NCBI GenBank assembly: GCA_030390025.1 | Contig: CM059431.1 | Location: forward strand, 140,494,001 to 140,558,000 | Origin: Squalus acanthias | Lineage: Eukaryota | Direction of reading: 5' to 3' | DNA: 64,000 bases | Shown: one piece after another, positions 1 through 64,000 of the stretch | Numbering within the stretch: the first letter of the stretch is position 1 | Layout of the letters: each line of letters opens with the position of its first letter | Made by a program: the position numbers and the translations under genes | The notes under the pieces: model-generated | Database searches by the model: none | What the model was told of the DNA's origin: nothing | Seen by the model: the letters and a program-made list of their open reading frames with translations, nothing else

Positions 1-2003
1 GATCAAAGGAGAGGGCATATAAATTGGCCAGAAAAAGCGGTAACCCTGAGGATTGGGAGCAGTTAAGGATTCAACAAAGGAGGACAAAGGGATTAATTAA
101 GAAGGGGAAAATAGAATATGAAAGTAAGCTTTCAGGGAACATAAAAAACTGACTGTAAGAGCTTTTATAGATATGTGAACAGAAAAAGATTGGTGAAGTC
201 AAGCGTACATCCCTTGCAGTCAGAATCAGTGGAAGTTATAATGGGGAACAAATAAATGGCTGACCAATTAAATGCATATTTTGGTACTGTCTTCATAAAG
301 GAGGAAACAAATAACCTCCCAGAGATGTTGGAGAACATAGGGTCTGATGAAAGGGAGGAACTGAAAGAAATCAGTATTTGCAGGGAAATGGTGTTAGGAA
401 AATTGACGGGATTGAAGGCCGATAAGTCCCCAGGGCCTGATCACCTACATCCTAGGGAACTTAAGGAAATGGCACTAGAAATAGTTGATGCATTGCTGAT
501 CATCTTCCAACATTCGATGGAACCTGGAACTGTACCCATGGATTGGAGGGAAGCTAATGTTACCCCACTATTCAATAAAGGTTGTAGAGAGAAAGCGGGG
601 AATTACAGACCAGTTAGCCTGACATCGGTATTGGGGAAAATGCTAGAGTCCTTTATAAAGGATGTAATAGCTGAGCACTTGAAAAACTGTGACAGGATCG
701 GACAAAGTCAATATGGATTTAGAAAAGGTAAATCCTGCTTGACTAATCTACTGGAAATTTTTCAGGATGTAACTGGGAAAATAGATAAGGGAGAACCAGT
801 AGTTGTGGTGTATTTGGACTTTCAAAAGGCTTTCGATAAGGTCCCGCATAAGAGATTAGCGTGTAAAGTTAAGGCACATGGGATTGGGGGCAAGGTATTG
901 ACTTGGATAGAGAACTGGTTGGCGGACAGAAAGCAGAGAGTAGGAATTAATGGGTCTTTTTCCGAGTGGCAGGCAGTGACTTGTGGGGTACCGCAGGGAT
1001 CGGTCCTTGGACCCCAGCTATTCACGAGATACATTAATGATCTAGATAATGGAACTAAATGTAATATCTCCAAGTTTACAGATGACACAAAGCTGGGTGG
1101 GCATGTGTGCTGCGAGGAGTTTACCGAGAAACTCCAGGATGATTTGGACAGGTTGGGTGAGTGCGCAGAAGCGTGGCAGATGCAGGTTAACGTGGATAAA
1201 TGCGAGGTTATCCACTTTGGTGTTAAAAACAGAAATGCAGACTATTATCTGAACGGCAATAGATTGGGTGAAGGGGAAGTGCAGCGAGAAATGGGTGTCC
1301 TTGTGCACCAGTCGCTGAAGGTAAGCATGCAGGTGCAGCAGGCGGTGAAGAAGGCAAATGGTATGTTGGCCTTCGTAGCAAAAGGGTTTGAGTATAGGAA
1401 CAGGGATGTCCTGCTGCAGTTGTACAGGGCCTTGGTGAGACCACACCTTCAGTACTGTGTGCAGTTTTGGTCGCCTTATCTGAGGAAGGATGTTCTTGCC
1501 ATGGAAGGAGTTCAGCGAAGATTCACAAGGCTGATACCTGGGAAGTCAGGAATTACATATGAGGAGAGATTGGGTCGTTTGGGCTTATACTCGCTGGAGT
1601 ATAGAAGAATGAGAGGGGATCTCATCGAAACATATAAAATTCTGACAGGTCTGGATAAACTAGATGCAGGATGAATGCTCCCGATGGTCGGAGAGTCCAG
1701 AACCAGCGGTCATAATCTAAGGATAAGGGGTAAGCCATTTAGGACAGAAATTAGGAAGAATTTCTTCACCCAGAGATTGGTGAACCTGTGGAAATCTCTA
1801 CCACAGAAGATAGTTGAGTCCAAGTCATTAAATATATTCAAGAATGAGTTAGATATATTTCTTAAAGCTAAAGGGATCAAGGGATATGGGGAGAGGGCAG
1901 GTACAGGGTACTGAGTTTGAATGATGAGCCATGATCTCATTAAATGGCAGAGCAGGCTCGAGGGGCCGAATGGCCTACTCCTGCTCCTACCTTCTATGTT
2001 CTT
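1..2003 (+). mobile_element. CR1-clade LINE, 3' part (ORF2 reverse transcriptase + 3' UTR), inactivated
   Basis: ORF 256-1674 has CR1 RT motifs (KSPGPD, NYRPVSLTS, YLDFQKAFDKVPH, GVPQGSVLGP, FTDD for F/YADD). Stop at ~253 and frameshift at ~1672. Ends in a CR1-type tail (cctgctcct...tctatgttctt). Confidence 0.95.
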
Positions 2004-2177
2004 ATAACAACAGAAAACGCTGGAAAAACTCAGCAGGCCAGGCAGCATCCGTGGAGAGAGAAAGAGAGTTGACGTTTCAGGTCGATGACCTTTCATCGAC
2101 CTGAAACGTCAACTCTCTTTCTCTCTCCACGGATGCTGCCTGGCCTGCTGAGTTTTTCCAGCGTTTTCTGTTGTTAT
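2004..2177. mobile_element. Penelope-like-element-derived perfect inverted repeat (85-bp arms, 4-nt loop)
   Basis: 2004-2088 is the exact reverse complement of 2093-2177. The same sequence family recurs at ~13672-13740, 37870-38009 and 44745-44900. PLE assignment is by recognition of the repeat and its hammerhead-type motif. Confidence 0.75.
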
Positions 2178-2338
2178 TTCGGATTTCCAGCATCTGCAGT
2201 ATTTTGCTATCGTTCTATGTTCTTATGTTTCACTGCCAGTTTCCAGTCCCACGGGTTCCCTCCCTCTGCCAGTTCCTGATCTCCCCTTTGTTCAAGAATG
2301 GTCCCTAGAATATCAGAGGAATAGAGTTCCAATGAAAT

Positions 2339-3109
2339 ATAGTGGCCCAGAAATTAAACAGTGAGGGTTCCCGCGGGGGTAAGGATTCCCCGCGATATCG
2401 CACTCCGCGCCTACCTTTTTGCTCCGGGCCCACACGAACTTTAGTTTCAAAGACTCTCCCACATGCAACCGGTAGTGTGTGCGTATCCCAGAGGCGCAAT
2501 TAGTTTGTGCGAGCTCTGGGATCATGTGATTCAGTTAGAGCCAATGGCAGCACACCATCTTTCATTCATAGTTTTGACAGGAAGACCTGTCAAAGCTATG
2601 AATACTACAACCCCCCAAAAGAACAGCTAAACTTCAATTAAATTAAAAAAGCCATCACATTAATAAAATAAGTATAGTTAAATAAATTAACCACTTTAAA
2701 CAAAAAATTAAATTTTTGAAAACATTTAAAATCTTTTTAAAAGTTATAAAAATAAACTTACCTTTCTTTAAAGTCTCGAAAAAAGATAAACCTGTTGAAA
2801 TTTTTTAAAAATAACACTTAATTAACTACTTACCTTGTTAAAAGGGGGTCCTACGCCTGCTTTCATTGTGTGTAAAATCTTCACCACTTACCTGCGCGTT
2901 CAAAGCTGGGGAAAAAAAATAAGTGCACTGCGTACGCACAGCCTGTAGTGCGCACGCGGTTCACTTCGCAACCGCCTCCTTTTGAATTCACGAAGTGCCG
3001 GTTTCCCGCGCATGCGCAGTGCATGCAGGAAAGCGACAATTGGAGACCTAATACGCGAGAGCACACAGTGCGTACTCTCGCGTATTCGGTCTAATTTTCG
3101 GGCCATTAT
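2339..3109. mobile_element. Probable non-autonomous DNA element with imperfect terminal inverted repeats
   Basis: atagtggcccagaaatta (2339-2356) pairs imperfectly with taattttcgggccattat (3092-3109). CpG-rich ends, AT-rich centre, no convincing ORF. Confidence 0.5.
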
Positions 3110-5049
3110 TGTTGGCAGAAGAAGTGTTGGGCTTACATCATTTGGGGTGTGTGGGCAGTTCTCGTAAGCTAATAATGGAAAGGATATTTCTGCACTTTAT
3201 AGGTCACACCGCTCAGTACCAGAAATTCCAGAGATTCACAATTCCACGTTTGAAGAAATTATAGAAAATCCTGCTTTCTATCTTTAGAAAAGAGGAAACC
3301 TCCAGCTGATCTAATGTCAGTTTTAATGTTACGAGGAGAATGCACAAATTACCCAAATTCTTCACTGTATCAAGGAGTTCAATCATAAAGATCTTTAAGT
3401 TAAAAATGTGAAATTAGGGGTAAGCAGGGGCGCCGGGCGGAACATTTCAGCTCAGTGGGTAACTGTATTCTGTATTTACTGAATTACCAGGAGGGTCATT
3501 CAGCACAAACCTATTTATCTGGCTCTGAGGTTGACAACTATATTAGCGAAAGTTTATCACATGCCAAACATAACCTTCTGTAAACAAACTGCAACATCCA
3601 TGTGCTGCATGACACAGGCAAAGGTAAACTGATGAATTTCGATCTGAGGAGTTAAACTGTCAAGATATACAACGAAGCAGGCAAGAAAATTATCTTGAAA
3701 GAAGGGAAGATTATCAAAAAGTACACGTTTAAGTGGAAACTCCTGTCAATCCATATACTGCGGTTTAGGAGGCAATAACAGGAACTCTATAATTTAACAT
3801 TATTTTGTTAAATTGCCAAATTATCCCAATCATACGCGCACTTGTTAATGGGATAGTCTGTGGTGCCTATCCCTACGTTAAGAAATCAAAAGCTGGCAAC
3901 GCAGTTATATCTACTTCACTGAAGTACAAACAGAGGAATTCGGTTGTGTTTTATTGAACGGGCCCTACACAGCATCAAATACCCGGAATCTCCTGTGTTG
4001 CTATTCCAAGTATTTTCCCACCTCGTGGAGATCCCATTTTTGAAATGCTGGATTGCATTATCCTGAAGCATAAATGCTGAGGAAGAAGATGAATCCTTCA
4101 TTCACTCCTTTACCTCCTTACTAAAGAATTGGTCGAAAGAGGAGATGGGGCGGGGCTATGCTGCATTGCAAAATTGAGAGTTACACGAAATGACGTGCAC
4201 TGATACCCTGCTGGATTCTGGGAATTGTAGTCCACCCGTGACAGAGACTCCAACTGAACTGATGCATTATTGGAGACCGGTACTGGGCTGAGCTTCTTTT
4301 TAAAAATTTAACAAAATATAAGGATCCGGCTCCAGAAAGAGATGCACGTTTGGTGGTGAATCTACAGGAGGTATTTCTCACAGATAATAGCTAAACTCCT
4401 AATGTTTAGTTTCAATTCCAATTTTAAAGTATTTTTTATGAATTTAATAGCTTCACTAATGTATTGTAATGATTGGATATAGTGTGTGATACGCTTCAAT
4501 TGAACCACTAGCAATAGTTCAAAAAATTGCTATACTTTTCTGATTGATTCAAATTTCTCTTGAAGGAAATAACCCTTACTTAACTGATAGCGTTAAATGG
4601 TGAGAAAGGCCTTGCAAAGGGTTCACTGAATTTGTGTCTTTCTCTGCAGTCTGAGCTCCTCACTGTGAGCCCACTTCTCCCAAAATACTTCAAGACCCCA
4701 TATCCGCTCCCAACAATCAGTATCTCCGCTTTCTTTGTGCCGAATTTGTTAAATTTACACTCTAGACTGCGACTCACTACGAACAATGGCACGGAAGATC
4801 ATACAATCATAGCATCCTCGAATTATACAGTACAGAAGGAGGCCATTTGTCCGACTGTGCCTGTGCCGGCTCTTTCAAAGAGATAACCAATTCGTCCCAC
4901 TCCTCTGCTACTCATTTTTTTCACTTATTTTTCCTCATGTCCCCGCTGAGTTTTGTGCCAATTACCTTAAATCGGTTTCCTCTGGTTACCGAGCAGTCTG
5001 TCACTGAAAATAATTTCTCCATATTGACTTTATGAAAATCCTTCCTAAT

Positions 5050-6040
5050 TTACATTCATCCAGGTGCTCCACTGATTTATTTACCTAACATTTATCTTAA
5101 GCTTCCTGCTTTCTGTTTTCAATTTTGATTTAAATTCTGACTTCAATTTTGCTAACAGGTCTATAATGTAGTACTTTATCAAACGTCTTTTTAAAGTCGA
5201 TATACACAACATCAACTGCACTGTCGTCATCAACCCTCTGAGTTACTTCATAAAAGAACTCGATAAAGTTAGTAAAATCATCCGTGCTGGCTTTCATTGA
5301 TTAACCCACATTGTGAAAGTGCTATATAAATTTATGTCGGATTATTGTCTCCAAATGTTTCCGCGTGACGTTAGGCTGACTGGCCTATATTTGTCAGGTT
5401 TACCCCTCTCCCCTTTTTTGAACGGGTGTAATATTTGCAATCCTTTACTACTCTGACAGCACTCCCATTTCTAAGGAGGATTTGAAGATTTTGTACAGAG
5501 TCTCTGCAATTTCAACCCTTACTTCCATCAGCTACCTAGGATACAGCCCATTTGGGCCGGGTGACTTTGCTACATTGAGTGCTGCCAACCTTTTATATGT
5601 CTCCTCTTATTTATGTTTTTCCTATCCAATTTCTCATCTATCGCTTCTTTTACTGTGACATGGGCCGCATCCTTTTCTTTAGTGAAGACACATGCAAAGT
5701 ATTCATTTAGTACTTAAGTCTTGCCCCCTGCTTGCACAAGCAGATCTCCTTTTTGGCCCAGAATAGGCCCCATTCTTGAGAGTGCCACACTCCCGGAGGA
5801 TCCCGGCAACTCCTACCTCTTCGCAAACTGCCAACTTACTATCCTCCTGAACTCACTGTTGCTGCGGGGTGACCACATCCTGGAACATGTGGTCGAGCAA
5901 ATTCTCAGTCCTGCAATGCCGCCAGCCGCTCCTCAAGCTCAGAAACTCTGAGCTAAATTTCGAGCAGATGGAGGCACTTCATGGACACGTGATTATCATG
6001 GACACGTGAAGCGCCCTAGAGTTCCAACATGTCTCAGGAA
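5050..6040 (-). mobile_element. Old CR1 LINE fragments (RT region plus ORF1-like remnant)
   Basis: Reverse complement resembles the CR1 RT segments elsewhere in the window. Many stops. Confidence 0.6.
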
Positions 6041-9000
6041 TATCCACTGTTGTTATCAATGTAATTTGCAGCATTTAAATACAACAGTGACAGAAATCAC
6101 AATGGCAGCTTAAAGAGAGTTTGAAAATAAAATAACATTAAATTAAATTAAACGAGAGTACATTAAATTAAATTGAAATAAATTAAATTAAACGATATTA
6201 AATTAATTACATTAAATGAAATCTAGTTTGTTATATGGCACTTTTGGCATTATAGAATTACTTTCCGATTTGCATTGCCTAATGACAATTGATTCAATTC
6301 TCGTGTTCTTTGCTTGTAGAGTTGCAGAATGAACTGATATCCTGGGGCTGACGGACTTGGTGTTGGGTTTTACTCCCCTAAATTGGTTCTCCGGCGGAAT
6401 TCCGGGACTGGGAAAACTGACATCCGGTCACTGAGAAAGCCGAAGCATTCTGACACAGACACTGATCGGCGGCGTCATTTCATGTTCTAAGACAATCAGG
6501 CTATGACCTCACGTCCTGCAGCCCATTGTGAAGAGCGCCACAGTCTGGGGTTGGGGCTCCTGATGATATAGGGGGACTTTCAAAGTTGAATCTGGTTCGC
6601 CACACTTCTGACACTAACAGCCAATGGGTGCAACGCTCAGGCGATTGTGTGACGTGTCACGAATTATATTCAGGACCTCCTAAATCTTTCACTCCTTGCA
6701 GTTTGTTTGTTCAGCAGTTTTGTTTTATTTTTTGTATTTCAAGGATAAAAATACATTGCTAATATTTCTGCGTACTATTTTTTCGAGATCATTTGATTGT
6801 GGACATCGGCTCTCTGCATTGATTTGTACCTTTAATCTAACGTAAAATGTATTAATTCATGCCAAGGTTAAGGTCTCTTTAGATTCCTCTAACATTGAAT
6901 GGAGTGCGGCCGTCAGATGCAGGACGGAACTCTGTAATCCTCCACTAACAGTCTACAACCACAGAACTCTCTGCACTGTTATACAAACACATCCAACGTG
7001 ATCATCGTGTTGCGACTTATAGATTCACAATGGAGAACATCGCGCCAGTTACACCCCAACTATTCCAGTCTTTCTTTCTACCTCATTATGCAATAGATTT
7101 ACAGCAAACATTTAAATCTGTTGCTGTGTCTAAGAATTTATGAGAGTCGGTTTCATCTACAGGAACTCAAATCTGAACCACAATCGAAATGCTGCCACTG
7201 CCCAGCTGACTCTGATAGCAGAATCTTGAAACATTCGAGGGCTTCTTCACCAGTGTCGGCACTTTATCAATTAGTATTCGGAACAAATGGAATAAGATAA
7301 TAACTCCGTATCTACTGAACTTCCCTCCGTTTCAGTTAATTCTGCCGAATAATCCACAGTTTCATGTGGACATTCCAACCTCGATGGGTGTAAAATGCCG
7401 GTGGGATATTTTGCACACCGCCCAATTGTCTTTCTCATCAGAGTCAATGGAAGGGAAATTCGGCGGCGTGTATGACTGGCGGACAGTCTGCTCCAGATAG
7501 ATTTCCGCCCAGACCGAAATTGAAAATAATTTTTGATTCAGGATATTCAGTTTCCATTAAACCCAAATGGATCGATAAGTAACTTTACAACTTGCGTTTA
7601 AAACAGCTTAAATTGGGGTCGCTGAAATGTTCCTTACAACTAATACTGGAGGATTGGATGAAAATAAAGAACTTGGGGTGAAATTAACCATGGGAGGAGT
7701 GGCCAAACCGGCGGCGTCATATCGCTCGACTGTTACACGCTGCTATGGAACTGAATATTGGACGGTGCCTATAACAGGAAGCGATGTGATTTTGCTTATC
7801 CCCAAGTTGAGTTTCCACCCCTTGTATTTATATAACGCCTTTCAAGGCCTCAGGACGTCCTTACGCGCCTCAAAGCGAATAAAATACTTTTAAAGTATAG
7901 TCACTGCAGTAATGTCAGGAAATTCCTAAGCCAATTTGCGAACAGCAAGATCCCACAAAAAGCAACATGATAAATCACCAAATGGGACAACATTGGGCAT
8001 GGGCGGGGAACACGAAACGATCGGTCTCGCATCGATCGCCTGTTATACACTGAGCCCAAAATTCAGGTACATTGACGTCACGAGAGCTGAATATCGGGCA
8101 TGTTGTATAACCATCTGCAAATGCCCAACTGGGCGCAAAACAACGCCATGCAGAGATTTGCAGGCATCAGTAGTTGGGAGAAAGCGCACAAACCTTCTAT
8201 GAAAAATAAAACACATTCCAGCAAATAAATTTTGAAAGAAATTTGAAACAACAGAATAACCTATATATGTGATGCCCATTAATCACAGAAGGCGTTTAAA
8301 CATCGAGTGGACACTATATACCCGGTTACACATATTCTATGTGTAACCGGGTATATTGAAGGAGAGTGGAAGCAGTCCGTGGCATCCCCTCTGCTGATCT
8401 TACACATCCTGCAGTGTGAACGGTGGATTTGACCAATTCCAGGGGCAGCCTCTCATCCACATCTTCCAATCACTAACCCAAACACCGCTGCTTATGTTGG
8501 AAAAAAAATTCAGGTGAGTCATTATAGGAGGGCGGAAAAAATGTTAGTTAATTGGCTCAAGTGTTCATCTGGTGTCTTTACACTGAGCAACGCTCTCAAA
8601 CCCAGGTCCCCAGTGGGCCCGGGCGGAGCTCCCAATACACCGCCTTTCACTGGGGATACCCGGTCAACACCAGTTAGTTAAAGGCAGGGGGTATTACATA
8701 TTATTGTCTTTGTGCAAACACAGGCAGAGGATTGTTCCATCTCAATACCTGACTATTACATTGTGCAGATAGTTGAATTAACTGCCCCTATTATTTAAGA
8801 TATTATGAATTCTTACACAGCGTTACCTGTGTAACCAGGTCGCTGATTCAGATTAACTGCAATCAGGTTCCCTGTGACAAAATTAGTAAAAGCAAATATC
8901 AGCTTTACTTTAATGTAGCTGCAAAGCCTTCAACTAATTCTCAGTAAGAGAGACATCAGAAAAAACAGGTAAAACGACGCAACGCCAGTTAACATTCAAA

Positions 9001-9517
9001 GAAATGGAGAACCATCACGACACTATGAATGAGACAGCGGCACCGCTCCTTATTCCCAGGAGACGGGATGAGGCGGTCGGTGCAGCTTCAATCAGTCCAA
9101 GCAACATTTTCAGCAAACCTGTGAGAAAAAGTAAGGTCACCAGGAGTTCAAAAAAAACGAATCTTATCCTAAATCTGGCGGATAATCCTGTCAATTACAC
9201 GGTAGAATTAAATTAATGTCCTCGCTCTGTCACATATTAAACACGTTGATCAAATATTCTGCTTCATTATTAAACTTCATTCATCACTGACACTTTTCAT
9301 ACGAAAGGCGGAATGTTCTCATTGGGCAGGGGTCATCAGTTAACGAACTGTTGAAACGCAGGGTCAATGTTGGGTTAAGTGCCACAGGGGGAACAGATAT
9401 AGTCGCGTACCTGAGAGACTTAACAAGAACCATCTTGATGTATATGTATGGAGAGAGAACCCCAAATCTAAGTTGCAATAGGAGCTAACAGTGAATTCTA
9501 ATGTTCCAAAGCGAGCT

Positions 9518-10952
9518 CTAGTTCGTATTTCTTTCATTGTTAACCAGTCTTAGAATCAGTGTCCAGGGAGATTTCAGCAATTTCTTCAGCTCTTCTCTGA
9601 ATTTCCTCTGGGTAGCTGCAAAAATACACGGGTTTGCACAGGAGCTCAAATGCTTCAGCATGGCTCCGGTTTCAGTGGCGATATAGGCTGGGTTTGTGCG
9701 GTCGCCTCGGTAATAATTGATGTTTGTCAGTCCGGTAGTTGCAAAACTCACTACAGCTGTCAACCACAACAGTATAAAACTGCCCGATATAGCGAAGAGT
9801 AAAATGATGGATTTCCTTCTGCTCTCCATCTCTGGATCACGTTGATTCTCACTCCTCTGAGCACGGAGTCCTCTGCGGGCTCTGCTGGCCACTAAAATAC
9901 GTCTGACTGTCAAAGAATTACACAAAGCGATTAAAGTAAATGGAAGCCAAACTAGCCAGACTGTGTGAAACCAGAAGTACGCTGCACCTGGAGGTGAGGT
10001 AAAGAAGGCCACACTTGGCCGGCAGCCCCACTGCACCTTGTTCATTATTTGCTGAGGTTAATATGCAAACATCAAGGGGATGTTATTTAACAAGATCAGA
10101 ACAGAGAACGTTGTTATAATCGCGGCCGCGGTTTTCTTGGTGCAATACTTTGTTTTAAACTTCTGGCTGCAGATAACTACAAATCGGTCAAATGTGAAGG
10201 AGACGGTGAACCAGACAGACAATTCGAGGTTGCAAGTAGTCATGTACATAATGAACTTACAGACGGGAGTGCGGTACAGGAATGAAAGTGGAAAGTGATA
10301 ACTGAAGATATAATACACCATTACATTGATGATCATGACCAGTAGATCTGCTGTTGCCATGGCCACCATGTAGACAGAGATACACTTGGAAAGGCCGCAG
10401 TTTCCTCGGGAGATAATCACCATTGTCACCAAGTTCGCTGTAATAAAGAGAGAGGAGAGAAATAATGTTCCAGTGTCTGATTGAAATATATATGGGGATA
10501 CCTGTGGAGAGCATTTCACTCCATTCAATGTGATTATCCACACGGAGCAGTGTGAGAAGAGAGTTAGTTTTGGAGCCATTACCTGGGGAACCCACCCACA
10601 CATGTTAATGAGCTGCTGCAGCGCTCACTCTGCACGGGGTGACAAGACGGTCTGAAAGTCCGCTAAAATCCTTGTGTTGGAGCTTCAAAGAGCTTTATAA
10701 CATCATTAACTTGATCATATTACGGAGAACACGGAAGTGCGGACAGGCGGTTCACTAGTAGGTCCAGTCACTACTGACTGTGTAATGCTGACATCCAGAA
10801 AACGAGTTACCTTAACCAACAGGCAGTAAGAACAAGGAGATAATTAACACCGATTAACAACAAACAGGTTACAATGGCTCACCGGGGATACCGACTGCTG
10901 CGAGAATCGGGTAGTAAATCTCTTTGATCAGAAGAATAGTTGGTCGCCCCAT
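9518..10952 (-). pseudogene. Two-exon class A GPCR, GPR139/GPR142-like, with one in-frame stop
   Basis: Exon 1 is 10952-10883 (MGRPTILLIKEIYYPILAAVGIP, GTGAG donor). Exon 2 is 10437-9518 (AG acceptor; ANLVT, MATADLL, FTFDRFVVIC, SIILLFAISGSF, CANPCIFA). TAA at 10058-10060 splits two same-frame ORFs. Confidence 0.88.
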
Positions 10953-11429
10953 TTTCTGTGAGAATGGATGAATAGTGTCGGAGCTAAAAGACTCTGACTG
11001 GCGCACGGCTGAGGCAATGGAAGTGAACCTATATTTATCCACAAATCAATCCTCCAGCGAGTCAATGAGGTTAAGTCATAATTAGCATTAGTTACGGTCA
11101 TTTATCAAATAGAATCAGGCAAGTTCTCTTTTATGTCATACGTCAGGTTAAGAGAAATGTTTGAAATTGTTATTGGAAACGTTTAAAAAACGTTATTTGC
11201 AATTAGAAATTGTAATCTCGCATTACTGGTGCTGGAGGCGGACAGTCACCTCTCCGGTAAATGTGCTGACTCTCTTCCCACTGGAGTAGTGATGGCAGGT
11301 CCCCTTGCACTTCAAACCCTGACCCTGCGCTTGACTCAGTCCCAGTGCTCCAACTCCTCCAGAACAGGCGGGGAAACAAGTCTTGCAATATTGTTGATGA
11401 CCCCAATTCTGCAGCATTAAAAGTAACGG

Positions 11430-11900
11430 TGCTACTCCTGTAGTTGTCTTAAACCTACACTTAGAGTAGAGGTGAGCGTGCTGTTCCTGCAGTAGTGAAA
11501 CCCTACACTTAAACTGGAGTTGACCGTACTACTCCTGTACTAGTGGGAGCACTGCACTTACACTAGTGGAGAAAGAGCTTCTACGGTGCCAGTGACAATC
11601 TACATTTACAGGAGAGGTGATTGTCCTCCTCCAGCACTAGTGGTGGCCCTGCACTTAAACTAGTGGTGAACGTAGTCGTCCAGTACTAGTCGTTCCATAA
11701 TCGTACATCGGTGGTGACCCTGCTCCTATGGTACAAGTGTTACTCCTCCACATATACTAGACGTGACCATGTTCCTCTGGTAATAGGATGTCTACAGTTA
11801 CACCAGAGGGGACAATGCTCTTCCGCTGCTATCACGGACTGTATTCCTGTTCGAGGCCCCACTTTTGTTGCACTATTGGGGACACAACTACTGCATTCCT
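11430..11900. repeat. Degenerate ~48-49-bp tandem repeat
   Basis: cct[a/g]cactt-like motif recurs at about 11454, 11502, 11552, 11600 and 11649, with ctagtg-type motifs between. Confidence 0.6.
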
Positions 11901-11979
11901 GGTGATGACCCAACCTTTGCAGCACTGGTGGAAAACCTACTGCTGGAACACGAGTACTGACCAGTTTTGTAGCAATGAA

Positions 11980-12436
11980 AGATAGAAAGACTTGTAATTA
12001 TTTAGTGCCTCTGACGACCACCGGACATCCCGAAGCACTTTAGAGAGGTATTTATGAAGTGTAGTCACAGTGTTGTAATAGAGGAAACGTGGCAGCCAAT
12101 TGGCACAGAGCAAGCTCCAACAAACAGCAATGTGATAATAAACATAGTTTCTGTTTCTTTTAGTAATGTTGATTGAGGGATAAATATTGGAAAGGAAACT
12201 GCCCCGTTCTTCTTCGAAATAGCGCCATAAGTTTCTTTTACCTCCACCTGAGAGGGCAGACGGGGCCGGGGTTTAACGTCTCATCCGAAAGGAAGCACCT
12301 CCAACAGTGCAGCATTCCCTCAATACTGCATTGGAGTGTCAACCTGGATTTTTTGTGCTCAAGCGGAGTGGGAATATGAACTCACAACCTTCTGACTCAG
12401 AGGCGAGGGTGCTACCAGCTGAGCCACAGCTGACAC
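11980..12436 (-). mobile_element. tRNA-derived SINE (Deu-domain/SacSINE1-like)
   Basis: Minus-strand head with A box (TGGCTCAGCTGG) and B-box-like GTTCATATTCC, a central conserved-looking body, and a short-repeat tail (tctttctatctttc). Confidence 0.7.
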
Positions 12437-12574
12437 TGTATTTGTGGTATATGTAATGCTGCGCCACAAATACTGACTAGTCTCGCAGCAATGGTGGTAT
12501 ACGTACTGCTGGGACACAAGTACTAGCCAGTTTTGCAATGCCAGTGATATACGTACAGGGGGACACAAGTAAGA

Positions 12575-13370
12575 TCATAAGAACATAAGTAATAGGAGCA
12601 GGGGTATGCCATCCTGCCCTTCAAGCCTGATCTGCCATTCAATAAGATCATTGCTGTTCTACCTCAACACCGGCTTTCCGCCCTATCTCCATATCCCTTG
12701 ATTCAATAGTACCAAAAATATATCAATCGCTGTCTTGAATACGCTCAATGACTGAACATCCATAGGCCTCTGTGGTGAAGAATTGCAAAGATTCACCACA
12801 CTTTGAGTGAAAAAATGTCTCCTGCTCTCAGTTCTAAATGGCCGACCACTTATTCTGAGACTGTGATGCCTAGTTCTAGACTCCCCAGCCAGGGGAAACA
12901 ACCTCCCAGCATCTACCCTGTCAAGCGCCTTAAGAATTATATACGTTTCAATGAGATCACCTCTGATTCTTCTAAACTCTAGAGAATATAGGCCTAGTCT
13001 ACTCAATATCTCCTCATAGGACAATCTCCCATCGCAGGACTCAGACTAGTGAACCTTCGTTGTGCTACCTCTGAGACCAGTATATCATTCCTTAGATAAG
13101 GAGACCAAAGCTGTACACAGTACTCCAGGTGTGGTCTCACCATGGCCCTACATAATTATAGTAAGTCTTCTCTAATCTTATACTGCAATCGTTTTTGTCA
13201 TAACGGCTGACATACCATTTGCTTTCCTAATCAATTCATGTAACTGCAGGTTAATTTTCTGTGATTCTTGTACAAGGACACCCAGGTCCGGGTGAATGCC
13301 AATATTTCCCAATCTCTCACCATTTAAAAATATTCCGCCTTGTATTTTTCCTACCAAAGTGGTTAACCTC
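12575..13370 (-). mobile_element. 5'-truncated CR1 LINE
   Basis: ORF 12683-13024 (SYEE..LGLYSLEFRRIRGDLIETY) is the CR1 ORF2 C-terminus. Tail repeat cataagaa at ~12576. Confidence 0.9.
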
Positions 13371-13499
13371 ACATCGCGCCTGTACAGCACATTTCTCAAA
13401 AAAGACGCTGACTGTTTGCCTCCCACAGGCTTCACTTAAGATACAGTCTCCATTCCACGTACGACATGCTCTTTATTAGCGGCATCAGATGTCAGCACT

Positions 13500-14750
13500 G
13501 CTGTTCCCCACATATCTCTATTGGATACTCAACTTTTCACCATGTTTATTAATGATTTGGATGGAGCAACAGGGTGCTGTAGATCCAAGTTTGAAGATGA
13601 AACTAAGTTCGGATGCATTGTATTAGTGCAAATGGGAGCTGGACCTAACCAAATGAATAGAGACAGATGAAATAACAACAGAAAACGCTGCAAAAACTCA
13701 GCAGGCCAGGCAGCATCCGTGGAGAGAGAAACAGAGACTGATGAAATGTGTGGCAAAATTATGGCAAATCGTGTTCATTGTTCAAAAGTGTGACATCATG
13801 CACTTTGGAAACAAGTAAGATAATTCGGAGTAATTTAGAAATCATGTTGAGGAACCAAAAGGTTTGTGAGTCCCAGTTCACAAATCATTAAAAACAAGCA
13901 TACATGTACAAAAAGGCATTCAGTAAAGTCCCGCATAAGAGACTGTTCGCTAAGATTGACGCTCAAGGAATTGAAGGCAAATTACTCTCTTGGTTAGGAA
14001 ATTGGTTGAGCGATAGGTTACAGAGTGTACGGATAATTGGCAGGTAGCATAATTGGCAGGATATGACTCGTGGTGTCCCTGGGGGATCTGTATTGAGCCT
14101 GAACTATTCATCCTAGTTATTAGATGATGGGATTCAGAGCCACATATCCAAGTATGAAGATGACACAGAGATAGGCAACATTGCATGCAGTGCAGATGAA
14201 CGTATAACATTACAAATATATTGATAGATTAAGTGAATTTGCAAAACTGTGGCAAATGAATTTCAATATAGGCAAGTGTGAGGTATCAAGTTAGGACCTA
14301 AAAACAATAGATCAGAATATATGCTAAATGGTGAAAAGCTGGAATCAGTGGAGGTCGAAAGAGACTTAAGGGTCCTTGCAAATATATCATTTAATTATCG
14401 TGGACAGGTACAGAAAATAATCAAAAAATACTAATGTAATGCTGGTATTTATCTCTGGAGGACTACAGTAAAAGGGGTAGAAGTTATGCTACAGCTATAC
14501 AACCCCTGGTTAGATGTTCAGTTCTCTCCACCACACCTTGCATTAGTCTTTCAGACTGAAGCGTAGATTTACTCGAATGATATATCGACTCCAAGGGTTA
14601 AATTTCTAGGAGAGATTACACAAACTACGGTTGCATTCCCTAGAAGTTAGAAGGTTAATGGGCGATTTGATAGAAGTTTTCAAGATATTAAGGGGAACTG
14701 ATAGAGTAGATAAAGATAAACTATTTCGGATGGTTGGCGAGTCTGGGACT
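13500..14750 (+). mobile_element. Degenerate CR1 RT fragments, with a short PLE-type repeat at ~13672-13740
   Basis: Remnants of the KVPH, GVP.GS and DDT motifs and of the C-terminal RGDLIEV segment. Confidence 0.7.
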
Positions 14751-14759
14751 GGGCAGGGC

Positions 14760-15646
14760 CAATAAAGTCAGGGCTCCCGAGATGACGAAAAAGATAGTGT
14801 ATATGATGATGCAGAAAAAGATCTCGTATGGCAGACATCAGGTTGCAAAGACATAAGCGAATCTGGCTATATATAGAATGTTAACAGGAGAAGTGAAAAG
14901 GAAAATAAGAGGGGCAAGGAGACGACATGAGAATAGAATGGCAACCAACATAATAGGTAATCCAAAAGTCTTCTATAGGCATATAAATAGTAAAAGGGTA
15001 GTAAGAGGAGGAGTGGGGCCAATTAGGGACCTAAAAGGAGACACAGTCATGGAGACAAAGCGTATGGCTGAGGTAATAAACGAGTACTTTGTCTCTGTCT
15101 TCACCAAGGAAGAGGTTGCTGACATAGACATAGTGAAGGAGGAGGTAGTGGAACATTTGGTATTATAAAAGATTGATAAAGACGAGGAATTAGAAAGGCT
15201 GGCTCTATTAAAGTAGATAAAACACCAGGTGCGGATAGGATGCATCCCACGAGATTGAGGGAATTGAGTGCAGAAATCGCAGAGGTACTGGCCATAATAT
15301 TCCTAACCTCCATAGATACGTGGGTGGTGCCAGTGGACTTGAGAATTGTAAATGTTAAACTATTTTTTAAAAAGTGTGTGAGGATAAACCCAGCAACAAT
15401 AGCCCAGTCCGTTTAACCTCGGTAGTGGGAAGCATTTAGAAACAGTAATCAGGGACAAAATTAACAGTAACTTCGATAGGTGTCGAAAATTAAGGAAAGC
15501 CAGCACGGATTTGTTAATGGCAATTCGTGTTTAATCAACTTAATGGAGTTATTTGATGAGGTATCAGAACGTGCTGATGAGGGTAATGCGGTTGACGTCG
15601 GGTACATGGATTTCGAAAATGCGTTTGTGAAAGTGCCACATAATAG
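14760..15646 (+). mobile_element. CR1 LINE 'A', left part (continues at 20427-20706 and beyond the LTR)
   Basis: ORFs 14878-15168 and 15480-15662 are CR1 ORF2 segments. The sequence breaks at KVPH (acataatag) and resumes at 20427 with the same 9-mer. Confidence 0.85.
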
Positions 15647-16105
15647 AAACATAGAAACATAGAAGATAGGAGCAGGAGTAGGCCATTCGGCCCATCGAGC
15701 CTGTTCCGCCATTTAATGAGATCATGGCAGATCATCCAAATTCAGTACCCTGTCCCTGTTTTCTCTCCTTATCCCTTGAACCCTTTAGACATAAGAAATA
15801 TATTTAAATCCTTCTTGAATTTATTTAATGAATTGGCCTCAACTGCCTTGTGTGGTACAGAATTCCACAGGTTCACCACTCCCTGGGTGAACAAATTCCT
15901 CCTCATCTCAGTCCTAAATGGCTTACACCTTATCCTTAGACTGTAACCCCTGGTTCTGGACTCCCCCGCCATCGGGAACATCCTTCCTGCTTCTAGCCTC
16001 TCTAGTCCTGTTAGAATTTTATAAGTTTCAATGAGATCACCTCTCATTCTTCTAAACTCTAGCGAATATAAGCCTAATCGACCCAATCTCTCCTCATACG
16101 TCATT
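15647..16105 (-). mobile_element. CR1 LINE 'B', 3' end
   Basis: ORF 15769-16104 is the CR1 ORF2 C-terminus. (tagaaaca)n tail at 15647. Joins 18565-20426 if element C is removed. Confidence 0.85.
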
Positions 16106-18560
16106 CACAGAAACATAGAAACATAGAAGATAGGAGCAGGAGTCGGCCATTCTGCTCCGCGAGCCTGCTCCGCCATTCGATGAGATCATGGCTGATCATC
16201 CAAACTCAGTACCCTGTACCTGCCTTCTCCCCATACCCCTTGATACCTTTAGCTTTATGAAATATATCTGACTCATTCTTTAATATATTTAATGAGTTGG
16301 CCTCAACTAACTTCTGTGGCAGAGAATTCCACAGGTTCACCACTCTCTGGGTGAAGAATTTCTCCCTCATTTCTGTCCTAAATGGCTTGCCCCTTAACCT
16401 TAGATTATGACCCCTGGTTCTGGACTCTCCGACCACCGGGAACATTCTTCCTGCATCTAGATTGTCCAGATCTGTCAGAATTGTATATGTTTCGATGAGA
16501 TCCACTCTCATTTTCTATACTCCAGCAAGTATAAGCCGAATCGACCCAATCTCTCCTCATATTTCATTCCTGCCATCCCAGGTATCAGCCTTGTGAATCT
16601 TCGCTGAACTCCTTCCATGGCAAGATCATCCTTCCTCAGATAAGGCGACGAAAACTGCACACAGTACTCAAAGTGTGGTCTCACCAAGGCCCTGTACAAC
16701 TGCATCAAGACATCCCTGTTCCTATACTCAAACCCTTTCGCTATGAAGGCCGACATACCATTTGCCTTCTTCAGCGCCTGCAGCACCTGCATGCTTACTT
16801 TCAGCGACTGGTGCACAAGGCCACAGAGGTCTCGTTGCACTTCCCCTTCTCCCAATCTATTGCCATTCAGATAATAGTCTGCCTTTCTGTTTTTGACATC
16901 AAAGTGGATAACCTCGCACTTATCCACGTTATATTGCATCTGGCACTCTTCTGCCCACTCACCCAACCTGTCCAAATCATCCTGTACTTTCTCGGTATCC
17001 TCCTCGAAGCACATACGCTCACCCAGCTTTATGTCATCTGCAAACTTGGAGATATTACATTTAGTTCCCTTATCTACATCATTAATGTATATTGTGAATA
17101 GCTGGGGTCCAAGGACCGATTCCTGCGGTACCCCACGAGTCACTGCCTGCCACTCGGAAAAAGACCCATTAATTCCTGCTCTCTGCTTTCTGTCCGCCAA
17201 ACCAGTTCTCTATCCAATTCAATACCTTGCCCCCAATCCCATTTGCCTTAAATTTACATGCTAATCTCATATGCGGGACCTTATCGAAAGCCTTTTGAAA
17301 GTCCAAATACACCACATCTACTGGTTCTCCCTTATCTATTTTCCCAGTTACATCCTCAAAAAATTCCAGTAGCTGTGTCAAGCACGATTTACCTTTTGTA
17401 AATCCATGTTGACTTTGTCCGATCCTGTCACTGTTTTTCAAGTGCTCAGCTATTACATCCTTTATAATGGACTTTAGCATTTTCCCCACTACCGATGTCA
17501 GGCTTACCGGTCTGTAATTCCCCGCTTTCTCTCTACCACACTTCTTTTAATAGTGGGGTAACATTAGCTACCATCCAATCCATGGGTACAGTTCCAGATT
17601 CCATCGAATGTTGGAAGATGATCAGCAATGCATCTACTATTTCTAGGGCCACTTCCTTAAGTACCCTAGGATGTAGATTATCAGGCCTTGGGGATTTATC
17701 GACCTTCAATCCCGTCAATTTCCCTAACACCATTTCCCTGCAAATACTGATTTCTTTCAGTTCCTCCCTTTCCTTGTACCCTATGTTCTCCAACATCTCT
17801 GGGAGGTTATTTGTGTCCTCCTTTGTGAAGACAGAACCAAAATATGCATATAATTGGACTGCCATTTCTTTGTTACCCATTATAACTTCCCCCGCTTCTG
17901 ACTGCAAGGGACCTACACTTGATTTCACTAATCTTTTTCTGTTCACATATCTATAAAAGCTCTTACAGTCAGTTATTATGTTCCCTGCAAGCTTACTTTC
18001 ATATTCTGTTTTCCCCTTCTAAATTAATCCCTTTGTCCTCCTTTGTTGAATCCTGAACTGCTCCCGATCCTCAGGGTTACCGCTTTATCTGGCCAATTTA
18101 TATGCCCTCTCCTTGGATCTTATGCTATCCCTAACTTCCCTTGTTAGCCACGGTTGAGTTACCCTTTTTGTTTTATTCTTATGCCACACTGGGATGAACA
18201 CATTCTGTAGTTCATCCATGCAGTCCTTGAATGTTTGCCATTGCCTATCCAACGTCAACCCTTTGAGTGACATTCCCCAATCAATCCTACCCAATTCGCG
18301 CCTCATACCATCGTAGTTTCCTTTATTTAAATTCAGGACCCTAGTCTCTGATTCAACTACTTCAGTCTCCATCCTAATGAAGAATTCTATCATATTATGA
18401 TCACTCTGACCAAGGGGCCCCGTACAACAAGATTGCAAATTAATCCTTTCTCGTTACATTATACCCAGTCTAAGATGGCCTGATCTCTGGTTGGTTCCTC
18501 GAAATATTGTTCCAGAAAACCATCCCGTAAACACTCTAGGAATTTCTCCTCCACAGTATT
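16106..18560 (-). mobile_element. CR1 LINE 'C' nested in CR1 'B'
   Basis: Has its own tail at ~16110. Frameshifted RT ORFs 16206-18438 (FADD motif). Very similar to the CR1 at 1-2003. Confidence 0.88.
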
Positions 18561-18564
18561 TTTT

Positions 18565-20426
18565 GGCTGCCATCCCAGGTATCAGTCTGGTGAATCTTCG
18601 CTGCACTCTCTCCATGGCAAGAACAGCCTTCCTCAGATAAAGTGACCAAAACTGCACACAATACTCAAAGTGTGATCTCACCAAGGCCCTGTACAACTAC
18701 AGGGTCCTTGCTCCTGTACTCGAATCCTCTCTCTATGATGGCTAACATACCATTTGCCTTCTTAACCGTCTGCTGCACTTGCATGCTTACTTTCAGGGAC
18801 TGGTGCACAAGGACACCCAGGTCTCGTTGCACTTCCCCTTTCCCAATCTATTGCTGTTCAGATAATAATCTGTCTTCCTGTTTTTGCCACCAAAGTGGAT
18901 AACATCACATTTATCCACATTATACTGCATTTGGCATGTATCTGCAAATCACTCAACCTGTCCAAATCATACTGGAGTTTCTCTGCATCATCCTCACAGC
19001 ACACACGCCCAACCAGCATTGTTTCATCTGCAAACTTGGAGATATTACATCTACTTCCCTCGTCTAGATCATTTATATATATTGTGAATAGCTGGGCTCC
19101 TAGCAACGATCCCTGCGGTACACCACTAGTCACTGCCTGTCACTCGGAAAAAGACCCGTTTATTCCAACATTTTGCTTCCTGTCTGCCAATCAGTTCTCT
19201 ATCCAAGACAGTACCTTACTACCAATCCCGTGTGCTTCAACTTTGCACGCTAATCTATTTTGCGGGACTTCATCGAAAGCCTTCTGAAAGTCCAAATACA
19301 CCACATCCACTGGTTCTCCCTTATCTATTCTACCAGTTACATCCTCAAAAAATTCCAGTAGATTGGTCAAGCATGATTTACCTTTTGTATATCCATGTTC
19401 ACTTTGTCCGATCCTGTCACTGTTTTCCAAGCGCTCTGCCATTACATCTTTTATAATGGACTCTAGCATTTCCCCCACTACTGATGTCAGACTTACCGGT
19501 CGAATATTCCCCGTTTTCTCTCGGCCACCTTTTTTAAATAGTGGGGTTACATTAGCTATCCACCAATCCATGCCAACTGTTCCAGAGTCTATAGAATTTT
19601 GGAAGATGACCAGCAATGCATCTACTATTTCGAGGGCCACTTCCTTAAGTGCCCTAGGATGTAGATTATCAGGCCCTGGGGATTTATCGGCCTTTAATCC
19701 TGTCAATTTCCCGAACAGCATTTCCCTACAAATACTGAATTCATTCAATTCCTCCCTCTCATTAGACCCTACGTTCGCCGACATCTCTGGGAGGTTATTT
19801 GTGTCCTCCTTTGTGCAGACAGAACCAAAGTATGTATTTAATTTGACTGCCATTTCTTTGTTCCCCATTATAAAATCCCCTGATTCTGACTGCAAGGGAC
19901 CTACACTTGACATCACTTATCTTCTTCTCTTCACATATTTATAGAAGCCTTTACAGTCAGCTTTTATGTTCCCTGTATGCTTACTCTCATAATCTATTTT
20001 CCCCCTTTTAATTAATTCCTTTGTCCTCCTTTGCTGAATCCTAAACTGCTCCCAGTCCTCAGGTTTGCTGCTTTTTCTGGCCAAATTATATGTCCTCTCA
20101 TTGGATTTTATGCTATCCTTAATTTCCCTTGTTAGCCACGTTTGAGTCACTCCTTTTGTTTTATTTTTATGCTAAACAGGGATGAACAGATTCTGTAGTT
20201 CATCCATGCGATCTTTAAACGTTTGCCATTGCCTATCCACCACCAACCCTTTAAGGAACGATTCCCAATTCATCCTAGCCAACTCGTGCTTCATACCATC
20301 GTAGTTTCCTTTATTTAAATTCAGGACCCTAGTCTCTGAGTTAACTAATTCACTCTCCATTATATTATGATCGTTCCTCCCCAAGGGGCCTCGCACAACA
20401 CGATTGCTAATTGATCCTTTCACATT
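18565..20426 (-). mobile_element. CR1 LINE 'B', 5' part
   Basis: ORFs 18858-19133, 19191-19916, 19917-20150 and 20172-20423 are consecutive CR1 ORF2 pieces. Confidence 0.88.
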
Positions 20427-20706
20427 ACATAATAGGCTTTGTAAAAATTTGAAGCTAATGGAATGAAATGGACAGTGGCAGCATGGATACTAAATTGGCT
20501 AGGTGAAAGGAAACTGAGAGTAGTCGTGAACGGTTGTTTTTCGGACAAGAGGACGCTAGATAGTGGTGTTCCCCAGGGGTCCGTTCTCGGACCACTGATT
20601 TTCTTGATATATATTAATGACTTGGACGTTGGTGTTCAGGGCACTATTTCAAACTTTGTAGACGACACAAAACTTGGAACAATAGTGAACAATGCGGAGG
20701 ATAGAG
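20427..20706 (+). mobile_element. CR1 LINE 'A', middle part, target of the ERV insertion
   Basis: ORF 20463-20711 (SGVPQGSVLGP, FVDDTKL) is cut at AGAG (20703-20706) by the LTR. Confidence 0.88.
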
Positions 20707-22373
20707 TGTAAGGGTTTTTGTGTGTGTGACACGCCTGAGGCTCTGTGCGTAGCCTGGGTGCTCGTGCGAGGTTAGGCCTTGTTGCCTGTTCTGGTCTCCA
20801 GCCAGCCTGGTATCACTAGACACCTGTGAGTGGTTCGACCCACTCGCCCTTACGGTTCTGACACTGGACTTAGATGCGAGAGCAATAACGCAGAGAAAAC
20901 TCAGGTAGACCCGGTTGAATAGTGCGAAATGGAAAATCTTTATTGCATATTATTCAAGATTACGAAATACATGTCATAAGCACAGATTAATGACAGTACA
21001 ATCTTACACGCAGGTATGTAACTAATTTTAGGGAAACGAGGAGCGCATGACACATCGAAAAAGGGGGCACACATTACAATTATCCTTAAAACTTCAACCC
21101 TCCCCTATTAATACCTGACCTAAACTAGATTTGTAGGATCGAGACTCATGCTCACCACTCGTGATAACTCGGAGAATTCCGAAACTCTGCTCGGATGTTT
21201 TTACCGCAGCACCTGACCACCCACGTGTTGATTTGGGGTCTCTGTACCCCACTTGTTTACACGTTTCTGCTCCGGCTAGCAGGCTGGACCGTCTGCTGTC
21301 ATGAAGATCTGTGTTGTCCTCGGAGTTCCGACACGACTCGAAAAAATAGTCTTCCTGTGCCCTCACGCCAGTTTGTAAAGCTCAAAGAATGGTCTTCCTG
21401 GGCAAGGAAAGTGTTTATTCGACCTACAGGCGCGGTCGGGGCTTACTGACCGTGGCGATACGTATGGTCGTCTTCTTCTCTTCTCATCTCATCTCATCTC
21501 ATCTCATCTCATCTCATCTCGGGCCTTCGGTTCCAACACCGTTTACCGACTTCTCGGGATGGTGTGCCCGTTTCAAGGCTTCACAGCCCAGTTCCACACA
21601 GATCTTCGCGGCAAGCCACGAGGTCGATCCTGGCGGATCAGAAAGTTCAATAGTCTTCTAGCAAGTCGAGCAGCAAGGAGTCAAGAGACAGCGTCGCAGG
21701 CGAAGAGGCAAGAGACAGATGCAAGAGCAAGCGGCAAGAGACAGATGGACGGTTGTACCTTTACAGTTATAGTGCTGCAATTCCTCTTTTCCCGCCCAAT
21801 CTTAATGTCTTTTCTTTTGTCAGGGTTTTGGCGCTCAAACTTCTTGTATAGGGTGATCTCCGTTTTAATGGGTTTCGGTGATACTTGTAACTGTCTGAGT
21901 ACCCGTTAATACTTCTCCCATTGTGTAACCAGTCAGTATTCTCCCTGGAGGGCTTTTGGGGCTTCCAAATGTTTCTGTAACTACCCGCAAACGGCTCTCT
22001 CATCGTAGAGTCGTGGGGATTTTGCATATTAATGTCTCTGGATGGGTTCTTGATCGCTCTGTACAATAGCCCTTATTCGCAGCTGGGAGACCGATTCCAG
22101 TATTTATGTGTAAAATGCAAACCCATTATGTCTTGTGAATTATCTCAAATGTGCTGAGTCTTGTCCGATCTCGCACAAATGTTTATTGGAACGCCATCTT
22201 GTCTGCTTATCGAAAAGTCTAGAATGTTCTGCCACGAGGCGTGGCGGCCATTTTACAGGATGCTTGTGTCCACTTTGAAAACCTGACAGCATTCTGCTGA
22301 AATAAAGCTGTTTGTACGAAACTATGTGTCTCCTCCTTATTTATAAAATCGCGATAATATTGCGAATTCTACA
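20707..22373 (-). repeat. 3' LTR of ERV (1667 bp)
   Basis: TGTA...TACA termini. Near-identical to 32215-33870. Minus-strand AATAAA at 20939-20944. Internal (TCTCA)n microsatellite at ~21480-21520. Confidence 0.95.
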
Positions 22374-23228
22374 AGAGATAGACTTCAGGAAGACAGGCTG
22401 GTGAAATGGTCGGACACGTGTCAGATGAAATTTAATGCAGAAAAGTGTGAAGTAATATATTTCGGTAGAAAGAATGAGGAGAGAACATATAAACTAAAGG
22501 GTACGATGCCAAAGTGGTTGCACGAATAGAGGGACCTGGGGCTATGTTTGCACAAATCGTTGAAGGTGGCAGGGCAGCTTGAGAAAGCAGTTACAAAAGG
22601 ATTACGGGATCGTGGGCTTCATAAATAGAGGTATAGAGTTAGAAATCAAGGACGTTATGATGAACCTATATAAAACACTGCTTCGGCACCAACTGGAGTA
22701 CTGTGTCCAATTCTGGGCACCACACTTTAGGAAGGATGTGAAGGCCTTCGAGAAGGTACAGAAAATATATACGATAATGATTCTAGCAATGAGGGTCATC
22801 AGTTACTTGAATAGACTGGAGAAGCTGTGGTCATTCTCCTTGGAGCAGAGAAGATTGAAAGGAGATTTAATAGAGGTGTTCAAAATCATGAGTGACTGGA
22901 CAGATTAGTTAGAGAGAATCTGTTCCCATTGACAGTATGTTCGAGAACCAGAGGACACAGATTAAGGTGATTGGCAAAAGAACCAAAGGCGACAAGAGAA
23001 AAAACTTTTTTACGCGGCGAGTGGTTAACATCTGGAATACACTGCCAAAATGGAGTTGGAGGAGTATCTGAGGGGGGGAAATGCAGAGCTAAGGGGAAGC
23101 GGCAGGGGAGTGGGACTAGCTGAGAGTCGGTACTGTCTTGATGTGCCGAATGGCCTGCTTGCGTGCTGTAACCATTCTATGGTTCTATGTAACTGACTAG
23201 ATGGGCTGCTTCACTTTCTCCTTTTCCT
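22374..23228 (+). repeat. Duplicated host flank (CR1 'A' 3' part), copy lying inside the provirus
   Basis: About 99% identical by eye to 33871-34724. Starts with AGAG and ends at ...ctttctccttttcct, where it joins ERV sequence just downstream of the env stop. Confidence 0.93.
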
Positions 23229-23272
23229 TCCGAGGCGCACGTGGCAAACGGGAGTGACGCCATTTTGTCTGG

Positions 23273-25624
23273 TTACACGGTGCTTTCATCGTGCACGCGC
23301 ACGTAGCGTTCTCGCCACTCTCCCGTGTTTTCGTTCTTGGTGAGGCGTTTGCCTCTTTTACAATGCACGACCAATAAGTATACCACAATAAACACTTGGC
23401 ATACAACTAAAATGTGGGAGGCTATCCTAATCCAGGAAGGCACTTCAATGTTGGTGAACAGATTCCACCATGGTGGAATTACTATGTCCAGAATTTCTGT
23501 CCCTATCTCGACAGTCTTCTGTTCTAGTGTGTAAAAATGTTTTTGTGATACCGCGACGGCTTTTAAAAGCTTGGTGAGGTGTTCAGGGAGAGGGGGAATG
23601 AGGTATCCGAAATGCGCGACGAATTGCTGCAGGTCGGTGAAGTTCTCTTTTACGGTAAGATGAACTGTGGATGGTTCAGGGATTGGGACAATTCGCTGTT
23701 GTGCTACTTGAACTTCCGCCCTGGGTTTGAAACAGAAACTGCTGTCACTCACCGGACACCGGCTACGGTTTCCATGTTGGTAGTGTTGCGCTGCAGTGGT
23801 AACACAATATGTTCCACCCCCGATGTATGCTACCTGTGGAGGCACATGATCTTGTGCCATTGCCTCCATGGTGCAATTCATGGGCTTGGCGCCAGCCGTT
23901 CTGAACCCGCACTGTGGTGTTAAAAAGGCATTCAAGTGCTGGGGACACAGTATTATGTGTGCTCCCCTGCCACGACAACCAGAGAGATCTGTACCTGTCA
24001 TCGTTTGCTCCCAGCGGATGATGTAAGGTGGAACCGCTGCATAGCGAATGTGGGCTCCCCCCTGAATGACACCAATGTTCTCTACTCGATACACCGGGGC
24101 GGGCTTTGTTGTGTCGCCCAAAACCGGCATACGTAACACTATACCCATAATGGTATGGTTTGATCGTCCGCAGTCCACGGGGACTGGGTATGCTTCTGAA
24201 GCTAGCCTGAGCTGGCACGGGCTTAATGTGTTCTGAAAAGGGTTGAGCGCCTGCAGGTGTTTGTTACTTATCCAGGACGGGACCAAACCTTGTTTTAAAT
24301 CCTCCAAATTACTGCAGCCCTCACCGAGTAACCACGCCCCGTAAAGCACGCACACCTCATTCTGCGCAGCCTGATTGGACGCATTCCGATCTTCCCTGAT
24401 CAGGGCATTTACCGTTCTCGCGTGTTTCTCCAGCTCTGCTTTAATTTCCTTTAAGTGGAGAGTCATGGCCTGGTCCTCGTGTAACCCAGACCCAACCACC
24501 TTATTTTCATCTGTGAGAATGCTTTTTAATTGCGTTTTTAAGCCATTAATCTGGGTCTGCAGCTCCACGCTGTCTAGAGCATTGACCACAGATGTACCTG
24601 TGTTGAAAGCAGTGAACGCGTCGTTCACAACACCCCTTCTTTGCCTCCCCACCTGATCCAAAACTTCATGTGGTGCGGTGTACAAACTTGTTTTATCAAT
24701 TTCCGTGAAATCGAACTCATAAAATTGTCTGAACATCTTGGTCAACAGGACCTGATACAACTGTTCCGTCTTTTTGGGGCACCACTCTGGTAACCGCACC
24801 TCGGTGAGATTTAAAATCACCGAGGCCACCACGTAATGTACCCCCTGAAATAGTATCTGGTCTGTTGGGACCAGTACCAAACCATTCCCGGGTCCCTTAC
24901 TGGTTTTAGGGCACCCTTCTTCCTTAGCTAGAACCACCGGAATCGTGGGCGGGGCTTTGCGTGGGCGCGTAATGAGTTCAGTGGCATTTACTGGGATCGG
25001 GGAGTATGGAGCTCCGCACCCCCTGGTGCTCGCATCCCACCTCATCCCCTGTCCGTTATCCTGCCATTGATTGATGAAAAATATGGAGATGCCTTTGGGG
25101 CAAACGTACTTTGACCCCCACATACATACATAAATTCCCTCATCCGGTTCCCACCATTTGTCCCAACAGACTCGCACTTGTCCGTTTGTCCCCGTAATTG
25201 TCCGATGGGTATTATTACCCAGTCACTCCCACTTGACCGAAGAGTTCCTCATGTTTTTGCTCAGCTTTCGTAGCCACCACCATCGGCTCAATGGGACATT
25301 CCCGTTACAAGTCAAACAAATCCGTTTTCCGACGGTGACGCTGATTCTGGGTGCGATGATCCTTACTTTGGGGCACAGTAAAGAAGTCTCTTGGTAGGCA
25401 AACCCCGATGTGCTGGAATACTCAGTGGAGTTTGTTCCCAGCCATCCTGGCCACCTTCCCTTGTGGAAATAGGTGGTGGTCTCCTCCGCCTCTCGTCTTC
25501 CGGTCCCATCCACCGTGATGGGGGCCGTGTCCCCGGAGCATCCAAACACCACGACATCCTTGGTGTGGCCTCGATAGGCCAATCCACATCCGATTGCCGC
25601 GAGCAATGCTAGAATTCGTTCCAT
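23273..25624 (-). pseudogene. env: ERV envelope glycoprotein (~783 codons; one in-frame stop at 25223-25225)
   Basis: Signal peptide MERILALLAAIGCGLA, then an Ig-like motif set. Furin site RQRR (24635-24646) is followed by a hydrophobic small-residue peptide, a heptad repeat, a Cys-rich region, a C-terminal TM helix and a short tail. The two ORFs are in the same frame. Confidence 0.88.
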
Positions 25625-25913
25625 CCTTCCTTGGTTCCTATGATCAGATAGAATGAGGTAGCCAGCCTCGCAAGAGTCTCTGGCTTTTGCGAAGGGTGAG
25701 CGGGTCCCCTGACCTCGCCTCACGTAAGAAGACATGTGTGCTGGATAAACTTTAACTAATCCTATCTCTAAAACTCCCATCATTTTACCTCTTTCTATTA
25801 AGCAAAATTAAACTACCGACTTAAACCGATTTAAAACTATAACCTCATCTAAAACTATAAACTTATTCTTAACCTTAAACTGTACAGCGCCGCCCGTTCC
25901 CAGGGCGGCCCAT

Positions 25914-28900
25914 TTAAATTCTGAAAAGGCTGCCACGAGCTTTTCCCGACGGTGGGAGGGCATTGACCCCTCCCTTTGATCTGCCGCAGCCTGTTGCTGC
26001 TGCGCTGGGACTGGACTCTCCCTGGGCTGCCTTAGACTTGAGCCTACGCCTTGGGACACTCTGGGGACTTGACCATATCTTCCTGGGCTGGGTTATCCGA
26101 CCTGACCTATGGAGAGTTACCGAGGGCAGGAACTCCAGGACCGACGGACCGGGTTCCGAGACTTCCACCGTGGTGACCTGTGGTCCCACCACAGTCGCTG
26201 GCTCCGCCTCCCCTGACTCCGCCTCCCTGAACTCGGGTTCTGCAGCTTGTGGCACCGCCCTACTTGGCCCAGTAGGCGGCCCTTCACTCGCAGTCCCTAC
26301 CTCCCTCGAGGGCAAAACGTTCAAGGCGGGCGGCTCGGGCTCTGAGCCTTCTATCGCCACGCCCTGTGGTCCCCCCACAGCGGCTGGCTCCGCCTCCCCT
26401 TGCTCCTCCCCACTGCGTTCGGGACCTGCAGCTTCGGCCTCCACCCTGTGTGGATCTCTATCTGCAGCCCCTGTCTCCCCTATACCTGAATCGGTGGCGA
26501 CCCTTTCGTCCTCCGATTCCAACTCCTCCTCGCTTGTGTCACTATCTTCGTCGAGCTCCTCGAACTCTTCCTCATCTGACTCCCAACCCCCAAAAAATAT
26601 CTCACATTTTTCTAGGATGTCCTCTCCCCTGATGCAAGCTGCTTTGCCTGCCTGTGTGCCCTGTGGCCCTACCTGGGGCTGCGACTCCCCACTCGCCGGT
26701 TTGGCCCCTGTGGTTGGCCCTTGTGCACCTGGCTTATACAGTTTGCACTGATTTACGTGGAACCACTTAGTGCGCCGGGGTACCTTTACGGCGTATACCA
26801 TGGGACTCGCCTTATCTACAATGCTGTAGGGTCCCATATACAGTGGTTCCAGACTCCCTACTCTGGCGTAGTTTCTGACCATGACCTGGTCTCCCACTTC
26901 CCACTCCCGCGTTTTGCGGGGTTCCAGCAACAGGCGATTGCCCTGATGCTACCTTCCCATGTTCCCAGCCGCCTGCTCATAAACCTGCTTCAGGCGCACC
27001 AAGAGGGTCTGGACGAACTTGTCCCTGCTTATCTCTTGGAGCTGACACACAGTGAGCACCGGCGCTAGCACATGGGTGGGGGTTCGCATGATCCTCCCAG
27101 TCATCACCTCGTGCGGGGAGTACCCCGTACTTTTCGACTGACTGGCCCGGACCCCCATGAGGACTAAAGGCAGAACCTCTGCCCATTTTTGGGGCGAGTT
27201 CATAGTCTCTTTCCTCAATTTCTCCTTCAGGGTCCGGTTCATACGTTCAACAATCCCGGATGACTGGGGATTGTGTGCTACGTGCCATTTCCCTTCAATG
27301 CCCAAAAGCATGAGGGTGGTCTGCATCACCTGGCCGGTGAAATGACCCCCTTGGTCTGACTCCACAAAACGGGGGAGTCCCCACCGCGAGAACACCTCCC
27401 GGACCAAGATTTTTGCAGTACCCAGCGCCGTAGCTGTTCTACAGGGGAAGGCTTCCACCCATTTGGAAAACACATCCACCAAGACGAGGCAGTATTTATA
27501 GCCTCCCTGGGTGGTGGGCAGGGGCCCTATAGAGTCGATCTGTATCGACTGCCATGGTCCCTCTACCCTCCTGACGTGCCCCATGGGCACTTTCCTTTTC
27601 TGGGGGTCTGGGTTGTTTGCAGCGCACACGAGACAGCTTGCACAGAACTCGCGGACCTGTTCCCTGAGCCCCGGCCACCATCCCGCTTGCTCTACCCGTT
27701 GCCAGGTAACCTCGGGCCCGGGGTGCCCTGCCCCCGGTCCCTCATGAGCCAACTGGAGGAATTCCCTCCTGTGCTGCTGCAGCACAACCCACTGCTCCTC
27801 GCGGAACAGCATGCCTTCCTTAACGGAGAGGGTTGCCGTACTGTACGGACCCTCTACCTGCTTCCCCTCAGCAAGGGTTCTGAGGACTGCTTTTAGGGCG
27901 GGATCCTGGTTCTGGACGGTCTTAAGGTCTAGGGGCAATGCTACCCTGGTGTTCCCGGGATTCCCGTCCCTGCCTTGGATCGCTGCCACGGGTCTGGGCC
28001 CATAGGGGTCCCAGAAAATGCCGTTGCGGGCGCCCTCCCTGGCTAGCGCATCCGCCTGCTGATGCACTCCCCACGGGGCTCTGTGGAGGAGTGAGCCTTC
28101 ACCTTATGGATGAAAATCTCCCCTTCCTCCCCTACTGCTGCTAGGATCATTTCCAGCAAGGGCTTCACCGTTAAAGGTCGCCCGTCCGCGGAGGTATATC
28201 CACGGCGGGACCAAATGGCCAGGTATTCCGTACACGAATTGCATGTGAACATACTGTCCGAGCAAATCGTGTATGGGGTTGGGAAAATTTCTGGGTGGGT
28301 AACGACGTACACCACTGCAGACAGCTCAGCCTGCTGCACGCTCATGGTGCTGGGGAGCTTAATCGCCAGGGCAAGGTTTGCCGCAGGGTCATAAACTCCA
28401 CACCCTGTGTGTCGTTCGCCAGCGGACACTGTGCTGGAACCATCAACATAAATCTCGCGCCCAGTGGGATGTATCCCGGCCCGCAAACCTATGTTGACTT
28501 CCCACACCCCTTCCACCGAACACTGGTGGGCTGTACCGGGGTATACCAAATTGGCTGCAAGCCTGGGCTCGCAAAGACCTTTAACTCTAAGATCCATCTG
28601 GGAAAGAAGAAGGGTCCAGCGCGCAATACGCACGCTACTTACGGTCCCATCTTTAATCCTCCCATCTAGAAGCATCTTAGTTGGTGTGTGATGGGTGAGG
28701 AGAGTGATGGGAGAGAGCCCTGTGAAGATCGCTGATCATTTCACAGCCCAATGCGTGGCTAAAAGGTGCCTTTCGCAATTGGAGAAACTTCTCTCCACAT
28801 CCGTTAACACCCTGGACGAATAGACAACCGGCCTCAGCTTGCCGTGACGCTCTTGGAGCAGCACAGCGCTCAAGCTGTCCCCGCTGGCAGCTACCTCCAG

Positions 28901-30404
28901 GAAAAACTCCTTCCCCCCATCTATGGCCCCTAAAGCTGGCGCGGTCTGCAGATCCCTTTTTAACTTCTCGAAGGCTGCCTGGCAGCCCTCGTCCCAAGAC
29001 CACTCCACTCCCTTATGGAGGAGTCGGAGCAGCGGCGCCGCTGTGGCCGCATAGTCTTCGATAAAATCCCTGCAGTAACCGGTCAGTCCCAAAAAGGACC
29101 TCACACCCCTTATGGTGTTGGGAATCGGTAACTCTTGCACCGACTCCCTCCTAGCCTTATCTATGGCTCTTTCCCCAGCGCGAATGGTCAGCCCCAGGAA
29201 TTTTACTTCCTGCTGACCGATACGTGCTTTCTTAGGGTTCACTTTAAAACCCTTTCTCGCTAGCAGCTCCAATAACTCGGCCAGCAGTGGTCCATGCTCC
29301 TCCCTTGAATCCGTAAATAGGAGCAAATCATCCACGTACTGCACTATCTAATTGGGCTGACTAAACTCCTTTAAACTTCCTGCCATACACTGATGGAAAA
29401 TACTGGGGCTGTTGTGGAAACCCTGTGGCAGACAGTTCCATGTGTATTGTTGTCCTTTGAAAGTAAAGGCAAACTTGTACTGGTCCTCTCGCCGCAGCGG
29501 GATGGACCAAAAACCGTTCGAGATATCCAGCACCGTGAACGTGGTCGCGGACGCTGGGATACTCCCTATTAGGTCAGCGACTGCTGCTACCGTGGGCGCG
29601 CAGGCGGGAATGTTACTGTTAAGGACTCTGTAGTCCACCGTGGCCCTCCACGAATTATCCGGCTTCCTAACCGGCCATAATGGGGAGTTCACGTGTGTGG
29701 CTATCGGCCTCAACACGCCCTGCTGCACCAAGGAGGACATTGCTGTCTCCATATCGGGTTCTGCTTCTTTGGGGAAGTTATACTGCTTTTGGGGCCGGGT
29801 CATGGGGTCCCCATCTACGCTGACCTCAAACCCGGTAACCCTCCCACAATCGTGCTTGTGGGTTGCAAACGCGTGCATATTATCTGACACGTACGCTTGC
29901 ATGTCCGTTGGGACATCCGCGACCATAAGCCCGAGGTCGTAGCCTCCGGATGGCTTCATGGTACACAGGGCCCCTGTTTCTTCCTCCCCCGGAATTACCA
30001 CTACCTCGCCTTCTCCACCCTTGGTCCCCCAGAGACAGTGATTCCTGAGGTCCACAAGGATCCCGTGCCCCGATAGGAGATCGGACCCGAGGATACCTCT
30101 CCCACCCCCCTCTTGCCATTTCATCAGTATGCACTTCCACGTGGTGTGGAGCGCTCCTAAATGAATGGCTAGCGGAAGGGAGAACGCGCCAGCCTGTTCT
30201 TTTCCCGTGAACCCCGCTAATGTGAATGGGACCTTGGTAGATAGCGGTGAGTCAAAAGGGCTATCTGTATGAATCACGGTGCAAGAAGCTCCCGTGTCCA
30301 ACAAATAACTACCCTTCTGTTGCTCTACCTCCATCTCCACCAGGGGTTCGCTTCCACGCATCATAGCTGAGCGGACACAGGTAGACGGGCTGCGCGGGCT
30401 CTAG
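25914..30404 (-). pseudogene. pol: ERV Pol (PR-RT-tether-RNase H-IN + long C-terminal extension); 3 stops, 2 frameshifts
   Basis: PR LLDTGAS. RT LDISNGFW, LPQGFHNSP, YVDD. RNase H YVDGS/AEL/SDS/KVKAH/ADALA. IN HHCC, IDSIGP, ESDQG, VERMNRTLKE, GPY. Stops at 29348, 28736 and 26949; frameshifts near 30347 and 28065. Confidence 0.95.
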
Positions 30405-32138
30405 TCATTGGGTACTTTTGGACGGGGCTGTGGCACCTGCGGGGCCGGTAGCAACCGCCACCCTTCCATGCACACTCATGAGGGTGCGCATGGCTCCCAA
30501 CACTGATTCGATCGCGTCGGGATGGATGGGTGCACTAGCTCCCCTATCAGAGACAGGCGCCTGGGCTCGGACCACCGGATTTTTATCCCTGGAATCCTTC
30601 CAAGGGTTCCTGCAGTTCTTACGCCAGTGCCCCGTCTTCCCACACCCGTAAGAAGCATTGCTGGCCTGCGGAGCGCGGTTACCCTCCTGATGCCACTCCT
30701 TTTGAGCCGGGGCTGCGGGTCGTACCTCATGCACCTTTCCCTTAAGGGGACGTGCTCCCGTACTCCTGGTATTACGGTACCCTATCGTGAGTCAATTTAG
30801 GACCGACTCCTCTGTAGTGGCGGGGTCAGTGGGATCAAACCACGCTTTTGCCTGCTCCCTGACGGCTGGCAAACTGTTGGCTACTATACACCTGAGCCAA
30901 TGAGTTAGACCGGCGCCGTCCAAATCGGTGCGCTCTGGCGCACCTGGGCAGCTACGCTGGTATACTGGCCACAGCCTGTTGGCGAAAACCTTCGGGGGTT
31001 CTCCCTCCATCTGCACTGTTTGTCCTAGTCTAACGAACGGACCTTCATCGTCCATTCCCAACACTTCTAGGACCTCATCTCTTAGCTCCCCATAGGTATT
31101 AGTTCCCCTCTTGCTCTCGTCTGAGAGACACTGAAGGATCGAACTATCTAGTGAGAATAACAGCATTTTTGCTTTTTCTCCATCGTCGCAGCCGTTAATG
31201 GCTGCGGTTTGCTCTACTTCCCTGAAATGTACGGAAGGGTCGTCTGACTCGGCCAGCTTCCGTACGTGACTGATCATAACCCTCAGCTGGTGTGCGCTGT
31301 GAGGCAACACAAGCTGGTTGAGGAGATCCCCCTCTGCCCCATTGATTCCGTTCGGGCCCCTTTTGAAACCCGTGACCGGACACAACGGTCCCGGCTTCAC
31401 TTCTACCTCAGTGGGCTCTTTCTTTACCTCTACCACTTCCTCCCTCACCCAGGTTGCCGAATAGCTGGGTGGCGCGGAGGGCATAGTGGCTAATACTTCC
31501 TCTGCTTTGTTCGGTGGGGATTTCTGAAATCCCTCATCTACTAGCGGCTGGTGTGCTGACGGGCTGATAAGGCACACAATGCCGTGCGCTTTGTTCACGG
31601 CCCTTTTAAGGTGCTCTATCTCTCTTTGGCAGACGCTGTGGTCGGCCCCCTGAAATTTATCCTCGAGGGCCATCTTATATGCCGCCCTAACCCCCGTTAA
31701 GCTCTCTTCCTGGGCTTTTATTTGGGCAGCTAGGGGGGCACATCGTTCCTTTAATCTACCCTCACTTAACTTTGCCTCAGTGACCTGGCACTCGAGGTAA
31801 TCTATTTTTGTTTCATGGTGGTTGGCGACTAACTGGCGTTCTTGATGCAACGCATTTAAAGTCGTGATGAGCTGCTGCCCCCCCGCGACCTTCTCGTCCA
31901 TTTCCACCACTAAACTCTTGATCTGAGCTGCCTGCGCTAAGATGACCTGGTCCGAAATTTGGACTTGTCTTTTATAGCACATCAGCCAGACCGCTTTCTC
32001 CACTGCCTTTTTATGTTCCTTGCTATCTGTCCACCTCTCGGCTGCCTCTAGTGGACGCTTATCCACCAGCAGGTCACTTATCCATTTCTTAGTCAAATTC
32101 ACTTTTCCAAACACATAATCTGCTATTCTCTCTTCCAT
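30405..32138 (-). pseudogene. gag: ERV Gag (coiled coil, late domains, capsid-like region, CCHC knuckle); one in-frame stop at 30792-30794
   Basis: ATG lies ~54 nt after the PBS. The two ORFs are in the same frame. Contains PSAPPSY and (S)YGCGKTGHWRKNC, a knuckle with its first Cys mutated. Confidence 0.88.
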
Positions 32139-32191
32139 GACATTTCACCCATTCATACCAGGGTCTAACACATTATTCTCTCGCTGCCAGT

Positions 32192-32209
32192 GTCCTGCCG
32201 CGGTCGCCA
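32192..32209 (-). promoter_or_regulatory. Primer binding site, tRNA-Arg
   Basis: Minus strand TGGCGACCGCGGCAGGAC, 5 nt after the 5' LTR. Complementary to ...GTCCTGCCGCGGTCG-CCA, which I recognise as a vertebrate tRNA-Arg(TCG) 3' end. Confidence 0.85.
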
Positions 32210-32214
32210 TTTTC

Positions 32215-33870
32215 TGTAAGGGTTTTGTGTGTGTGACACGCCTGAGGCAATGTGCGTAGCCTGGGTGCTAGTGCGAGGTTAGGCCTTGTTGCCTGTTCTG
32301 GTCTCCAGCCAGCCTGGTAGCACTAGACACCTGTGAGTGGTTCGACCCACTCGCCCTTACGGATCTGACACTGGACTTAGATGCGAGAGCAATAACACTG
32401 AGAAAACTCAGGTAGACCCGGTTGAATAGTGCGAAATGGAAAATCTTTATTGCATATTATTCAAGATTACGAAATACATGTCATAAGCACAGATTAATGA
32501 CAGTACAATCTTACACGCAGTTATGTAACTAATTTTAGGGAAACGAGGAGCGCACGACACATCGAAAAAGGGGGCACACATTACAATTATCCTTAAAACT
32601 TAAACCCTCCCCTATCAATACCTGACCTAAACTAGATTTGTAGGATGGAGACTAATGCTCACCACTCGTGATAACTCGGAGAATTCCGAAACTCTGCTCG
32701 GATGTTTTTACCGCAGCACCTGACCACCCACGTGTTGATCAGGGGTCTCTGTACCCCACTTGTTTACTCGTTTCTGCTCCGGCTAGCAGGCTGGACCGTC
32801 TGCTGTCATGAAGATCTGTGTTGTCCTCGGAGTTCCGACACGACTCGAAAAAATAGTCTTCCTGTGCCCTCACGCCAGTTTGTAAAACTCAAAGAATGGT
32901 CTTCCTGGGCAAGGAAAGTGTTTATTCGACCTACAGGCGCGGTCGGGGCTTACTGACCGTGGCGATACGTATGGTCGTCTTCTTCTCTTCTCATCTCATC
33001 TCATCTCATCTCATCTCGGGCCTTCGGTTCCAACACCGTTTACCGACTTCTCGGGATGGTGTGCCCGTTTCAAGGCTTCACAGCCCAGTTCCACACAGAT
33101 CTTCGCGGCAAGCCACGAGGTCGATCCTGGCGGATCAGAAAGTTCAATAGTCTTCTAGCAAGTCGAGCAGCAAGGAGTCAAGAGACAGCGTCGCAGGCGA
33201 AGAGGCAAGAGACAGATGCAAGAGCAAGCGGCAAGAGACAGATGGACGGTTGTACCTTTACAGTTATAGTGCTGCAATTCCTCTTTTTCCGCCCAATCTT
33301 AATGTCTTTTCTTTTGTCAGGGTTTTGGCGCTCAAACTTCTTGTATAGGGTGATCTCCGTTTTAATGGGTTTCTGTGATACTTGTAACTGTCTGAGTACC
33401 CGTTAATACTTCTCCCATTGTGTAACCAGTCAGTATTCTCCCTGGAGGGCTTTTGGGGCTTCCAAATGTTTCTGTAACTACCCGCAAGCGGCTCTCTCAT
33501 CGTAGAGTCGTGGGGATTTTGCATATTAATGTCTCTGGATGGGTTCTTGATCGCTCTGTACAATAGCCCTTATTCGCAGCTGGGAGACCGATTCCAGTAT
33601 TTATGTGTAAAATGCAAACCCATTATGTCTTGTGAATTATCTCAAATGTGCTGAGTCTTGTCCGATCTCGCACAAAAGTTTATTGGAACGCCATCTTGTC
33701 TGCTTATCGAAAAGTCTAGAATGTTCTGCCATGAGGCGTGGCGGCCATTTTACAGGCTGCTTGTGTCCACTTTGAAAACCTGACAGCGTTCTGCTGAAAT
33801 AAAGCTGTTTGTACGAAACTATGTGTCTCCTCCTTATTTATAAAATCGCGATAATATTGCGAATTCTACA
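32215..33870 (-). repeat. 5' LTR of ERV (1656 bp)
   Basis: TG...CA termini, adjacent to the PBS, flanked by AGAG. Differs in length from the other LTR by two TCTCA units and one T. Confidence 0.95.
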
Positions 33871-34724
33871 AGAGATAGACTTCAGGAAGACAGGCTGGTG
33901 AAATGGTCGGCACGTGTCAGATGAAATTTAATGCAGAAAAGTGTGAAGTAATATATTTCGGTAGAAAGAATGTGGAGAGAACATATAAACTAAAGGGTAC
34001 GATGCCAAAGTGGTTGCACGAATAGAGGGACCTGGGGCTATGTTTGCACAAATCGTTGAAGGTGGCAGGGCAGCTTGAGAAAGCAGTTACAAAAGGATTA
34101 CGGGATCGTGGGCTTCATAAATAGAGGTATAGAGTTAGAAATCAAGGACGTCATGATGAACCTATATAAAACACTGCTTCGGCACCAACTGGAGTACTGT
34201 GTCCAATTCTGGGCACCACACTTTAGGAAGGATGTGAAGGCCTTCGAGAAGGTACAGAAAATATATACGATAATGATTCTAGCAATGAGGGTCATCAGTT
34301 ACTTGAATAGACTGGAGAAGCTGTGGTTATTCTCCTTGGAGCAGAGAAGATTGAAAGGAGATTTAATAGAGGTGTTCAAAATCATGAGTGACTGGACAGA
34401 TTAGTTAGAGAGAATCTGTTCCCATTGACAATATGTTCGAGAACCAGAGGACACAGATTAAGGTGATTGGCAAAAGAACCAAAGGCGACAAGAGAAAAAA
34501 CTTTTTTACGCGGCGAGTGGTTAACATCTGCAATACACTGCCAAAATGGAGTTGTAGGAGTATCTGAGGGGGGGAAATGCAGAGCTAAGGGGAAGCGGCA
34601 GGGGAGTGGGACTAGCTGAGAGTCGGTACTGGCTTGATGTGCCGAATGGCCTGCTTGCGTGCTGTAACCATTCTATGGTTCTATGTAACTGACTAGATGG
34701 GCTGCTTCACTTTCTCCTTTTCCT
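33871..34724 (+). mobile_element. CR1 LINE 'A' 3' part (original flank of the ERV)
   Basis: Continues the CR1 broken at 20706 (LEYCVQFWAPHFRKD; tail ttctatggttctat) and runs on into unique sequence. Confidence 0.9.
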
Positions 34725-35019
34725 GTGTAACAGGCCCGAGAGGCTGTCACAATAAGTCGGTGGCGTGTCTCCTAACCATAAGCTTCACTCACATCGGAAT
34801 TTCGGTCATGTCTTTCCACTTTCCTTCCTGTTCCACACTGCAGTTTGCAGCTTCATTTTCTACAGGTACCCAGAGTCAATGCAAACGTGAATCTAATGCT
34901 ACATAAAGGGGATATTTCCGTTCACCTGGTATTGTTTAAAATAACCATCCTACTGTTTTCTTGAACAGTGAACTAATCAAAGCTGCATCAAGAACTGACA
35001 CTGAGCTCTAATGTTGGAT

Positions 35020-36160
35020 TGCATTTTTGTTTTGACTTAATTTATGTGTTTATCTTTAAACCAGGCTGAGAAATATCAGCAAAGTCTTCAGCTCTTCTCT
35101 GTATTTGGTCAAAGTTGATCCATAGTTGCGCATGTTCGTGCAGGAATTCAGATGCATGAGCCTGAACCCGGATTGATGTTTTCCGGGTTGGTGTAATCAC
35201 CTTGGTAATGAGCGCTTGCCGTCATTCTGACAACTAAAAAAACTCGCAGCAGCCGTCAACCACCAGAAGATAAAACTCTGCGATAGAGTGAAGAGCGAAA
35301 TGATCGATCAGTTTCGGTTCTCCCTCTCATGATCGCTCTCCTTCTCGTTGCTATGACCCGGAGTTACCTGCGGACTCGATTGGACGGCAACATGAGTCTC
35401 ACGGTCAGATAATTAAACAGTGAAATCAAAACAAATGGCAGCAAGGGGAAAACATAGATTTCACCGGGAATATGTTGCCCATGAGGGGATTGTTAGGAAT
35501 TCCACACGTGTGCTGCACATTGTCAATTGTTTCTTCCGGTTCAAGGCATCAGAGGCTGTCACTTAAACAGAACAGATTGGTGATCCCTGTTAGACCGCGG
35601 CTGCAGTCCTCTCCGTGCAATACGACATTTTAAACTTCAAGCAGCATATCGCCGCAAAGCGTTCAATGATAAAGGAGAGGGTGAATTGCACGGACCTTCC
35701 CAGTCTTGTGGAGCTTCTGCACATTGTTACGAAGAATGTGTGTAACACTGATAAATTATTTTACTCAGATTCCCTGATCAGTACGGTGAGCTGAAAGGAC
35801 AAAATCCAGTCCGATGTTTGATAATAATCCTGAATATTTATACGATTTAACTAAACATTGTATTCCAAAACTCGTTGATGACTCACTATAACTAGATTTA
35901 CAACACACTGCCACCAGGACAAGTCAATATAAACAGGCACACAGTGTCAAATAATGCTTTAATCAATATGGTAATAATATCGGTAGATGTCGAGGGAAGC
36001 TGCCTGTTCTATAGATGCAAACATGTGTTGAATCTGAGTCTAATTTCCTAGAGTTCACTGCGGCCAAGGAAAGCCTAGAAAACTGCGTCTTATTATCATG
36101 TTTACTATTGTTCCAAACAGTAATTGTTAAAAAGCAACAACGTTGTTTGGTCACCAAATG
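35020..36160 (-). pseudogene. Heavily degraded second GPR139-like GPCR
   Basis: Manual minus-strand translation gives FTLSFIIERFAAICCLKFKMSYCTERTAAAV, SIISLFTLSQSFIFWWLTAA and LMHLNSCTN...KYREELK, collinear with the 9.5-10.9 kb receptor. The 5' boundary is uncertain. Confidence 0.75.
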
Positions 36161-37204
36161 TTAGTTACGAGATTATCGAAGTCGCTCTAGCTGACCTGGG
36201 ATTGGCTGTACTGAAGGTGTGGGGGACAGAAGGTCATTAGCGCCAGATAGCACCTGATAAACACAACAACAATACAAGTAATATTAGGAATCAATTCAAC
36301 ATCTTAGCACCACACATTAAATGGAAATGTGCATCAAGTAAGGAAAAGGATCTATCTCACAGTTTACAGTGAGAGAACTGTAATAATGGAAAAACATTGT
36401 GAAGCACCTCGAGCCTAAATTAGTCCAACAGGAACCACGTGATACAGGCGGAAGCATTCGATACAGTGGAGCAGTGCGAGGTGGTCCTTTTTGTAAGGCC
36501 GACCAGCTTTATAAAAATAAACAGATCTTACAGCTAAACACTCTGTGGAAGAATACTTAGGTTATATAATTGACCACCTGTTACTGTTCATAAATAAAAT
36601 AGCTTCTTTAGTATCAGTGTTGTCGCATTAAAGCCAAACTCCTCTCCTTAAAGTTATATTTTTCTGGATCGATATGGGAGGAGAGAAAGGGAAAGGAGTC
36701 GCTATATCTGTAAAGGAAACGAACTACTCTAGAAAGCGCCGACTTTCGAACATCAGTTACAGAAGAAACTATTGGGATTCACTTCGTTCAAGGTCCCAAA
36801 TTAATCCCTCACACCTGTTACAGTGCCCCAGGAGAAGGCGTCCTTTGTGACGAGGCACTTTGAACACAAACTAATAAATACACTGGACTGGGACTATGTG
36901 GAGGTGGACCAGCAGACTGGCACTGGGCTAGTCCAAGACGGGCTTTGCCCAACGGGATAAAATGCAGCAAGTTTCACAGCCATCGCAGACCCAGAGGCGA
37001 ATCCGGGACAGGAACTCGAGCTTTCGCCGCCCAATGGATCAGAAGAATGGATCAGAAAAATATATTGTCTCCCATGCTATATTTGCTCAAACAGTCAGCA
37101 TATCTATGGAATCCAATCCCTGTAAAATAAGCACCTTAGACTCCACCAGAGATACTTGCAGAGAGAAATAGACAAGATTATTTTGTATATTTGCAACTCT
37201 GCAC

Positions 37205-37750
37205 TTTTCTTCTTTTGTATGGTCGTTGCAAATCAGATCAAATGTCAATATCGAAGTTAGATATCTAGGCCAAAGCTTCCGGTGTAACAGTGGGGATATC
37301 TTGTAGGATGCCTGTGAATTTCCTCTGAGGGCAGTGCTCAATGATGTGCTCCAGGATCTGATTAGGAGCTCCACAGTCACATGATGGGGATGATTTGAAC
37401 TTCCATCTATGGAGAAGGAGGCAGCATCTACAATGACCAGTTCTGAGGCGGTTGATGTTTGTCCACTGTTTGCGAGGAAGGTTTGACTCTTCAGGTTGTA
37501 CTGTGGGGAACTCTATAAGGAATACATTCCGTTTGTCGCAATTCTTTCAAGCATTTCGCCACCGGTCATCAAGTCTGAGGGGAGATCGCTGTAGGGCTTT
37601 GGCGACGGTCCAAAATGGCCTTCTAGATTAGAGACGGGTTGGTGGTAGGTTTTACAAGTCGGCCTGGATCGGCATGTCTTTGCTGGTGCAGCGGTTGTAT
37701 TCTCTGAAGACTGCATATTCTCGTCGTAGGATTGGTGATGCGATGTTTGC
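37205..37750 (-). mobile_element. 3' fragment of an Ingi/Vingi-type non-LTR retrotransposon
   Basis: Manual translation LPRKQWTNINRLRTGHCRC...HRW...PSCDCGAPNQILEHIIEHCPQRKF is a C-terminal CCHC domain. A-rich tail at ~37205-37220, with a tgcact duplication at the ends. Confidence 0.75.
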
Positions 37751-37869
37751 ACTGTGGGTGGGCTATATTTGCTCAAACTGTCTGTACATGGTATCCAAAC
37801 CCTGGAAATAACGCTGCTTAGACTCTGCCAGAGATACTTGCAGAGAGAAAACGACAGGATTATTTTGTA

Positions 37870-38009
37870 CAAAAAGAAAATAAGAAAATACTGCAAATGC
37901 TGGAAATCTAAAATAAAAACAGAAAATGCAGGTGATACTCAGCAGGTCAGGCAGCATCTGTGAAGAGAGAAAGAGAGTTAACTTTTAAGGTCGATGATCT
38001 TTCGTCAGA
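37870..38009 (-). mobile_element. Short Penelope-like repeat with 11-bp target-site duplication
   Basis: attattttgta at 37859-37869 and 38010-38020. Contains a degenerate CTGACGA...hammerhead-type core on the minus strand. Confidence 0.65.
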
Positions 38010-38864
38010 ATTATTTTGTATATTTGAAACTCGGCACTGTGGGAGTGCAGCAGGCCGGAGAAACTTGCCAATATTCAGTCAAATAGATGATCCTGTTAGA
38101 CAGAGTCAATCACACTTAATCCAAACAAACATGAAAGCATATTTACACATTGCAGAATATCTGATGTAAAAATTTATTGTTGAAAAATGGGGACAATCTA
38201 TGGAAGTGACTAAATCTCCCAACATTACTAATAAAGTTGTCTCTCCTTCGTTCTCACTTTCCATTGCAAGATGGCCACATCCCTACCAAAGAGAACACGG
38301 GCCTGGGAAAGAATATTCACAGAAAAAGAACACGCAAGTGTGCTGACAAACAAAGGGATATTCCGATCACGCGATTGAAACAATAAATAAGGGAACTTTA
38401 ACATCGACCAATCAACATCACTTCAGCATCAACTCAGGACAAGACTCAGTCTATTGCAGACGGGCCAACACAGAAAAAGCTTCGTGATTACCATCTGGGG
38501 ACTGGTGCTAATTTGGAAAAGCTTCCCCACAGATTGCTCAAGCAACAGCCTGATACAGACTATATTTACAAAGGCAATCTCCCAGACTACTGCATGTGTT
38601 GTGAGAGAACTGACAGGATGGAGCAACCTACTCGATCTCATCTTCAATAACGCAGCTGTCAGAGACACGTCTGTAGACGATTGCGTTGATCGGTGTAACC
38701 ACCACAAAGTCCTTCTATTGATAAGGCCTGCACTCCACAATGCGAACACCCTCTGTTGTGCAGTGGTACAAGTGAAGCAATAACTAGTAGCCAGATACTG
38801 GGCATCTATAAGGTGTTGTGGGCTCTTCGCAATCGCAGAATTATATCCCACGACAAACAGCTGT

Positions 38865-39760
38865 GTGGCAAAATGTGAGGATGATACCAATCGACTCAAA
38901 CAGGACACAGAAAGGCTAGCAAAATGGGCAGACAAGTAGCAGATGGAATTTAATACAGAGGAGTGTGAGGTGCTGCATTTTGGCAGAAGGAAAAGGGAGA
39001 GGCAATATACACTTAATGGCACAGTTTTAAAAGAGTATGCAGGGACAGAGGGCACTGGGAGTTAAGGTGCATAGGTCCCTGAAGGTGGCAGGACATATTG
39101 AGAGAATGGTTAGCAAAGCATATAGGATCTTGGGTTTCATAAATATAGAGGTATTAAGTACAATAGTAGAGAAGATATGCTGAATCTTTATAAAGCGCTG
39201 ATTAGGCCACAACTGGAGTATTGCATCCAGTTCTGTTCACCACATTTTAGGAAGGATGTGAATGCCCTTGAGAGAGTGCAGAGGAGATTTAACAGAATGG
39301 TTCCAGGGATGGGGGATCTTAGCTACAAGGACGAGTTGGAGAAGCTGGATTTGTTTTCATTAGAGCAAAGGAGGTTGAGGGATGATTTGATAGTGGTGTA
39401 CACGATTATGACGGGTTTGGATAGGCTAGACGGGGAAAGGCTGTTCCCACTAGATGATGGTATAACGAAGAAGGGACACAGATTTAAGGTTTTGGGCAAG
39501 AGATACAGGGGGGATGTGAGGATACACTTTTTTACGCTGCGAATGGTGAGGACCTGGAACTCGCTGCCGGTGGAAGTGGTGGAAGCGGGCACACACAATG
39601 TTTTCAAGGGGAGACCGGATAGGCACTTGAGGGAAATACACTTGCAGCGCTTCGGGTACAGAGTGGGGGAATGGGACTGACTGGATTGCTCTGCAGAGAG
39701 CCGGCAAGGACTCGATGGGCCGATAGGCCTCCTTCTGTGCCGTTATGACTCTGTGACTCT
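38865..39760 (+). mobile_element. 5'-truncated CR1 LINE
   Basis: ORF 39177-39680 is the CR1 ORF2 C-terminus. Tail tgactctgtgactct. Confidence 0.9.
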
Positions 39761-40261
39761 GAGTCAAAATCTGATCGCCTGACCTATAAGATCCTATAAT
39801 CTCCTGCCACTATATAATCAAAATGCCAACTTTGTATTTAATTGTGAAACTTAAATAACGTGACATCAACTAAAGCATTGAAACTGAGAATGAGGCACTA
39901 ACTTAGTGAAAGAACGAATAAGACCAAAACGACAAAAGCAACGTGTTGCAGATCGAGTTAAAGCGTTCCACAGCCAAAGGATAAGAAGTAAGCTTGCCTT
40001 GTCTGCGCATCCATTTATTAATGGAAGTGGCAGCAGGGGATTATCAGACCAGGAGCGGGTCCAAGAAAACCCCCGTGATGGAGACAAGGCTGCAGAGCTC
40101 GAAGCAGATTGAGACACAAGTGCCATTTTAACGATCAAACGTGGCTCCATTAGCATTCAGCCCAGCGTCAAGCCAATGGAGATCACTCCACGTGACATTA
40201 GGAAGCGCTGGAACACACTGGTCACAGAGAAGATGATGGGTCCTATCAAAATCCTACTTAA

Positions 40262-40905
40262 GAACATAAGAACATAAGAAATAGGAGCAGGAGTCTGTCA
40301 TTCGGCCCTTCAATACCATCATGATTCATCTTCTACCTGAAGACCACCTTCCGCACTATCCCGATATCCCTTGGTTCCCTTCGTATCTCGGTCCTGAATA
40401 TACTCATCGATTGAGCCTCCACAGCGCTCTGGGGTAGATAATTCCAAGGATTAACAACCCTTTGAGTGAAGAAATTTTTCCTCATCTCAATCCTAATGGC
40501 CAACCCCTTATTCTGAGACAGTGACACTTATTTCCAGACTTCCGAGCCAGGAGAAACATCCTGAGAACATTTACCCTGACAAACCCCGTAAAGATTGTAT
40601 ACGTTTCAAAGGGATCACCTCTCATTCTTCTAAATTCTAGGGAATATAGGCCTAGTCTGCTCAATCTTTCTTCATAGGACAATCCCATCATCACAGGAAT
40701 CGGTTTCTTGGATCTTCGTTCCACTCCCTCTAAGACAAGTATATCCTTCATCAAGCAAGGAGACAAAAACGGTACACAGTATTCCAGGTGTGGTCTCACC
40801 AAGGCCTTATTTTATTGCAGTAACACTTCTTTAATCCTATACTCCAAATCTTCTGTAACAAAGGCTAACATACCATTTGGTTTCCTAATTTATTGCTGTA
40901 CCTGC
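40262..40905 (-). mobile_element. 5'-truncated CR1 LINE
   Basis: ORF 40482-40802 is the CR1 C-terminus. (aagaacat)n tail at 40262. Confidence 0.88.
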
Positions 40906-42519
40906 CATTAGTTGCGAAGACCTGCCTAAAACAATTCACCACCCCCACCACAGCCAGTCTATTTCGGTACAGATGTGTGACTGGTATACCTGATGACGTA
41001 GGAAATTGCTCACGTACGTTCAATCCATTGGAAAATGACACAATTTACCGAGCCAATGATGGCCCTATTAATACCTTAATAATCATCAATACAGTGAAGG
41101 AATTAGTCAATTGTAGAGCCATCGAGGGTTACATACAAAACAATATTCGACTCACCAACATTCAGTTCCTGCTCAGCCATGGCCGCTCTGCTCCAAACTT
41201 AATCAAAGCCTTGATACAGACCGGGATACAAGAGACAATGCGACACGAGATGTGAGAGTAACTTCCGTAAACAGGAGTGCAAAATTCGACCGAGGACGAC
41301 ATCAAGAAGCCCTGTTAAAATGTGGTCATACTTAACGGGGGTCTAAGGGAATCCTTTTAATTAAAATAGCTGTTGATGGCCAAGCATCACAGTTGTCGCT
41401 GCCGGACTTTCTCAGGGCTGCACACTTGGTTAGGCACATTCATAAATAACATTCGCTCTGTCATCACTTCAGGAATCGATCCGTTCTCCGTTCATTCATC
41501 AATGCCCTGATCCATTAACAACTACATAAATAATGCAGCAGCCCATGACAGCCTATTTCAGGACCAGAACAATCCCAGGTGTGTGTTAACAATAGGCATG
41601 TGACATTTGTGCCATGTCAGTGCCGGGCAATTACCAGATCCAACAGGAAAAGGCACAACAAATCGCTGCAACATTTGGCGCCAACAAAATCACCTACTGC
41701 CGCCCAATCAACATCCTGCCCATTGACCAGAAGATTAACGGCAGCTGCTGTATCAACACAGCAGATGAACGGCAGAGACTGGGTTCTCCACGATAAGTGT
41801 CTCTCTTCCTGATCTCTGAAAACCTCTTCACTCGGCCTCCAGTTAGGAATGTGATGGAATAATCACCACTTGTATTAAATGGATACACCCACAACAACAT
41901 TCATAAAGCTCGGCGACATCCAGGGCAAAACATTCTGCTTGATTCTAAGTCCATAATATCCACCCCGTCCACCATCAGTTCACTATTGCTGCAGTCTGTA
42001 TTATCCACAGCAAATCACCAAGCTTAACTTGACATCACCGCTCAGACCAGTTCTCTCTATCACTGATAAGGATAAGAGCAGTAAAGTGGTGAGATTCCCG
42101 CTGCTCCAATGTCCCCTCCAAGTCACAGGCCATCCTGACCTGGACACATATCGCGGTTCCTTCATCGATGGTGAGTCAAAATCCTGCGATTGCATTCTTA
42201 GCACAATCCTAGCAGCAGCATCACCACAAGGTTTGCAGCGGTTCGAAAGGCCAAACAGGACCAATTTGGGGCAGCGAGAGAAAAAAGATCAAAACCATCG
42301 AGTAGAATGAGAAACAATTGAATTTTTGTAAAATGAGGATTTGTGACCAAAAAGAAGGGAATATTGAAGAGAAACATGAGGCGGCTGCTAGCCTGGTAGT
42401 GTAGGTACCATTTTGCCAATCGGTAACTGAATTCGGTGAAGTTAATATGAGAGGGACTCTGTAGGTTATGGGGGATTATGTGGACATTTAGTGAGACACT
42501 GGTGTACTTTGAATAGCTT

Positions 42520-45500
42520 TGATGTGTCATTTGTGGTGAGTGGGGAACCAGACATGTAGCAGAATGGAGAGGGAAGCATATAGAAAAGATGGTAAGGGAA
42601 AAGACAGTGAGCATCAGGTATAGAGCCGGAGGGCGAACGGATGCGTGGATTGAATCACGAACCGTGCAGGAGAAAAGGAAAGTGAAGGGGATAATGAGGA
42701 TTGTAGCAGGTGGGGGAGGGAAGGAAACATCAGGAACAGAACAGATGGGGAACCGGACATGAAGCACTGGAAGGAGCGGCACGGAGAAGGAGGAGGGGGA
42801 ATCAGACACAGAGGAGTCGGGAGATATATTAGAATGTTTTATTATTTATCTTAAATGCAAATTATAATTCTGAAATTCATAAATTTTTCAACGTGTCTCA
42901 GTATCATAATGAATTGAATCCCCTGACAGATACTTATACAATGAAATGAAAAGATAAATTTACAGCTCCACCAATAAAGGTTAACTGGTCAATGATACAA
43001 AGGGTTCGCTTGTTCACCGCACACTTTTGCTGATTCAGTTCCAGTAATTGAATCCCGGAGCCTGAGACTCATGTGGGGGAACATCCTGATCAAGGCTCAG
43101 AATGTTACTCATCAACTGGAGACTAACTCCGGATTTTATAGTCATTGTTCTATGGTTAATAAATGACCATCACTGGATAATAACCTGTACAGGTGACGGG
43201 AATTCTAGAAATCTCGGGTATCCAATCATATTAACATTATAAAAGGTCTAACACCGAGATCAATAGACCTGCGATCCGAATGTAGTTCATTCCCGCACAG
43301 TGAAAATCGGGTCAACGTGACGGATAAAGATCGAAAGGTAGATAATTCCAGAAAACTGTCGTGTTAACACAAAGAGCTCACTGTGCCCATCCCTCTGGTG
43401 TTTGATCCCAATAAACTAACAGCGATCTTTGTCCCTTGCTCTCTGTGCCCTTTTATAGTTCGATAATAAACAGGTTTTATCGTGAGCAATATAATCGAAT
43501 TGATGTCACCGATATGAATCGGGATCTTCTGTTCCGTAGATGGAAGCGATGGGGGAAATTAAATCATTTTTACCAAACCAATGATTAATAACTTTGGATG
43601 AAATATCAGTAATTCATCAGTATAATTCAAACATAATGAGACTGTGTGTGATTCAGTCCGAGCCCTGCACCAGTGAACAGGGCGGGGAGGGATTGTAATG
43701 ATCAGGCTGAAGGTCGGGTTAGCACTGTGCTGTGTAACTGATCTTTACCCAGGGTGTGTTCATTACACTGTATAACCCACAATGCTAACTTACCCGGACT
43801 CTCTGGAACCAGAATAAGGGACAGCAGCACAAGATAAGGACCCGGAATATACTAGCACCATTATAGTGTTTTATTGTAGCAGAACTGACACAGTGCCATT
43901 TCCTGGTGCAGTAGTTCAATCAGTGAAAAGTTGAGATTTCAACATTGGATCCGGTAAGAAATCATTGTTTTATTTTTTAGAAATTGGAGATGCGTCATTT
44001 AACAGAATAACATTTCCAAATGTAACCTCACACATTAAAAGGAGTTGATCAGAGAGAGCCAGCATGGTTTTATTGAAGGTAATTCATGTCTGACTAATCT
44101 AGTTGAATATTTAGAAATGATCACATATAAGGTAGACAAATGAGTGCCTATGTATTTTATCGATGTGGACTTGCAGAAGGCATTCGATAAGGTTCCACAC
44201 CAAAGATAATTGGCATAAATGAGAGCGCATGGAAAAAGAGTCAGCCTATTAACTTGGTTTAGAAATTGTTATGGAATGAGCAAAAGAGTGGGGATCAATG
44301 CTATGCACTCCCGTTGACATTTTGCAAAAGCCTGGCTTGTATGTGCTTGAGTATAGAAGATTGAGGGGCGATCTGACCGAGGTGTTTAAAATGTTAAAAA
44401 TTATCGATATTGTAGATAGAGAAAAACTATTTCCTCTGGTCGGGGAATGAAAAACATGGGGGGACGGTAGAACTTTAGAATGAGGCCCTAACCTAGTGAA
44501 ACTACAACAAAGACAAAGAACCACAAGTGGAATTTTAAACACGGAGATGTGTGATCAAACAAATAAAATGTTGAAGAGTAATCTTACCCAGCTGGTTGAT
44601 GCTGGTTCATTATTGTGGGACCATTACTCGAGTCTGTAACAATATTCGGTGCAGAGAATATGGGATGGGTTTTGGATTATGCTGTACTACAAATAACTTT
44701 TAAATGTTAAAGCAAAATACTGTGAATGCTGGAATTCTGAAATAGAAACACAACATGCTGGAAATATTCGGCAGGTTAGGCAGCATCTGTGGAGAGAGAA
44801 CGTTTCAGGATCTGACGAAAGGTCATCGGCCTGAAACGTTGAATCTTTCTCTCTCCACAGATGCACTCTGACCTGCTGAGTATTTCCAGCATTTTCAGCT
44901 CTTATACATTGTTTGTGGTGGATGGGTATTTAGACAGGCCGCAGAGGAAGGAAGCAGGGACGGTAATCAGGCATGGTGCAGGTGGAAAGTGAAGGAGAGG
45001 GAGAGTCAGATATAGAGCAGGAGGGCAAACGGGTGTGGGAAGATCGGCACGGAGCAGGAGGAAAGAAAGGACAATGATAACATTAGTATTGCAGCAGGTG
45101 GGGAGGAATAAAGGGTTAGCGGGAGATAGTTAGAGGTGAAGGAAGGTTGTAGAGTAGAAGCCAGTTACAGATGCAGGGGACATTCAGGCATGGAGCAGGT
45201 GGGATGGAGCACCTGGGGAAGGGAAGTTAGTAAAGAATCAGACAAAGAGCTTCTGGGAATGGAAACAGGGGGAGAAGCAGATGTGGAACCTGTCGGGGGA
45301 GGGAAGAAAACATTAAAGACCAGGCACAGCACCGGTGGGGGAAGCAGACGGTAAAAGGGCGGGATTTCAAACACGGAGCAGGGAGAGCTGTAACCAAACT
45401 GGGAGCGGCAGCACAGAGAAGCAGGAAGGGGATTGAGACACGGAGCAATCGCAATCAGTTGCCTGAACTTTTATACTTGTATTAAGTACAAGTGCTAATT

Positions 45501-46415
45501 AGCGAATGAATTCAATGTTCAGATTTTCCCAGTCTCATAATAAATATAATCCGCTGCTAAACTGTTATTTGAAAGATTATAAGAAAGTGTGAAATTGCAT
45601 CACGACCACTAAAAGTTAACAGGTCGATGAAGCAGATTTTCACTTGTTTACGACCCACATTGACTGGTTCAGTTCCAGTTACTGAAACCCGAAGCCTGAG
45701 ACTCATGGGTGTGAACATCCTGATCAAGGTCCAGACTGTTACTCATTAACTAGAGGCTAGTTGTTAGAGATTGTAATCAGTGATCTTTGTCCCTTCGCAT
45801 CTCTGCCCTTCTCTGGTCCTATAATAACGATTTTTTTGCTGAGCAATGAAATATAATTGAGGATCTGAAACTGATTCCGGCTACAGAACACGGTTTCACT
45901 GCGGGGTTTTCTGAACCGCAGATGGAAGAGCTGTGGGGAAATGTAGTCATTGTTACCGCACAGAGGATTAATGACTTTGGGTCAAAGGTCAGTAATTTAT
46001 CAGAACAATTCAAACTGAATGCAACAGTGTGTGATTCAGATCTGGCACTGCATCAGAGAACAGGGCGAAGAGGGATTGTACTGATCAGGTTGAAGGTCGT
46101 GTTTATGACTGTGATGTGTAACTATATTTACCCAGGATGTGTTCATTAACTTGCAGAACACACAACGCTAACTTACCCAGACTCTCTGGATCCAGAATCA
46201 GGAGCCGCAGCACGAGGTAAGGACCCGGAATGTCCTGAGTAAAATGTTTGCATTTCAAAGTAGCAAAATCGCTGTTTATTTGTGCAGAAGTTCAAAGATA
46301 GAGACAAGTTAACATGACAATAATGGACAGGTAACAAAAAGTGTATTATCAGAAATTAATTTACTGGGAGTTGTGTGATTTAACAGAATAAAACTTGCAA
46401 TGTAATTTCACAAGC
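42520..46415. repeat. Old local duplication: ~42520-44035 vs ~44900-46415
   Basis: Collinear shared blocks, e.g. gcctgagactcatg...aacatcctgatcaagg (~43060 / ~45694) and ctaacttaccc.gactctctgga.ccagaat (~43785 / ~46168). Confidence 0.75.
44745..44900. mobile_element. Penelope-like inverted repeat containing a minimal hammerhead ribozyme motif (44807-44847, +)
   Basis: Imperfect inverted arms around CTGACGA-AAGGTCATCGGCCT-GAAA-CGTT. Confidence 0.65.
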
Positions 46416-46499
46416 TAAAATTCTGCTGCTGTAAATAGTATTCAAATACATTTATCATGTAAAACACGCTCAGGAACAAAGAGTCAGAGGGCTACGTCA

Positions 46500-48600
46500 T
46501 AGAAGCATAGAATCATTCAGCACAGAAGGCCCATCGAGCCTGTCCCAGAACTGTAAAACAGCAATCGAATTAGTTCCACTCCCCGCTCTCTCCCCTGAGC
46601 CCTACAATTGTCTCTCCATTAATTAATTATCCAATTCTCTTTTAAAAGGTACTATTGCATTTTCTTCTACCACTCTTTCAGGCATTGCATTCCAGAAACA
46701 TAATAACTCGATGCCTAAAAATATCTCCTCATCTCACCTCTGGCACTTTTGCCAATTGCTTTAAATCTGTGTCTTCTTTATACCGACCCTTCTGTCAGTA
46801 GACACAGTTTCTCCTTATTTATTTTATGAAAATAGGGAAAGGTTTCATGAATTTTATCGCCTCATTAAATCTCGTCTTAATATTCTCTGATTTAAGGAGA
46901 ACAATTTCATCTTCTCTAGTCTCTTCATGTAACTGAAATTCCTCATTTCTGTTACCACTCTAGTAATTCTCCTCTGCACACTCTGCAAGGCTCCGACAGC
47001 CTTCCTAAAGTGTGGTGACCAGAATTGAACACAATGCTCCAGGTGAGGCCGAACCAGTGTTTGGTAAAGGTTTAGCATAATTTCCTTGCTTTGCACTCTC
47101 TGGGCACAACTGTGGCAGATGGAGATCAGTTTGGGAAAGTGTGAGGTCATTCACGTTGGACCCAAAAAGAGAAGATCAGAGTATTTTTTAATTGGTTAGA
47201 AGATAGGAACTATGGATGAGCAGAGAGAACTAGGGGTCCAAGTACATAAATCACTAGAAGCTAGTGGACAGGTACCAAAAATAAGTAAAAGTCTAATGGA
47301 ATGTTGGCCATTATCTCGATGGCTGGAATCCAAAGGGTTAGAAGTTCTGTTCCAGCTGTACAGAGCTCTGGTTAGACCCATTTACAGAACTGTGTTTAGT
47401 TCTGGGCACCGCATCTCGGGAACAATATCTTGGCTTTGGAGGTGGTGCAGCTCAGATTCACCAGAACGATACCGGGGCTAAAAGCTTTAAATTATGAGGA
47501 TAGATTGCATTGACGAAGCTTTTATTCCCTTGTTATACAAGATTAATGGGTGAACTAATTGAGGTGTTTAAGATGATCAAAGGAATAACTGGGATAGAAG
47601 GAGTTAAACTTTGGTGGACGAGTCGAGAAAAAGGGACATAAACTTAAACACAGAGCTCGGCCGTTCAGGGGTGGTGTTTGAAAGCACTTCTTCAGACACA
47701 GTGTAGTGGAAATCTGGAACACCTGCCTTCAAAAAGCTGTTGAGTTTCGGTCAATTGAAAATTACAAACTGCCATTGATAGATTTTTGTTAGGCAATGGT
47801 ATTTAGGGTTATGGAACCAAGGTGGGTAAATGGAGTTAAGATACAGCTCAGCCATGATCGAATTGAATGGAGGAACAAGCTAGAACTAATGAGTGGCCTA
47901 CTCCTGTTCCTATGTTCCTATATTCCTATGCCACTATTTATAAACAAATGGTCTCGTATACTTTTCTAAATGATTTATCGTCCTATCCTGCCACCTTCAA
48001 AGATTTCTCTATGTGTACCCCCATTTATTTATGTTCCTGCCACCCCTTTAAAATTGTAACATTTAGTTTGTATTGCCTCATTCTTCCTTCCAAAACCCCT
48101 AAACATAAATGCATCACTTCACACGTCTCTGCGTAAAATTTCACCTGCCATGTGTCTGTCCATTTCACCAGACGGTCTATTTCCTTCATAAATCTTCTGC
48201 TGTCCTCCTCACGGTTTACGACTTTTCCGAGATTCGTCTCATCTACAACCTTTTAAATTATGCTCTGTATACCCAAGTCCAGGTCACTAATATATCAAAA
48301 AGAGCAGGAGCCCTAATACCGAGCCCTGGGGTCACCACTGTATATTTCCCACCAGAGTGAAAAATATCGGTTCACAACTACTTTCTGTTTTCTGTCCCTT
48401 CGCCAATTTAGTATCCACTCTGCCACTGCTCCTTTAATATCATTGGTTCCAATTTTGGTAAATAGTCTATCATGAGGTAATTTATCAAACGCCTTCGTAA
48501 AGTCCACATACAGAACATCAACTGCACTACTTTCATCAACCCTGTCCTATTTCACCCATTAACCCAATCAAGTCAGCCAGATTTGATTTGCCTTCAAAAA
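46500..48600. mobile_element. Cluster of CR1 fragments (minus 46500-47100, plus 47100-47930, minus 47940-48600)
   Basis: LVRPHLEHCVQFWSPHFRK and DFTKAFDKLPH motifs, and CR1 tails at ~46500 and ~47920. Confidence 0.8.
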
Positions 48601-48639
48601 AGTCCATTTTTGCTGTCGCTATTATTTGTATTCGGTTAT

Positions 48640-49620
48640 TTGATGTGCGCGTCGCTGGCAATGCCAGCATTTATTGCCCATCCCTAATTGCCCTTGAGAA
48701 GGTGGTGGTGAGCCGCCTTTTTGAACCGCTGCAGTCTTTGCGGTGAAGGTATTCCCACAGTGCTGTTAGGTAGGGAGTTCCAGGATTTTGACCCATCGAC
48801 GATGAAGGATCAGCGATATACTTCAAAGACAGGATGATATTGGAGGGTAAAGTGGAGGTGTTGGTGTTCCCATGCGCATGCTGCCCTTGTCCTTCTCGGT
48901 GGAAGAGGCCTCGAGTTTGGGAGGCGCTGCCGAAGAAGCCTTGGCGAGTTGCTGCAGTGCATCTTGTATACAGTACACACTGCAGCCACGGTACGCCAGT
49001 GGTGAAGGGAGTCACGTTTTAAGGTGGTAGATGGGGTGCTAATCAAGCGGACTGCTTTGTCCTGGTTGGTGGCGCGCTTCTTGAGTGTTGTTGGAGCTGC
49101 ACTCATCCGGGCAAGTGGCGAGTATTCCATCACACTCCGTAATTGTGCCTTGTAAATGGTGGAAAGTATTTGGGGAGTCAGGAGGTGAGACACTCGCCGC
49201 AGAATACCTAGCCTCTGATCTGCTCTTGTTGCCACAGTATTGATGTGGCTGGTCCATTTAAGTTTCTGGTCAATGGTGACCCCCAGGATATTAATAGAAG
49301 GGAATTTGGCGATTGTTAGACTCTCGCTTGTGGGAGATAGTCATTGCCTGGCACTTCTGTGGCGCGAATTTTATCTGCCACGTATCAACCCAAGCCTGAA
49401 CGTCGTCCAGGTCTTGTTGCATGTGGCCATGGAGTGCTTCATTATCTGAGGAGTTGTGAATGGCGCTGAACACTGTGCAGTCACAGCGAACATCACCATT
49501 TCTGACCTTATGTTGGAGGGAAGGTCATTGATGAAGCAGCTGAAGATGTTTGGGCCTAGGACAATTGCCTCGAGGAACTCCTGCAGCGATGTCCTGGGGC
49601 TGTGATGATTTCCCTTCAAT
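48640..49620 (-). mobile_element. Non-LTR retrotransposon 3' fragment of a second family (CR1/L2 group)
   Basis: Frameshifted RT pieces (AGVP.G..LGP..FSCFINDLPS; STIYKAQ.RSVMEYSPLA). Related copies at ~41380-42260 (+) and ~56830-57680 (-). Confidence 0.75.
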
Positions 49621-50559
49621 CACAACAACCATCTTCCTTTGTATTAACTCATGTTCTTCCAAGTGACAATGAATTTTGATTTGGATTTTTCTCCCTTGAA
49701 GTTTCCTCCTCATCAATGTTAAACTGGGTCGCCTGTAGTTATTTGGTTCATCACTCTCCACTTTATTTTATCAGGGAAGTAACATTTGCAGTCCTCTGGC
49801 ACCTTTCCCAAATCGAAGGATTGGGAGGTTGTGGCAGAGCGGGTGACTTTTCTACTTTGAGTACTGCCAACCGTTTTAGTACATCGTCCAAATCTATTTA
49901 TATCCTCTCCAATTTCTCTAACAACTCCTCCTTTACTGAACCGTTGGCAGCATCCTCTCGTTTAGTGAATACGGAGGCAAAGTGTTAATTTAGTACCTCA
50001 GCCATGTCCTCTGCTTCCATAAGATGATTACCTTTTTCGTCGTTAATCGGCCCCAACTTTCCTTGGACTATTCTTTCACGCTTTATATGTTTATAAAAGG
50101 CTTTAGTGTTGCCTATTACATTACCGATAATCATTTCTCATACATTCTCCTTGCCCCTCTGTTGTTGCTGTTGTATGTTTATTACACTAGTGGCAGCGTT
50201 AGTAAAGCAGCAAAGTACTAAATTTTATAAAATCTCAAACTGGTTATAAATTAACTGAATCACTTTTACATTTCCACAGTGGGGAAGGGATAGGACTTTG
50301 ATTGATAATTTCAATGGACGCACGTGCGAGGGAACACACACATGTGGAGAATAGTGATTGTAAAACAGCAGTAAATTCTACCACTTGTATATTCATGGTG
50401 TTTTCTGAGATCCCAGAGCTGTAGTGATGGGGGAGGAGGGACTTGTTATCATGTTTAACTCGGCAACGTTTCCTTCTCATTTTAATATTTCCCTGGAAAC
50501 CTCCTATTAATATTATATTTGTTACAGAGCATCAGAGCCTGGGAACGCCTGTCACCAAC

Positions 50560-50623
50560 ATGGCTGAAGGTCCAAACAGGGGAGAAGATTCAACATCCTC
50601 AAAAAGAATGAGAATGGACACAG
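50560..50623 (+). CDS. NLR gene, first coding exon (MAEGPNRGEDSTSSKRMRMDT)
   Basis: Acceptor ttacag at 50527, ATG in accaacATGG context, donor G|GTAGGT. Phase 1 fits the next exon. Confidence 0.7.
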
Positions 50624-50929
50624 GTAGGTTCACAAGATACTTTAAAATACAATTTCTGTCCCGACATAAAGTCCAGATCTGGTGCATGAACCTGCAGCTC
50701 ACATAGGTCGCGGGAACAGGACAGGGACGGAGTACAAAGAGGCAAGTGAGTGACCATCGAGAGGGACACCGCATTCACAGGTGGAGGCAGTCCCTGAGTA
50801 CTGGAACTGTCCAATAGATACCTGGTATTGGAGAGTGTAAGGTGGATAAAGACAGTGACTCAGAGGAGGGTCTTCCTGAACAACAGTGTAACTCCAGAGA
50901 GCAGGAGACCAACCAGTGGGGCGAGAATG

Positions 50930-51300
50930 AGAGGCAGGTGGGACACAGGAATAGGGGAACGATACTACTGGCAGATTGTATAGTCAGGGGAATAAACAAA
51001 CTTTTCTGCAGCCCTGAGCATATCACAAATGGTTAGCTGCCTCCCTGGTGCCAGTGGGAATAACATCTTTGAACGGGTGGGACCACTTCTGGGAAGCAAA
51101 GGAGAGCAGAAAATAGCCATGTTCGGAACCAGTAACACGGATAGAAATACGTTGAGAGAAGGACTATTAAGACGTAGGCATCAACCTAAGAAACAGGCTT
51201 CACGCTGTTGAGCCCCGGATTGTTTTGTAGTTGGCAGCTTAATGTGGGAAATATGAACCTGGTCAATTTGCGGCTGCAGGGCTGGAGCAGGAGGGGAGCT
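50930..51300 (+). mobile_element. CR1 ORF1 (SGNH esterase-like) remnant in NLR intron
   Basis: ILLADCIVRG...FC...MVSCLPGA resembles the GDSIVRG...VCCLPGA block of CR1 ORF1. Confidence 0.55.
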
Positions 51301-52899
51301 TTCACGTTCTTGGGGCGCTAGAGTGAGTTCCGTTGGAAGGGAAGGGACGGTCGCCCTCTGTACCGAACAACAATAATGGTTTTACAGAAAAGGTAAATGG
51401 AGCAGTGGGAGGGTATCAGGGGATATGACTGGAGATTGGGAAATATCCGGATCTGAGACGAGAGAGCGTAATTCATAAAAATGCTGGAGTTGAAACAGAA
51501 TTTTAAGAAATAGTGAAAAGGTATTGGCAAGAAAAAGGGAAAGTGGATTTGAGAAATGAGAGATAAAGTTGTTTTTTTTAAAACGAAGAAACGGGGACAA
51601 GTCACCATTTCAAACATTGGAGCTAGTATTGAGTGTTGTGCGTGTGTGAGTGTACAAATCATTCGAAACTTTCAGAAGCATGAGAAATGTGATCTAGTAT
51701 CTATAAGACAGGGCCTTGGTTTTCACAGGACTCAGAGGGAGATGTTTCTGGTGATAACATGTTGACGGAGGAGCAAACAATTTGTCAACGGCAGTATTAA
51801 TAAAGCGTTCTATGACAGCGCAAGAACAACAGCAAGAACAAACTGGCGTTTATATATCGGCATTAATGTTGAAAAACGTCTCAAGGTGCTTCACATGAGT
51901 GTTATCAAACAAAATTTGATACCGAGTCACATAAGGAGATATTAGGACAAGTAAAATTTAAGGAATTTCTGAAAGGAGGAGAGCGCGAGAGAGGCGGAGT
52001 GGTTTAGAACATACGGGTGTTCCAGGGAGCTATGCTAAGATGGAATTCATATGTAGGCAGTTCAGAAACAGAAGGGAAATAGCACAATTCTCAGTGGGTT
52101 TTGCAGGCCAGCAAGCAGTGGAGGTGAGATAGAGGGGTGGCTGGGGAAACTAGTTGTGAAGGATGCAATTTTGGTGAGAAACAAAATATTTCCTTTACTT
52201 TCTAAAAGTGATGGTGGAAGTGAAGTTTTGATGTACTAGAGGAGGATGTGGGTCCACAGTTAGAGATCACTGTAGAGAAGGATTTGGATCTGAGTAAAAT
52301 AGCCGAGGTGGAGAAGTCACTGGGCTCAGAGATAATGCACCCCAGGCTGTTAAAGGAAGTCATAGAGGAGATAGGAGGGACTGACCACAACATTTCAACC
52401 CACGTTTAATATCAAAAATATACAGGTGGACTGAAGGAGCCCAAGTAATGTTTCTGTTCTAATGTGGAGAGAGGATGAACCTTGTAACTGGAGACAATTG
52501 AGTAGAAACTCCTTAAATCTGTTAATTCAGGTCGAATTAGCGAGCATTTAGCGAGAAAGAGGATGATGAGGGGAGGCTGGAACGGATTAGCTGTAGAAAA
52601 GTCGTATATGACAATGTTACGAACAATGACGGACAGGTAACTACCCTTTGGTCTATCCAGACTTTCCCAGGCAATTGCGATACTTTGTCATACTTTGTTC
52701 TAGCTGTCCCAAAGAAAAACATTTGACCTCCTGGGTGAGGTGGAAAAAAACAGGTAAAAACACAGGCCAATTTGGGCGATTAAAATACTGGAAATTCTTC
52801 TCCGACCCATCTAGGCGAATGAAACAAGTCCAGCAGATCAATCTTACACTGAATTCCCGGAAGTGCCAACCTGTTGTAAGAGGTGATGTCCGCCCTAAA

Positions 52900-53570
52900 C
52901 AGGAACAGGTTCAGCTCTCGCCTGAAGGAATTCAGAGAGTCAGCGTCCACCGCCAAAGAAGGTATCCTGTTCCACAGGTCGACTATTCACTGGGAAAATA
53001 ACCACCTCCTGATATCTTACTTAAATCTGGCCTTGCACAACTTAAAATTGTGACCCCTGGCCCTCCCAAACCTATTGGAACAAACTGTTAAATGGAACAC
53101 AATCGATTCCCTTCATCATCTTATAAACCTCAATCAGATCACCTCTGAGTCTTTGCTTCTCTAAACTGTAGAGTCCAAATTCTTAGCCTATCTTGATAAC
53201 TAAGTTATTTATACTGGGAATTAGTCTAATGTCCCTCCTCTGCAATAGCTTCAAAGCCTCAATATCACCCACCATGTGAGGAGACCGAAACTGGGCACAG
53301 TATTCCAAGTGAGGCCTTTACCAAGGTCTTGTACTAGGACAAAATAGGTCCTCTTATACCTAACTGTCCTATGAATGCTCCCTCTTTGCTCTAGCTATCG
53401 CGTCACGGCATTGCTCCTGTACCTTTAGAGATGTATGCACTAGAATGCCCGGATCTTCCTTTCTCCCGCTTATTTAATGCTTCTCCATGAAGGGTGTATG
53501 GATGCTGAGCATTCGCACTGCCCACAGGCACAACACGGCATTTATCCAAGCTAAACATAATTTGCCAGTA
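52900..53570 (-). mobile_element. Degenerate CR1-type fragment
   Basis: Reverse complement encodes remnants of RPHLEYC.QF and RGDLIEVYK. Confidence 0.65.
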
Positions 53571-53784
53571 ATGTGCCCAATCTCCCAACACATTAAGATG
53601 CAGTTTTGTTGAGACGTGACGATACAGGTTGATCGAATTTTTAATTGCGCTGTATATTTCGGTTATCAGAGGGTGTGTGATAATGTGGCTCACAGGAGGC
53701 TTTAGCCGTTTGGTATACGATGAATTGTAGCCGCCTGGTTAGAAAGTGGATAATGTGTTTAATTTTCTCCATTTGTGTTCACAG

Positions 53785-53951
53785 ATCCGAACTCAATAAT
53801 CACTGAGTTCTTGACAAAGTGCGACGATTACCAGCTGTTCCAGTTGACGAAATTCTACCGGGACAGACTGGAACGGGCGATTGAAGGAGGGGTGGACGGA
53901 GTCAGCTCATTGTTAACATACGAGAGTCATTTCAGTGGACAAGAACATCGG
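53785..53951 (+). CDS. NLR gene exon, N-terminal (death-fold-like) domain part 1
   Basis: ttcacag acceptor and |GTAAGT donor. Open frame DPNSIITEFLTKCDDYQLFQLTKFYRDRLERAIE...EHR. Phases 1 to 0. Confidence 0.8.
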
Positions 53952-54689
53952 GTAAGTGGGAGGGACAGAGAATGAGTTTGGATTATTTAAACATCACAGA
54001 GCTGACAGGATATCAGATCTTAGAATCAGAGAATCTTACACAAGAGAAACACGCCAAATAGGAAAGAAATGGATAAAACTGAAAATATTGTGAATCTGAA
54101 ACAATGATATGAAGAGGTGAAAATACCCAGCGGATCCGTCAGAATCTGTACAAAGGACAGGGGAACGGTTCGTCTATAACACTTGTGTGGACTGAAAACA
54201 AAGGGAAACAGTTTTAGTGGGACTGGGAAAAGGAGAGATCAGAGGCAAAAGACAGGGATTAAAGGGAGGGTCATGAGTTTACTTACCGGGAAACTACTTG
54301 ACGTAAATTAAGGAACGATCATCTGTGGCGTAAATGATAGACATTTCAAGAACAAAAACAAAAAGGTAAAATGCTTAAAATGTATGAGAACCGAACAGGA
54401 AAACTAACTCCCAAAAAATGAGAATTGAAAACCCGACGCTGTGCAGGTTTTTCCTCCCTCTCCATCACCGGGGGTCAATTCCAACTTCGGCAAAGACTCT
54501 ATACCGCAGGTGGAACCTGCCGTGGAGCGTCACTCCCCGGGAGAGCACTTCAGGAAATTACAGCAAGCAGCCTGTACATTTCTGTCAGTTACCTTTAATG
54601 GAATAGAACTAAATGGAAATGATAATCGGGCAGGGTGTATAATGACGGTCGACCTGCTACCAACTTTCCCACATAATCTAGGTAATTTA

Positions 54690-55145
54690 CTCTAATCCCC
54701 AACCTCCTGCTCACTGCACATTACCGTTAATATCCCACCTAGTCTAATCCCATCCTCCTGCTCACTACCCATTACCGTTAATATCCCACCTAGTCTAACC
54801 CAACCTCCTGCTCACTACACATTACCGTTAATATCCCACCTAGTCTAATCCCATCCTTCTGCTCACTGCACTTTACTGTTAATATCCCATCTAGTCTAAT
54901 CTCAACCTCCTGCTCACTACCCATACCGTTAATATCCCAATTAGTCTAATCCCAAACTCCTGCTCACGACCCATTACCGTTAATATCCCACCTAGTCTAT
55001 CCCAACCTCCTGCTCACTGCCCATTACCGTTAAAAACCCACCTAGTCTAATCCCAACCTCCTGCTCACCACCCATTACTGTTAATATCCCACCTAGTCTA
55101 ATTCCAACCTCCTGCTGACTGCATGTGGTTAGTATCCCAATTAGT
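54690..55145. repeat. 51-bp minisatellite, ~9 copies (intronic)
   Basis: Unit ctaatcccaacctcctgctcactacccattaccgttaatatcccacctagt. Confidence 0.92.
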
Positions 55146-56234
55146 CCAGGTGTATTCTTCTGTTCACTCCCCATACTCCAGCATTCCTTTCTCTCCACGC
55201 AGCAGTAAAAATAGATTTTATCAAAAAAATGTCGACTTGCTTCCACAATAGTTTGTGGGATTGAATTATGCTTTCTAACCACCTCGTGTGTAAATTCATT
55301 TATCAAACTTCACCTCGAATTCTTCGAATTAGCCTTAATATGTGCCCTCTGGCCAATCAGTGGAAACTATCAGTAACTATTTATTTGATCATAACTCTTC
55401 AGAATCTGAAGACTTGCAGCAACTCCTCACTTAATCTGCTCACCTCTAGTGGAATGTGCCCAATGTTCTCAAATCGTATCTCTAATAGTAACTCCACATC
55501 CCTGGTAACATCCTAGTGCAATTACACGCCAGTTTTTCCATTGCTTTTCATTCTATAAATAGAGTGTCCAGACCTGTACACAACTGGGTAAATTACCTGT
55601 TCCTATGCTCTTGCTGTGGAACGTCACTCCCTAGGGGGGAACATGAGGAAATTCAGATTTATCAGTCTATCATTTGCCGTACGCTCACTTTAATGGTTTG
55701 ATTTCTGCACCATTGTGTTTACGGAGTGAGTGACTGGGGGATGAAATAGTGGTAGTTTCATAGTTTTGTAATTGGCCAGATTTTGCGGTAGAAATAAAAG
55801 TGGGGCTAACAGCGCTCACTGTCATTAAAGTGTAAATTGGACAGCAACTTCCAGCGACCGCACATGCGGAGTTAAACAGGAAAATCGGGAAGGTCCTGTC
55901 CGAGTTTCCCTGCTGCTCCCAAAGTTGCGCGAGAATGGTATCTCGCCGAGTAACTCGCCATTGAAATGCATGGAACGGCTTAGCATTACTGCACTTACCT
56001 GATAGATATACACACGAAACTCGCCAGGAAAAGCCAGGGCTTGCCTATTCCAGTGCACTTATTTGTTTAACGGCGTGATCAGTCTTAACTAATGCCAGAC
56101 AACTTCTCTTGCACAGAAAATTAAGTTTTACAAGCGTGGATCTCATTCCTTCGGATTTTAATTATTGTTGGAGCTGTACAAACAAAAATTCTATAATGTT
56201 TGTACCTTTTCTTTCTGTCTCTTTTTCGCTCCCT

Positions 56235-56625
56235 CTGAACATAAGAAGATAAGAAATAGGAGCAGGAGTGGGACATTTGTCCCTTCGAGCCTGCTCCGCC
56301 ATTCAATAAGATAATGGCTGATCTTCTACCTCATCTCCCCTTTCCTGCACTTTGCACCTATCCCTTGATTCCCTTAAGATTTAAAAATCTATCGATCTCT
56401 GTCTTGAATATACTCAACGACTGAGCCTCCACAGCCCTCTGGGGGATAGAATTCCAAAGATTCACCACCCTCTAAGTGAAGAAATTTCTGCTCATCTCAG
56501 TCCTAAATGGCCGACCCCTTTTTCTGAGACTGTGACCCCTGGTTCTAGACTCCCCAGCCAGGGGAAGCATCCTCCCTGCATCTACCCTATCAAGCCCTGA
56601 AATAATTTTGTATGTTTCAGCGAGA
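56235..56625 (-). mobile_element. CR1 3' end
   Basis: Same 3' UTR and ORF2 end as the other CR1 copies. Confidence 0.85.
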
Positions 56626-56829
56626 TGCATTCTGAATCCAATCTTTCTTTCCCTATCTTTATTTCACTTCCTGCAGGTCATTTGACAATGCATTCTATAT
56701 TCTAATAAAACATTCCTGGTTCAGACTTTGCCTAAGGATTCCTCAAGCTGATTGGTTAAGGAAACATACTGTTGCTTCTCCTGTTCCCTGTAGAGGGCGC
56801 TGGGCGTTTTGGCTCTAATTTACACTGTC

Positions 56830-58600
56830 GATGAAGGAACGGCGATATATGTTCAAGTCAGGATCGTATGTTATTTGAAGTGGAACTTGGAGGTGGTGGT
56901 GTTTCCATGCGGATGCTGCTCTGGTCCTTCTTGGTGGCAGAGTCCGCGAGTTTAAGAGGTGTTGTCAAAGAAGCCTTGGCGAACTACTGCAGTTATTTCT
57001 GTAAATAGCACACACTGCAGCAATGGTGCACCGTTGGTGGAGGGATTGGATGTTTAAGGTGGTGAGTGGGCTGCCGATGAAGCGTATTTCTCTGTCCGGG
57101 ATTGCGTGGAACTTCTTGAGTGTTGTTGCAGCTGCAGCGATCCAGGCAAGTGGGGAGTTTTCCATCACACGCCGCAGTTGTGCCTTGAAGGTGCAGGAGA
57201 TACTTCTGGATGGCCAGGATTTGAGCCACTCGCCACAGAATAACCAAGCTCTGACCTTCTCTAGTAGCCACGAGTTTTTTTGTGGCTAGTCAATGGTAGG
57301 GATTTGACGATGTCAATGCCAGTGAATGATAAAGGGGCATGGTTGAACTCTCTTTATGGAGATGGGCATGGCCTGGCACTTGTGTGGCGCGAATGTTACT
57401 TGCCAATTATCCGCCCAAGCCTAGATTTTGTCCAGGTCATGCTGCATGCATCTGACGAATTGAAAATGGAGCTGAACCCTGTGCAATCATCAGAGAGCAT
57501 CCCCACTCCGAGCTTTATGATGGAGGGAAGGTAATTGACGAAGCAGCTGTATGGTTAGTCCGAGGACACAGCCCCGAGGAACTCCTGCAGTGATGTCCTG
57601 TTGCTGAGACGATTCGCCTCCAACAACCACACTCCATGGTGCCACACACGTCGAACACTGCCTTGATGTCAAGCACAGTCACTCTCACCTCACAGCTGGA
57701 ATTCCTTGTTTGGGTCGATTGGTCCTGGTGGAACTCAACTTAAGCCTCGGTGAGCAGCTTATTTGTGATTAAGTGCTGCTTGATAGCAGTGTTAATGATT
57801 GAGTGTAGGCTGATAGGGCGGTAATTGGTCGGGTTGTATTTGTCATGCTCTGTGTGAACAGGTCACACCTGGACAATTCTGTACATTGTCGGGCAGATTG
57901 CAATGCTGTGGATGTGCTGGAACAACTTGACTAGAGGTGTGGTTAGTTCCAGAGCACAGATCTTCAACACTACAGTCAGAATGTTGACGGGACCTGTAGC
58001 ATTTACTGTGCCCAGTGTAGTCACTTGTTTCTTGATATCGAATTGCGGGGCAACTAGGCAGAAAAACTCACATGTAATTTAGATTCTGGACCTTTTGACA
58101 CCTTTAATGCTTCCTCCAAGTTGTGTTCAAAAAAGAGGAGCACTGATTCATCGGCTGAGGGAGGGTGGTACGTGGTAATCAGCAGGAGGTTTCCGTGCCC
58201 ATATTTGACCTGAAGGCATGAGATTTAATTGGCTCTGGAGTAAATGTTAATGATTCCCAGGGCACTTGCATCTGAGGGTATATCACTGTGCCCCACCACT
58301 GGTGGGTCTGTCCTGCCGGTGGGACAGGAAATACCGATGAATGCTGATGGAGGTGCCTGGGACGTTGGCTAATAACTATGATTTTATAAGTACCACTGCG
58401 TCACGCAGTTGCTTGACTAATGTGGTCCACTTCTCCCCACTTTGGCACCAGTCCCCAGATGTTAGTGAGGAGGGCTTTGCCGGGTTGACTGGGCTGGTTG
58501 TTCCTTCTTCGTGTCCAAATCCAATGCTGAAGCCGAGCGGTCCGCCCGGTTTTATTCTACCGTATCTTTCTAAGGGCTTTATAGGCCATTTCAGAGGCCA
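56830..58600 (-). mobile_element. Degenerate non-LTR retrotransposon (same family as 48640-49620)
   Basis: Collinear similarity to 48790-49620 (MENSPLAWIAAAATTLKK; AGVPRGCVLG). Confidence 0.65.
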
Positions 58601-59577
58601 TCACATTGGTGAAGGACTGGAGTCAAGCTTCGACCATTAGGTTTTATGACAATCTTTACGAATATCAGCTTTTTATATCGAAATGTTTCAAATTCGAATT
58701 TGAATTCAAATTCATGAAACAACCACGATGGGATTTGAACCGTTGTCTCTGGATTACTCGCCCAGTAATATAACGAACTCACTATTGTTCTCCACGCCTC
58801 GTCGTCTCTGTGTCCATTGTCAGATTGCACCTCTGTGAAGTGCCTTTCGTCGTTTTATTTTCCGCATTAAAGGTGTTATATAAATATAAGCTTTGATGAT
58901 GAAATTCCTTACTACAGCAACCCCATTGCTGGATATCAGTTCCCGGTTACCGAGGTTTCATACCGGCAGCGGGTGTGCAAAATAATGGGTTCCAGACATG
59001 TCAATTACCGAGGGAAATAGTGATCAGATTTTTTAGCATTATTTTTATTGTTCGATTCTCCCGCCCTATACATCAACAGTGATGGTTTCGATTAGTCAAT
59101 GATAATTTCTCAGGCAGTTTGCTAATTTTTCTCTCACTTCAGCTTCTTTCCTTCCCTGCAACTGGAGTTCTGACTCGCTGATGTTTTATTTCTCAATAAA
59201 TCTCAAAGTGTAGCAGCAGGAAAAAATGTGAGAAACGAGTTTATCACTTCATTACTGAATTGTTTATTCAGTAATTTGATGTCATGTTGCACACTGAAGA
59301 ACAGAGACAACTAATCACGTTACTAGTGCTGCAGATTCTCAGTGCTTTCTCGCTTTCCGAGAACTTTAATTCATCACATTTCTTTGCCATTAATGACTGA
59401 ATCAAGATGCTTACAGAATCTTCAGCCCCTTTTCACAATGGATCAGTATCCGGTCCAGTGACTGCTCTCTGTTCTCAACAACTGGGAGATCCCATCACTG
59501 TGCAGATCATTTTCTTCTCATTCTCAGTGTGTATCTTTCACTTCGCTACTCAATATATTCATTATTATTGTTTACAG

Positions 59578-59749
59578 AAAGTCACTGAGCTCGTGGAGAA
59601 GGGTAACCGGGCGGACAGTTCCAAACTTCTCCTAAATCTGGTGATGGAGAAAGGCTCCAGGGCCCGAAGGGTGATGTGGGAATACTTCGTGAAAATGCGC
59701 CACGGGGTACCGAAGCTGGACAAAATACTGAAAGAATTACAGGAACTTG
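59578..59749 (+). CDS. NLR gene exon, N-terminal domain part 2
   Basis: tttacag acceptor and G|GTACGG donor. KVTELVEKGNRADSSKLLLNLVMEKG...VMWEYF...LDKILKELQEL. Phases 0 to 1. Confidence 0.8.
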
Positions 59750-59848
59750 GTACGGTAAAATCACACTGAATTCAAATTCAGATTCAAAAACGATTTTATT
59801 ACAATATTTCACAGATCAGAATTCATGAAAGCTAATTGATTTAAACAG

Positions 59849-59914
59849 GTTCTGATCCATTTGATTACATGAACATCGCACGAGGTGTATCCGAAATACC
59901 CAGTCACCTGAAAG
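59849..59914 (+). CDS. NLR gene 66-nt linker exon
   Basis: aacag acceptor and G|GTAAGT donor. Frame-preserving (GSDPFDYMNIARGVSEIPSHLK). Confidence 0.75.
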
Positions 59915-60174
59915 GTAAGTGATGAAATGGAGATTTCAATACATTTATTTCACTATAGAATCCGAATGTTTGACTGGAGCCGATTGATTAAAGATTGTCA
60001 GAATCTGGGAATGAGAGGTTCAAAGGCTAAGGAAATAGGATTGAACATTGTTTGGACACGTGATTAAACCACAACAGTTCTGCATAGATTCAATTTACAA
60101 TTAAGGCCGATTTTTGAATTATTGGGGACATTTGCAAATCTTGTCTGCTCCAGTGATTGCATCACACATCGCAT

Positions 60175-61170
60175 ACACGTGGCAGGATCCTGATACACTG
60201 CGAAATCCCATACACACCTGGCAGGATCCTGATACACTGTGAAACCCCATACACTCCTGGCAGGATCCTGATACACTACGAAATCCCATACACACCTGGC
60301 AGGATCCTGATACACTGTGAAACCCCATACACACCCGGCAGGATCCTGATATACTGTGAAACCCCATACACACCTGGCAGGATACTGATACACTGTGAAA
60401 TTCCATACACCCCTGGCAGGATCCTGATATACTGTGAAACCCAAACACACCTGGCAGGATCCTGATACACTGTGTAACCCCATACACACCGGGCAGAATC
60501 TTTATATACTGTGAATTCACATACTCACTTGGCACGATCCTGATCCACTGCAAAACCCCGTACACACCTGGCAGGATACCGATACACTGTGAAACCCCAT
60601 ACACGTTTGGCAGGATCCTGATACACTGTGAAATCCCATACACTCCTGGCAGGATCCCCATAGAGTATGAAACCCCATACACACCTGGCTGGATCCTGAT
60701 ACACTGTGAAACCCCATACACAACTGGCAGGACACCGATACACTGTGAAACCCCATTCAAGGCTGGCAGGATCCTGATGCACTGTGAAACGCCATACACA
60801 CCTAGCAGGGTCTTGATACACTGTGAAACCCCATACACACCTGGCAGGATCCTGATACACTGTGAAACCCCATTCAAGGCTGGCAGGATCCTGATGCACT
60901 GTGAAACGCCATACACACCTGGCAGGGTCTTGACACACTGTGAAACCCCCTACACATCAGGCAGGATCCTCATACACTGTGAAACCCCATACATACCTGG
61001 CGGGATCCCAATACACTACGAAACCCCATATACACCTGGCAGGAGACGGATACACTGTGAACGCCTATACACACCTGGTAGGATCCCGATACACTGTGAA
61101 ACCCCATACACACCTGGCAAGTTCCTAATATACCCTGAAACTCCATACACATCTGGCAGGATACCAATCC
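60175..61170. repeat. 39-bp minisatellite, ~25 copies (intronic)
   Basis: Unit ggcaggatcctgatacactgtgaaaccccatacacacct. Gives 13-aa periodic ORFs in several frames. Confidence 0.95.
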
Positions 61171-62695
61171 ATGTGAATCCCCAGGAACATGAGGAAAAGG
61201 TCATGTTATGGCTGATTTGAAATTGATTGGAGCGATTACCTCTAGCAGTAAAACAGACAAACTAAGAACACAGAAGCTTTTTGCACTGAAAGAAGCGTCA
61301 TTTCATTTAGGGGGATTTTGAATCCCAATTTACTGATTATCAGAAACATATTTGTAATTTTCAAAACTACATTGTAGGAAACTCGTATCCAAATGAAACG
61401 TTGGAGTTTAATAATTGTAACTGTTGAAATGAACTCTCAATCTTTTCTTCCCTAACGTAATACTGAGTGGAGTCGGCGGTAGTTCAATTTTAATTCTGAT
61501 CGTTTATCGGATGAGACTGTTATTTAAAAATAATATAAGTGTAAAATTACTGAAAGCTGATCGCATTTTCTGAAACACAACAGGAGGATGTTTAGGGGAA
61601 GAAAAGGCCACTTTTGTCCAAACCAGTCTGTACCTGTCAGAGATGAACCCACCTGCCCTCCTCTCAGTGTATCCACAGAAACACAACCAATTGTCTCTTT
61701 CCACTATTACACTGCCCCTTGGTGTCCTCCCTGGTAACTGGTCTCCCACTCTATTACCCTTTGGTGAAAATGATTACTCTGATTTCCCTTCTTAGTCCTG
61801 CTTCCTAGTGTCAGTTTTCTCTTAATTAATTGTGTTAATTGTGAATCTCATTCCGGCATTAATTATGTGACTTCCGTCAGAAATTCTGATCAATAATTCA
61901 GTATCCAAAGTCTCTTATTCCAAACTGTACAAATCTAACACCGCACCCTTTCCTCTGCCTTAATTGTGCCTTAATCATCTTATTTCTCTCTGCACCTTCA
62001 GCATTGCAATAACATTATTCCTGTGGATATGTGATTAGAAGCACACACAATACCTGCCGAGGATTTCGCACACTAACTGTGGAACTTCTGTCCATTCACA
62101 ACGTGTGCCTCTCCCAGCGCACACTACCCCAGATAATCTGCTCAAGGGTTGATATGGTAACAGTGCAAGTTCTGTCCATTCACTGTCTGTCCCTCTCACA
62201 ATACCCACACTAACCCAGGTAACTTGCCCAATGCCTGATACAGTAACAGTGGATCTTCTGCACATTGTCCCTCTCGGTGAGCTATCAATCCCGTTATCCA
62301 CTGCGGCAGAAGGGAAACACCACTGACAGTTTCAGAGATTGATCCACTAGAACCTCTACTGTCGTATAATCAGAATCATGTGTGTATTTGTAATGAGATG
62401 TCTATAACACAGGGCAGGCCGGATAGTATTAAACATCAGAGGGAAAATATCACCTTCATAGAAATCTCCATGTTCAGTGAATATTAGAATCAAGTCAGGA
62501 TTTGAAACTTTTCTCGGCCATTGTTCACTTTCAAATGAGGTATCCATTAACTGATATTTAATTTCTACACGCACCTCTATTGAAGCAGTGAATTAAATCT
62601 TGCAATATTTTACTGAACATTAAAAAGTATTGAGAAGATGTTTTTTGTCAATACCACTAACATTGCGAACCTCTTTCTGACTGTTATAATTGAAG

Positions 62696-64000
62696 ATGTT
62701 CAAAAGAGACACAAGGAAACACTCCGGTTACAAACTGAGACACTGAGAGTGAACACTTTCCTAATAAAGGAGGAGGTTAAGGTTTTCCAGCTGGTTGATC
62801 GATACGCTGAAATAACGGTAATTTCTACTGTTCGAGATCGGACACTTGTAGAACATGAACTGCTGGCAAGAGGCCGAGATCATGAAGAGTGGATAGAGAA
62901 ACATCTCCGGGGAGAACTGGAGAAAATCCGACCTGATCAATTGTTCCAAAGCAGTTTTTCCTGGACAGGCAATTTGCTCCAGAAAATTAAGGGAGTCTTC
63001 TGGCGATCCAATTCTGGGAGTTCAGGAGCAGTGAGCGGAGTCCCGGGGATTGGAAAAACAACAATGGTACAAAAGATTGTTCATGACTGGGTCACTGGGA
63101 AAATATACCCACATTTTCAATTTGTTTTCAGCTTTAAATTCCGGGATTTAAACGCCATTAACTGTAGAATAAACCTGAGGAATCTGATACTGGATCTGTA
63201 TCCTTACTTTGGGAATGTTCTGGGAGAGCTCTGGAAGAACCCAGCGGGATTGCTGTTTATATTCGATGGTTTGGATGAATTCAAGGACAGGATCGATTTT
63301 GCTGACAATCGGAGAAATACAGAACCTCAGCACATGTGCACAGATCCCGAAGACTGGTTTGAAGTGTCTGACATTGTGTACAGTTTAATACAGCATAAGC
63401 TGCTCCCAGGATGTTCAGTGCTAGTGACCAGTCGCCCCACTGCATTACATTTACTGGAAAAGGCTGAGATTAGTGTCTGGGCTGAAATCCTGGGATTTGT
63501 TGGTGAAGAACGGAAGGAATATTTCAACAAGTTTTTTGAAGATGAGACGGTGGCAGCAGCTGTTTTGAAACACGTGGAGGAGAACGAGATCCTGTGCACA
63601 ATGTGCTACAACCCTTCCTACTGCTGGATTCTCGGGCTCTCACTGGGTCCGTTCTTTACACAAAGGGACAGGGAACAGCAGCGAGTTCCCAAGACCATCA
63701 CCCAACTATATTCCTACTATATTTACAAAATTCTGAAAAACCATGACCGAGAGATTGAAAGGCCCCGTGATGTGTTACTGAAGCTTGGTGAGATGGCCTT
63801 CACAGGAGTCTCTGAAGAGAAGATTGTGTTTAGAAATGGAGATTTGATCAAGTATAATCTGCAACCTTCCCAGTTCCTGTCTGGGTTCATGATGGACCCT
63901 TTGGAGAGAGATGATTCTGCCCAGAGCGTTGTGTACACATTCCCGCACCTCACCATCCAAGAGTTTGTAGCCGCACTCGCACAATTCCTGACTCCAGATC
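62696..64000 (+). CDS. NLR gene NACHT exon (NLRC3/NLRP3-like), open to the window end
   Basis: Manual translation has no stops: Walker A GVPGIGKTT, Walker B LLFIFDGLDE, sensor VLVTSRP, CYNPSYCWI, winged-helix YTFPHLTIQEFVAA. Confidence 0.95.

Follow-up and report, generated by a model that had tools for sequence, protein, structure and literature searches.

The provirus described here raises two questions: to which retroviral lineage it belongs, and how its envelope protein is related to known viral fusion proteins. It occupies 13,164 bp on the minus strand (20707-33870, both coordinates being exact ends) of the window, which is the 64,000-nt stretch of Squalus acanthias DNA that was analysed. 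The original prediction had read it as a lokiretrovirus-like element with an F-protein-type Env. We consider it very probable that a simple retrovirus (Retroviridae) resembling snakehead retrovirus (SnRV) gave rise to the provirus, which is now a defective germline copy in a LINE of a cartilaginous-fish genome.

Table 1. Positions of the proviral features in the window
Feature	Position	Strand	Details
Target-site duplication AGAG	33871..33874	.	5' side of provirus
5' LTR, 1,656 nt	32215..33870	-	TGTAG...CTTACA; pairs with 20707-22373
PBS TGGCGACCGCGGCAGGAC	32192..32209	-	5 nt past 5' LTR; pairs with 3' end of host tRNA-Arg(TCG)
gag	30405..32138	-	ATG 32138-32136; natural stop 30405-30407; premature stop 30792-30794
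pro-pol	25917..30400	-	Pfam, read-through with X, PDB sequence matches
Protease (RVP)	30062-30352	-	Pfam
RT (RVT_1)	29183-29671	-	Pfam; PDB sequence matches to MLV/XMRV, foamy and Ty3 RT
Tether, degenerate RNase H (RT_RNaseH_2)	28739-28996	-	Pfam
Catalytic RNase H (RNase_H PF00075)	28082-28456	-	Pfam
Integrase zinc domain (Integrase_H2C2)	27609-27779	-	Pfam
Integrase core (rve)	27267-27557	-	Pfam
SH3-like C-terminal domain	26736-26903	-	within pro-pol
Acidic repetitive pol tail	to 25917	-	pro-pol 3' end
env, 783 codons	23276..25624	-	ATG 25624-25622; stop codon 23273-23275; one in-frame stop 25223-25225
Furin-type site RQRR	24635-24646 (residues 327-330)	-	env; leaves 453-aa C-terminal subunit
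Membrane anchor	about 23330-23437 (residues 730-765)	-	env
Copy of 3' part of 5'-flank LINE, 855 nt	22374..23228	-	99.1% identical to 33871-34724; LINE similarity
3' LTR, 1,667 nt	20707..22373	-	TGTAG...CTTACA; homology to other genomic copies stops at 22373
Target-site duplication AGAG	20703..20706	.	3' side of provirus; same 4 bases at 33871-33874

A LINE reverse-transcriptase reading frame runs on across the insertion. The two LTRs (each about 1.66 kb) are 97.9% identical, with 24 mismatches and two indels, and the PBS pairs without mismatch with the final 15 nt of host tRNA-Arg(TCG) genes extended by CCA; the LTRs and tRNA-Arg primer site of the original prediction were thus confirmed. The T-loop-plus-acceptor pattern of this tRNA gave 435 genomic matches and the controls none, and ARAGORN called tRNA-Arg tcg at all three loci tested. 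The repeat delimited by BLAST (2,522 nt; 20707-23228 matching 32215-34724) runs past the LTR, since the 5' flank is duplicated at 22374-23228 (99.1% identity). This duplicate replaces the sequence usually found between env and the LTR in the family, namely a spacer of about 404 nt ending in a purine tract, which is whole in eight of nine other loci; as a result, the provirus copy is without a polypurine tract. The proteins nearest to the provirus products come from skate and shark species, from which a cartilaginous-fish host was deduced.

The CCHC knuckle predicted for Gag is present (30609-30644; Pfam zf-CCHC E 0.0035, under the curated cut-off), while the predicted coiled coil obtained only non-significant Pfam matches (E 0.37-0.77). 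Both RT motifs named beforehand, LPQGFHNSP and YVDD, were read in the provirus (NCLPQGFHNSPSIFH and QYVDDLLL). In other genomic copies the pol frames reach about 1,496 aa, and in three of three other shark copies gag and pol share one frame with a single stop between them. The stop that ends gag (30405-7) is accordingly natural and not damage. The five premature stops and two frameshifts counted originally were all placed: the stops lie at 30792-4 in gag, at 29348-50, 28736-8 and 26949-51 in pol, and at 25223-5 in env, and the frameshifts at about 30400-30407 (the gag-pol junction) and 28043-28103. With these lesions and the loss of spacer and polypurine tract, this copy is dead.

In the genome, the 68 best env matches, scored out of 12,573 first-look candidates, were all 97-100% identical; 57 of them were stop-free in the matched part and 49 had stop-free frames of at least 835 aa. 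Among the 116 best PR-RT matches, scored out of 15,625 first-look candidates, 46 had open frames of at least 1,400 aa. These open-frame fractions are biased upward, since only the best candidates were scored. Between copies, env dN/dS was 0.12 (dN 0.0053, dS 0.0437; 15 pairs), a value obtained with six of ten copies, of which L002 and L003 are possibly duplicates. By these sequence comparisons, the shark family appears to have spread recently and widely with env kept under purifying selection, which points to reinfection, rather than purely intracellular copying, as the probable mode of spread. We regard it as rather unlikely that the family multiplied as an intracellular retrotransposon, its open env frames reflecting only youth and its Env having no role in spread. 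The candidate numbers are indeed very high for an env-bearing ERV, and the word depth of the LTR in public contigs, although contig depth is a poor measure, is about 100 times that of pol, which fits a transposon-like burst with many solo LTRs. Against this stand the low env dN/dS and the stop-free state of most scored env copies at 2-3% divergence, both of which would follow if the copies had diverged mostly during replication of lineages dependent on Env.

The assignment to Retroviridae rather than Metaviridae, proposed earlier from the dual RNase H, is supported by Pfam and by RT placement. The tether (PF17919, E 6.9e-22) precedes the catalytic domain (PF00075, E 8e-16), as predicted. On inspection by eye, A and H stand in the tether at the positions where gypsy RNase H carries catalytic D residues, and the catalytic domain retains DGSS, AELSA, CSDS, and QQADALA. 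Among PDB sequences, the RT matched MLV RT (8e-69), foamy PR-RT (2e-61), and Ty3 (8.5e-42). A maximum-likelihood tree was built from 46 RT rows, a set without published Loki, Odin, ERV-L, CmiERV, or SnRV-like ERV sequences. In it, a 100/100 branch sets five gypsy-like rows apart from the other 41. The shark element, four frog elements, P0009, and L011 fall outside the starred clade (98/93) of foamy, gamma/epsilon, beta, and lenti rows, and L011 is the row next to the shark element.

L011 (IMGVR_UViG_638276818_000001; 10,688 nt) was taken as SnRV. It contains all four motif strings printed under '>SnRV' in the supplement of Wang & Han, and the SnRV GenBank record has the same length (PMC12193657). 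The RT domain of the shark element shares 45% identity with that of L011, 52-54% with those of the frog elements, and 39% or less with every other representative. In the best tree, with the gypsy outgroup on a long branch and a long end branch for L011 (1.15), the rows of shark, frog, and SnRV branch off as a basal grade, without support as a clade. Constraining the seven rows (shark, four frog, P0009, L011) as a clade cost 11.1 lnL units, a borderline result that the AU test did not reject (p = 0.067). Taken together with the Env comparisons given below, the nearest named virus in RT and Env is, on sequence similarity, SnRV.

Also, the gag-stop-pol arrangement in one frame of SnRV is that of the three other shark copies, and its Pol agrees with the shark Pol in RT, tether, RNase H, H2C2 integrase zinc domain, and rve. 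A CCHC knuckle and weak coiled-coil matches are common to the SnRV and shark Gags, which show no significant similarity to each other (BLASTP E 0.27). A tRNA-Arg PBS is a hallmark of SnRV, so that both viruses would use an Arg-type primer; the PBS sequences of L011 and the shark element differ. Additional ORFs are present in SnRV, and the N-terminal part of its 1,134-aa Env is long, whereas the shark element consists of gag, pol, and env only and has a 783-aa Env. Passages in PMC4977317, PMC8922424, and PMC12193657 refer to a SnRV-like ERV clade of Hayward (2015), the 'clade Huo' of Xu (2018). SnRV-like ERVs (CmiERV lineage I), reported to cluster with SnRV in Pol phylogeny, had already been described from the elephant shark in 2015 (Han, 2015; PMC4422223), and earlier description from sharks was among the outcomes by which the original prediction would be refuted. 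Compared by description only, this lineage shares chondrichthyan host and SnRV clustering with the shark family. CmiERVs are few and, with an LTR divergence of 0.024-0.033, old, in contrast to the shark family with at least dozens of near-identical open-frame copies.

The earlier description of Env held up at the sequence level: the post-furin subunit is 453 aa long, both GLVPSWIS and the Cys-rich block were found, and a search for CX6CC was negative. No match to PF00429 (gamma-type Env, including the immunosuppressive-domain region) was obtained for the provirus Env, nor did it match any other Pfam family or any PDB chain by sequence. The F-protein family, PF00523, was matched neither by the shark Env nor by the L011 Env (E <= 10), and 16 relatives likewise gave no match (E <= 1). 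The F-type character of Env therefore stands as a predicted fold and not as a Pfam sequence match. The AF2 model has a mean pLDDT of 60.9, with a high-confidence core at about residues 235-310 and 390-650 and helices at 343-374, 383-444, and 679-711; the first ~234 residues were left unmodelled, and the AF2 models are of middling confidence. Foldseek returned 228 PDB matches at E <= 0.001, and the matches listed were all paramyxovirus or pneumovirus F proteins, the best being hPIV3 F (8.6e-11). The structural alignments to F proteins have 6-16% identity and low TM-scores (0.2-0.5). In BFVD, the model matched mononegavirus glycoproteins, baculovirus F, and paramyxovirus F0, as well as the Envs of WEHV-1 (6e-10), WDSV (8.9e-10), and feline foamy virus (1.9e-5). 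F proteins were matched by the L011 Env model too, which is not independent because its alignment was built mostly from the shark/frog family.

The Env ectodomain is thus predicted to have the F-protein fold, with a furin-type site before a heptad helix, a second heptad helix, and a C-terminal anchor, i.e. the domain order of paramyxovirus and pneumovirus F. It differs from these proteins in being retrovirus-borne, in its extra N-terminal region, and in the segment after the cleavage site (GVVNDAFTAFNTGTSVVNAL), which by eye is far less hydrophobic than the F fusion peptide. Unlike F, it would act without a separate attachment protein.

An F-like Env has been reported for lokiretroviruses, the sister lineage of all other retroviruses, which share dual RNase H and lower-vertebrate hosts with the shark element (PMC7947760). 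By eye, four motifs are colinear between the shark Env and the printed Loki-Xtr and Loki-Lch Envs: GPxxG(I/L)(M/V)L, the furin site, (E/Q)G(R/L)(I/V)P, and (W/I)LCP...CG(L/F)...C. In addition, the Loki-Xtr Gag begins with a coiled-coil segment, the shark RT lies at the base of the retroviral tree, and frog relatives are named 'NYNRIN-like' by NCBI, while CGIN1/NYNRIN is described as a near relative of the Loki integrase. Despite these likenesses, we judge it very unlikely that the provirus belongs to the lokiretroviruses as a chondrichthyan member or stands beside them as a new basal sister lineage. The five readable Loki RTs (Loki-Lch, -Str, -Cne, -Aro, and one unnamed) have NRCPFGYxNSPAEFN and (I/L)IYVDD(I/V)L, whereas LPQGFHxSPxIFH and QYVDD(L/I)LL are found in SnRV, in the shark element, and in its frog and coelacanth relatives. 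In a 46-residue stretch compared by eye, the shark RT agrees with SnRV at 35 residues and with Loki-Lch at 25. The Pol sequences printed for Loki-Xtr and Loki-Lch are not those of the Xenopus and Latimeria relatives (P0011, P0014), and none of five motif strings from P0011, P0100, and the shark RT occurs in the supplement of Wang & Han. A back-translated Loki RT motif had no match across the 3.7-Gb genome. The lokiretrovirus assignment is thus not supported, judging from Loki RTs read by eye and compared by motif: the RT signature is SnRV-type, and CPFGYxNSPAEF/IYVDDIL is absent. The original prediction was right that cartilaginous fishes are not among the listed lokiretrovirus hosts, as Wang & Han (PMC7947760) screened chondrichthyan genomes and marked none as Loki-holding. 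At about 560 aa, the Loki Env is also compact: its F2-like part is short, in contrast to the large N-terminal region of the shark Env, and RPKR is followed by a hydrophobic fusion peptide. It matches PF00523 by sequence (E 2.2e-7; PMC7947760).

It is highly improbable that the provirus is a foamy-like (spuma-related, class III) ERV of cartilaginous fish. Foamy PR-RT follows closely on MLV RT among the PDB matches, and in the protein atlas the lead for Gag takes in a cluster of spumavirus Gag (score 0.85, under the 0.9 line). The Env family has a weak hhalign match to foamy Env over the Cys-rich head (39.9%, E 3e-4, 133 columns), and feline foamy Env was matched in BFVD. Nevertheless, the shark RT lies outside a 100/100 foamy clade. 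No match to PF03408, Gag_spuma, PF03276, PF20672, or another foamy Pfam family was found, while foamy Envs match PF03408 in nine of nine cases at E = 0; by Pfam, Env is neither gamma-type nor foamy-type. In foamy viruses, Pol is expressed from a separate mRNA and a CCHC knuckle is not known, whereas the shark element has a CCHC knuckle and the gag-stop-pol read-through layout. Its PBS is for tRNA-Arg, and the foamy genomes were fetched by a tRNA-Lys1,2 site. According to the relevant sections of Fernandez et al. (2024; PMC11468914), foamy Env is a class 'Ib' fusion protein that shares the F fold and has its receptor-binding domain between two subunits; in the shark Env the extra region is N-terminal.

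A sequence search of 1.84 billion proteins found 51 Env relatives at E <= 0.001; ten were looked up, and the eight with names were all from shark or frog. Profile comparison joined the shark Env to that of L011 (hhalign 94.9%, E 4.8e-8, 336 columns) and to that of L024 (97.0%, E 1.2e-10, 337 columns), an exogenous genome of 12,708 nt labelled 'epsilon-type' in this analysis. These sequence matches indicate one Env family common to SnRV, an epsilonretrovirus-type exogenous genome, and shark, skate, and frog elements. The Envs of the walleye epsilonretroviruses (WDSV, WEHV), which the shark Env model matches in fold, are much longer (1,229 aa), and the epsilon-type RT is placed among the gamma/epsilon rows, well away from the shark RT. 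Hogan & Johnson (2023) called the walleye epsilonretrovirus Env 'distinct' and lacking gamma-type hallmarks. Recent capture of a shark paramyxovirus F gene by a SnRV-like gag-pol backbone is extremely unlikely: although parts of PMC11089739 report paramyxovirus-like endogenous elements in sharks, ray-finned fish, and amphibians, and paramyxovirus F proteins are the best structural matches, PF00523 does not match, identity to F is just 6-16%, and the Env family is so widespread that it must be long older than the shark family.

For the shark family, these features suggest the following workings. The sequence shows that reverse transcription is primed by host tRNA-Arg(TCG) and that pol codes for the retroviral dual RNase H; Gag-Pro-Pol would be made by read-through of the single gag/pol stop. 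Env would be a class I fusion protein on a paramyxovirus/pneumovirus F scaffold, as its predicted fold and sequence suggest. From the N-terminus, it would comprise a surface region of about 230 residues that is not confidently folded, an F2-like strand module, and the RQRR furin-type site, followed by a long heptad helix, a beta-rich Cys-bonded head, a second heptad helix, and the membrane anchor. By analogy to F proteins, furin cleavage and helix-hairpin refolding may drive membrane fusion. Within the literature searched, it is new that this Env family takes in SnRV and the walleye-type epsilonretrovirus Env, that the SnRV/epsilon/shark Env family would be F-like, and that the shark family appears both young and abundant in its genome.

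The closest relatives of the Pol protein, at 41–50% identity, are frog proteins named 'NYNRIN-like' by NCBI and fragments from Latimeria; the next tier is gamma/epsilon-like (28–32% identity). Reference retroviral genomes were obtained from IMG/VR by Pol alignment (18 loci) and with a tRNA-Lys1,2 primer-binding site (PBS) string (32 loci), and were labelled according to which Pfam families their gag and env matched. RT domains were extracted with an HMM from our own alignment; 71 spanned 200 or more of the 254 positions in the profile, and clustering at 85% reduced these to 46 rows. Partial RTs (P0014, P0015, P0021, P0029, P0031, P0033, P0034, and L028) were left out, and L042 gave no RT match. 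The maximum-likelihood tree (LG+C20+F+G4) was rooted with five gypsy-like rows and contained no published lokiretrovirus (Loki), Odin, ERV-L, or elephant-shark (CmiERV) rows. All foamy, gamma/epsilon, beta, and lenti rows formed one clade (98/93). The shark element, four frog elements, the protein P0009, and the exogenous genome L011 were placed outside this clade. These seven rows are arranged as a grade, not as a clade; constraining them to one clade was 11.1 lnL units worse and was not rejected (AU p = 0.067).

By RT, L011 (IMGVR_UViG_638276818_000001) is the nearest exogenous genome (45% identity; other references, at most 39%). At 10,688 nt, its record has the size that PMC12193657 states for the GenBank sequence of snakehead retrovirus (SnRV), and its Pol contains four of the four strings printed under '>SnRV' in the available part of the supplement of Wang and Han (2020; PMC7947760). 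L011 is therefore SnRV, a virus referred to as 'unclassified' in PMC12193657. An elephant-shark ERV lineage clustering with SnRV has already been reported (Han, 2015; PMC4422223), and the hosts of an SnRV-like clade are given in reviews as coelacanth, zebrafish, amphibians, and reptiles. The element from Squalus acanthias is most probably a new member of this known lineage, one that is young and abundant.

The original prediction had named the element lokiretrovirus-like, a label that is not supported. Its RT signature is of the SnRV type and not of the Loki type, a comparison made on motifs; no tree here contains Loki sequences. Namely, LPQGFHxSPxIFH and QYVDD(L/I)LL occur in SnRV, in the shark element, and in the relatives of the latter from frogs and coelacanth. 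The Loki RTs in the available printed material (Loki-Lch, -Str, -Cne, -Aro, and one more) have NRCPFGYxNSPAEFN and (I/L)IYVDD(I/V)L. Over 46 residues compared by eye, the shark RT shares 35 with SnRV versus 25 with the printed Loki-Lch. Five peptide strings from P0011 (Xenopus), the protein P0100, and the window RT had no match (0/5) in the available part of the Wang and Han supplement. A back-translated Loki RT motif, which is a narrow pattern test, was found in neither orientation of the 3.7-Gb host genome and once in the control. Neither Callorhinchus nor Rhincodon is marked for Loki in the genome table of the same paper, where none of the three Orectolobiformes screened was Loki-positive. 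The frog 'NYNRIN-like' and Latimeria matches come from Loki-positive host species and were considered as probable lokiretroviruses; this was ruled out by the printed Loki-Xtr and Loki-Lch Pol sequences, as far as available, from which the Xenopus and Latimeria relatives are clearly distinct proteins. If this reading holds, a tempting label is corrected: an F-like Env together with a dual RNase H does not by itself make an ERV of a fish genome a lokiretrovirus.

Self-comparison of the window revealed a direct repeat of 2,522 nt, between the copies of which all long retroviral frames are located on the minus strand. Nine other copies in the host genome (L002–L010) match the window up to positions 22373 and 33870 and then again from 23227 onward. 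Between these points, eight of the nine have a spacer of ~404 nt, of which the ninth shows only 75 nt; the window has none. The homology breaks and the spacer in the other copies show, therefore, that the repeat extends beyond the true LTRs. The LTR ends and the AGAG duplication give limits of 20707..33870, identical to those of the original prediction. The reading of the repeat as an unusually long LTR with a LINE fragment was ruled out, because the LTR ends at 22373 in other copies and because the LINE piece is a copy of the flank of this very locus. The substitution divergence between the LTRs of the window copy is ~1.45% (24 mismatches over ~1,656 aligned bases). The flank copy sits exactly between env and the 3' LTR, in place of the spacer and purine tract of the family; one possibility is a post-insertion rearrangement, in which repair was templated on the 5' LTR and flank. 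The two flank copies are more alike than the two LTRs. Several further repeats were seen in the window.

Coordinates of the provirus features and other repeats in the window
Feature	Position	Strand	Characteristics
LTR pair	20707-22373 and 32215-33870	minus	TGTAG...CTTACA; 97.9% alike, 24 mismatches and 2 indels
Target duplication AGAG, 4 bp	both sides of the LTRs		inside a LINE reverse-transcriptase frame continuing across the insertion
Flank copy, 855 nt	22374-23228		99.1% alike to the 5' flank 33871-34724, the 3' part of the interrupted LINE
Direct repeat, 2,522 nt	20707-23228 and 32215-34724		98.3% identity
Primer-binding site	32209-32192		fully complementary to the 3' end of host tRNA-Arg(TCG)
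Pol tail	25917-26735	minus	~270 residues past the integrase SH3-like domain; acidic, Pro/Glu/Ser-rich
Imperfect direct repeat in Pol tail, 186 nt	26121-26261 and 26307-26447		72% alike
Inverted 2-kb repeat pair	1-2000 and 16120-18119		92% identity
Tandem LINE-derived duplications	16550-18372 and 18545-20360		84-86%
Short tandem-repeat arrays	54685-55146 and 60168-61183		units ~50 and ~39-78 nt

Pfam matches comprised a CCHC knuckle (E 0.0035, under the cut-off), RVP, RVT_1, RT_RNaseH_2, RNase_H (PF00075), Integrase_H2C2, rve, and an SH3-like C-terminal integrase domain. RT_RNaseH_2 corresponds to a degenerate tether and PF00075 is present as well, which makes a dual RNase H. The RT motifs are NCLPQGFHNSPSIFH and QYVDDLLL. 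No Pfam family was assigned to Gag or Env at E <= 0.01, nor at E <= 10. For Gag, the best protein-atlas score was 0.87, with leads only (retrotransposon Gag-like, spumavirus Gag, and Ty3 capsid), and BLASTP against the SnRV Gag gave E 0.27. The count of five premature stops and two frameshifts agrees with that made originally. In three of three other copies, gag and pol share one frame with a single stop between them, so that the gag-terminal stop is natural. The frame of the Pol tail stays open in other copies, to ~1,496 aa.

The tRNA-Arg primer was correctly predicted: besides the exact PBS complementarity, ARAGORN identified tRNA-Arg (tcg) in three of the three loci examined. A pattern combining the T-loop and the PBS complement had 435 genomic matches versus 0 in controls, mostly in 1.6-kb tandem arrays; a tRNA scan of the window found none. 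Such arrays on contig C26 of the host genome (~38.99–41.88 Mb; loci L062–L066) have a period of ~1.62 kb, with genes for tRNA-Arg(TCG) and tRNA-Ser(GCT) in their units. With its 435 matches to the tRNA-Arg 3' pattern, the genome has the primer tRNA of this ERV family in very great supply.

Env comprises 783 codons, with RQRR at 327–330 and a C-terminal subunit of 453 aa that contains GLVPSWIS and 13 cysteines; CX6CC is absent. A profile built from Env and two close relatives retrieved 51 proteins at E <= 0.001 from a search space of 1.84 billion proteins. Eight of the ten looked up could be named, from the sharks Mustelus, Chiloscyllium, Heterodontus, and Pristiophorus and the frogs Pelodytes, Mantella, Bombina, and Xenopus. 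A word-based homologue search yielded four matches, all chondrichthyan and two of them chimeric gene models; the skate Rhinoraja was among the relatives found in this way. Gene models from other cartilaginous fishes and unnamed sources (P0003, P0039, P0061, and P0029) fuse Env or Pol pieces to host-gene domains (Niban-like, cadherin, F-box, and lysophosphatidylcholine symporter). They are probably annotation chimeras across ERV insertions, and some exonisation may be involved.

The Env alignment used for AlphaFold2 contained 46 sequences, with chimeric gene models and a bacterial chance match left out. The model had a mean pLDDT of 60.9 and a confident core at ~235–310 and 390–650; the first ~234 residues were unmodelled, and Ig-like hints for this N-terminal region were weak (E 0.045–0.11). 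Foldseek against the PDB gave 228 matches at E <= 0.001, and those listed were all paramyxovirus or pneumovirus F proteins, namely hPIV3 F (8.6e-11) followed by RSV, PIV5, Langya, NDV, Nipah, and Hendra F. Among predicted viral structures, the best matches were arli-/lispi-type mononegavirus glycoproteins, baculovirus F, and paramyxovirus F0. The F-type Env of the original prediction is thus borne out by fold but not by sequence. None of 16 Env relatives matched PF00523 in Pfam, and one Baculo_F match in a chimeric F-box model (E 0.0011) was below the cut-off. The Env profile matched only two ferredoxins by chance in a PDB sequence search (E 0.4–0.64).

The Env family extends beyond these elements. 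The shark/frog Env profile aligned with the SnRV Env over 336 columns (hhalign 94.9%, E 4.8e-8) and with the Env of L024 over 337 columns (97.0%, E 1.2e-10). The latter is a 12,708-nt exogenous genome that groups with epsilon-type rows and has env at 5962–9648. Similarity to nine foamy Envs was weak (39.9%, E 3e-4) and covered 133 columns of the Cys-rich head. An AlphaFold2 model of SnRV Env 480–1010 (pLDDT 61) had only F proteins among the matches listed (NDV F, 1.5e-8), a result that is not independent, since its alignment consisted mostly of the shark/frog family. In the accessible printed sequences, the Envs of Loki-Xtr and Loki-Lch have, by eye, four motifs in the same order as the shark Env: GPxxG(I/L)(M/V)L, a furin site, (E/Q)G(R/L)(I/V)P, and LCP...CG(L/F)...C. 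Predicted structures (BFVD) of WEHV-1 and WDSV Env also matched the shark Env model (6e-10 and 8.9e-10), followed at a lower level by feline foamy virus Env (1.9e-5). Together, the homology of the L024 Env and the BFVD match suggest that the 'distinct' Env of epsilonretroviruses appears to be F-like too.

Similarity of the Loki Env to PF00523 (PMC7947760) and an F-like fold of foamy Env (PMC11468914) are described in the accessible parts of these papers; that of the latter does not mention SnRV or Loki alongside the foamy Env fold. Hogan and Johnson (2023) describe WDSV/WEHV Env as 'distinct' and without gamma-type hallmarks, and reviews still call this Env type 'distinct' (WDSV/WEHV; PMC9967133) or leave it unclassified (SnRV; PMC12193657). 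The accessible Viro3D text names Metaviridae among reverse-transcribing viruses, and neither epsilonretroviruses nor SnRV. A full-text search, with subscription papers including the original SnRV description outside its range, found no paper linking SnRV or epsilonretrovirus Env to F proteins. A single F-like Env family appears to be shared by ERVs of sharks, skates, and frogs, by SnRV, and by walleye-type epsilonretroviruses; lokiretroviruses and foamy viruses have F-like Envs beside it.

The gene order, the match of PBS and tRNA, the dual RNase H, and the cleavage motif are documented here, as are the helices and the anchor in the Env model; the F-type fold is a prediction from modelling. 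The element would make Gag-Pol by read-through of the stop. Its Env would be activated by furin and then refold into a hairpin, with a putative receptor-binding role for the unmodelled N-terminal region, in line with the weak Ig-like hints. The family may have spread by reinfection.

With a 601-nt probe spanning the end of env, 40 matches were scored out of 3,924 first-look candidates, and 39 of these 40 are other copies (97–98% identity). The 649-aa Env frame had 68 scored matches (12,573 candidates), all at 97–100% identity, and the PR-RT frame 116 (15,625 candidates) at 92–100%. Since only the best candidates were scored, the following open-frame fractions are biased upwards: 57 of the 68 env matches had no stop in the matched part, 49 of the 68 lay in stop-free frames of at least 835 aa, and 46 of the 116 PR-RT matches in frames open over 1,400 aa or more. 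The dN/dS of env was 0.12 (mean dN 0.0053, mean dS 0.0437; 15 pairs), calculated for the window and five of the nine other copies, the remaining four being dropped for gaps or incomplete alignment. Contig word-depth in runs X1, X2, X5, and X9, with window positions 23229–33870 covered, was ~100 times higher for the LTR than for pol; for env (23229–25713), it was ~5–10 times that of gag-pol (2–3 times in X9). Contig depth is a poor measure; the unevenness could stem from numerous solo LTRs together with deleted copies that kept env, or from transcripts if the runs hold RNA. The contigs of these four runs span the entire provirus and showed no leader-to-env joint, which is no evidence for or against transcription. 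If the overall reading holds, the family would be unusually young and numerous for an env-bearing ERV of cartilaginous fishes, with env under purifying selection. It would then be a candidate for germline invasion, recent or still under way, in hosts from which very few retroviruses are known.

A tentative reading, which we favour somewhat less than not, is that deep-branching retroviruses of lower vertebrates have the F-type ('class Ib') Env in common, possibly as their ancestral envelope. One homologous family would link Loki, the SnRV-like lineage with its living, replication-competent fish virus, walleye-type epsilonretroviruses, and, more distantly, foamy viruses; gamma-type and HIV-type Envs would be later replacements. 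The shark family, with many copies having open env and pol, would be a very recent and possibly still active member. The F-type Env may then be neither a peculiarity of lokiretroviruses nor an oddity of foamy viruses. If true, a fold would be assigned to an Env type left 'distinct' or unclassified (WDSV/WEHV and SnRV), which would be tied to the F-like Envs described for lokiretroviruses in 2020 and for foamy viruses in 2024, and the nature of the envelope of the first retroviruses would become testable with existing viruses.

What the first reader, a model, noticed from the sequence alone, without database searches (positions are those of the whole stretch)
22374..23272. 855 bp of host flank copied into the provirus where the PPT should be
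Seen: the left LTR is flanked on both sides by AGAG, like a solo LTR. It is followed by the same CR1 flank (22374-23228) that follows the right LTR (33871-34724). That flank joins viral sequence ~45 nt past the env stop, in a purine run (minus strand cggaagg|aaaaggagaaag). By-eye counts: ~16 LTR-LTR substitutions in the first ~555 bp, ~8 in the remaining ~1110 bp, and ~8 differences in the 855-bp flank. Inference: the U3 half of the 3' LTR plus flank was copied from the 5' end after integration. This could be a repair template switch that overshot and rejoined by purine microhomology, or a tandem duplication followed by LTR-LTR recombination. The 3' LTR is then chimeric, whole-LTR dating would underestimate the age, and the PPT-LTR junction is destroyed.
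Basis: partly seen in the sequence, partly recalled or inferred. Interest (0 to 1): 0.7.

Follow-up and report, generated by a model that had tools for sequence, protein, structure and literature searches.

The report
Provirus carrying its own host flank
A dead endogenous retrovirus in a cartilaginous-fish genome has 855 bases of its own neighbouring host DNA copied inside it, most likely a one-off DNA-repair accident of a known kind that also makes the provirus look younger than it is.

Summary
20707-23228 and 32215-34724 are a 2.5-kb direct repeat (98.3%): LTR plus 855 bp of host LINE flank. The left LTR has the 4-bp target duplication on both sides, and the flank copy joins viral DNA 44-46 nt past the env stop. 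The junction probably has 2 nt of microhomology. Its purine run is mostly host DNA, and no viral polypurine tract stands before the 3' LTR. The element is a high-copy foamy-like or Loki-like ERV, broken in gag, pol and env. Divergence is 16/555, 8/1112 and 7/855. The step has p=0.008 per base, but 0.09 when three adjacent double changes count once. Four to five premature stops suggest the provirus is older than the flank duplication (p about 0.01). Best reading (0.47): repair began by homology between the LTRs, copied past the 5' LTR into the flank and ended by microhomology joining, as in long-tract gene conversion. Tandem duplication followed by LTR-LTR deletion (0.22) gives the same structure. 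No listed contig bridged the junction in heavily cut read tables, so misassembly (0.11) remains open. One locus, known mechanisms, modest interest.

The parts
20101..20702 (+). Left host flank: part of a LINE reverse-transcriptase frame (CR1-type; the family label is recalled)
   Evidence: Translation and collinear match to another LINE copy at 48474-48200
20703..20706 (.). 4-bp target site duplication, left copy
   Evidence: joint 20704->22377 in runs X1 and X3 has the spacing of one copy of the 4 bp
20707..22373 (-). 3' LTR (1667 bp), framed by the target duplication like a solo LTR; 20707-21261 differs 2.9% and 21262-22373 differs 0.7% from the 5' LTR
22374..23228 (+). Extra copy of 855 bp of right host flank: target duplication, LINE 3' part with its tail at about 23175-23190, and about 40 bp beyond
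   Evidence: 99.1% to 33871-34724; tail motif
23214..23231 (-). 18-nt composite purine run across the junction; 15 nt also in the host copy; 23227-23228 probably shared by host and virus
   Evidence: four X7 contigs align to the viral side from 23227 (table 7)
23229..23272 (-). 44 nt of viral sequence after the env stop; no purine run of 9 or more besides the junction run
23273..25625 (-). env, one premature stop at 25223-25225; the 649-aa open part has an RQRR motif and is predicted to fold like paramyxovirus F
25914..30400 (-). pol (protease, RT, tether RNase H, RNase H, integrase, SH3, low-complexity tail); stops at 29348-29350, 28736-28738, 26949-26951 and a frame change near 28065
30405..32138 (-). 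Probable gag, with an in-frame stop at 30792-30794 (no homologue checked; no Pfam match)
   Evidence: the gag label rests on position
32192..32209 (-). Primer binding site, 5 nt from the LTR (tRNA-Arg type, recalled, not tested)
32215..33870 (-). 5' LTR (1656 bp)
33871..34724 (+). Original right flank (854 bp), starting with the target duplication and running on into further host DNA
   Evidence: X3 record 12 runs from this stretch into non-viral DNA

Best explanation
A normal provirus inserted first into a LINE, making the 4-bp duplication (shown). Later a break or collapsed fork in or near the 3' LTR was repaired by invading the 5' LTR, on the sister chromatid or the same molecule (inferred). 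Synthesis ran through the U3 side of the 5' LTR and 855 bases on into host flank, about 2 kb in all (the copied extent is shown, the route inferred). This is long-tract gene conversion with non-canonical termination, or the equivalent replication template switch. It leaves a 3' LTR whose U5-side third is the original and whose rest is a younger copy of the 5' LTR. It has no function; it is a repair scar in a dead provirus.
For: The structure is exact: LTR plus flank repeated, one target site, one LINE split. Copy direction fits extension of a + strand 3' end from the left LTR through the right LTR. The U3-side LTR (8/1112) and the flank (7/855) diverge equally (Fisher p=0.80), and the U5-side 555 bp more (16/555; change-point p=0.008). 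Five premature stops in 7746 coding sites: expected 1.1-1.2 at the flank's divergence (P>=5 0.006-0.008) and 4.3-4.6 at the 555-bp divergence; with the four homologue-checked stops only, P>=4 0.012-0.016. Both LTRs share three listed alleles in the first 555 bp that most family contigs lack, as expected for one insertion. Precedent: copying of several kb ended by microhomology joining when termination falls outside homology (PMC5104497, passages).
Against: The step falls to p=0.09 (LTR only 0.13) when three adjacent double changes count once. The 16 left differences are 12 transversions, and one pair is TC/AA, a type linked to polymerase zeta multinucleotide mutation (PMC4158752 abstract), so local mutability may explain part of it. 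Listed differences between the left LTR and the family also crowd the same third (6 of 10, p=0.076; list cut to 40 of 203), which age alone would not give. Flank and whole LTR do not differ significantly (p=0.25). Stops may be inherited from a defective parent, and the whole-LTR rate is not rejected (P 0.07-0.11). Two nt of microhomology is weak and rests on 4 contigs at 0.68 agreement from a run of unstated organism. The distance from the junction to the LTR in intact copies is unknown. No listed contig bridges 23228/23229.
Confidence: 0.47

Rival explanations
1. Two steps: an 11.5-kb tandem duplication of internal region, 5' LTR and 855 bp of flank, joined by microhomology, then ordinary LTR-LTR recombination that reduced the first provirus to a solo LTR.
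For: Gives the same structure and the same divergence step. Both steps are common: solo-LTR formation (PMC6298018, passages) and tandem LTR structures that switch between tandem, single and solo states (PMC11899658, passages).
Against: Needs two events. The duplication breakpoint falls within 46 nt of the env end by chance, which is unlikely if the LTR begins close by (about 60 nt in the published Xenopus Loki element); that distance is unknown for this family.
Confidence: 0.22
2. Assembly artefact: a solo-LTR haplotype and a proviral haplotype were merged, or a chimeric read was followed.
For: None of the 32 listed pieces (of 82,303) bridges 23228/23229, and the best runs hold only 0.54-0.60 of the words. 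The family is very high in copy, which hampers assembly.
Against: A merge would need a join on 2 nt of overlap that also drops the polypurine tract, with no gap (0 N). Haplotype merges join at long shared sequence (general knowledge). The contig tables are cut and filtered, so absence shows nothing.
Confidence: 0.11
3. Exchange between homologous chromosomes: a solo-LTR allele, broken 855 bp into the right flank, was joined to a proviral allele just past env.
For: Gives the same structure; solo and proviral alleles coexist in populations (PMC6298018, passages). The 0.8% flank difference could be allelic.
Against: Needs an out-of-register non-homologous join between homologues. It has no specific support over the sister or intramolecular route.
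Confidence: 0.08
4. Reverse-transcription route: an RNA begun in host DNA upstream of the 5' LTR was copied past U3 into the flank, RT jumped to the end of env, the composite purine run primed the plus strand, and the cDNA recombined back into its parent locus.
For: The junction sits at the start of a 15-nt host purine run; positions starting 15 or more purines are 0.03% of the minus strand. Its last 9 bases match the foamy-virus tract printed in PMC6669568 at 7 of 9 and are followed by TG; such a match within 20 sites has about 3% chance. Yeast LTR elements integrate into existing copies without integrase (cited in PMC11899658).
Against: These features were noticed after the fact. The run lacks the five-G end seen in two published Loki tracts, and this family's own tract is unknown. 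It needs a read-in transcript, enzymes supplied in trans, and cDNA recombination into the parent locus, none shown in a vertebrate by my searches. The purine run is also present beside the 5' copy as plain host DNA.
Confidence: 0.07
5. A solo LTR captured the internal region and the U5 side of an LTR from a different family copy (ectopic provirus or cDNA), so that the chimeric LTR is the 5' one.
For: Also predicts a step near position 555.
Against: The two LTRs share alleles at 20889, 21058 and 21118 that 78-100% of family contig depth lacks. Most family contigs are 90-95% alike to this stretch, against 97% between the two left thirds.
Confidence: 0.03

Closest known systems
Long-tract gene conversion with non-canonical termination in mouse ES cells (Hartlerode et al. 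2016, PMC5104497; abstract and passages)
   Same: Homology-started copying of kilobases between direct repeats, ended outside homology by microhomology joining; leaves a partial duplication of sequence beyond the repeat.
   Different: Shown in an engineered reporter with a known break. Here it is inferred from one germline fossil, with LTRs as the repeats.
Solo-LTR and provirus dimorphism by LTR recombination (PMC6298018; passages)
   Same: The left LTR with target duplication on both sides looks like a solo LTR.
   Different: The internal region and a second LTR persist downstream, behind a duplicated flank.
Tandem LTR-retrotransposon structures sharing an LTR (PMC11899658; passages)
   Same: Rearrangement between the LTRs of one insertion; assembly artefact had to be excluded with long reads.
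   Different: Those have LTR-internal-LTR-internal-LTR with no host DNA inside. This has two LTRs, one internal region and 855 bp of host flank inside.
HERV-K (HML-2) loci with long or pseudo target duplications (PMC5488345; first quarter and passages)
   Same: Long host duplications beside an ERV (111-250 bp), possibly from later rearrangement.
   Different: There the duplicated host DNA frames the element. Here a true 4-bp duplication is kept and the extra flank lies between the 3' LTR and env.
Intra-element LTR gene conversion that biases LTR dating (PMC7251063; abstract)
   Same: Part of the LTR pair is reset, so whole-LTR divergence understates age.
   Different: Ordinary conversion ends inside the LTR; here the tract runs out into host DNA and leaves a visible junction.
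Foamy-like ERVs of sharks and Xenopus (PMC5512871; passages) and lokiretroviruses (PMC7947760; parts 1-2 of 4 and supplement searches)
   Same: gag-pol-env between LTRs, dual RNase H, F-like Env; RT and integrase best match foamy-virus structures.
   Different: Which lineage this family belongs to was not settled; no tree with labelled references could be run.

Membership tests
LTR-initiated long-tract conversion / template switch with microhomology end | Copied tract begins inside the repeat and runs on into unique flank of the donor repeat | tested here: met
   LTR plus 855 bp of the right LTR's flank repeated
LTR-initiated long-tract conversion / template switch with microhomology end | Copied part of the repeat and copied flank are equally young, the uncopied part older | tested here: inconclusive
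   0.72% and 0.82% against 2.88%; p=0.008 per base, 0.09-0.18 with clusters merged
LTR-initiated long-tract conversion / template switch with microhomology end | Microhomology or inserted bases at the far junction | tested here: inconclusive
   About 2 nt, from one loose-end row (4 contigs, 0.68 agreement); chance 16%
LTR-initiated long-tract conversion / template switch with microhomology end | One event, with no three-LTR intermediate | not testable with these tools
   No whole genome held; no population haplotypes
Solo LTR | Single LTR framed by the target duplication | tested here: met
   AGAG on both sides of 20707-22373
Solo LTR | Internal region and second LTR gone from the locus | tested here: not met
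   Internal region 23229-32214 and LTR 32215-33870 present
Tandem LTR element (shared LTR) | Three LTRs, two internal regions, no host DNA inside | tested here: not met
   Two LTRs, one internal region, host flank inside
Independent insertion of an element with extended LTRs (RT capture) | Own target duplication at the outer ends of the extended repeats; purine tract before the 3' repeat only | tested here: not met
   No AGAG right of 34709-34724; purine run present at both copies; flank continuous with the left LINE
Lokiretrovirus | gag, pol, env between LTRs; tether plus second RNase H | tested here: met
   Pfam RT_RNaseH_2 then RNase_H
Lokiretrovirus | Env like paramyxo/pneumovirus F with basic cleavage site | tested here: met
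   Foldseek top hit hPIV3 F, E 1.2e-11, TM 0.35, model pLDDT 63; no Pfam match. Foamy Env shares this fold (PMC11468914 abstract), so it does not separate the two groups
Lokiretrovirus | RT groups in the Loki clade | not tested
   No labelled Loki proteins among stored sequences. By eye the RT motif after DYR differs from the one Loki passage seen
Foamy-like ERV (shark / Xenopus FLERV) | RT and integrase closest to foamy virus | tested here: inconclusive
   Best PDB hits are foamy for RT N-part (1e-32 vs 2e-20 MLV) and integrase (1e-32), but MLV for the RT C-part and tether (5e-33 vs 7e-18); similarity, not a tree

The most novel reading that the evidence does not exclude
The flank capture went through reverse transcription: a chance purine run made at the host-virus join served as a new plus-strand primer, giving a cDNA with LTRs extended by about 840 bp of host LINE DNA, which recombined back into its parent locus. 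That would be a route by which retroviral LTRs grow by taking in upstream host DNA, and a case of integrase-independent cDNA recombination in a vertebrate germline.
Probability: 0.07. Interest if true: 0.75.

Novelty: new variant of a known kind. Interest (0 to 1): 0.3.

Why it matters
If real, it is a natural germline record of a repair outcome known mainly from reporters: recombination started between LTRs and ended outside them. It adds a fourth outcome beside solo LTR, tandem element and plain conversion, and one that dates itself, since the duplicated flank gives the age of the event. Whole-LTR dating would give 1.4% where the unreset part gives 2.9%, about half the age. Scanning assemblies for LTRs with a target duplication on both sides followed by an internal region would count such events. 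As a single dead locus it has no shown function.

Tried and rejected
No whole genome is held, so intact copies could not be read. Reads: 4 of 24 listed runs were laid on 20300-24600, all as contigs. Shown were 32 of 82,303 pieces, 15 of 73 joints, 24 of 2003 loose ends and 40 of 203 letter differences. No shown piece bridges 23228/23229 and no shown joint links the LTR end to env; such holes prove nothing. X3 record 12 runs from the flank into non-viral DNA, which fits the right-hand copy under every model. Searches for relatives' DNA: env against metagenome contigs 0 of 59 candidates, viral contigs 0 of 14; a 17-base LTR-end pattern gave 70 loci, 0 of 70 similar by BLAST. Env had no Pfam or PDB sequence match. 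No tRNA gene in the window, no Rfam match in 19000-36000. A central purine tract that would reveal the family's tract was not evident among purine runs of 9 or more. Reading the X7 loose end as the LTR start was considered: it matches the LTR end at 11 of 24 letters, two of them assumed; not adopted, not excluded. An independent second insertion was rejected because both LTRs share one target site. An inserted element with extended LTRs was rejected (see membership test). The scan's notes hold no look-alike. Paper searches for this structure found no description of it; subscription journals are largely missing from that library. The Loki supplement was cut when stored and only searched by term.

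Full report
Observation. Self-BLAST of the window shows 20707-23228 repeated at 32215-34724, 98.3% over 2522 columns. The repeat is an LTR (1667 and 1656 bp) plus 855 and 854 bp of host DNA. The left LTR has AGAG on both sides; the right LTR has the primer site on its left and AGAG on its right. The provirus reads on the minus strand, so the left LTR is its 3' LTR. On the + strand the order is: left flank, LTR, flank copy, internal region, LTR, flank, further host DNA. The window holds no N.

One insertion site. The left flank and the copied flank translate as consecutive parts of a LINE reverse transcriptase and match another LINE copy in the window collinearly (20428-20704 to 48474-48200, 22391-22636 to 48178-47926). 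Contigs in runs X1 and X3 join 20704 to 22377 with one letter between, the spacing of one copy of the 4 bp; they are probably other LINE copies, not the empty allele. So the flank copy arose after, or at least not before, a normal integration. The label CR1 is recalled.

The element. Pol carries protease, RT, a tether-type RNase H, a second RNase H, integrase and SH3. Env homologues come from a skate and a sawshark, and the closest named integrases from sharks, so the host is a cartilaginous fish. The open 649-aa env stretch is predicted to fold like paramyxovirus F (E 1.2e-11, TM 0.35, pLDDT 63). That is a lokiretrovirus hallmark (PMC7947760) but is shared by foamy Env (PMC11468914 abstract). 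RT N-part and integrase best match foamy-virus structures, the RT C-part MLV. The lineage is unsettled; earlier notes of this scan use both labels. Summed contig depth of 1e5 over LTR and env, against tens to a few hundred for single joints, shows a very high copy number.

The junction. The env frame ends at 23273-23275; 44 virus-only bases follow. Identity with the host copy runs to 23228. Four contigs of run X7 align to the viral side from 23227 and continue in other letters, U-rich on the RNA strand (agreement 0.68). If that row is right, host and virus share 2 nt, which 16% of random joins would show. The 18-nt purine run is a composite: 15 nt are host DNA also found at 34710-34724. Two published Loki elements have a short tract ending in five G, two bases before the 3' LTR, one of them about 60 nt after the env stop (supplement passages); foamy viruses have a 9-nt tract there (PMC6669568 passage). 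Nothing viral stands before this 3' LTR, so the tract is lost. How much else was lost is unknown, as no intact copy could be read.

Divergence. Substitutions are 16/555 (2.9%, 95% interval 1.7-4.6), 8/1112 (0.7%) and 7/855 (0.8%). A change-point scan puts the step at LTR position 555 (support 441-732) with permutation p=0.008. Three of the left differences are adjacent pairs; counted once each, p=0.09, and 0.18 with a 10-nt window. The left set is 4 transitions to 12 transversions, and one pair is TC/AA, a type tied to polymerase zeta (PMC4158752 abstract). Of 10 listed differences between the left LTR and the family, 6 lie in the same third (p=0.076; list cut to 40 of 203). So local mutability may add to the step. 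Flank and whole LTR (24/1667) do not differ significantly (p=0.25).

An independent clock. The internal region has three stops and one frame change in pol and one stop in env, each crossed by homologue alignments, and one probable stop in gag. With 4% of substitutions making stops, 7746 sites give 1.1-1.2 expected at the flank's divergence (P of 5 or more 0.006-0.008), 2.1-2.3 at the whole-LTR rate (0.07-0.08) and 4.3-4.6 at the 555-bp rate. With the four checked stops only, the values are 0.012-0.016, 0.09-0.11 and 0.43-0.48. The provirus thus looks older than the duplication, unless it inherited stops; earlier notes report helper-dependent defective lineages in this genome (not tested here).

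Mechanism. Best (0.47): a broken or stalled 3' end in the 3' LTR invaded the 5' LTR, synthesis ran about 2 kb through U3 and 855 bases of flank, and the end was joined by microhomology to the internal region. Mouse reporter work shows this class: copying of several kb, ended by microhomology joining or added bases when termination falls outside homology (PMC5104497 passages). If the LTR part of the new strand re-annealed to the broken LTR, its flank tail would be held next to the sequence just past the LTR, which would explain a join near the env end; this is inference. Tandem duplication of 11.5 kb and later LTR-LTR deletion (0.22) and an exchange between a solo allele and a proviral allele (0.08) give the same product. 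An ectopic donor (0.03) is unlikely, since both LTRs share alleles at 20889, 21058 and 21118 that most family contigs lack. A reverse-transcription route with the composite run as a new primer (0.07) rests on after-the-fact features: the join is at the start of a rare purine run (0.03% of positions) with a 7 of 9 match to the foamy tract, about 3% by chance within 20 sites. Misassembly (0.11) is open: none of the 32 listed pieces of 82,303 bridges the junction, though a haplotype merge would not normally join on 2 nt.

Known relatives. Solo LTRs (PMC6298018), tandem elements sharing an LTR (PMC11899658), long or pseudo target duplications of HERV-K (PMC5488345) and LTR conversion that biases dating (PMC7251063 abstract) each share a part. 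None has host flank between env and the 3' LTR. Three paper searches and the scan's notes found no description of this layout; the library lacks most subscription journals.

Verdict. The feature is real in the assembly, arose after insertion, and is most simply a repair scar of a known kind in an unusual form. The chimeric-LTR claim is plausible but not firmly shown. Interest 0.3.

Noticed in passing
window 23273-32138: F-like Env with dual RNase H in a cartilaginous fish; the Loki survey found none in 3 chondrichthyan genomes (supplement row). Earlier notes of this scan already report it for this genome.
   Followed up: partly
window 30405-30791: A degenerate zinc-knuckle-like motif near the end of gag; foamy Gag lacks one (recalled), which may bear on the family's placement.
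   Followed up: no
window 25914-26700: The integrase frame runs on into a long Glu/Pro/Ala-rich tail with an internal 141-bp repeat (26121-26261 vs 26307-26447, 72%).
   Followed up: no
window 21477-21520 and 32984-33017: TCTCA microsatellite inside the LTR, 8.8 and 6.8 copies; it changed length within the young part of the repeat.
   Followed up: no
window 32192-32214: Primer site lies 5 nt from the LTR end; a similar AAAATGGCG stretch occurs just after the env stop.
   Followed up: no
window 2004-2177: 174-bp near-perfect palindrome (97.7%) with relatives at 13669-13736, 37885-38006 and 44711-44906; probably a small inverted-repeat transposon family.
   Followed up: no
window 1-2000, 15645-20434: Several LINE-like copies, inverted and tandem, 84-92% alike; the provirus sits in a dense LINE cluster.
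   Followed up: no
window 60175-61183 and 54691-55120: Tandem arrays: 39-bp unit x 26 with long open frames on both strands, and 51-bp unit x 8.5.
   Followed up: no
window 23125-23228 (run X3, record 12): The contig over the flank end has depth 194, above the 28-64 of most joints listed for that run, and ends 113 letters further on; the host DNA there may itself be a low-copy repeat.
   Followed up: no

Follow-up and report, generated by a model that had tools for sequence, protein, structure and literature searches.

A UGA-CUAG stop between gag and pol of an endogenous retrovirus of Squalus acanthias suggests Gag-Pol synthesis by readthrough

The gag gene of an endogenous retrovirus in the genome of Squalus acanthias ends in a TGA followed by CTAG, and the parent virus most likely made its Gag-Pol polyprotein by readthrough of this UGA, as the preliminary description of the locus had proposed (we put the probability at about 0.8, judging from sequence comparisons). 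The evidence for this reading is the in-frame arrangement of gag, TGA and pol, the retention of the stop, its type II context, the adenines at positions -1 and -2, the lack of a usable start codon for pol and a long stem-loop predicted downstream. In such a virus, gag and pol would share a single RNA and a single reading frame; the majority of ribosomes would stop at the UGA and release Gag, and perhaps a few percent would insert a near-cognate residue (probably Arg, Cys or Trp) and continue to give Gag-Pol. The signal would be the type II context CAA-UGA-CUAG, probably aided by the stem-loop. A UGA between gag and pol is already known; the part that appears to be new is UGA-CUA together with a predicted long rod at such a junction, and a literature search (weak on subscription journals) returned no report of UGA-CUA at a retroviral gag-pol junction.

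The window, i.e., the whole stretch of DNA that was analysed (64,000 nucleotides; assembly GCA_030390025.1, contig CM059431.1, positions 140,494,001 to 140,558,000), carries the provirus on its minus strand, flanked by two 2.5-kb repeats that are 98.3% identical over 2,522 columns (Table 1). The same LINE RT fragment is present in both repeats (33911-34404 and 22415-22891), the purine-rich tract that precedes the 3' repeat is also found at the beginning of the 5' repeat, and no target-site duplication was found around them. The true limits of the LTRs may differ from those of the repeats, or the repeats may have a tandem origin. The primer-binding-site-like stretch is one that we take to be for tRNA-Arg(UCG); the tRNA of this presumed assignment is also a near-cognate reader of UGA, possibly a coincidence. 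Beginning with their residue 1 at 32210, Gag proteins, skate Gag among them, can be aligned to the window gag in a single frame that runs across both of its internal stops, two stops that the preliminary description does not mention. The nearest named Gag is that of a skate (60% identity; N terminus MATTKG vs MATAAG in the window copy), and the Pfam match of the window gag to zf-CCHC (E=0.0035) is under the curated cut-off. Within pol, Pfam matches were obtained for RVT_1, RT_RNaseH_2, RNase_H, Integrase_H2C2 and rve, and the alignment with the related protein P0007 continues at 83-84% through the stops at 29350 and 28738. A long acidic, repetitive tail follows the integrase SH3-like domain (26000-26750, minus strand). 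The env region had no match among Pfam and PDB sequences, likeness to the paramyxovirus fusion protein, a lokiretrovirus trait, being among the things sought. Scans for related loci gave none in viral contigs or prokaryote genomes and four in metagenomes (27-32% identity), and an Atlas search gave leads that were retrotransposon-Gag-like only.

Table 1. Features of the provirus and of its gag-pol junction, in window coordinates.
Feature	Positions	Strand	Evidence or remarks
5' LTR-like repeat	32215..34724	minus	98.3% identity to 20707-23228; 2.5 kb; LINE RT fragment inside
Primer-binding-site-like stretch	32192..32209	minus	TGG-led, just inside repeat end; overlaps gag start codon
gag	30405..32210	minus	N-terminal part coiled-coil-like; capsid; a single zinc knuckle; window copy interrupted by stops (32147-32145, 30794-30792)
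In-frame gag stop private to window copy (internal control)	30792..30794	minus	contigs
CAA	30408..30410	minus	adenines at -2 and -1 of stop
TGA	30405..30407	minus	gag terminator, kept; putative readthrough codon
CTAG	30401..30404	minus	type II (UGA-CUAG) 3' context, classified after PMC13517186 (in part)
pol	25914..30404	minus	PR, RT (YVDD), tether, RNase H, integrase, SH3-like tail; several breaks in window copy
Protease coding region	30062..30404	minus	Pfam RVP E=1.3e-4; catalytic Asp codon 30298-30296
Predicted unbranched stem-loop, 86 pairs	30181..30402	minus	-94.8 kcal/mol, z -3.66, 0/200 shuffles
Apical, most stable part of the predicted rod, spanning protease active-site codons	30245..30320	minus	z -6.37, 0/200 shuffles
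Frame break of window copy	30343..30348	minus	frame difference in 4/4 runs
env region	23273..25807	minus	ORFs
3' LTR-like repeat	20707..23228	minus	repeat comparison with 32215-34724

On the minus strand, gag ends in CAA-TGA-CTAG (30410-30401), as had been described, and its frame continues past the stop with LEPAQPVYLCPLSYDAWKR, the protease motif LLDTGAS lying in another frame of the window copy. The 8,986-base interior of the provirus has one TGACTAG on its minus strand, that of the gag end; base composition gives a probability of 0.004 for CTAG following any given stop by chance (larger if any known leaky context is accepted). The type II signal is UGA followed by CUA or CGG, and TGA CTA G conforms to it; UGACUAG alone gives at least ~1.3% readthrough, and Arg, Cys or Trp are the usual insertions at UGA (PMC13517186, a 2026 review cited here and below from part of its text). 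The earlier statement that UGA-CUA(G) is a strong readthrough context in alphaviruses agrees with this type II signal. Adenines at -1 and -2 favour readthrough as well (PMC3159437, in part). The gammaretroviral type III context UAG-G is absent from the junction, where UGA-CUAG is found instead. In Moloney MLV, too, one in-frame stop separates the zinc knuckle from the protease and is read through to give Gag-Pol, but there it is UAG-GGA, with an 8-nt spacer and an H-type pseudoknot (PMC13517186). The contrast with gammaretroviral UAG drawn in the preliminary description holds for this junction, but UGA alone is not novel: SSSV (UGAAGA), ZFERV (UGACGA) and the cane-toad element RMEV (UGAAGU) have it at gag-pol, none of them with CUA (PMC13517186), and XtERV-S has a TGA between gag and pol (PMC8278194, in part). 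In all of these gag, UGA and pol are in frame as here, with readthrough inferred there too, and the parts of these sources that were covered describe no 3' structure at the junctions. An in-frame gag-UGA-pol junction is also known from Candida Tca2, where it gave no readthrough in a reporter (PMC2194720, in part), a point against the readthrough reading. The portions covered of PMC5210030 and PMC10699275 do not address the gag-pol junction.

The nsP3/nsP4 junction of alphaviruses (SINV, ONNV, CHIKV) has in common with the present one the UGA-CUA(G) and an in-frame polymerase downstream, and its long-range 3' stem-loop has a predicted counterpart here. In alphaviruses, readthrough is 3-9.5-fold higher with such stem-loops, which measure 126-177 nt (PMC13517186). 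We have folded the downstream region, as the preliminary description had suggested. Its first 60-120 bases are no better than shuffled sequences (z 0.4-0.6), but 30404-30170, a segment chosen after seeing the data, is predicted to fold as a single unbranched rod of 86 pairs that closes at 30402/30181 and takes up the 225 bases 3' of the stop, a continuous structure where in alphaviruses a large loop is closed by a short basal helix. We consider this a good prediction, made from one copy and not from covariation. The rod is strand-specific (the fold of 30221-30340 has z -5.57 on the minus strand vs -1.10 on the plus) and the longest of the provirus, where other rods reach at most 51 pairs (556 of 580 sliding windows, those whose best rod does not overlap it) and those of the plus strand 59 (290 windows); the best of 546 shuffles had 75. 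Among 20 choices of window round the stop, at least 78 pairs were predicted in 16 and the outer pair 30402/30181 in 11, and the rod was lost in four. These figures argue against a chance fold. The basal duplex is modest (11 of 437 positions at best), and other windows of the provirus reach z-scores as low as the region past the stop. A candidate pseudoknot of two stems, starting 7 bases past the stop, competes with the rod; 35 of 500 shuffles and 24 of 297 windows were as good.

It is quite possible, within the readthrough reading itself, that UGA-CUAG sufficed alone and that the rod is a chance fold or one that serves packaging, dimerisation or export. Along these lines, the strongest part of the rod lies 85-160 bases from the stop, and among eight listed variants 3' of the stop four keep the predicted pair, three are unpaired, one breaks a strong pair and none is compensatory. 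The stem-loop of PSIV has no stimulatory effect and that of CHIKV is unconfirmed (PMC13517186). The persistence of the rod across window choices, its strand specificity and its length are the points that weigh for a role of the structure.

Readthrough requires gag and pol to be in the same frame. The preliminary description had attributed their disagreement in the window to a one-base break near 30347, gag and pol being otherwise fused. We have aligned contigs from four runs of four organisms (X6, X7, X1 and X16) to 30180-30880, with 712, 111, 313 and 308 records in the four runs (about 55% of X1 covered). A frame difference from the window at 30347-30348 appears in all four runs; retention of the extra A by the consensus, which would have contradicted the reading, was not found. 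The share of depth with the difference at 30347 is 94.8/94.8 (all) in X6 and 1418/1639 (87%) in X7, and under two thirds in X1 (3227/7465, 43%) and X16 (1205/3356, 36%), where the difference does not account for part of the depth. Clipped contig ends at 30344 and 30348 agree with the break (by eye), and the sole listed record that bridges it with a margin carries a gap. On this contig evidence the frame break is that of the window copy, and gag and pol are in register in other copies. The tblastn match of P0011, a coelacanth gene model, runs in the pol frame to 30385, beyond the break, and counts against the readthrough reading.

The register also decides which start codons pol could have used. 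An alternative, for which the precedent is foamy Pol, made from a spliced mRNA (PMC7828637, in part), is that pol came from such a messenger or an internal start, the UGA being an ordinary terminator and the CUAG a chance occurrence. In the window copy, two pol-frame ATGs do lie 21-22 codons upstream of the catalytic Asp, at a position reminiscent of foamy viruses, and sites that weakly resemble acceptors have their ends at 30437 and 30367. Both ATGs, however, are 5' of the break and therefore not in the pol frame where a copy lacks the break. The first pol-frame ATG 3' of the break (30334) is 12 codons before the Asp, within the Pfam RVP match, so that once the register is restored no usable pol start codon is left. 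The nearest Pol relatives lack an early Met as well: it is first found 3 residues before the Asp in four frog relatives (P0008, P0009, P0010 and P0013) and 13 residues before it in P0007, in either case too late for a whole protease. In more distant relatives (P0022, P0025, P0027 and P0042) a Met is found 22-34 residues ahead of the Asp, in favour of the alternative. The peptide that follows the stop weakly resembles the protease N terminus of two of eight relatives (p=0.01 and 0.03, uncorrected, 24 tests). The claim that the junction speaks against a separate spliced pol mRNA holds as a matter of probability, the lack of a usable start making such a messenger unlikely, and membership of this element in the foamy group is at most putative. 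Readthrough would also explain why the annotated Pol proteins of frog relatives begin just 3 residues ahead of the active site of the protease.

The affinities of the element bear on the same alternative. A search of structures with the Pol model placed equine foamy virus Pol first (E 2e-79, 22% identity), in favour of a foamy-like expression; an entry at 9e-79 ties with it and WDSV is third. By sequence, pol scores 232 bits with Ty3, 222-230 with gammaretroviral RT and 190-195 with foamy viruses, and foamy integrase is the top among integrase scores. Foamy Gag is without a Cys-His finger (PMC7828637, in part), whereas a CCHC knuckle is found in the Gag relatives P0001, P0002 and P0134 and hinted at by Pfam in the window copy. 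Two trees were made, a quick one of 68 rows and another of 23 rows picked from it (LG+G4), both composed of sequences other than named foamy, FLERV or snakehead ones. In them the RT groups with proteins of Xenopus tropicalis, other frogs and coelacanth (SH 93 with 68 rows; 80/93 with 23 rows), outside the gamma/epsilon group and with the retroviruses at the split that divides these from Loki-type proteins (99/98). The labels "NYNRIN-like" had raised the possibility of a lokiretrovirus, which motif searches and trees ruled out: a clade of the RT with Loki was rejected in the 23-row set (AU p=0.004 for the group and 0.013 for the window alone), the Loki labels being based on identity of motifs with the lokiretrovirus supplement, judged by eye, and on clade in the 68-row tree. 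The spacing from protease to RT is about 320 residues vs about 700 in Loki-type proteins. A tether plus RNase H (RT_RNaseH_2 and RNase_H), by which lokiretroviruses are recognised, is present, and to our knowledge this combination is common to all retroviruses. The likely match, which we offer as a lead, is the shark-frog clade of foamy-like ERVs reported from pol alone (CmiFLERV and XtrFLERV; PMC5512871, in part), a grouping of deep-branching Pol like that of our trees. The Gag part of P0011 has a Gly/Arg-rich stretch and is without zinc knuckle, as in foamy Gag; its RT nonetheless groups with that of the window element.

If the TGA were a scar, the virus would have had a fused Gag-Pol with an Arg codon at this place, and decay of its CpG would have produced the TGA, either following integration or already in the founder that gave rise to a burst of copies. 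The same contigs speak to this. They drop rare variants, and the differences considered are the best-supported 40 of 168 rows; among these there is none at 30352-30416, a stretch that includes the junction and is covered there in all four runs, and no sense codon appears at 30405-30407. Since each of the 40 rows is a majority in at least one run, there is probably no run with a majority change in that stretch. The in-frame stop at 30794, which serves as an internal control, is missing from all depth in the four runs (10, 10, 13 and 16 contigs). Three of the four runs have two contigs each whose junction with the window sequence is at 30408; their gag tails are diverged, have an open frame as far as the stop and finish with an A (by eye), and from the place where their match ends they probably carry TGA-CTAG too. 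Gag proteins tell the same: the six full-tailed relatives examined (P0001, P0005 and P0006 of skate at 56-57% identity, P0002 at 45%, P0134 and P0231 at 34%; three sequence clusters, known as proteins only) all end 12-13 residues past a shared C-terminal motif, vs 12 in the window gag; P0003, P0004 and P0138 end earlier. No Gag-Pol fusion was found among the capsid-matching members of 66 profile-free matches to P0001. What favours decay is that the other stops in the window gag are private transitions, that P0011 runs from Gag into Pol with a Gln at the equivalent place (aligned by eye), that Loki-Pfl has CGA-CTA at the matching site (PMC7947760, in part) and that in chikungunya virus CGA and UGA take each other's place in this context (PMC13517186), a CGA alternative in which alphaviruses and the lokiretrovirus set are alike. 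A stop unchanged in four organisms where the control differs everywhere, and an end position shared by Gag proteins at 34-57% identity, make decay very improbable; at the sequence level the junction TGA is confirmed as retained, and not as private decay of the window copy. Equally improbable is access to pol by a programmed frameshift, selenocysteine insertion or RNA editing of the stop within the rod: the two frames of the window copy recall the first, but that difference belongs to this copy and there is no slippery heptamer near the stop (the sole one in 30250-30560 is at 30260, inside the protease); no Rfam family, SECIS included, matched 20500-35000 at E<=0.5; and the third has in its favour one fold that places the stop inside a duplex (92 pairs, 30409/30164).

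Readthrough at UGA-CUA may reach beyond this lineage. In the part covered of the lokiretrovirus supplement (PMC7947760), gag ends in TGA-CTA in frame with pol in at least 7 of 24 elements (by eye; Ofa, Cne, Pyo, Bsp, Dcl, Lro and probably Sau, with CGA-CTA in Loki-Pfl). These junctions were identified by position and frame; as a count, the 17 TGACTAG of the supplement are near chance, and one of ten sequences annotated as fused was covered. The passage covered of Loki-Lca has no TGA-CTA motif, and Loki-Ape is 5'-truncated. Readthrough, stop codon and frameshift are not mentioned in the main text of PMC7947760, nor are readthrough or stop codon in the portion covered of its supplement. Lokiretroviruses are like the present element in the dual RNase H pol and the TGA-CTA junction and unlike it in an RT from across the Loki split. 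As they are the sister group of all other retroviruses, the presence of UGA-CUA in them and in a deep-branching lineage across the split, there with a predicted long 3' rod like the stem-loop of alphaviruses, would fit, tentatively and with considerable doubt, an ancestral use of UGA-CUA readthrough for Gag-Pol at the root of retroviruses. If this were true, it would have been replaced later by the other routes to Pol: readthrough of an amber codon with a pseudoknot, frameshifting, and the spliced pol mRNA of foamy viruses. The pattern in the two lineages could also mean that they converged on the context that leaks most or that gag modules were exchanged. Because UGA-CUA is also present, unremarked, in lokiretroviruses, the ancestral state can be tested. 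For epsilonretroviruses, readthrough is described as unverified and its cis-elements as unclear (PMC13517186). A retrovirus in which a type II signal is combined with a long stem-loop would bring together two recoding classes that have been studied apart.

Several minor observations concern the surroundings of these features. Contig depth peaks at 30348-30395, with loose contig ends near 30348-30373; we have set aside a conserved RNA element as its explanation, as a high-copy relative devoid of pol could yield the same. The Gag of Loki-Tfu has an ambiguous residue followed by Leu-Ser where Loki-Dcl and Loki-Lro have TGA-CTA-AGC (PMC7947760, in part). In the integrase region, a 120-base window (27461-27580, minus strand) has z -5.6, the first of 147, and is as unusual as the hairpin past the stop. 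The window also contains tandem arrays at 60052-61247 (39-base period) and 54671-55174 (period of about 51 bases).
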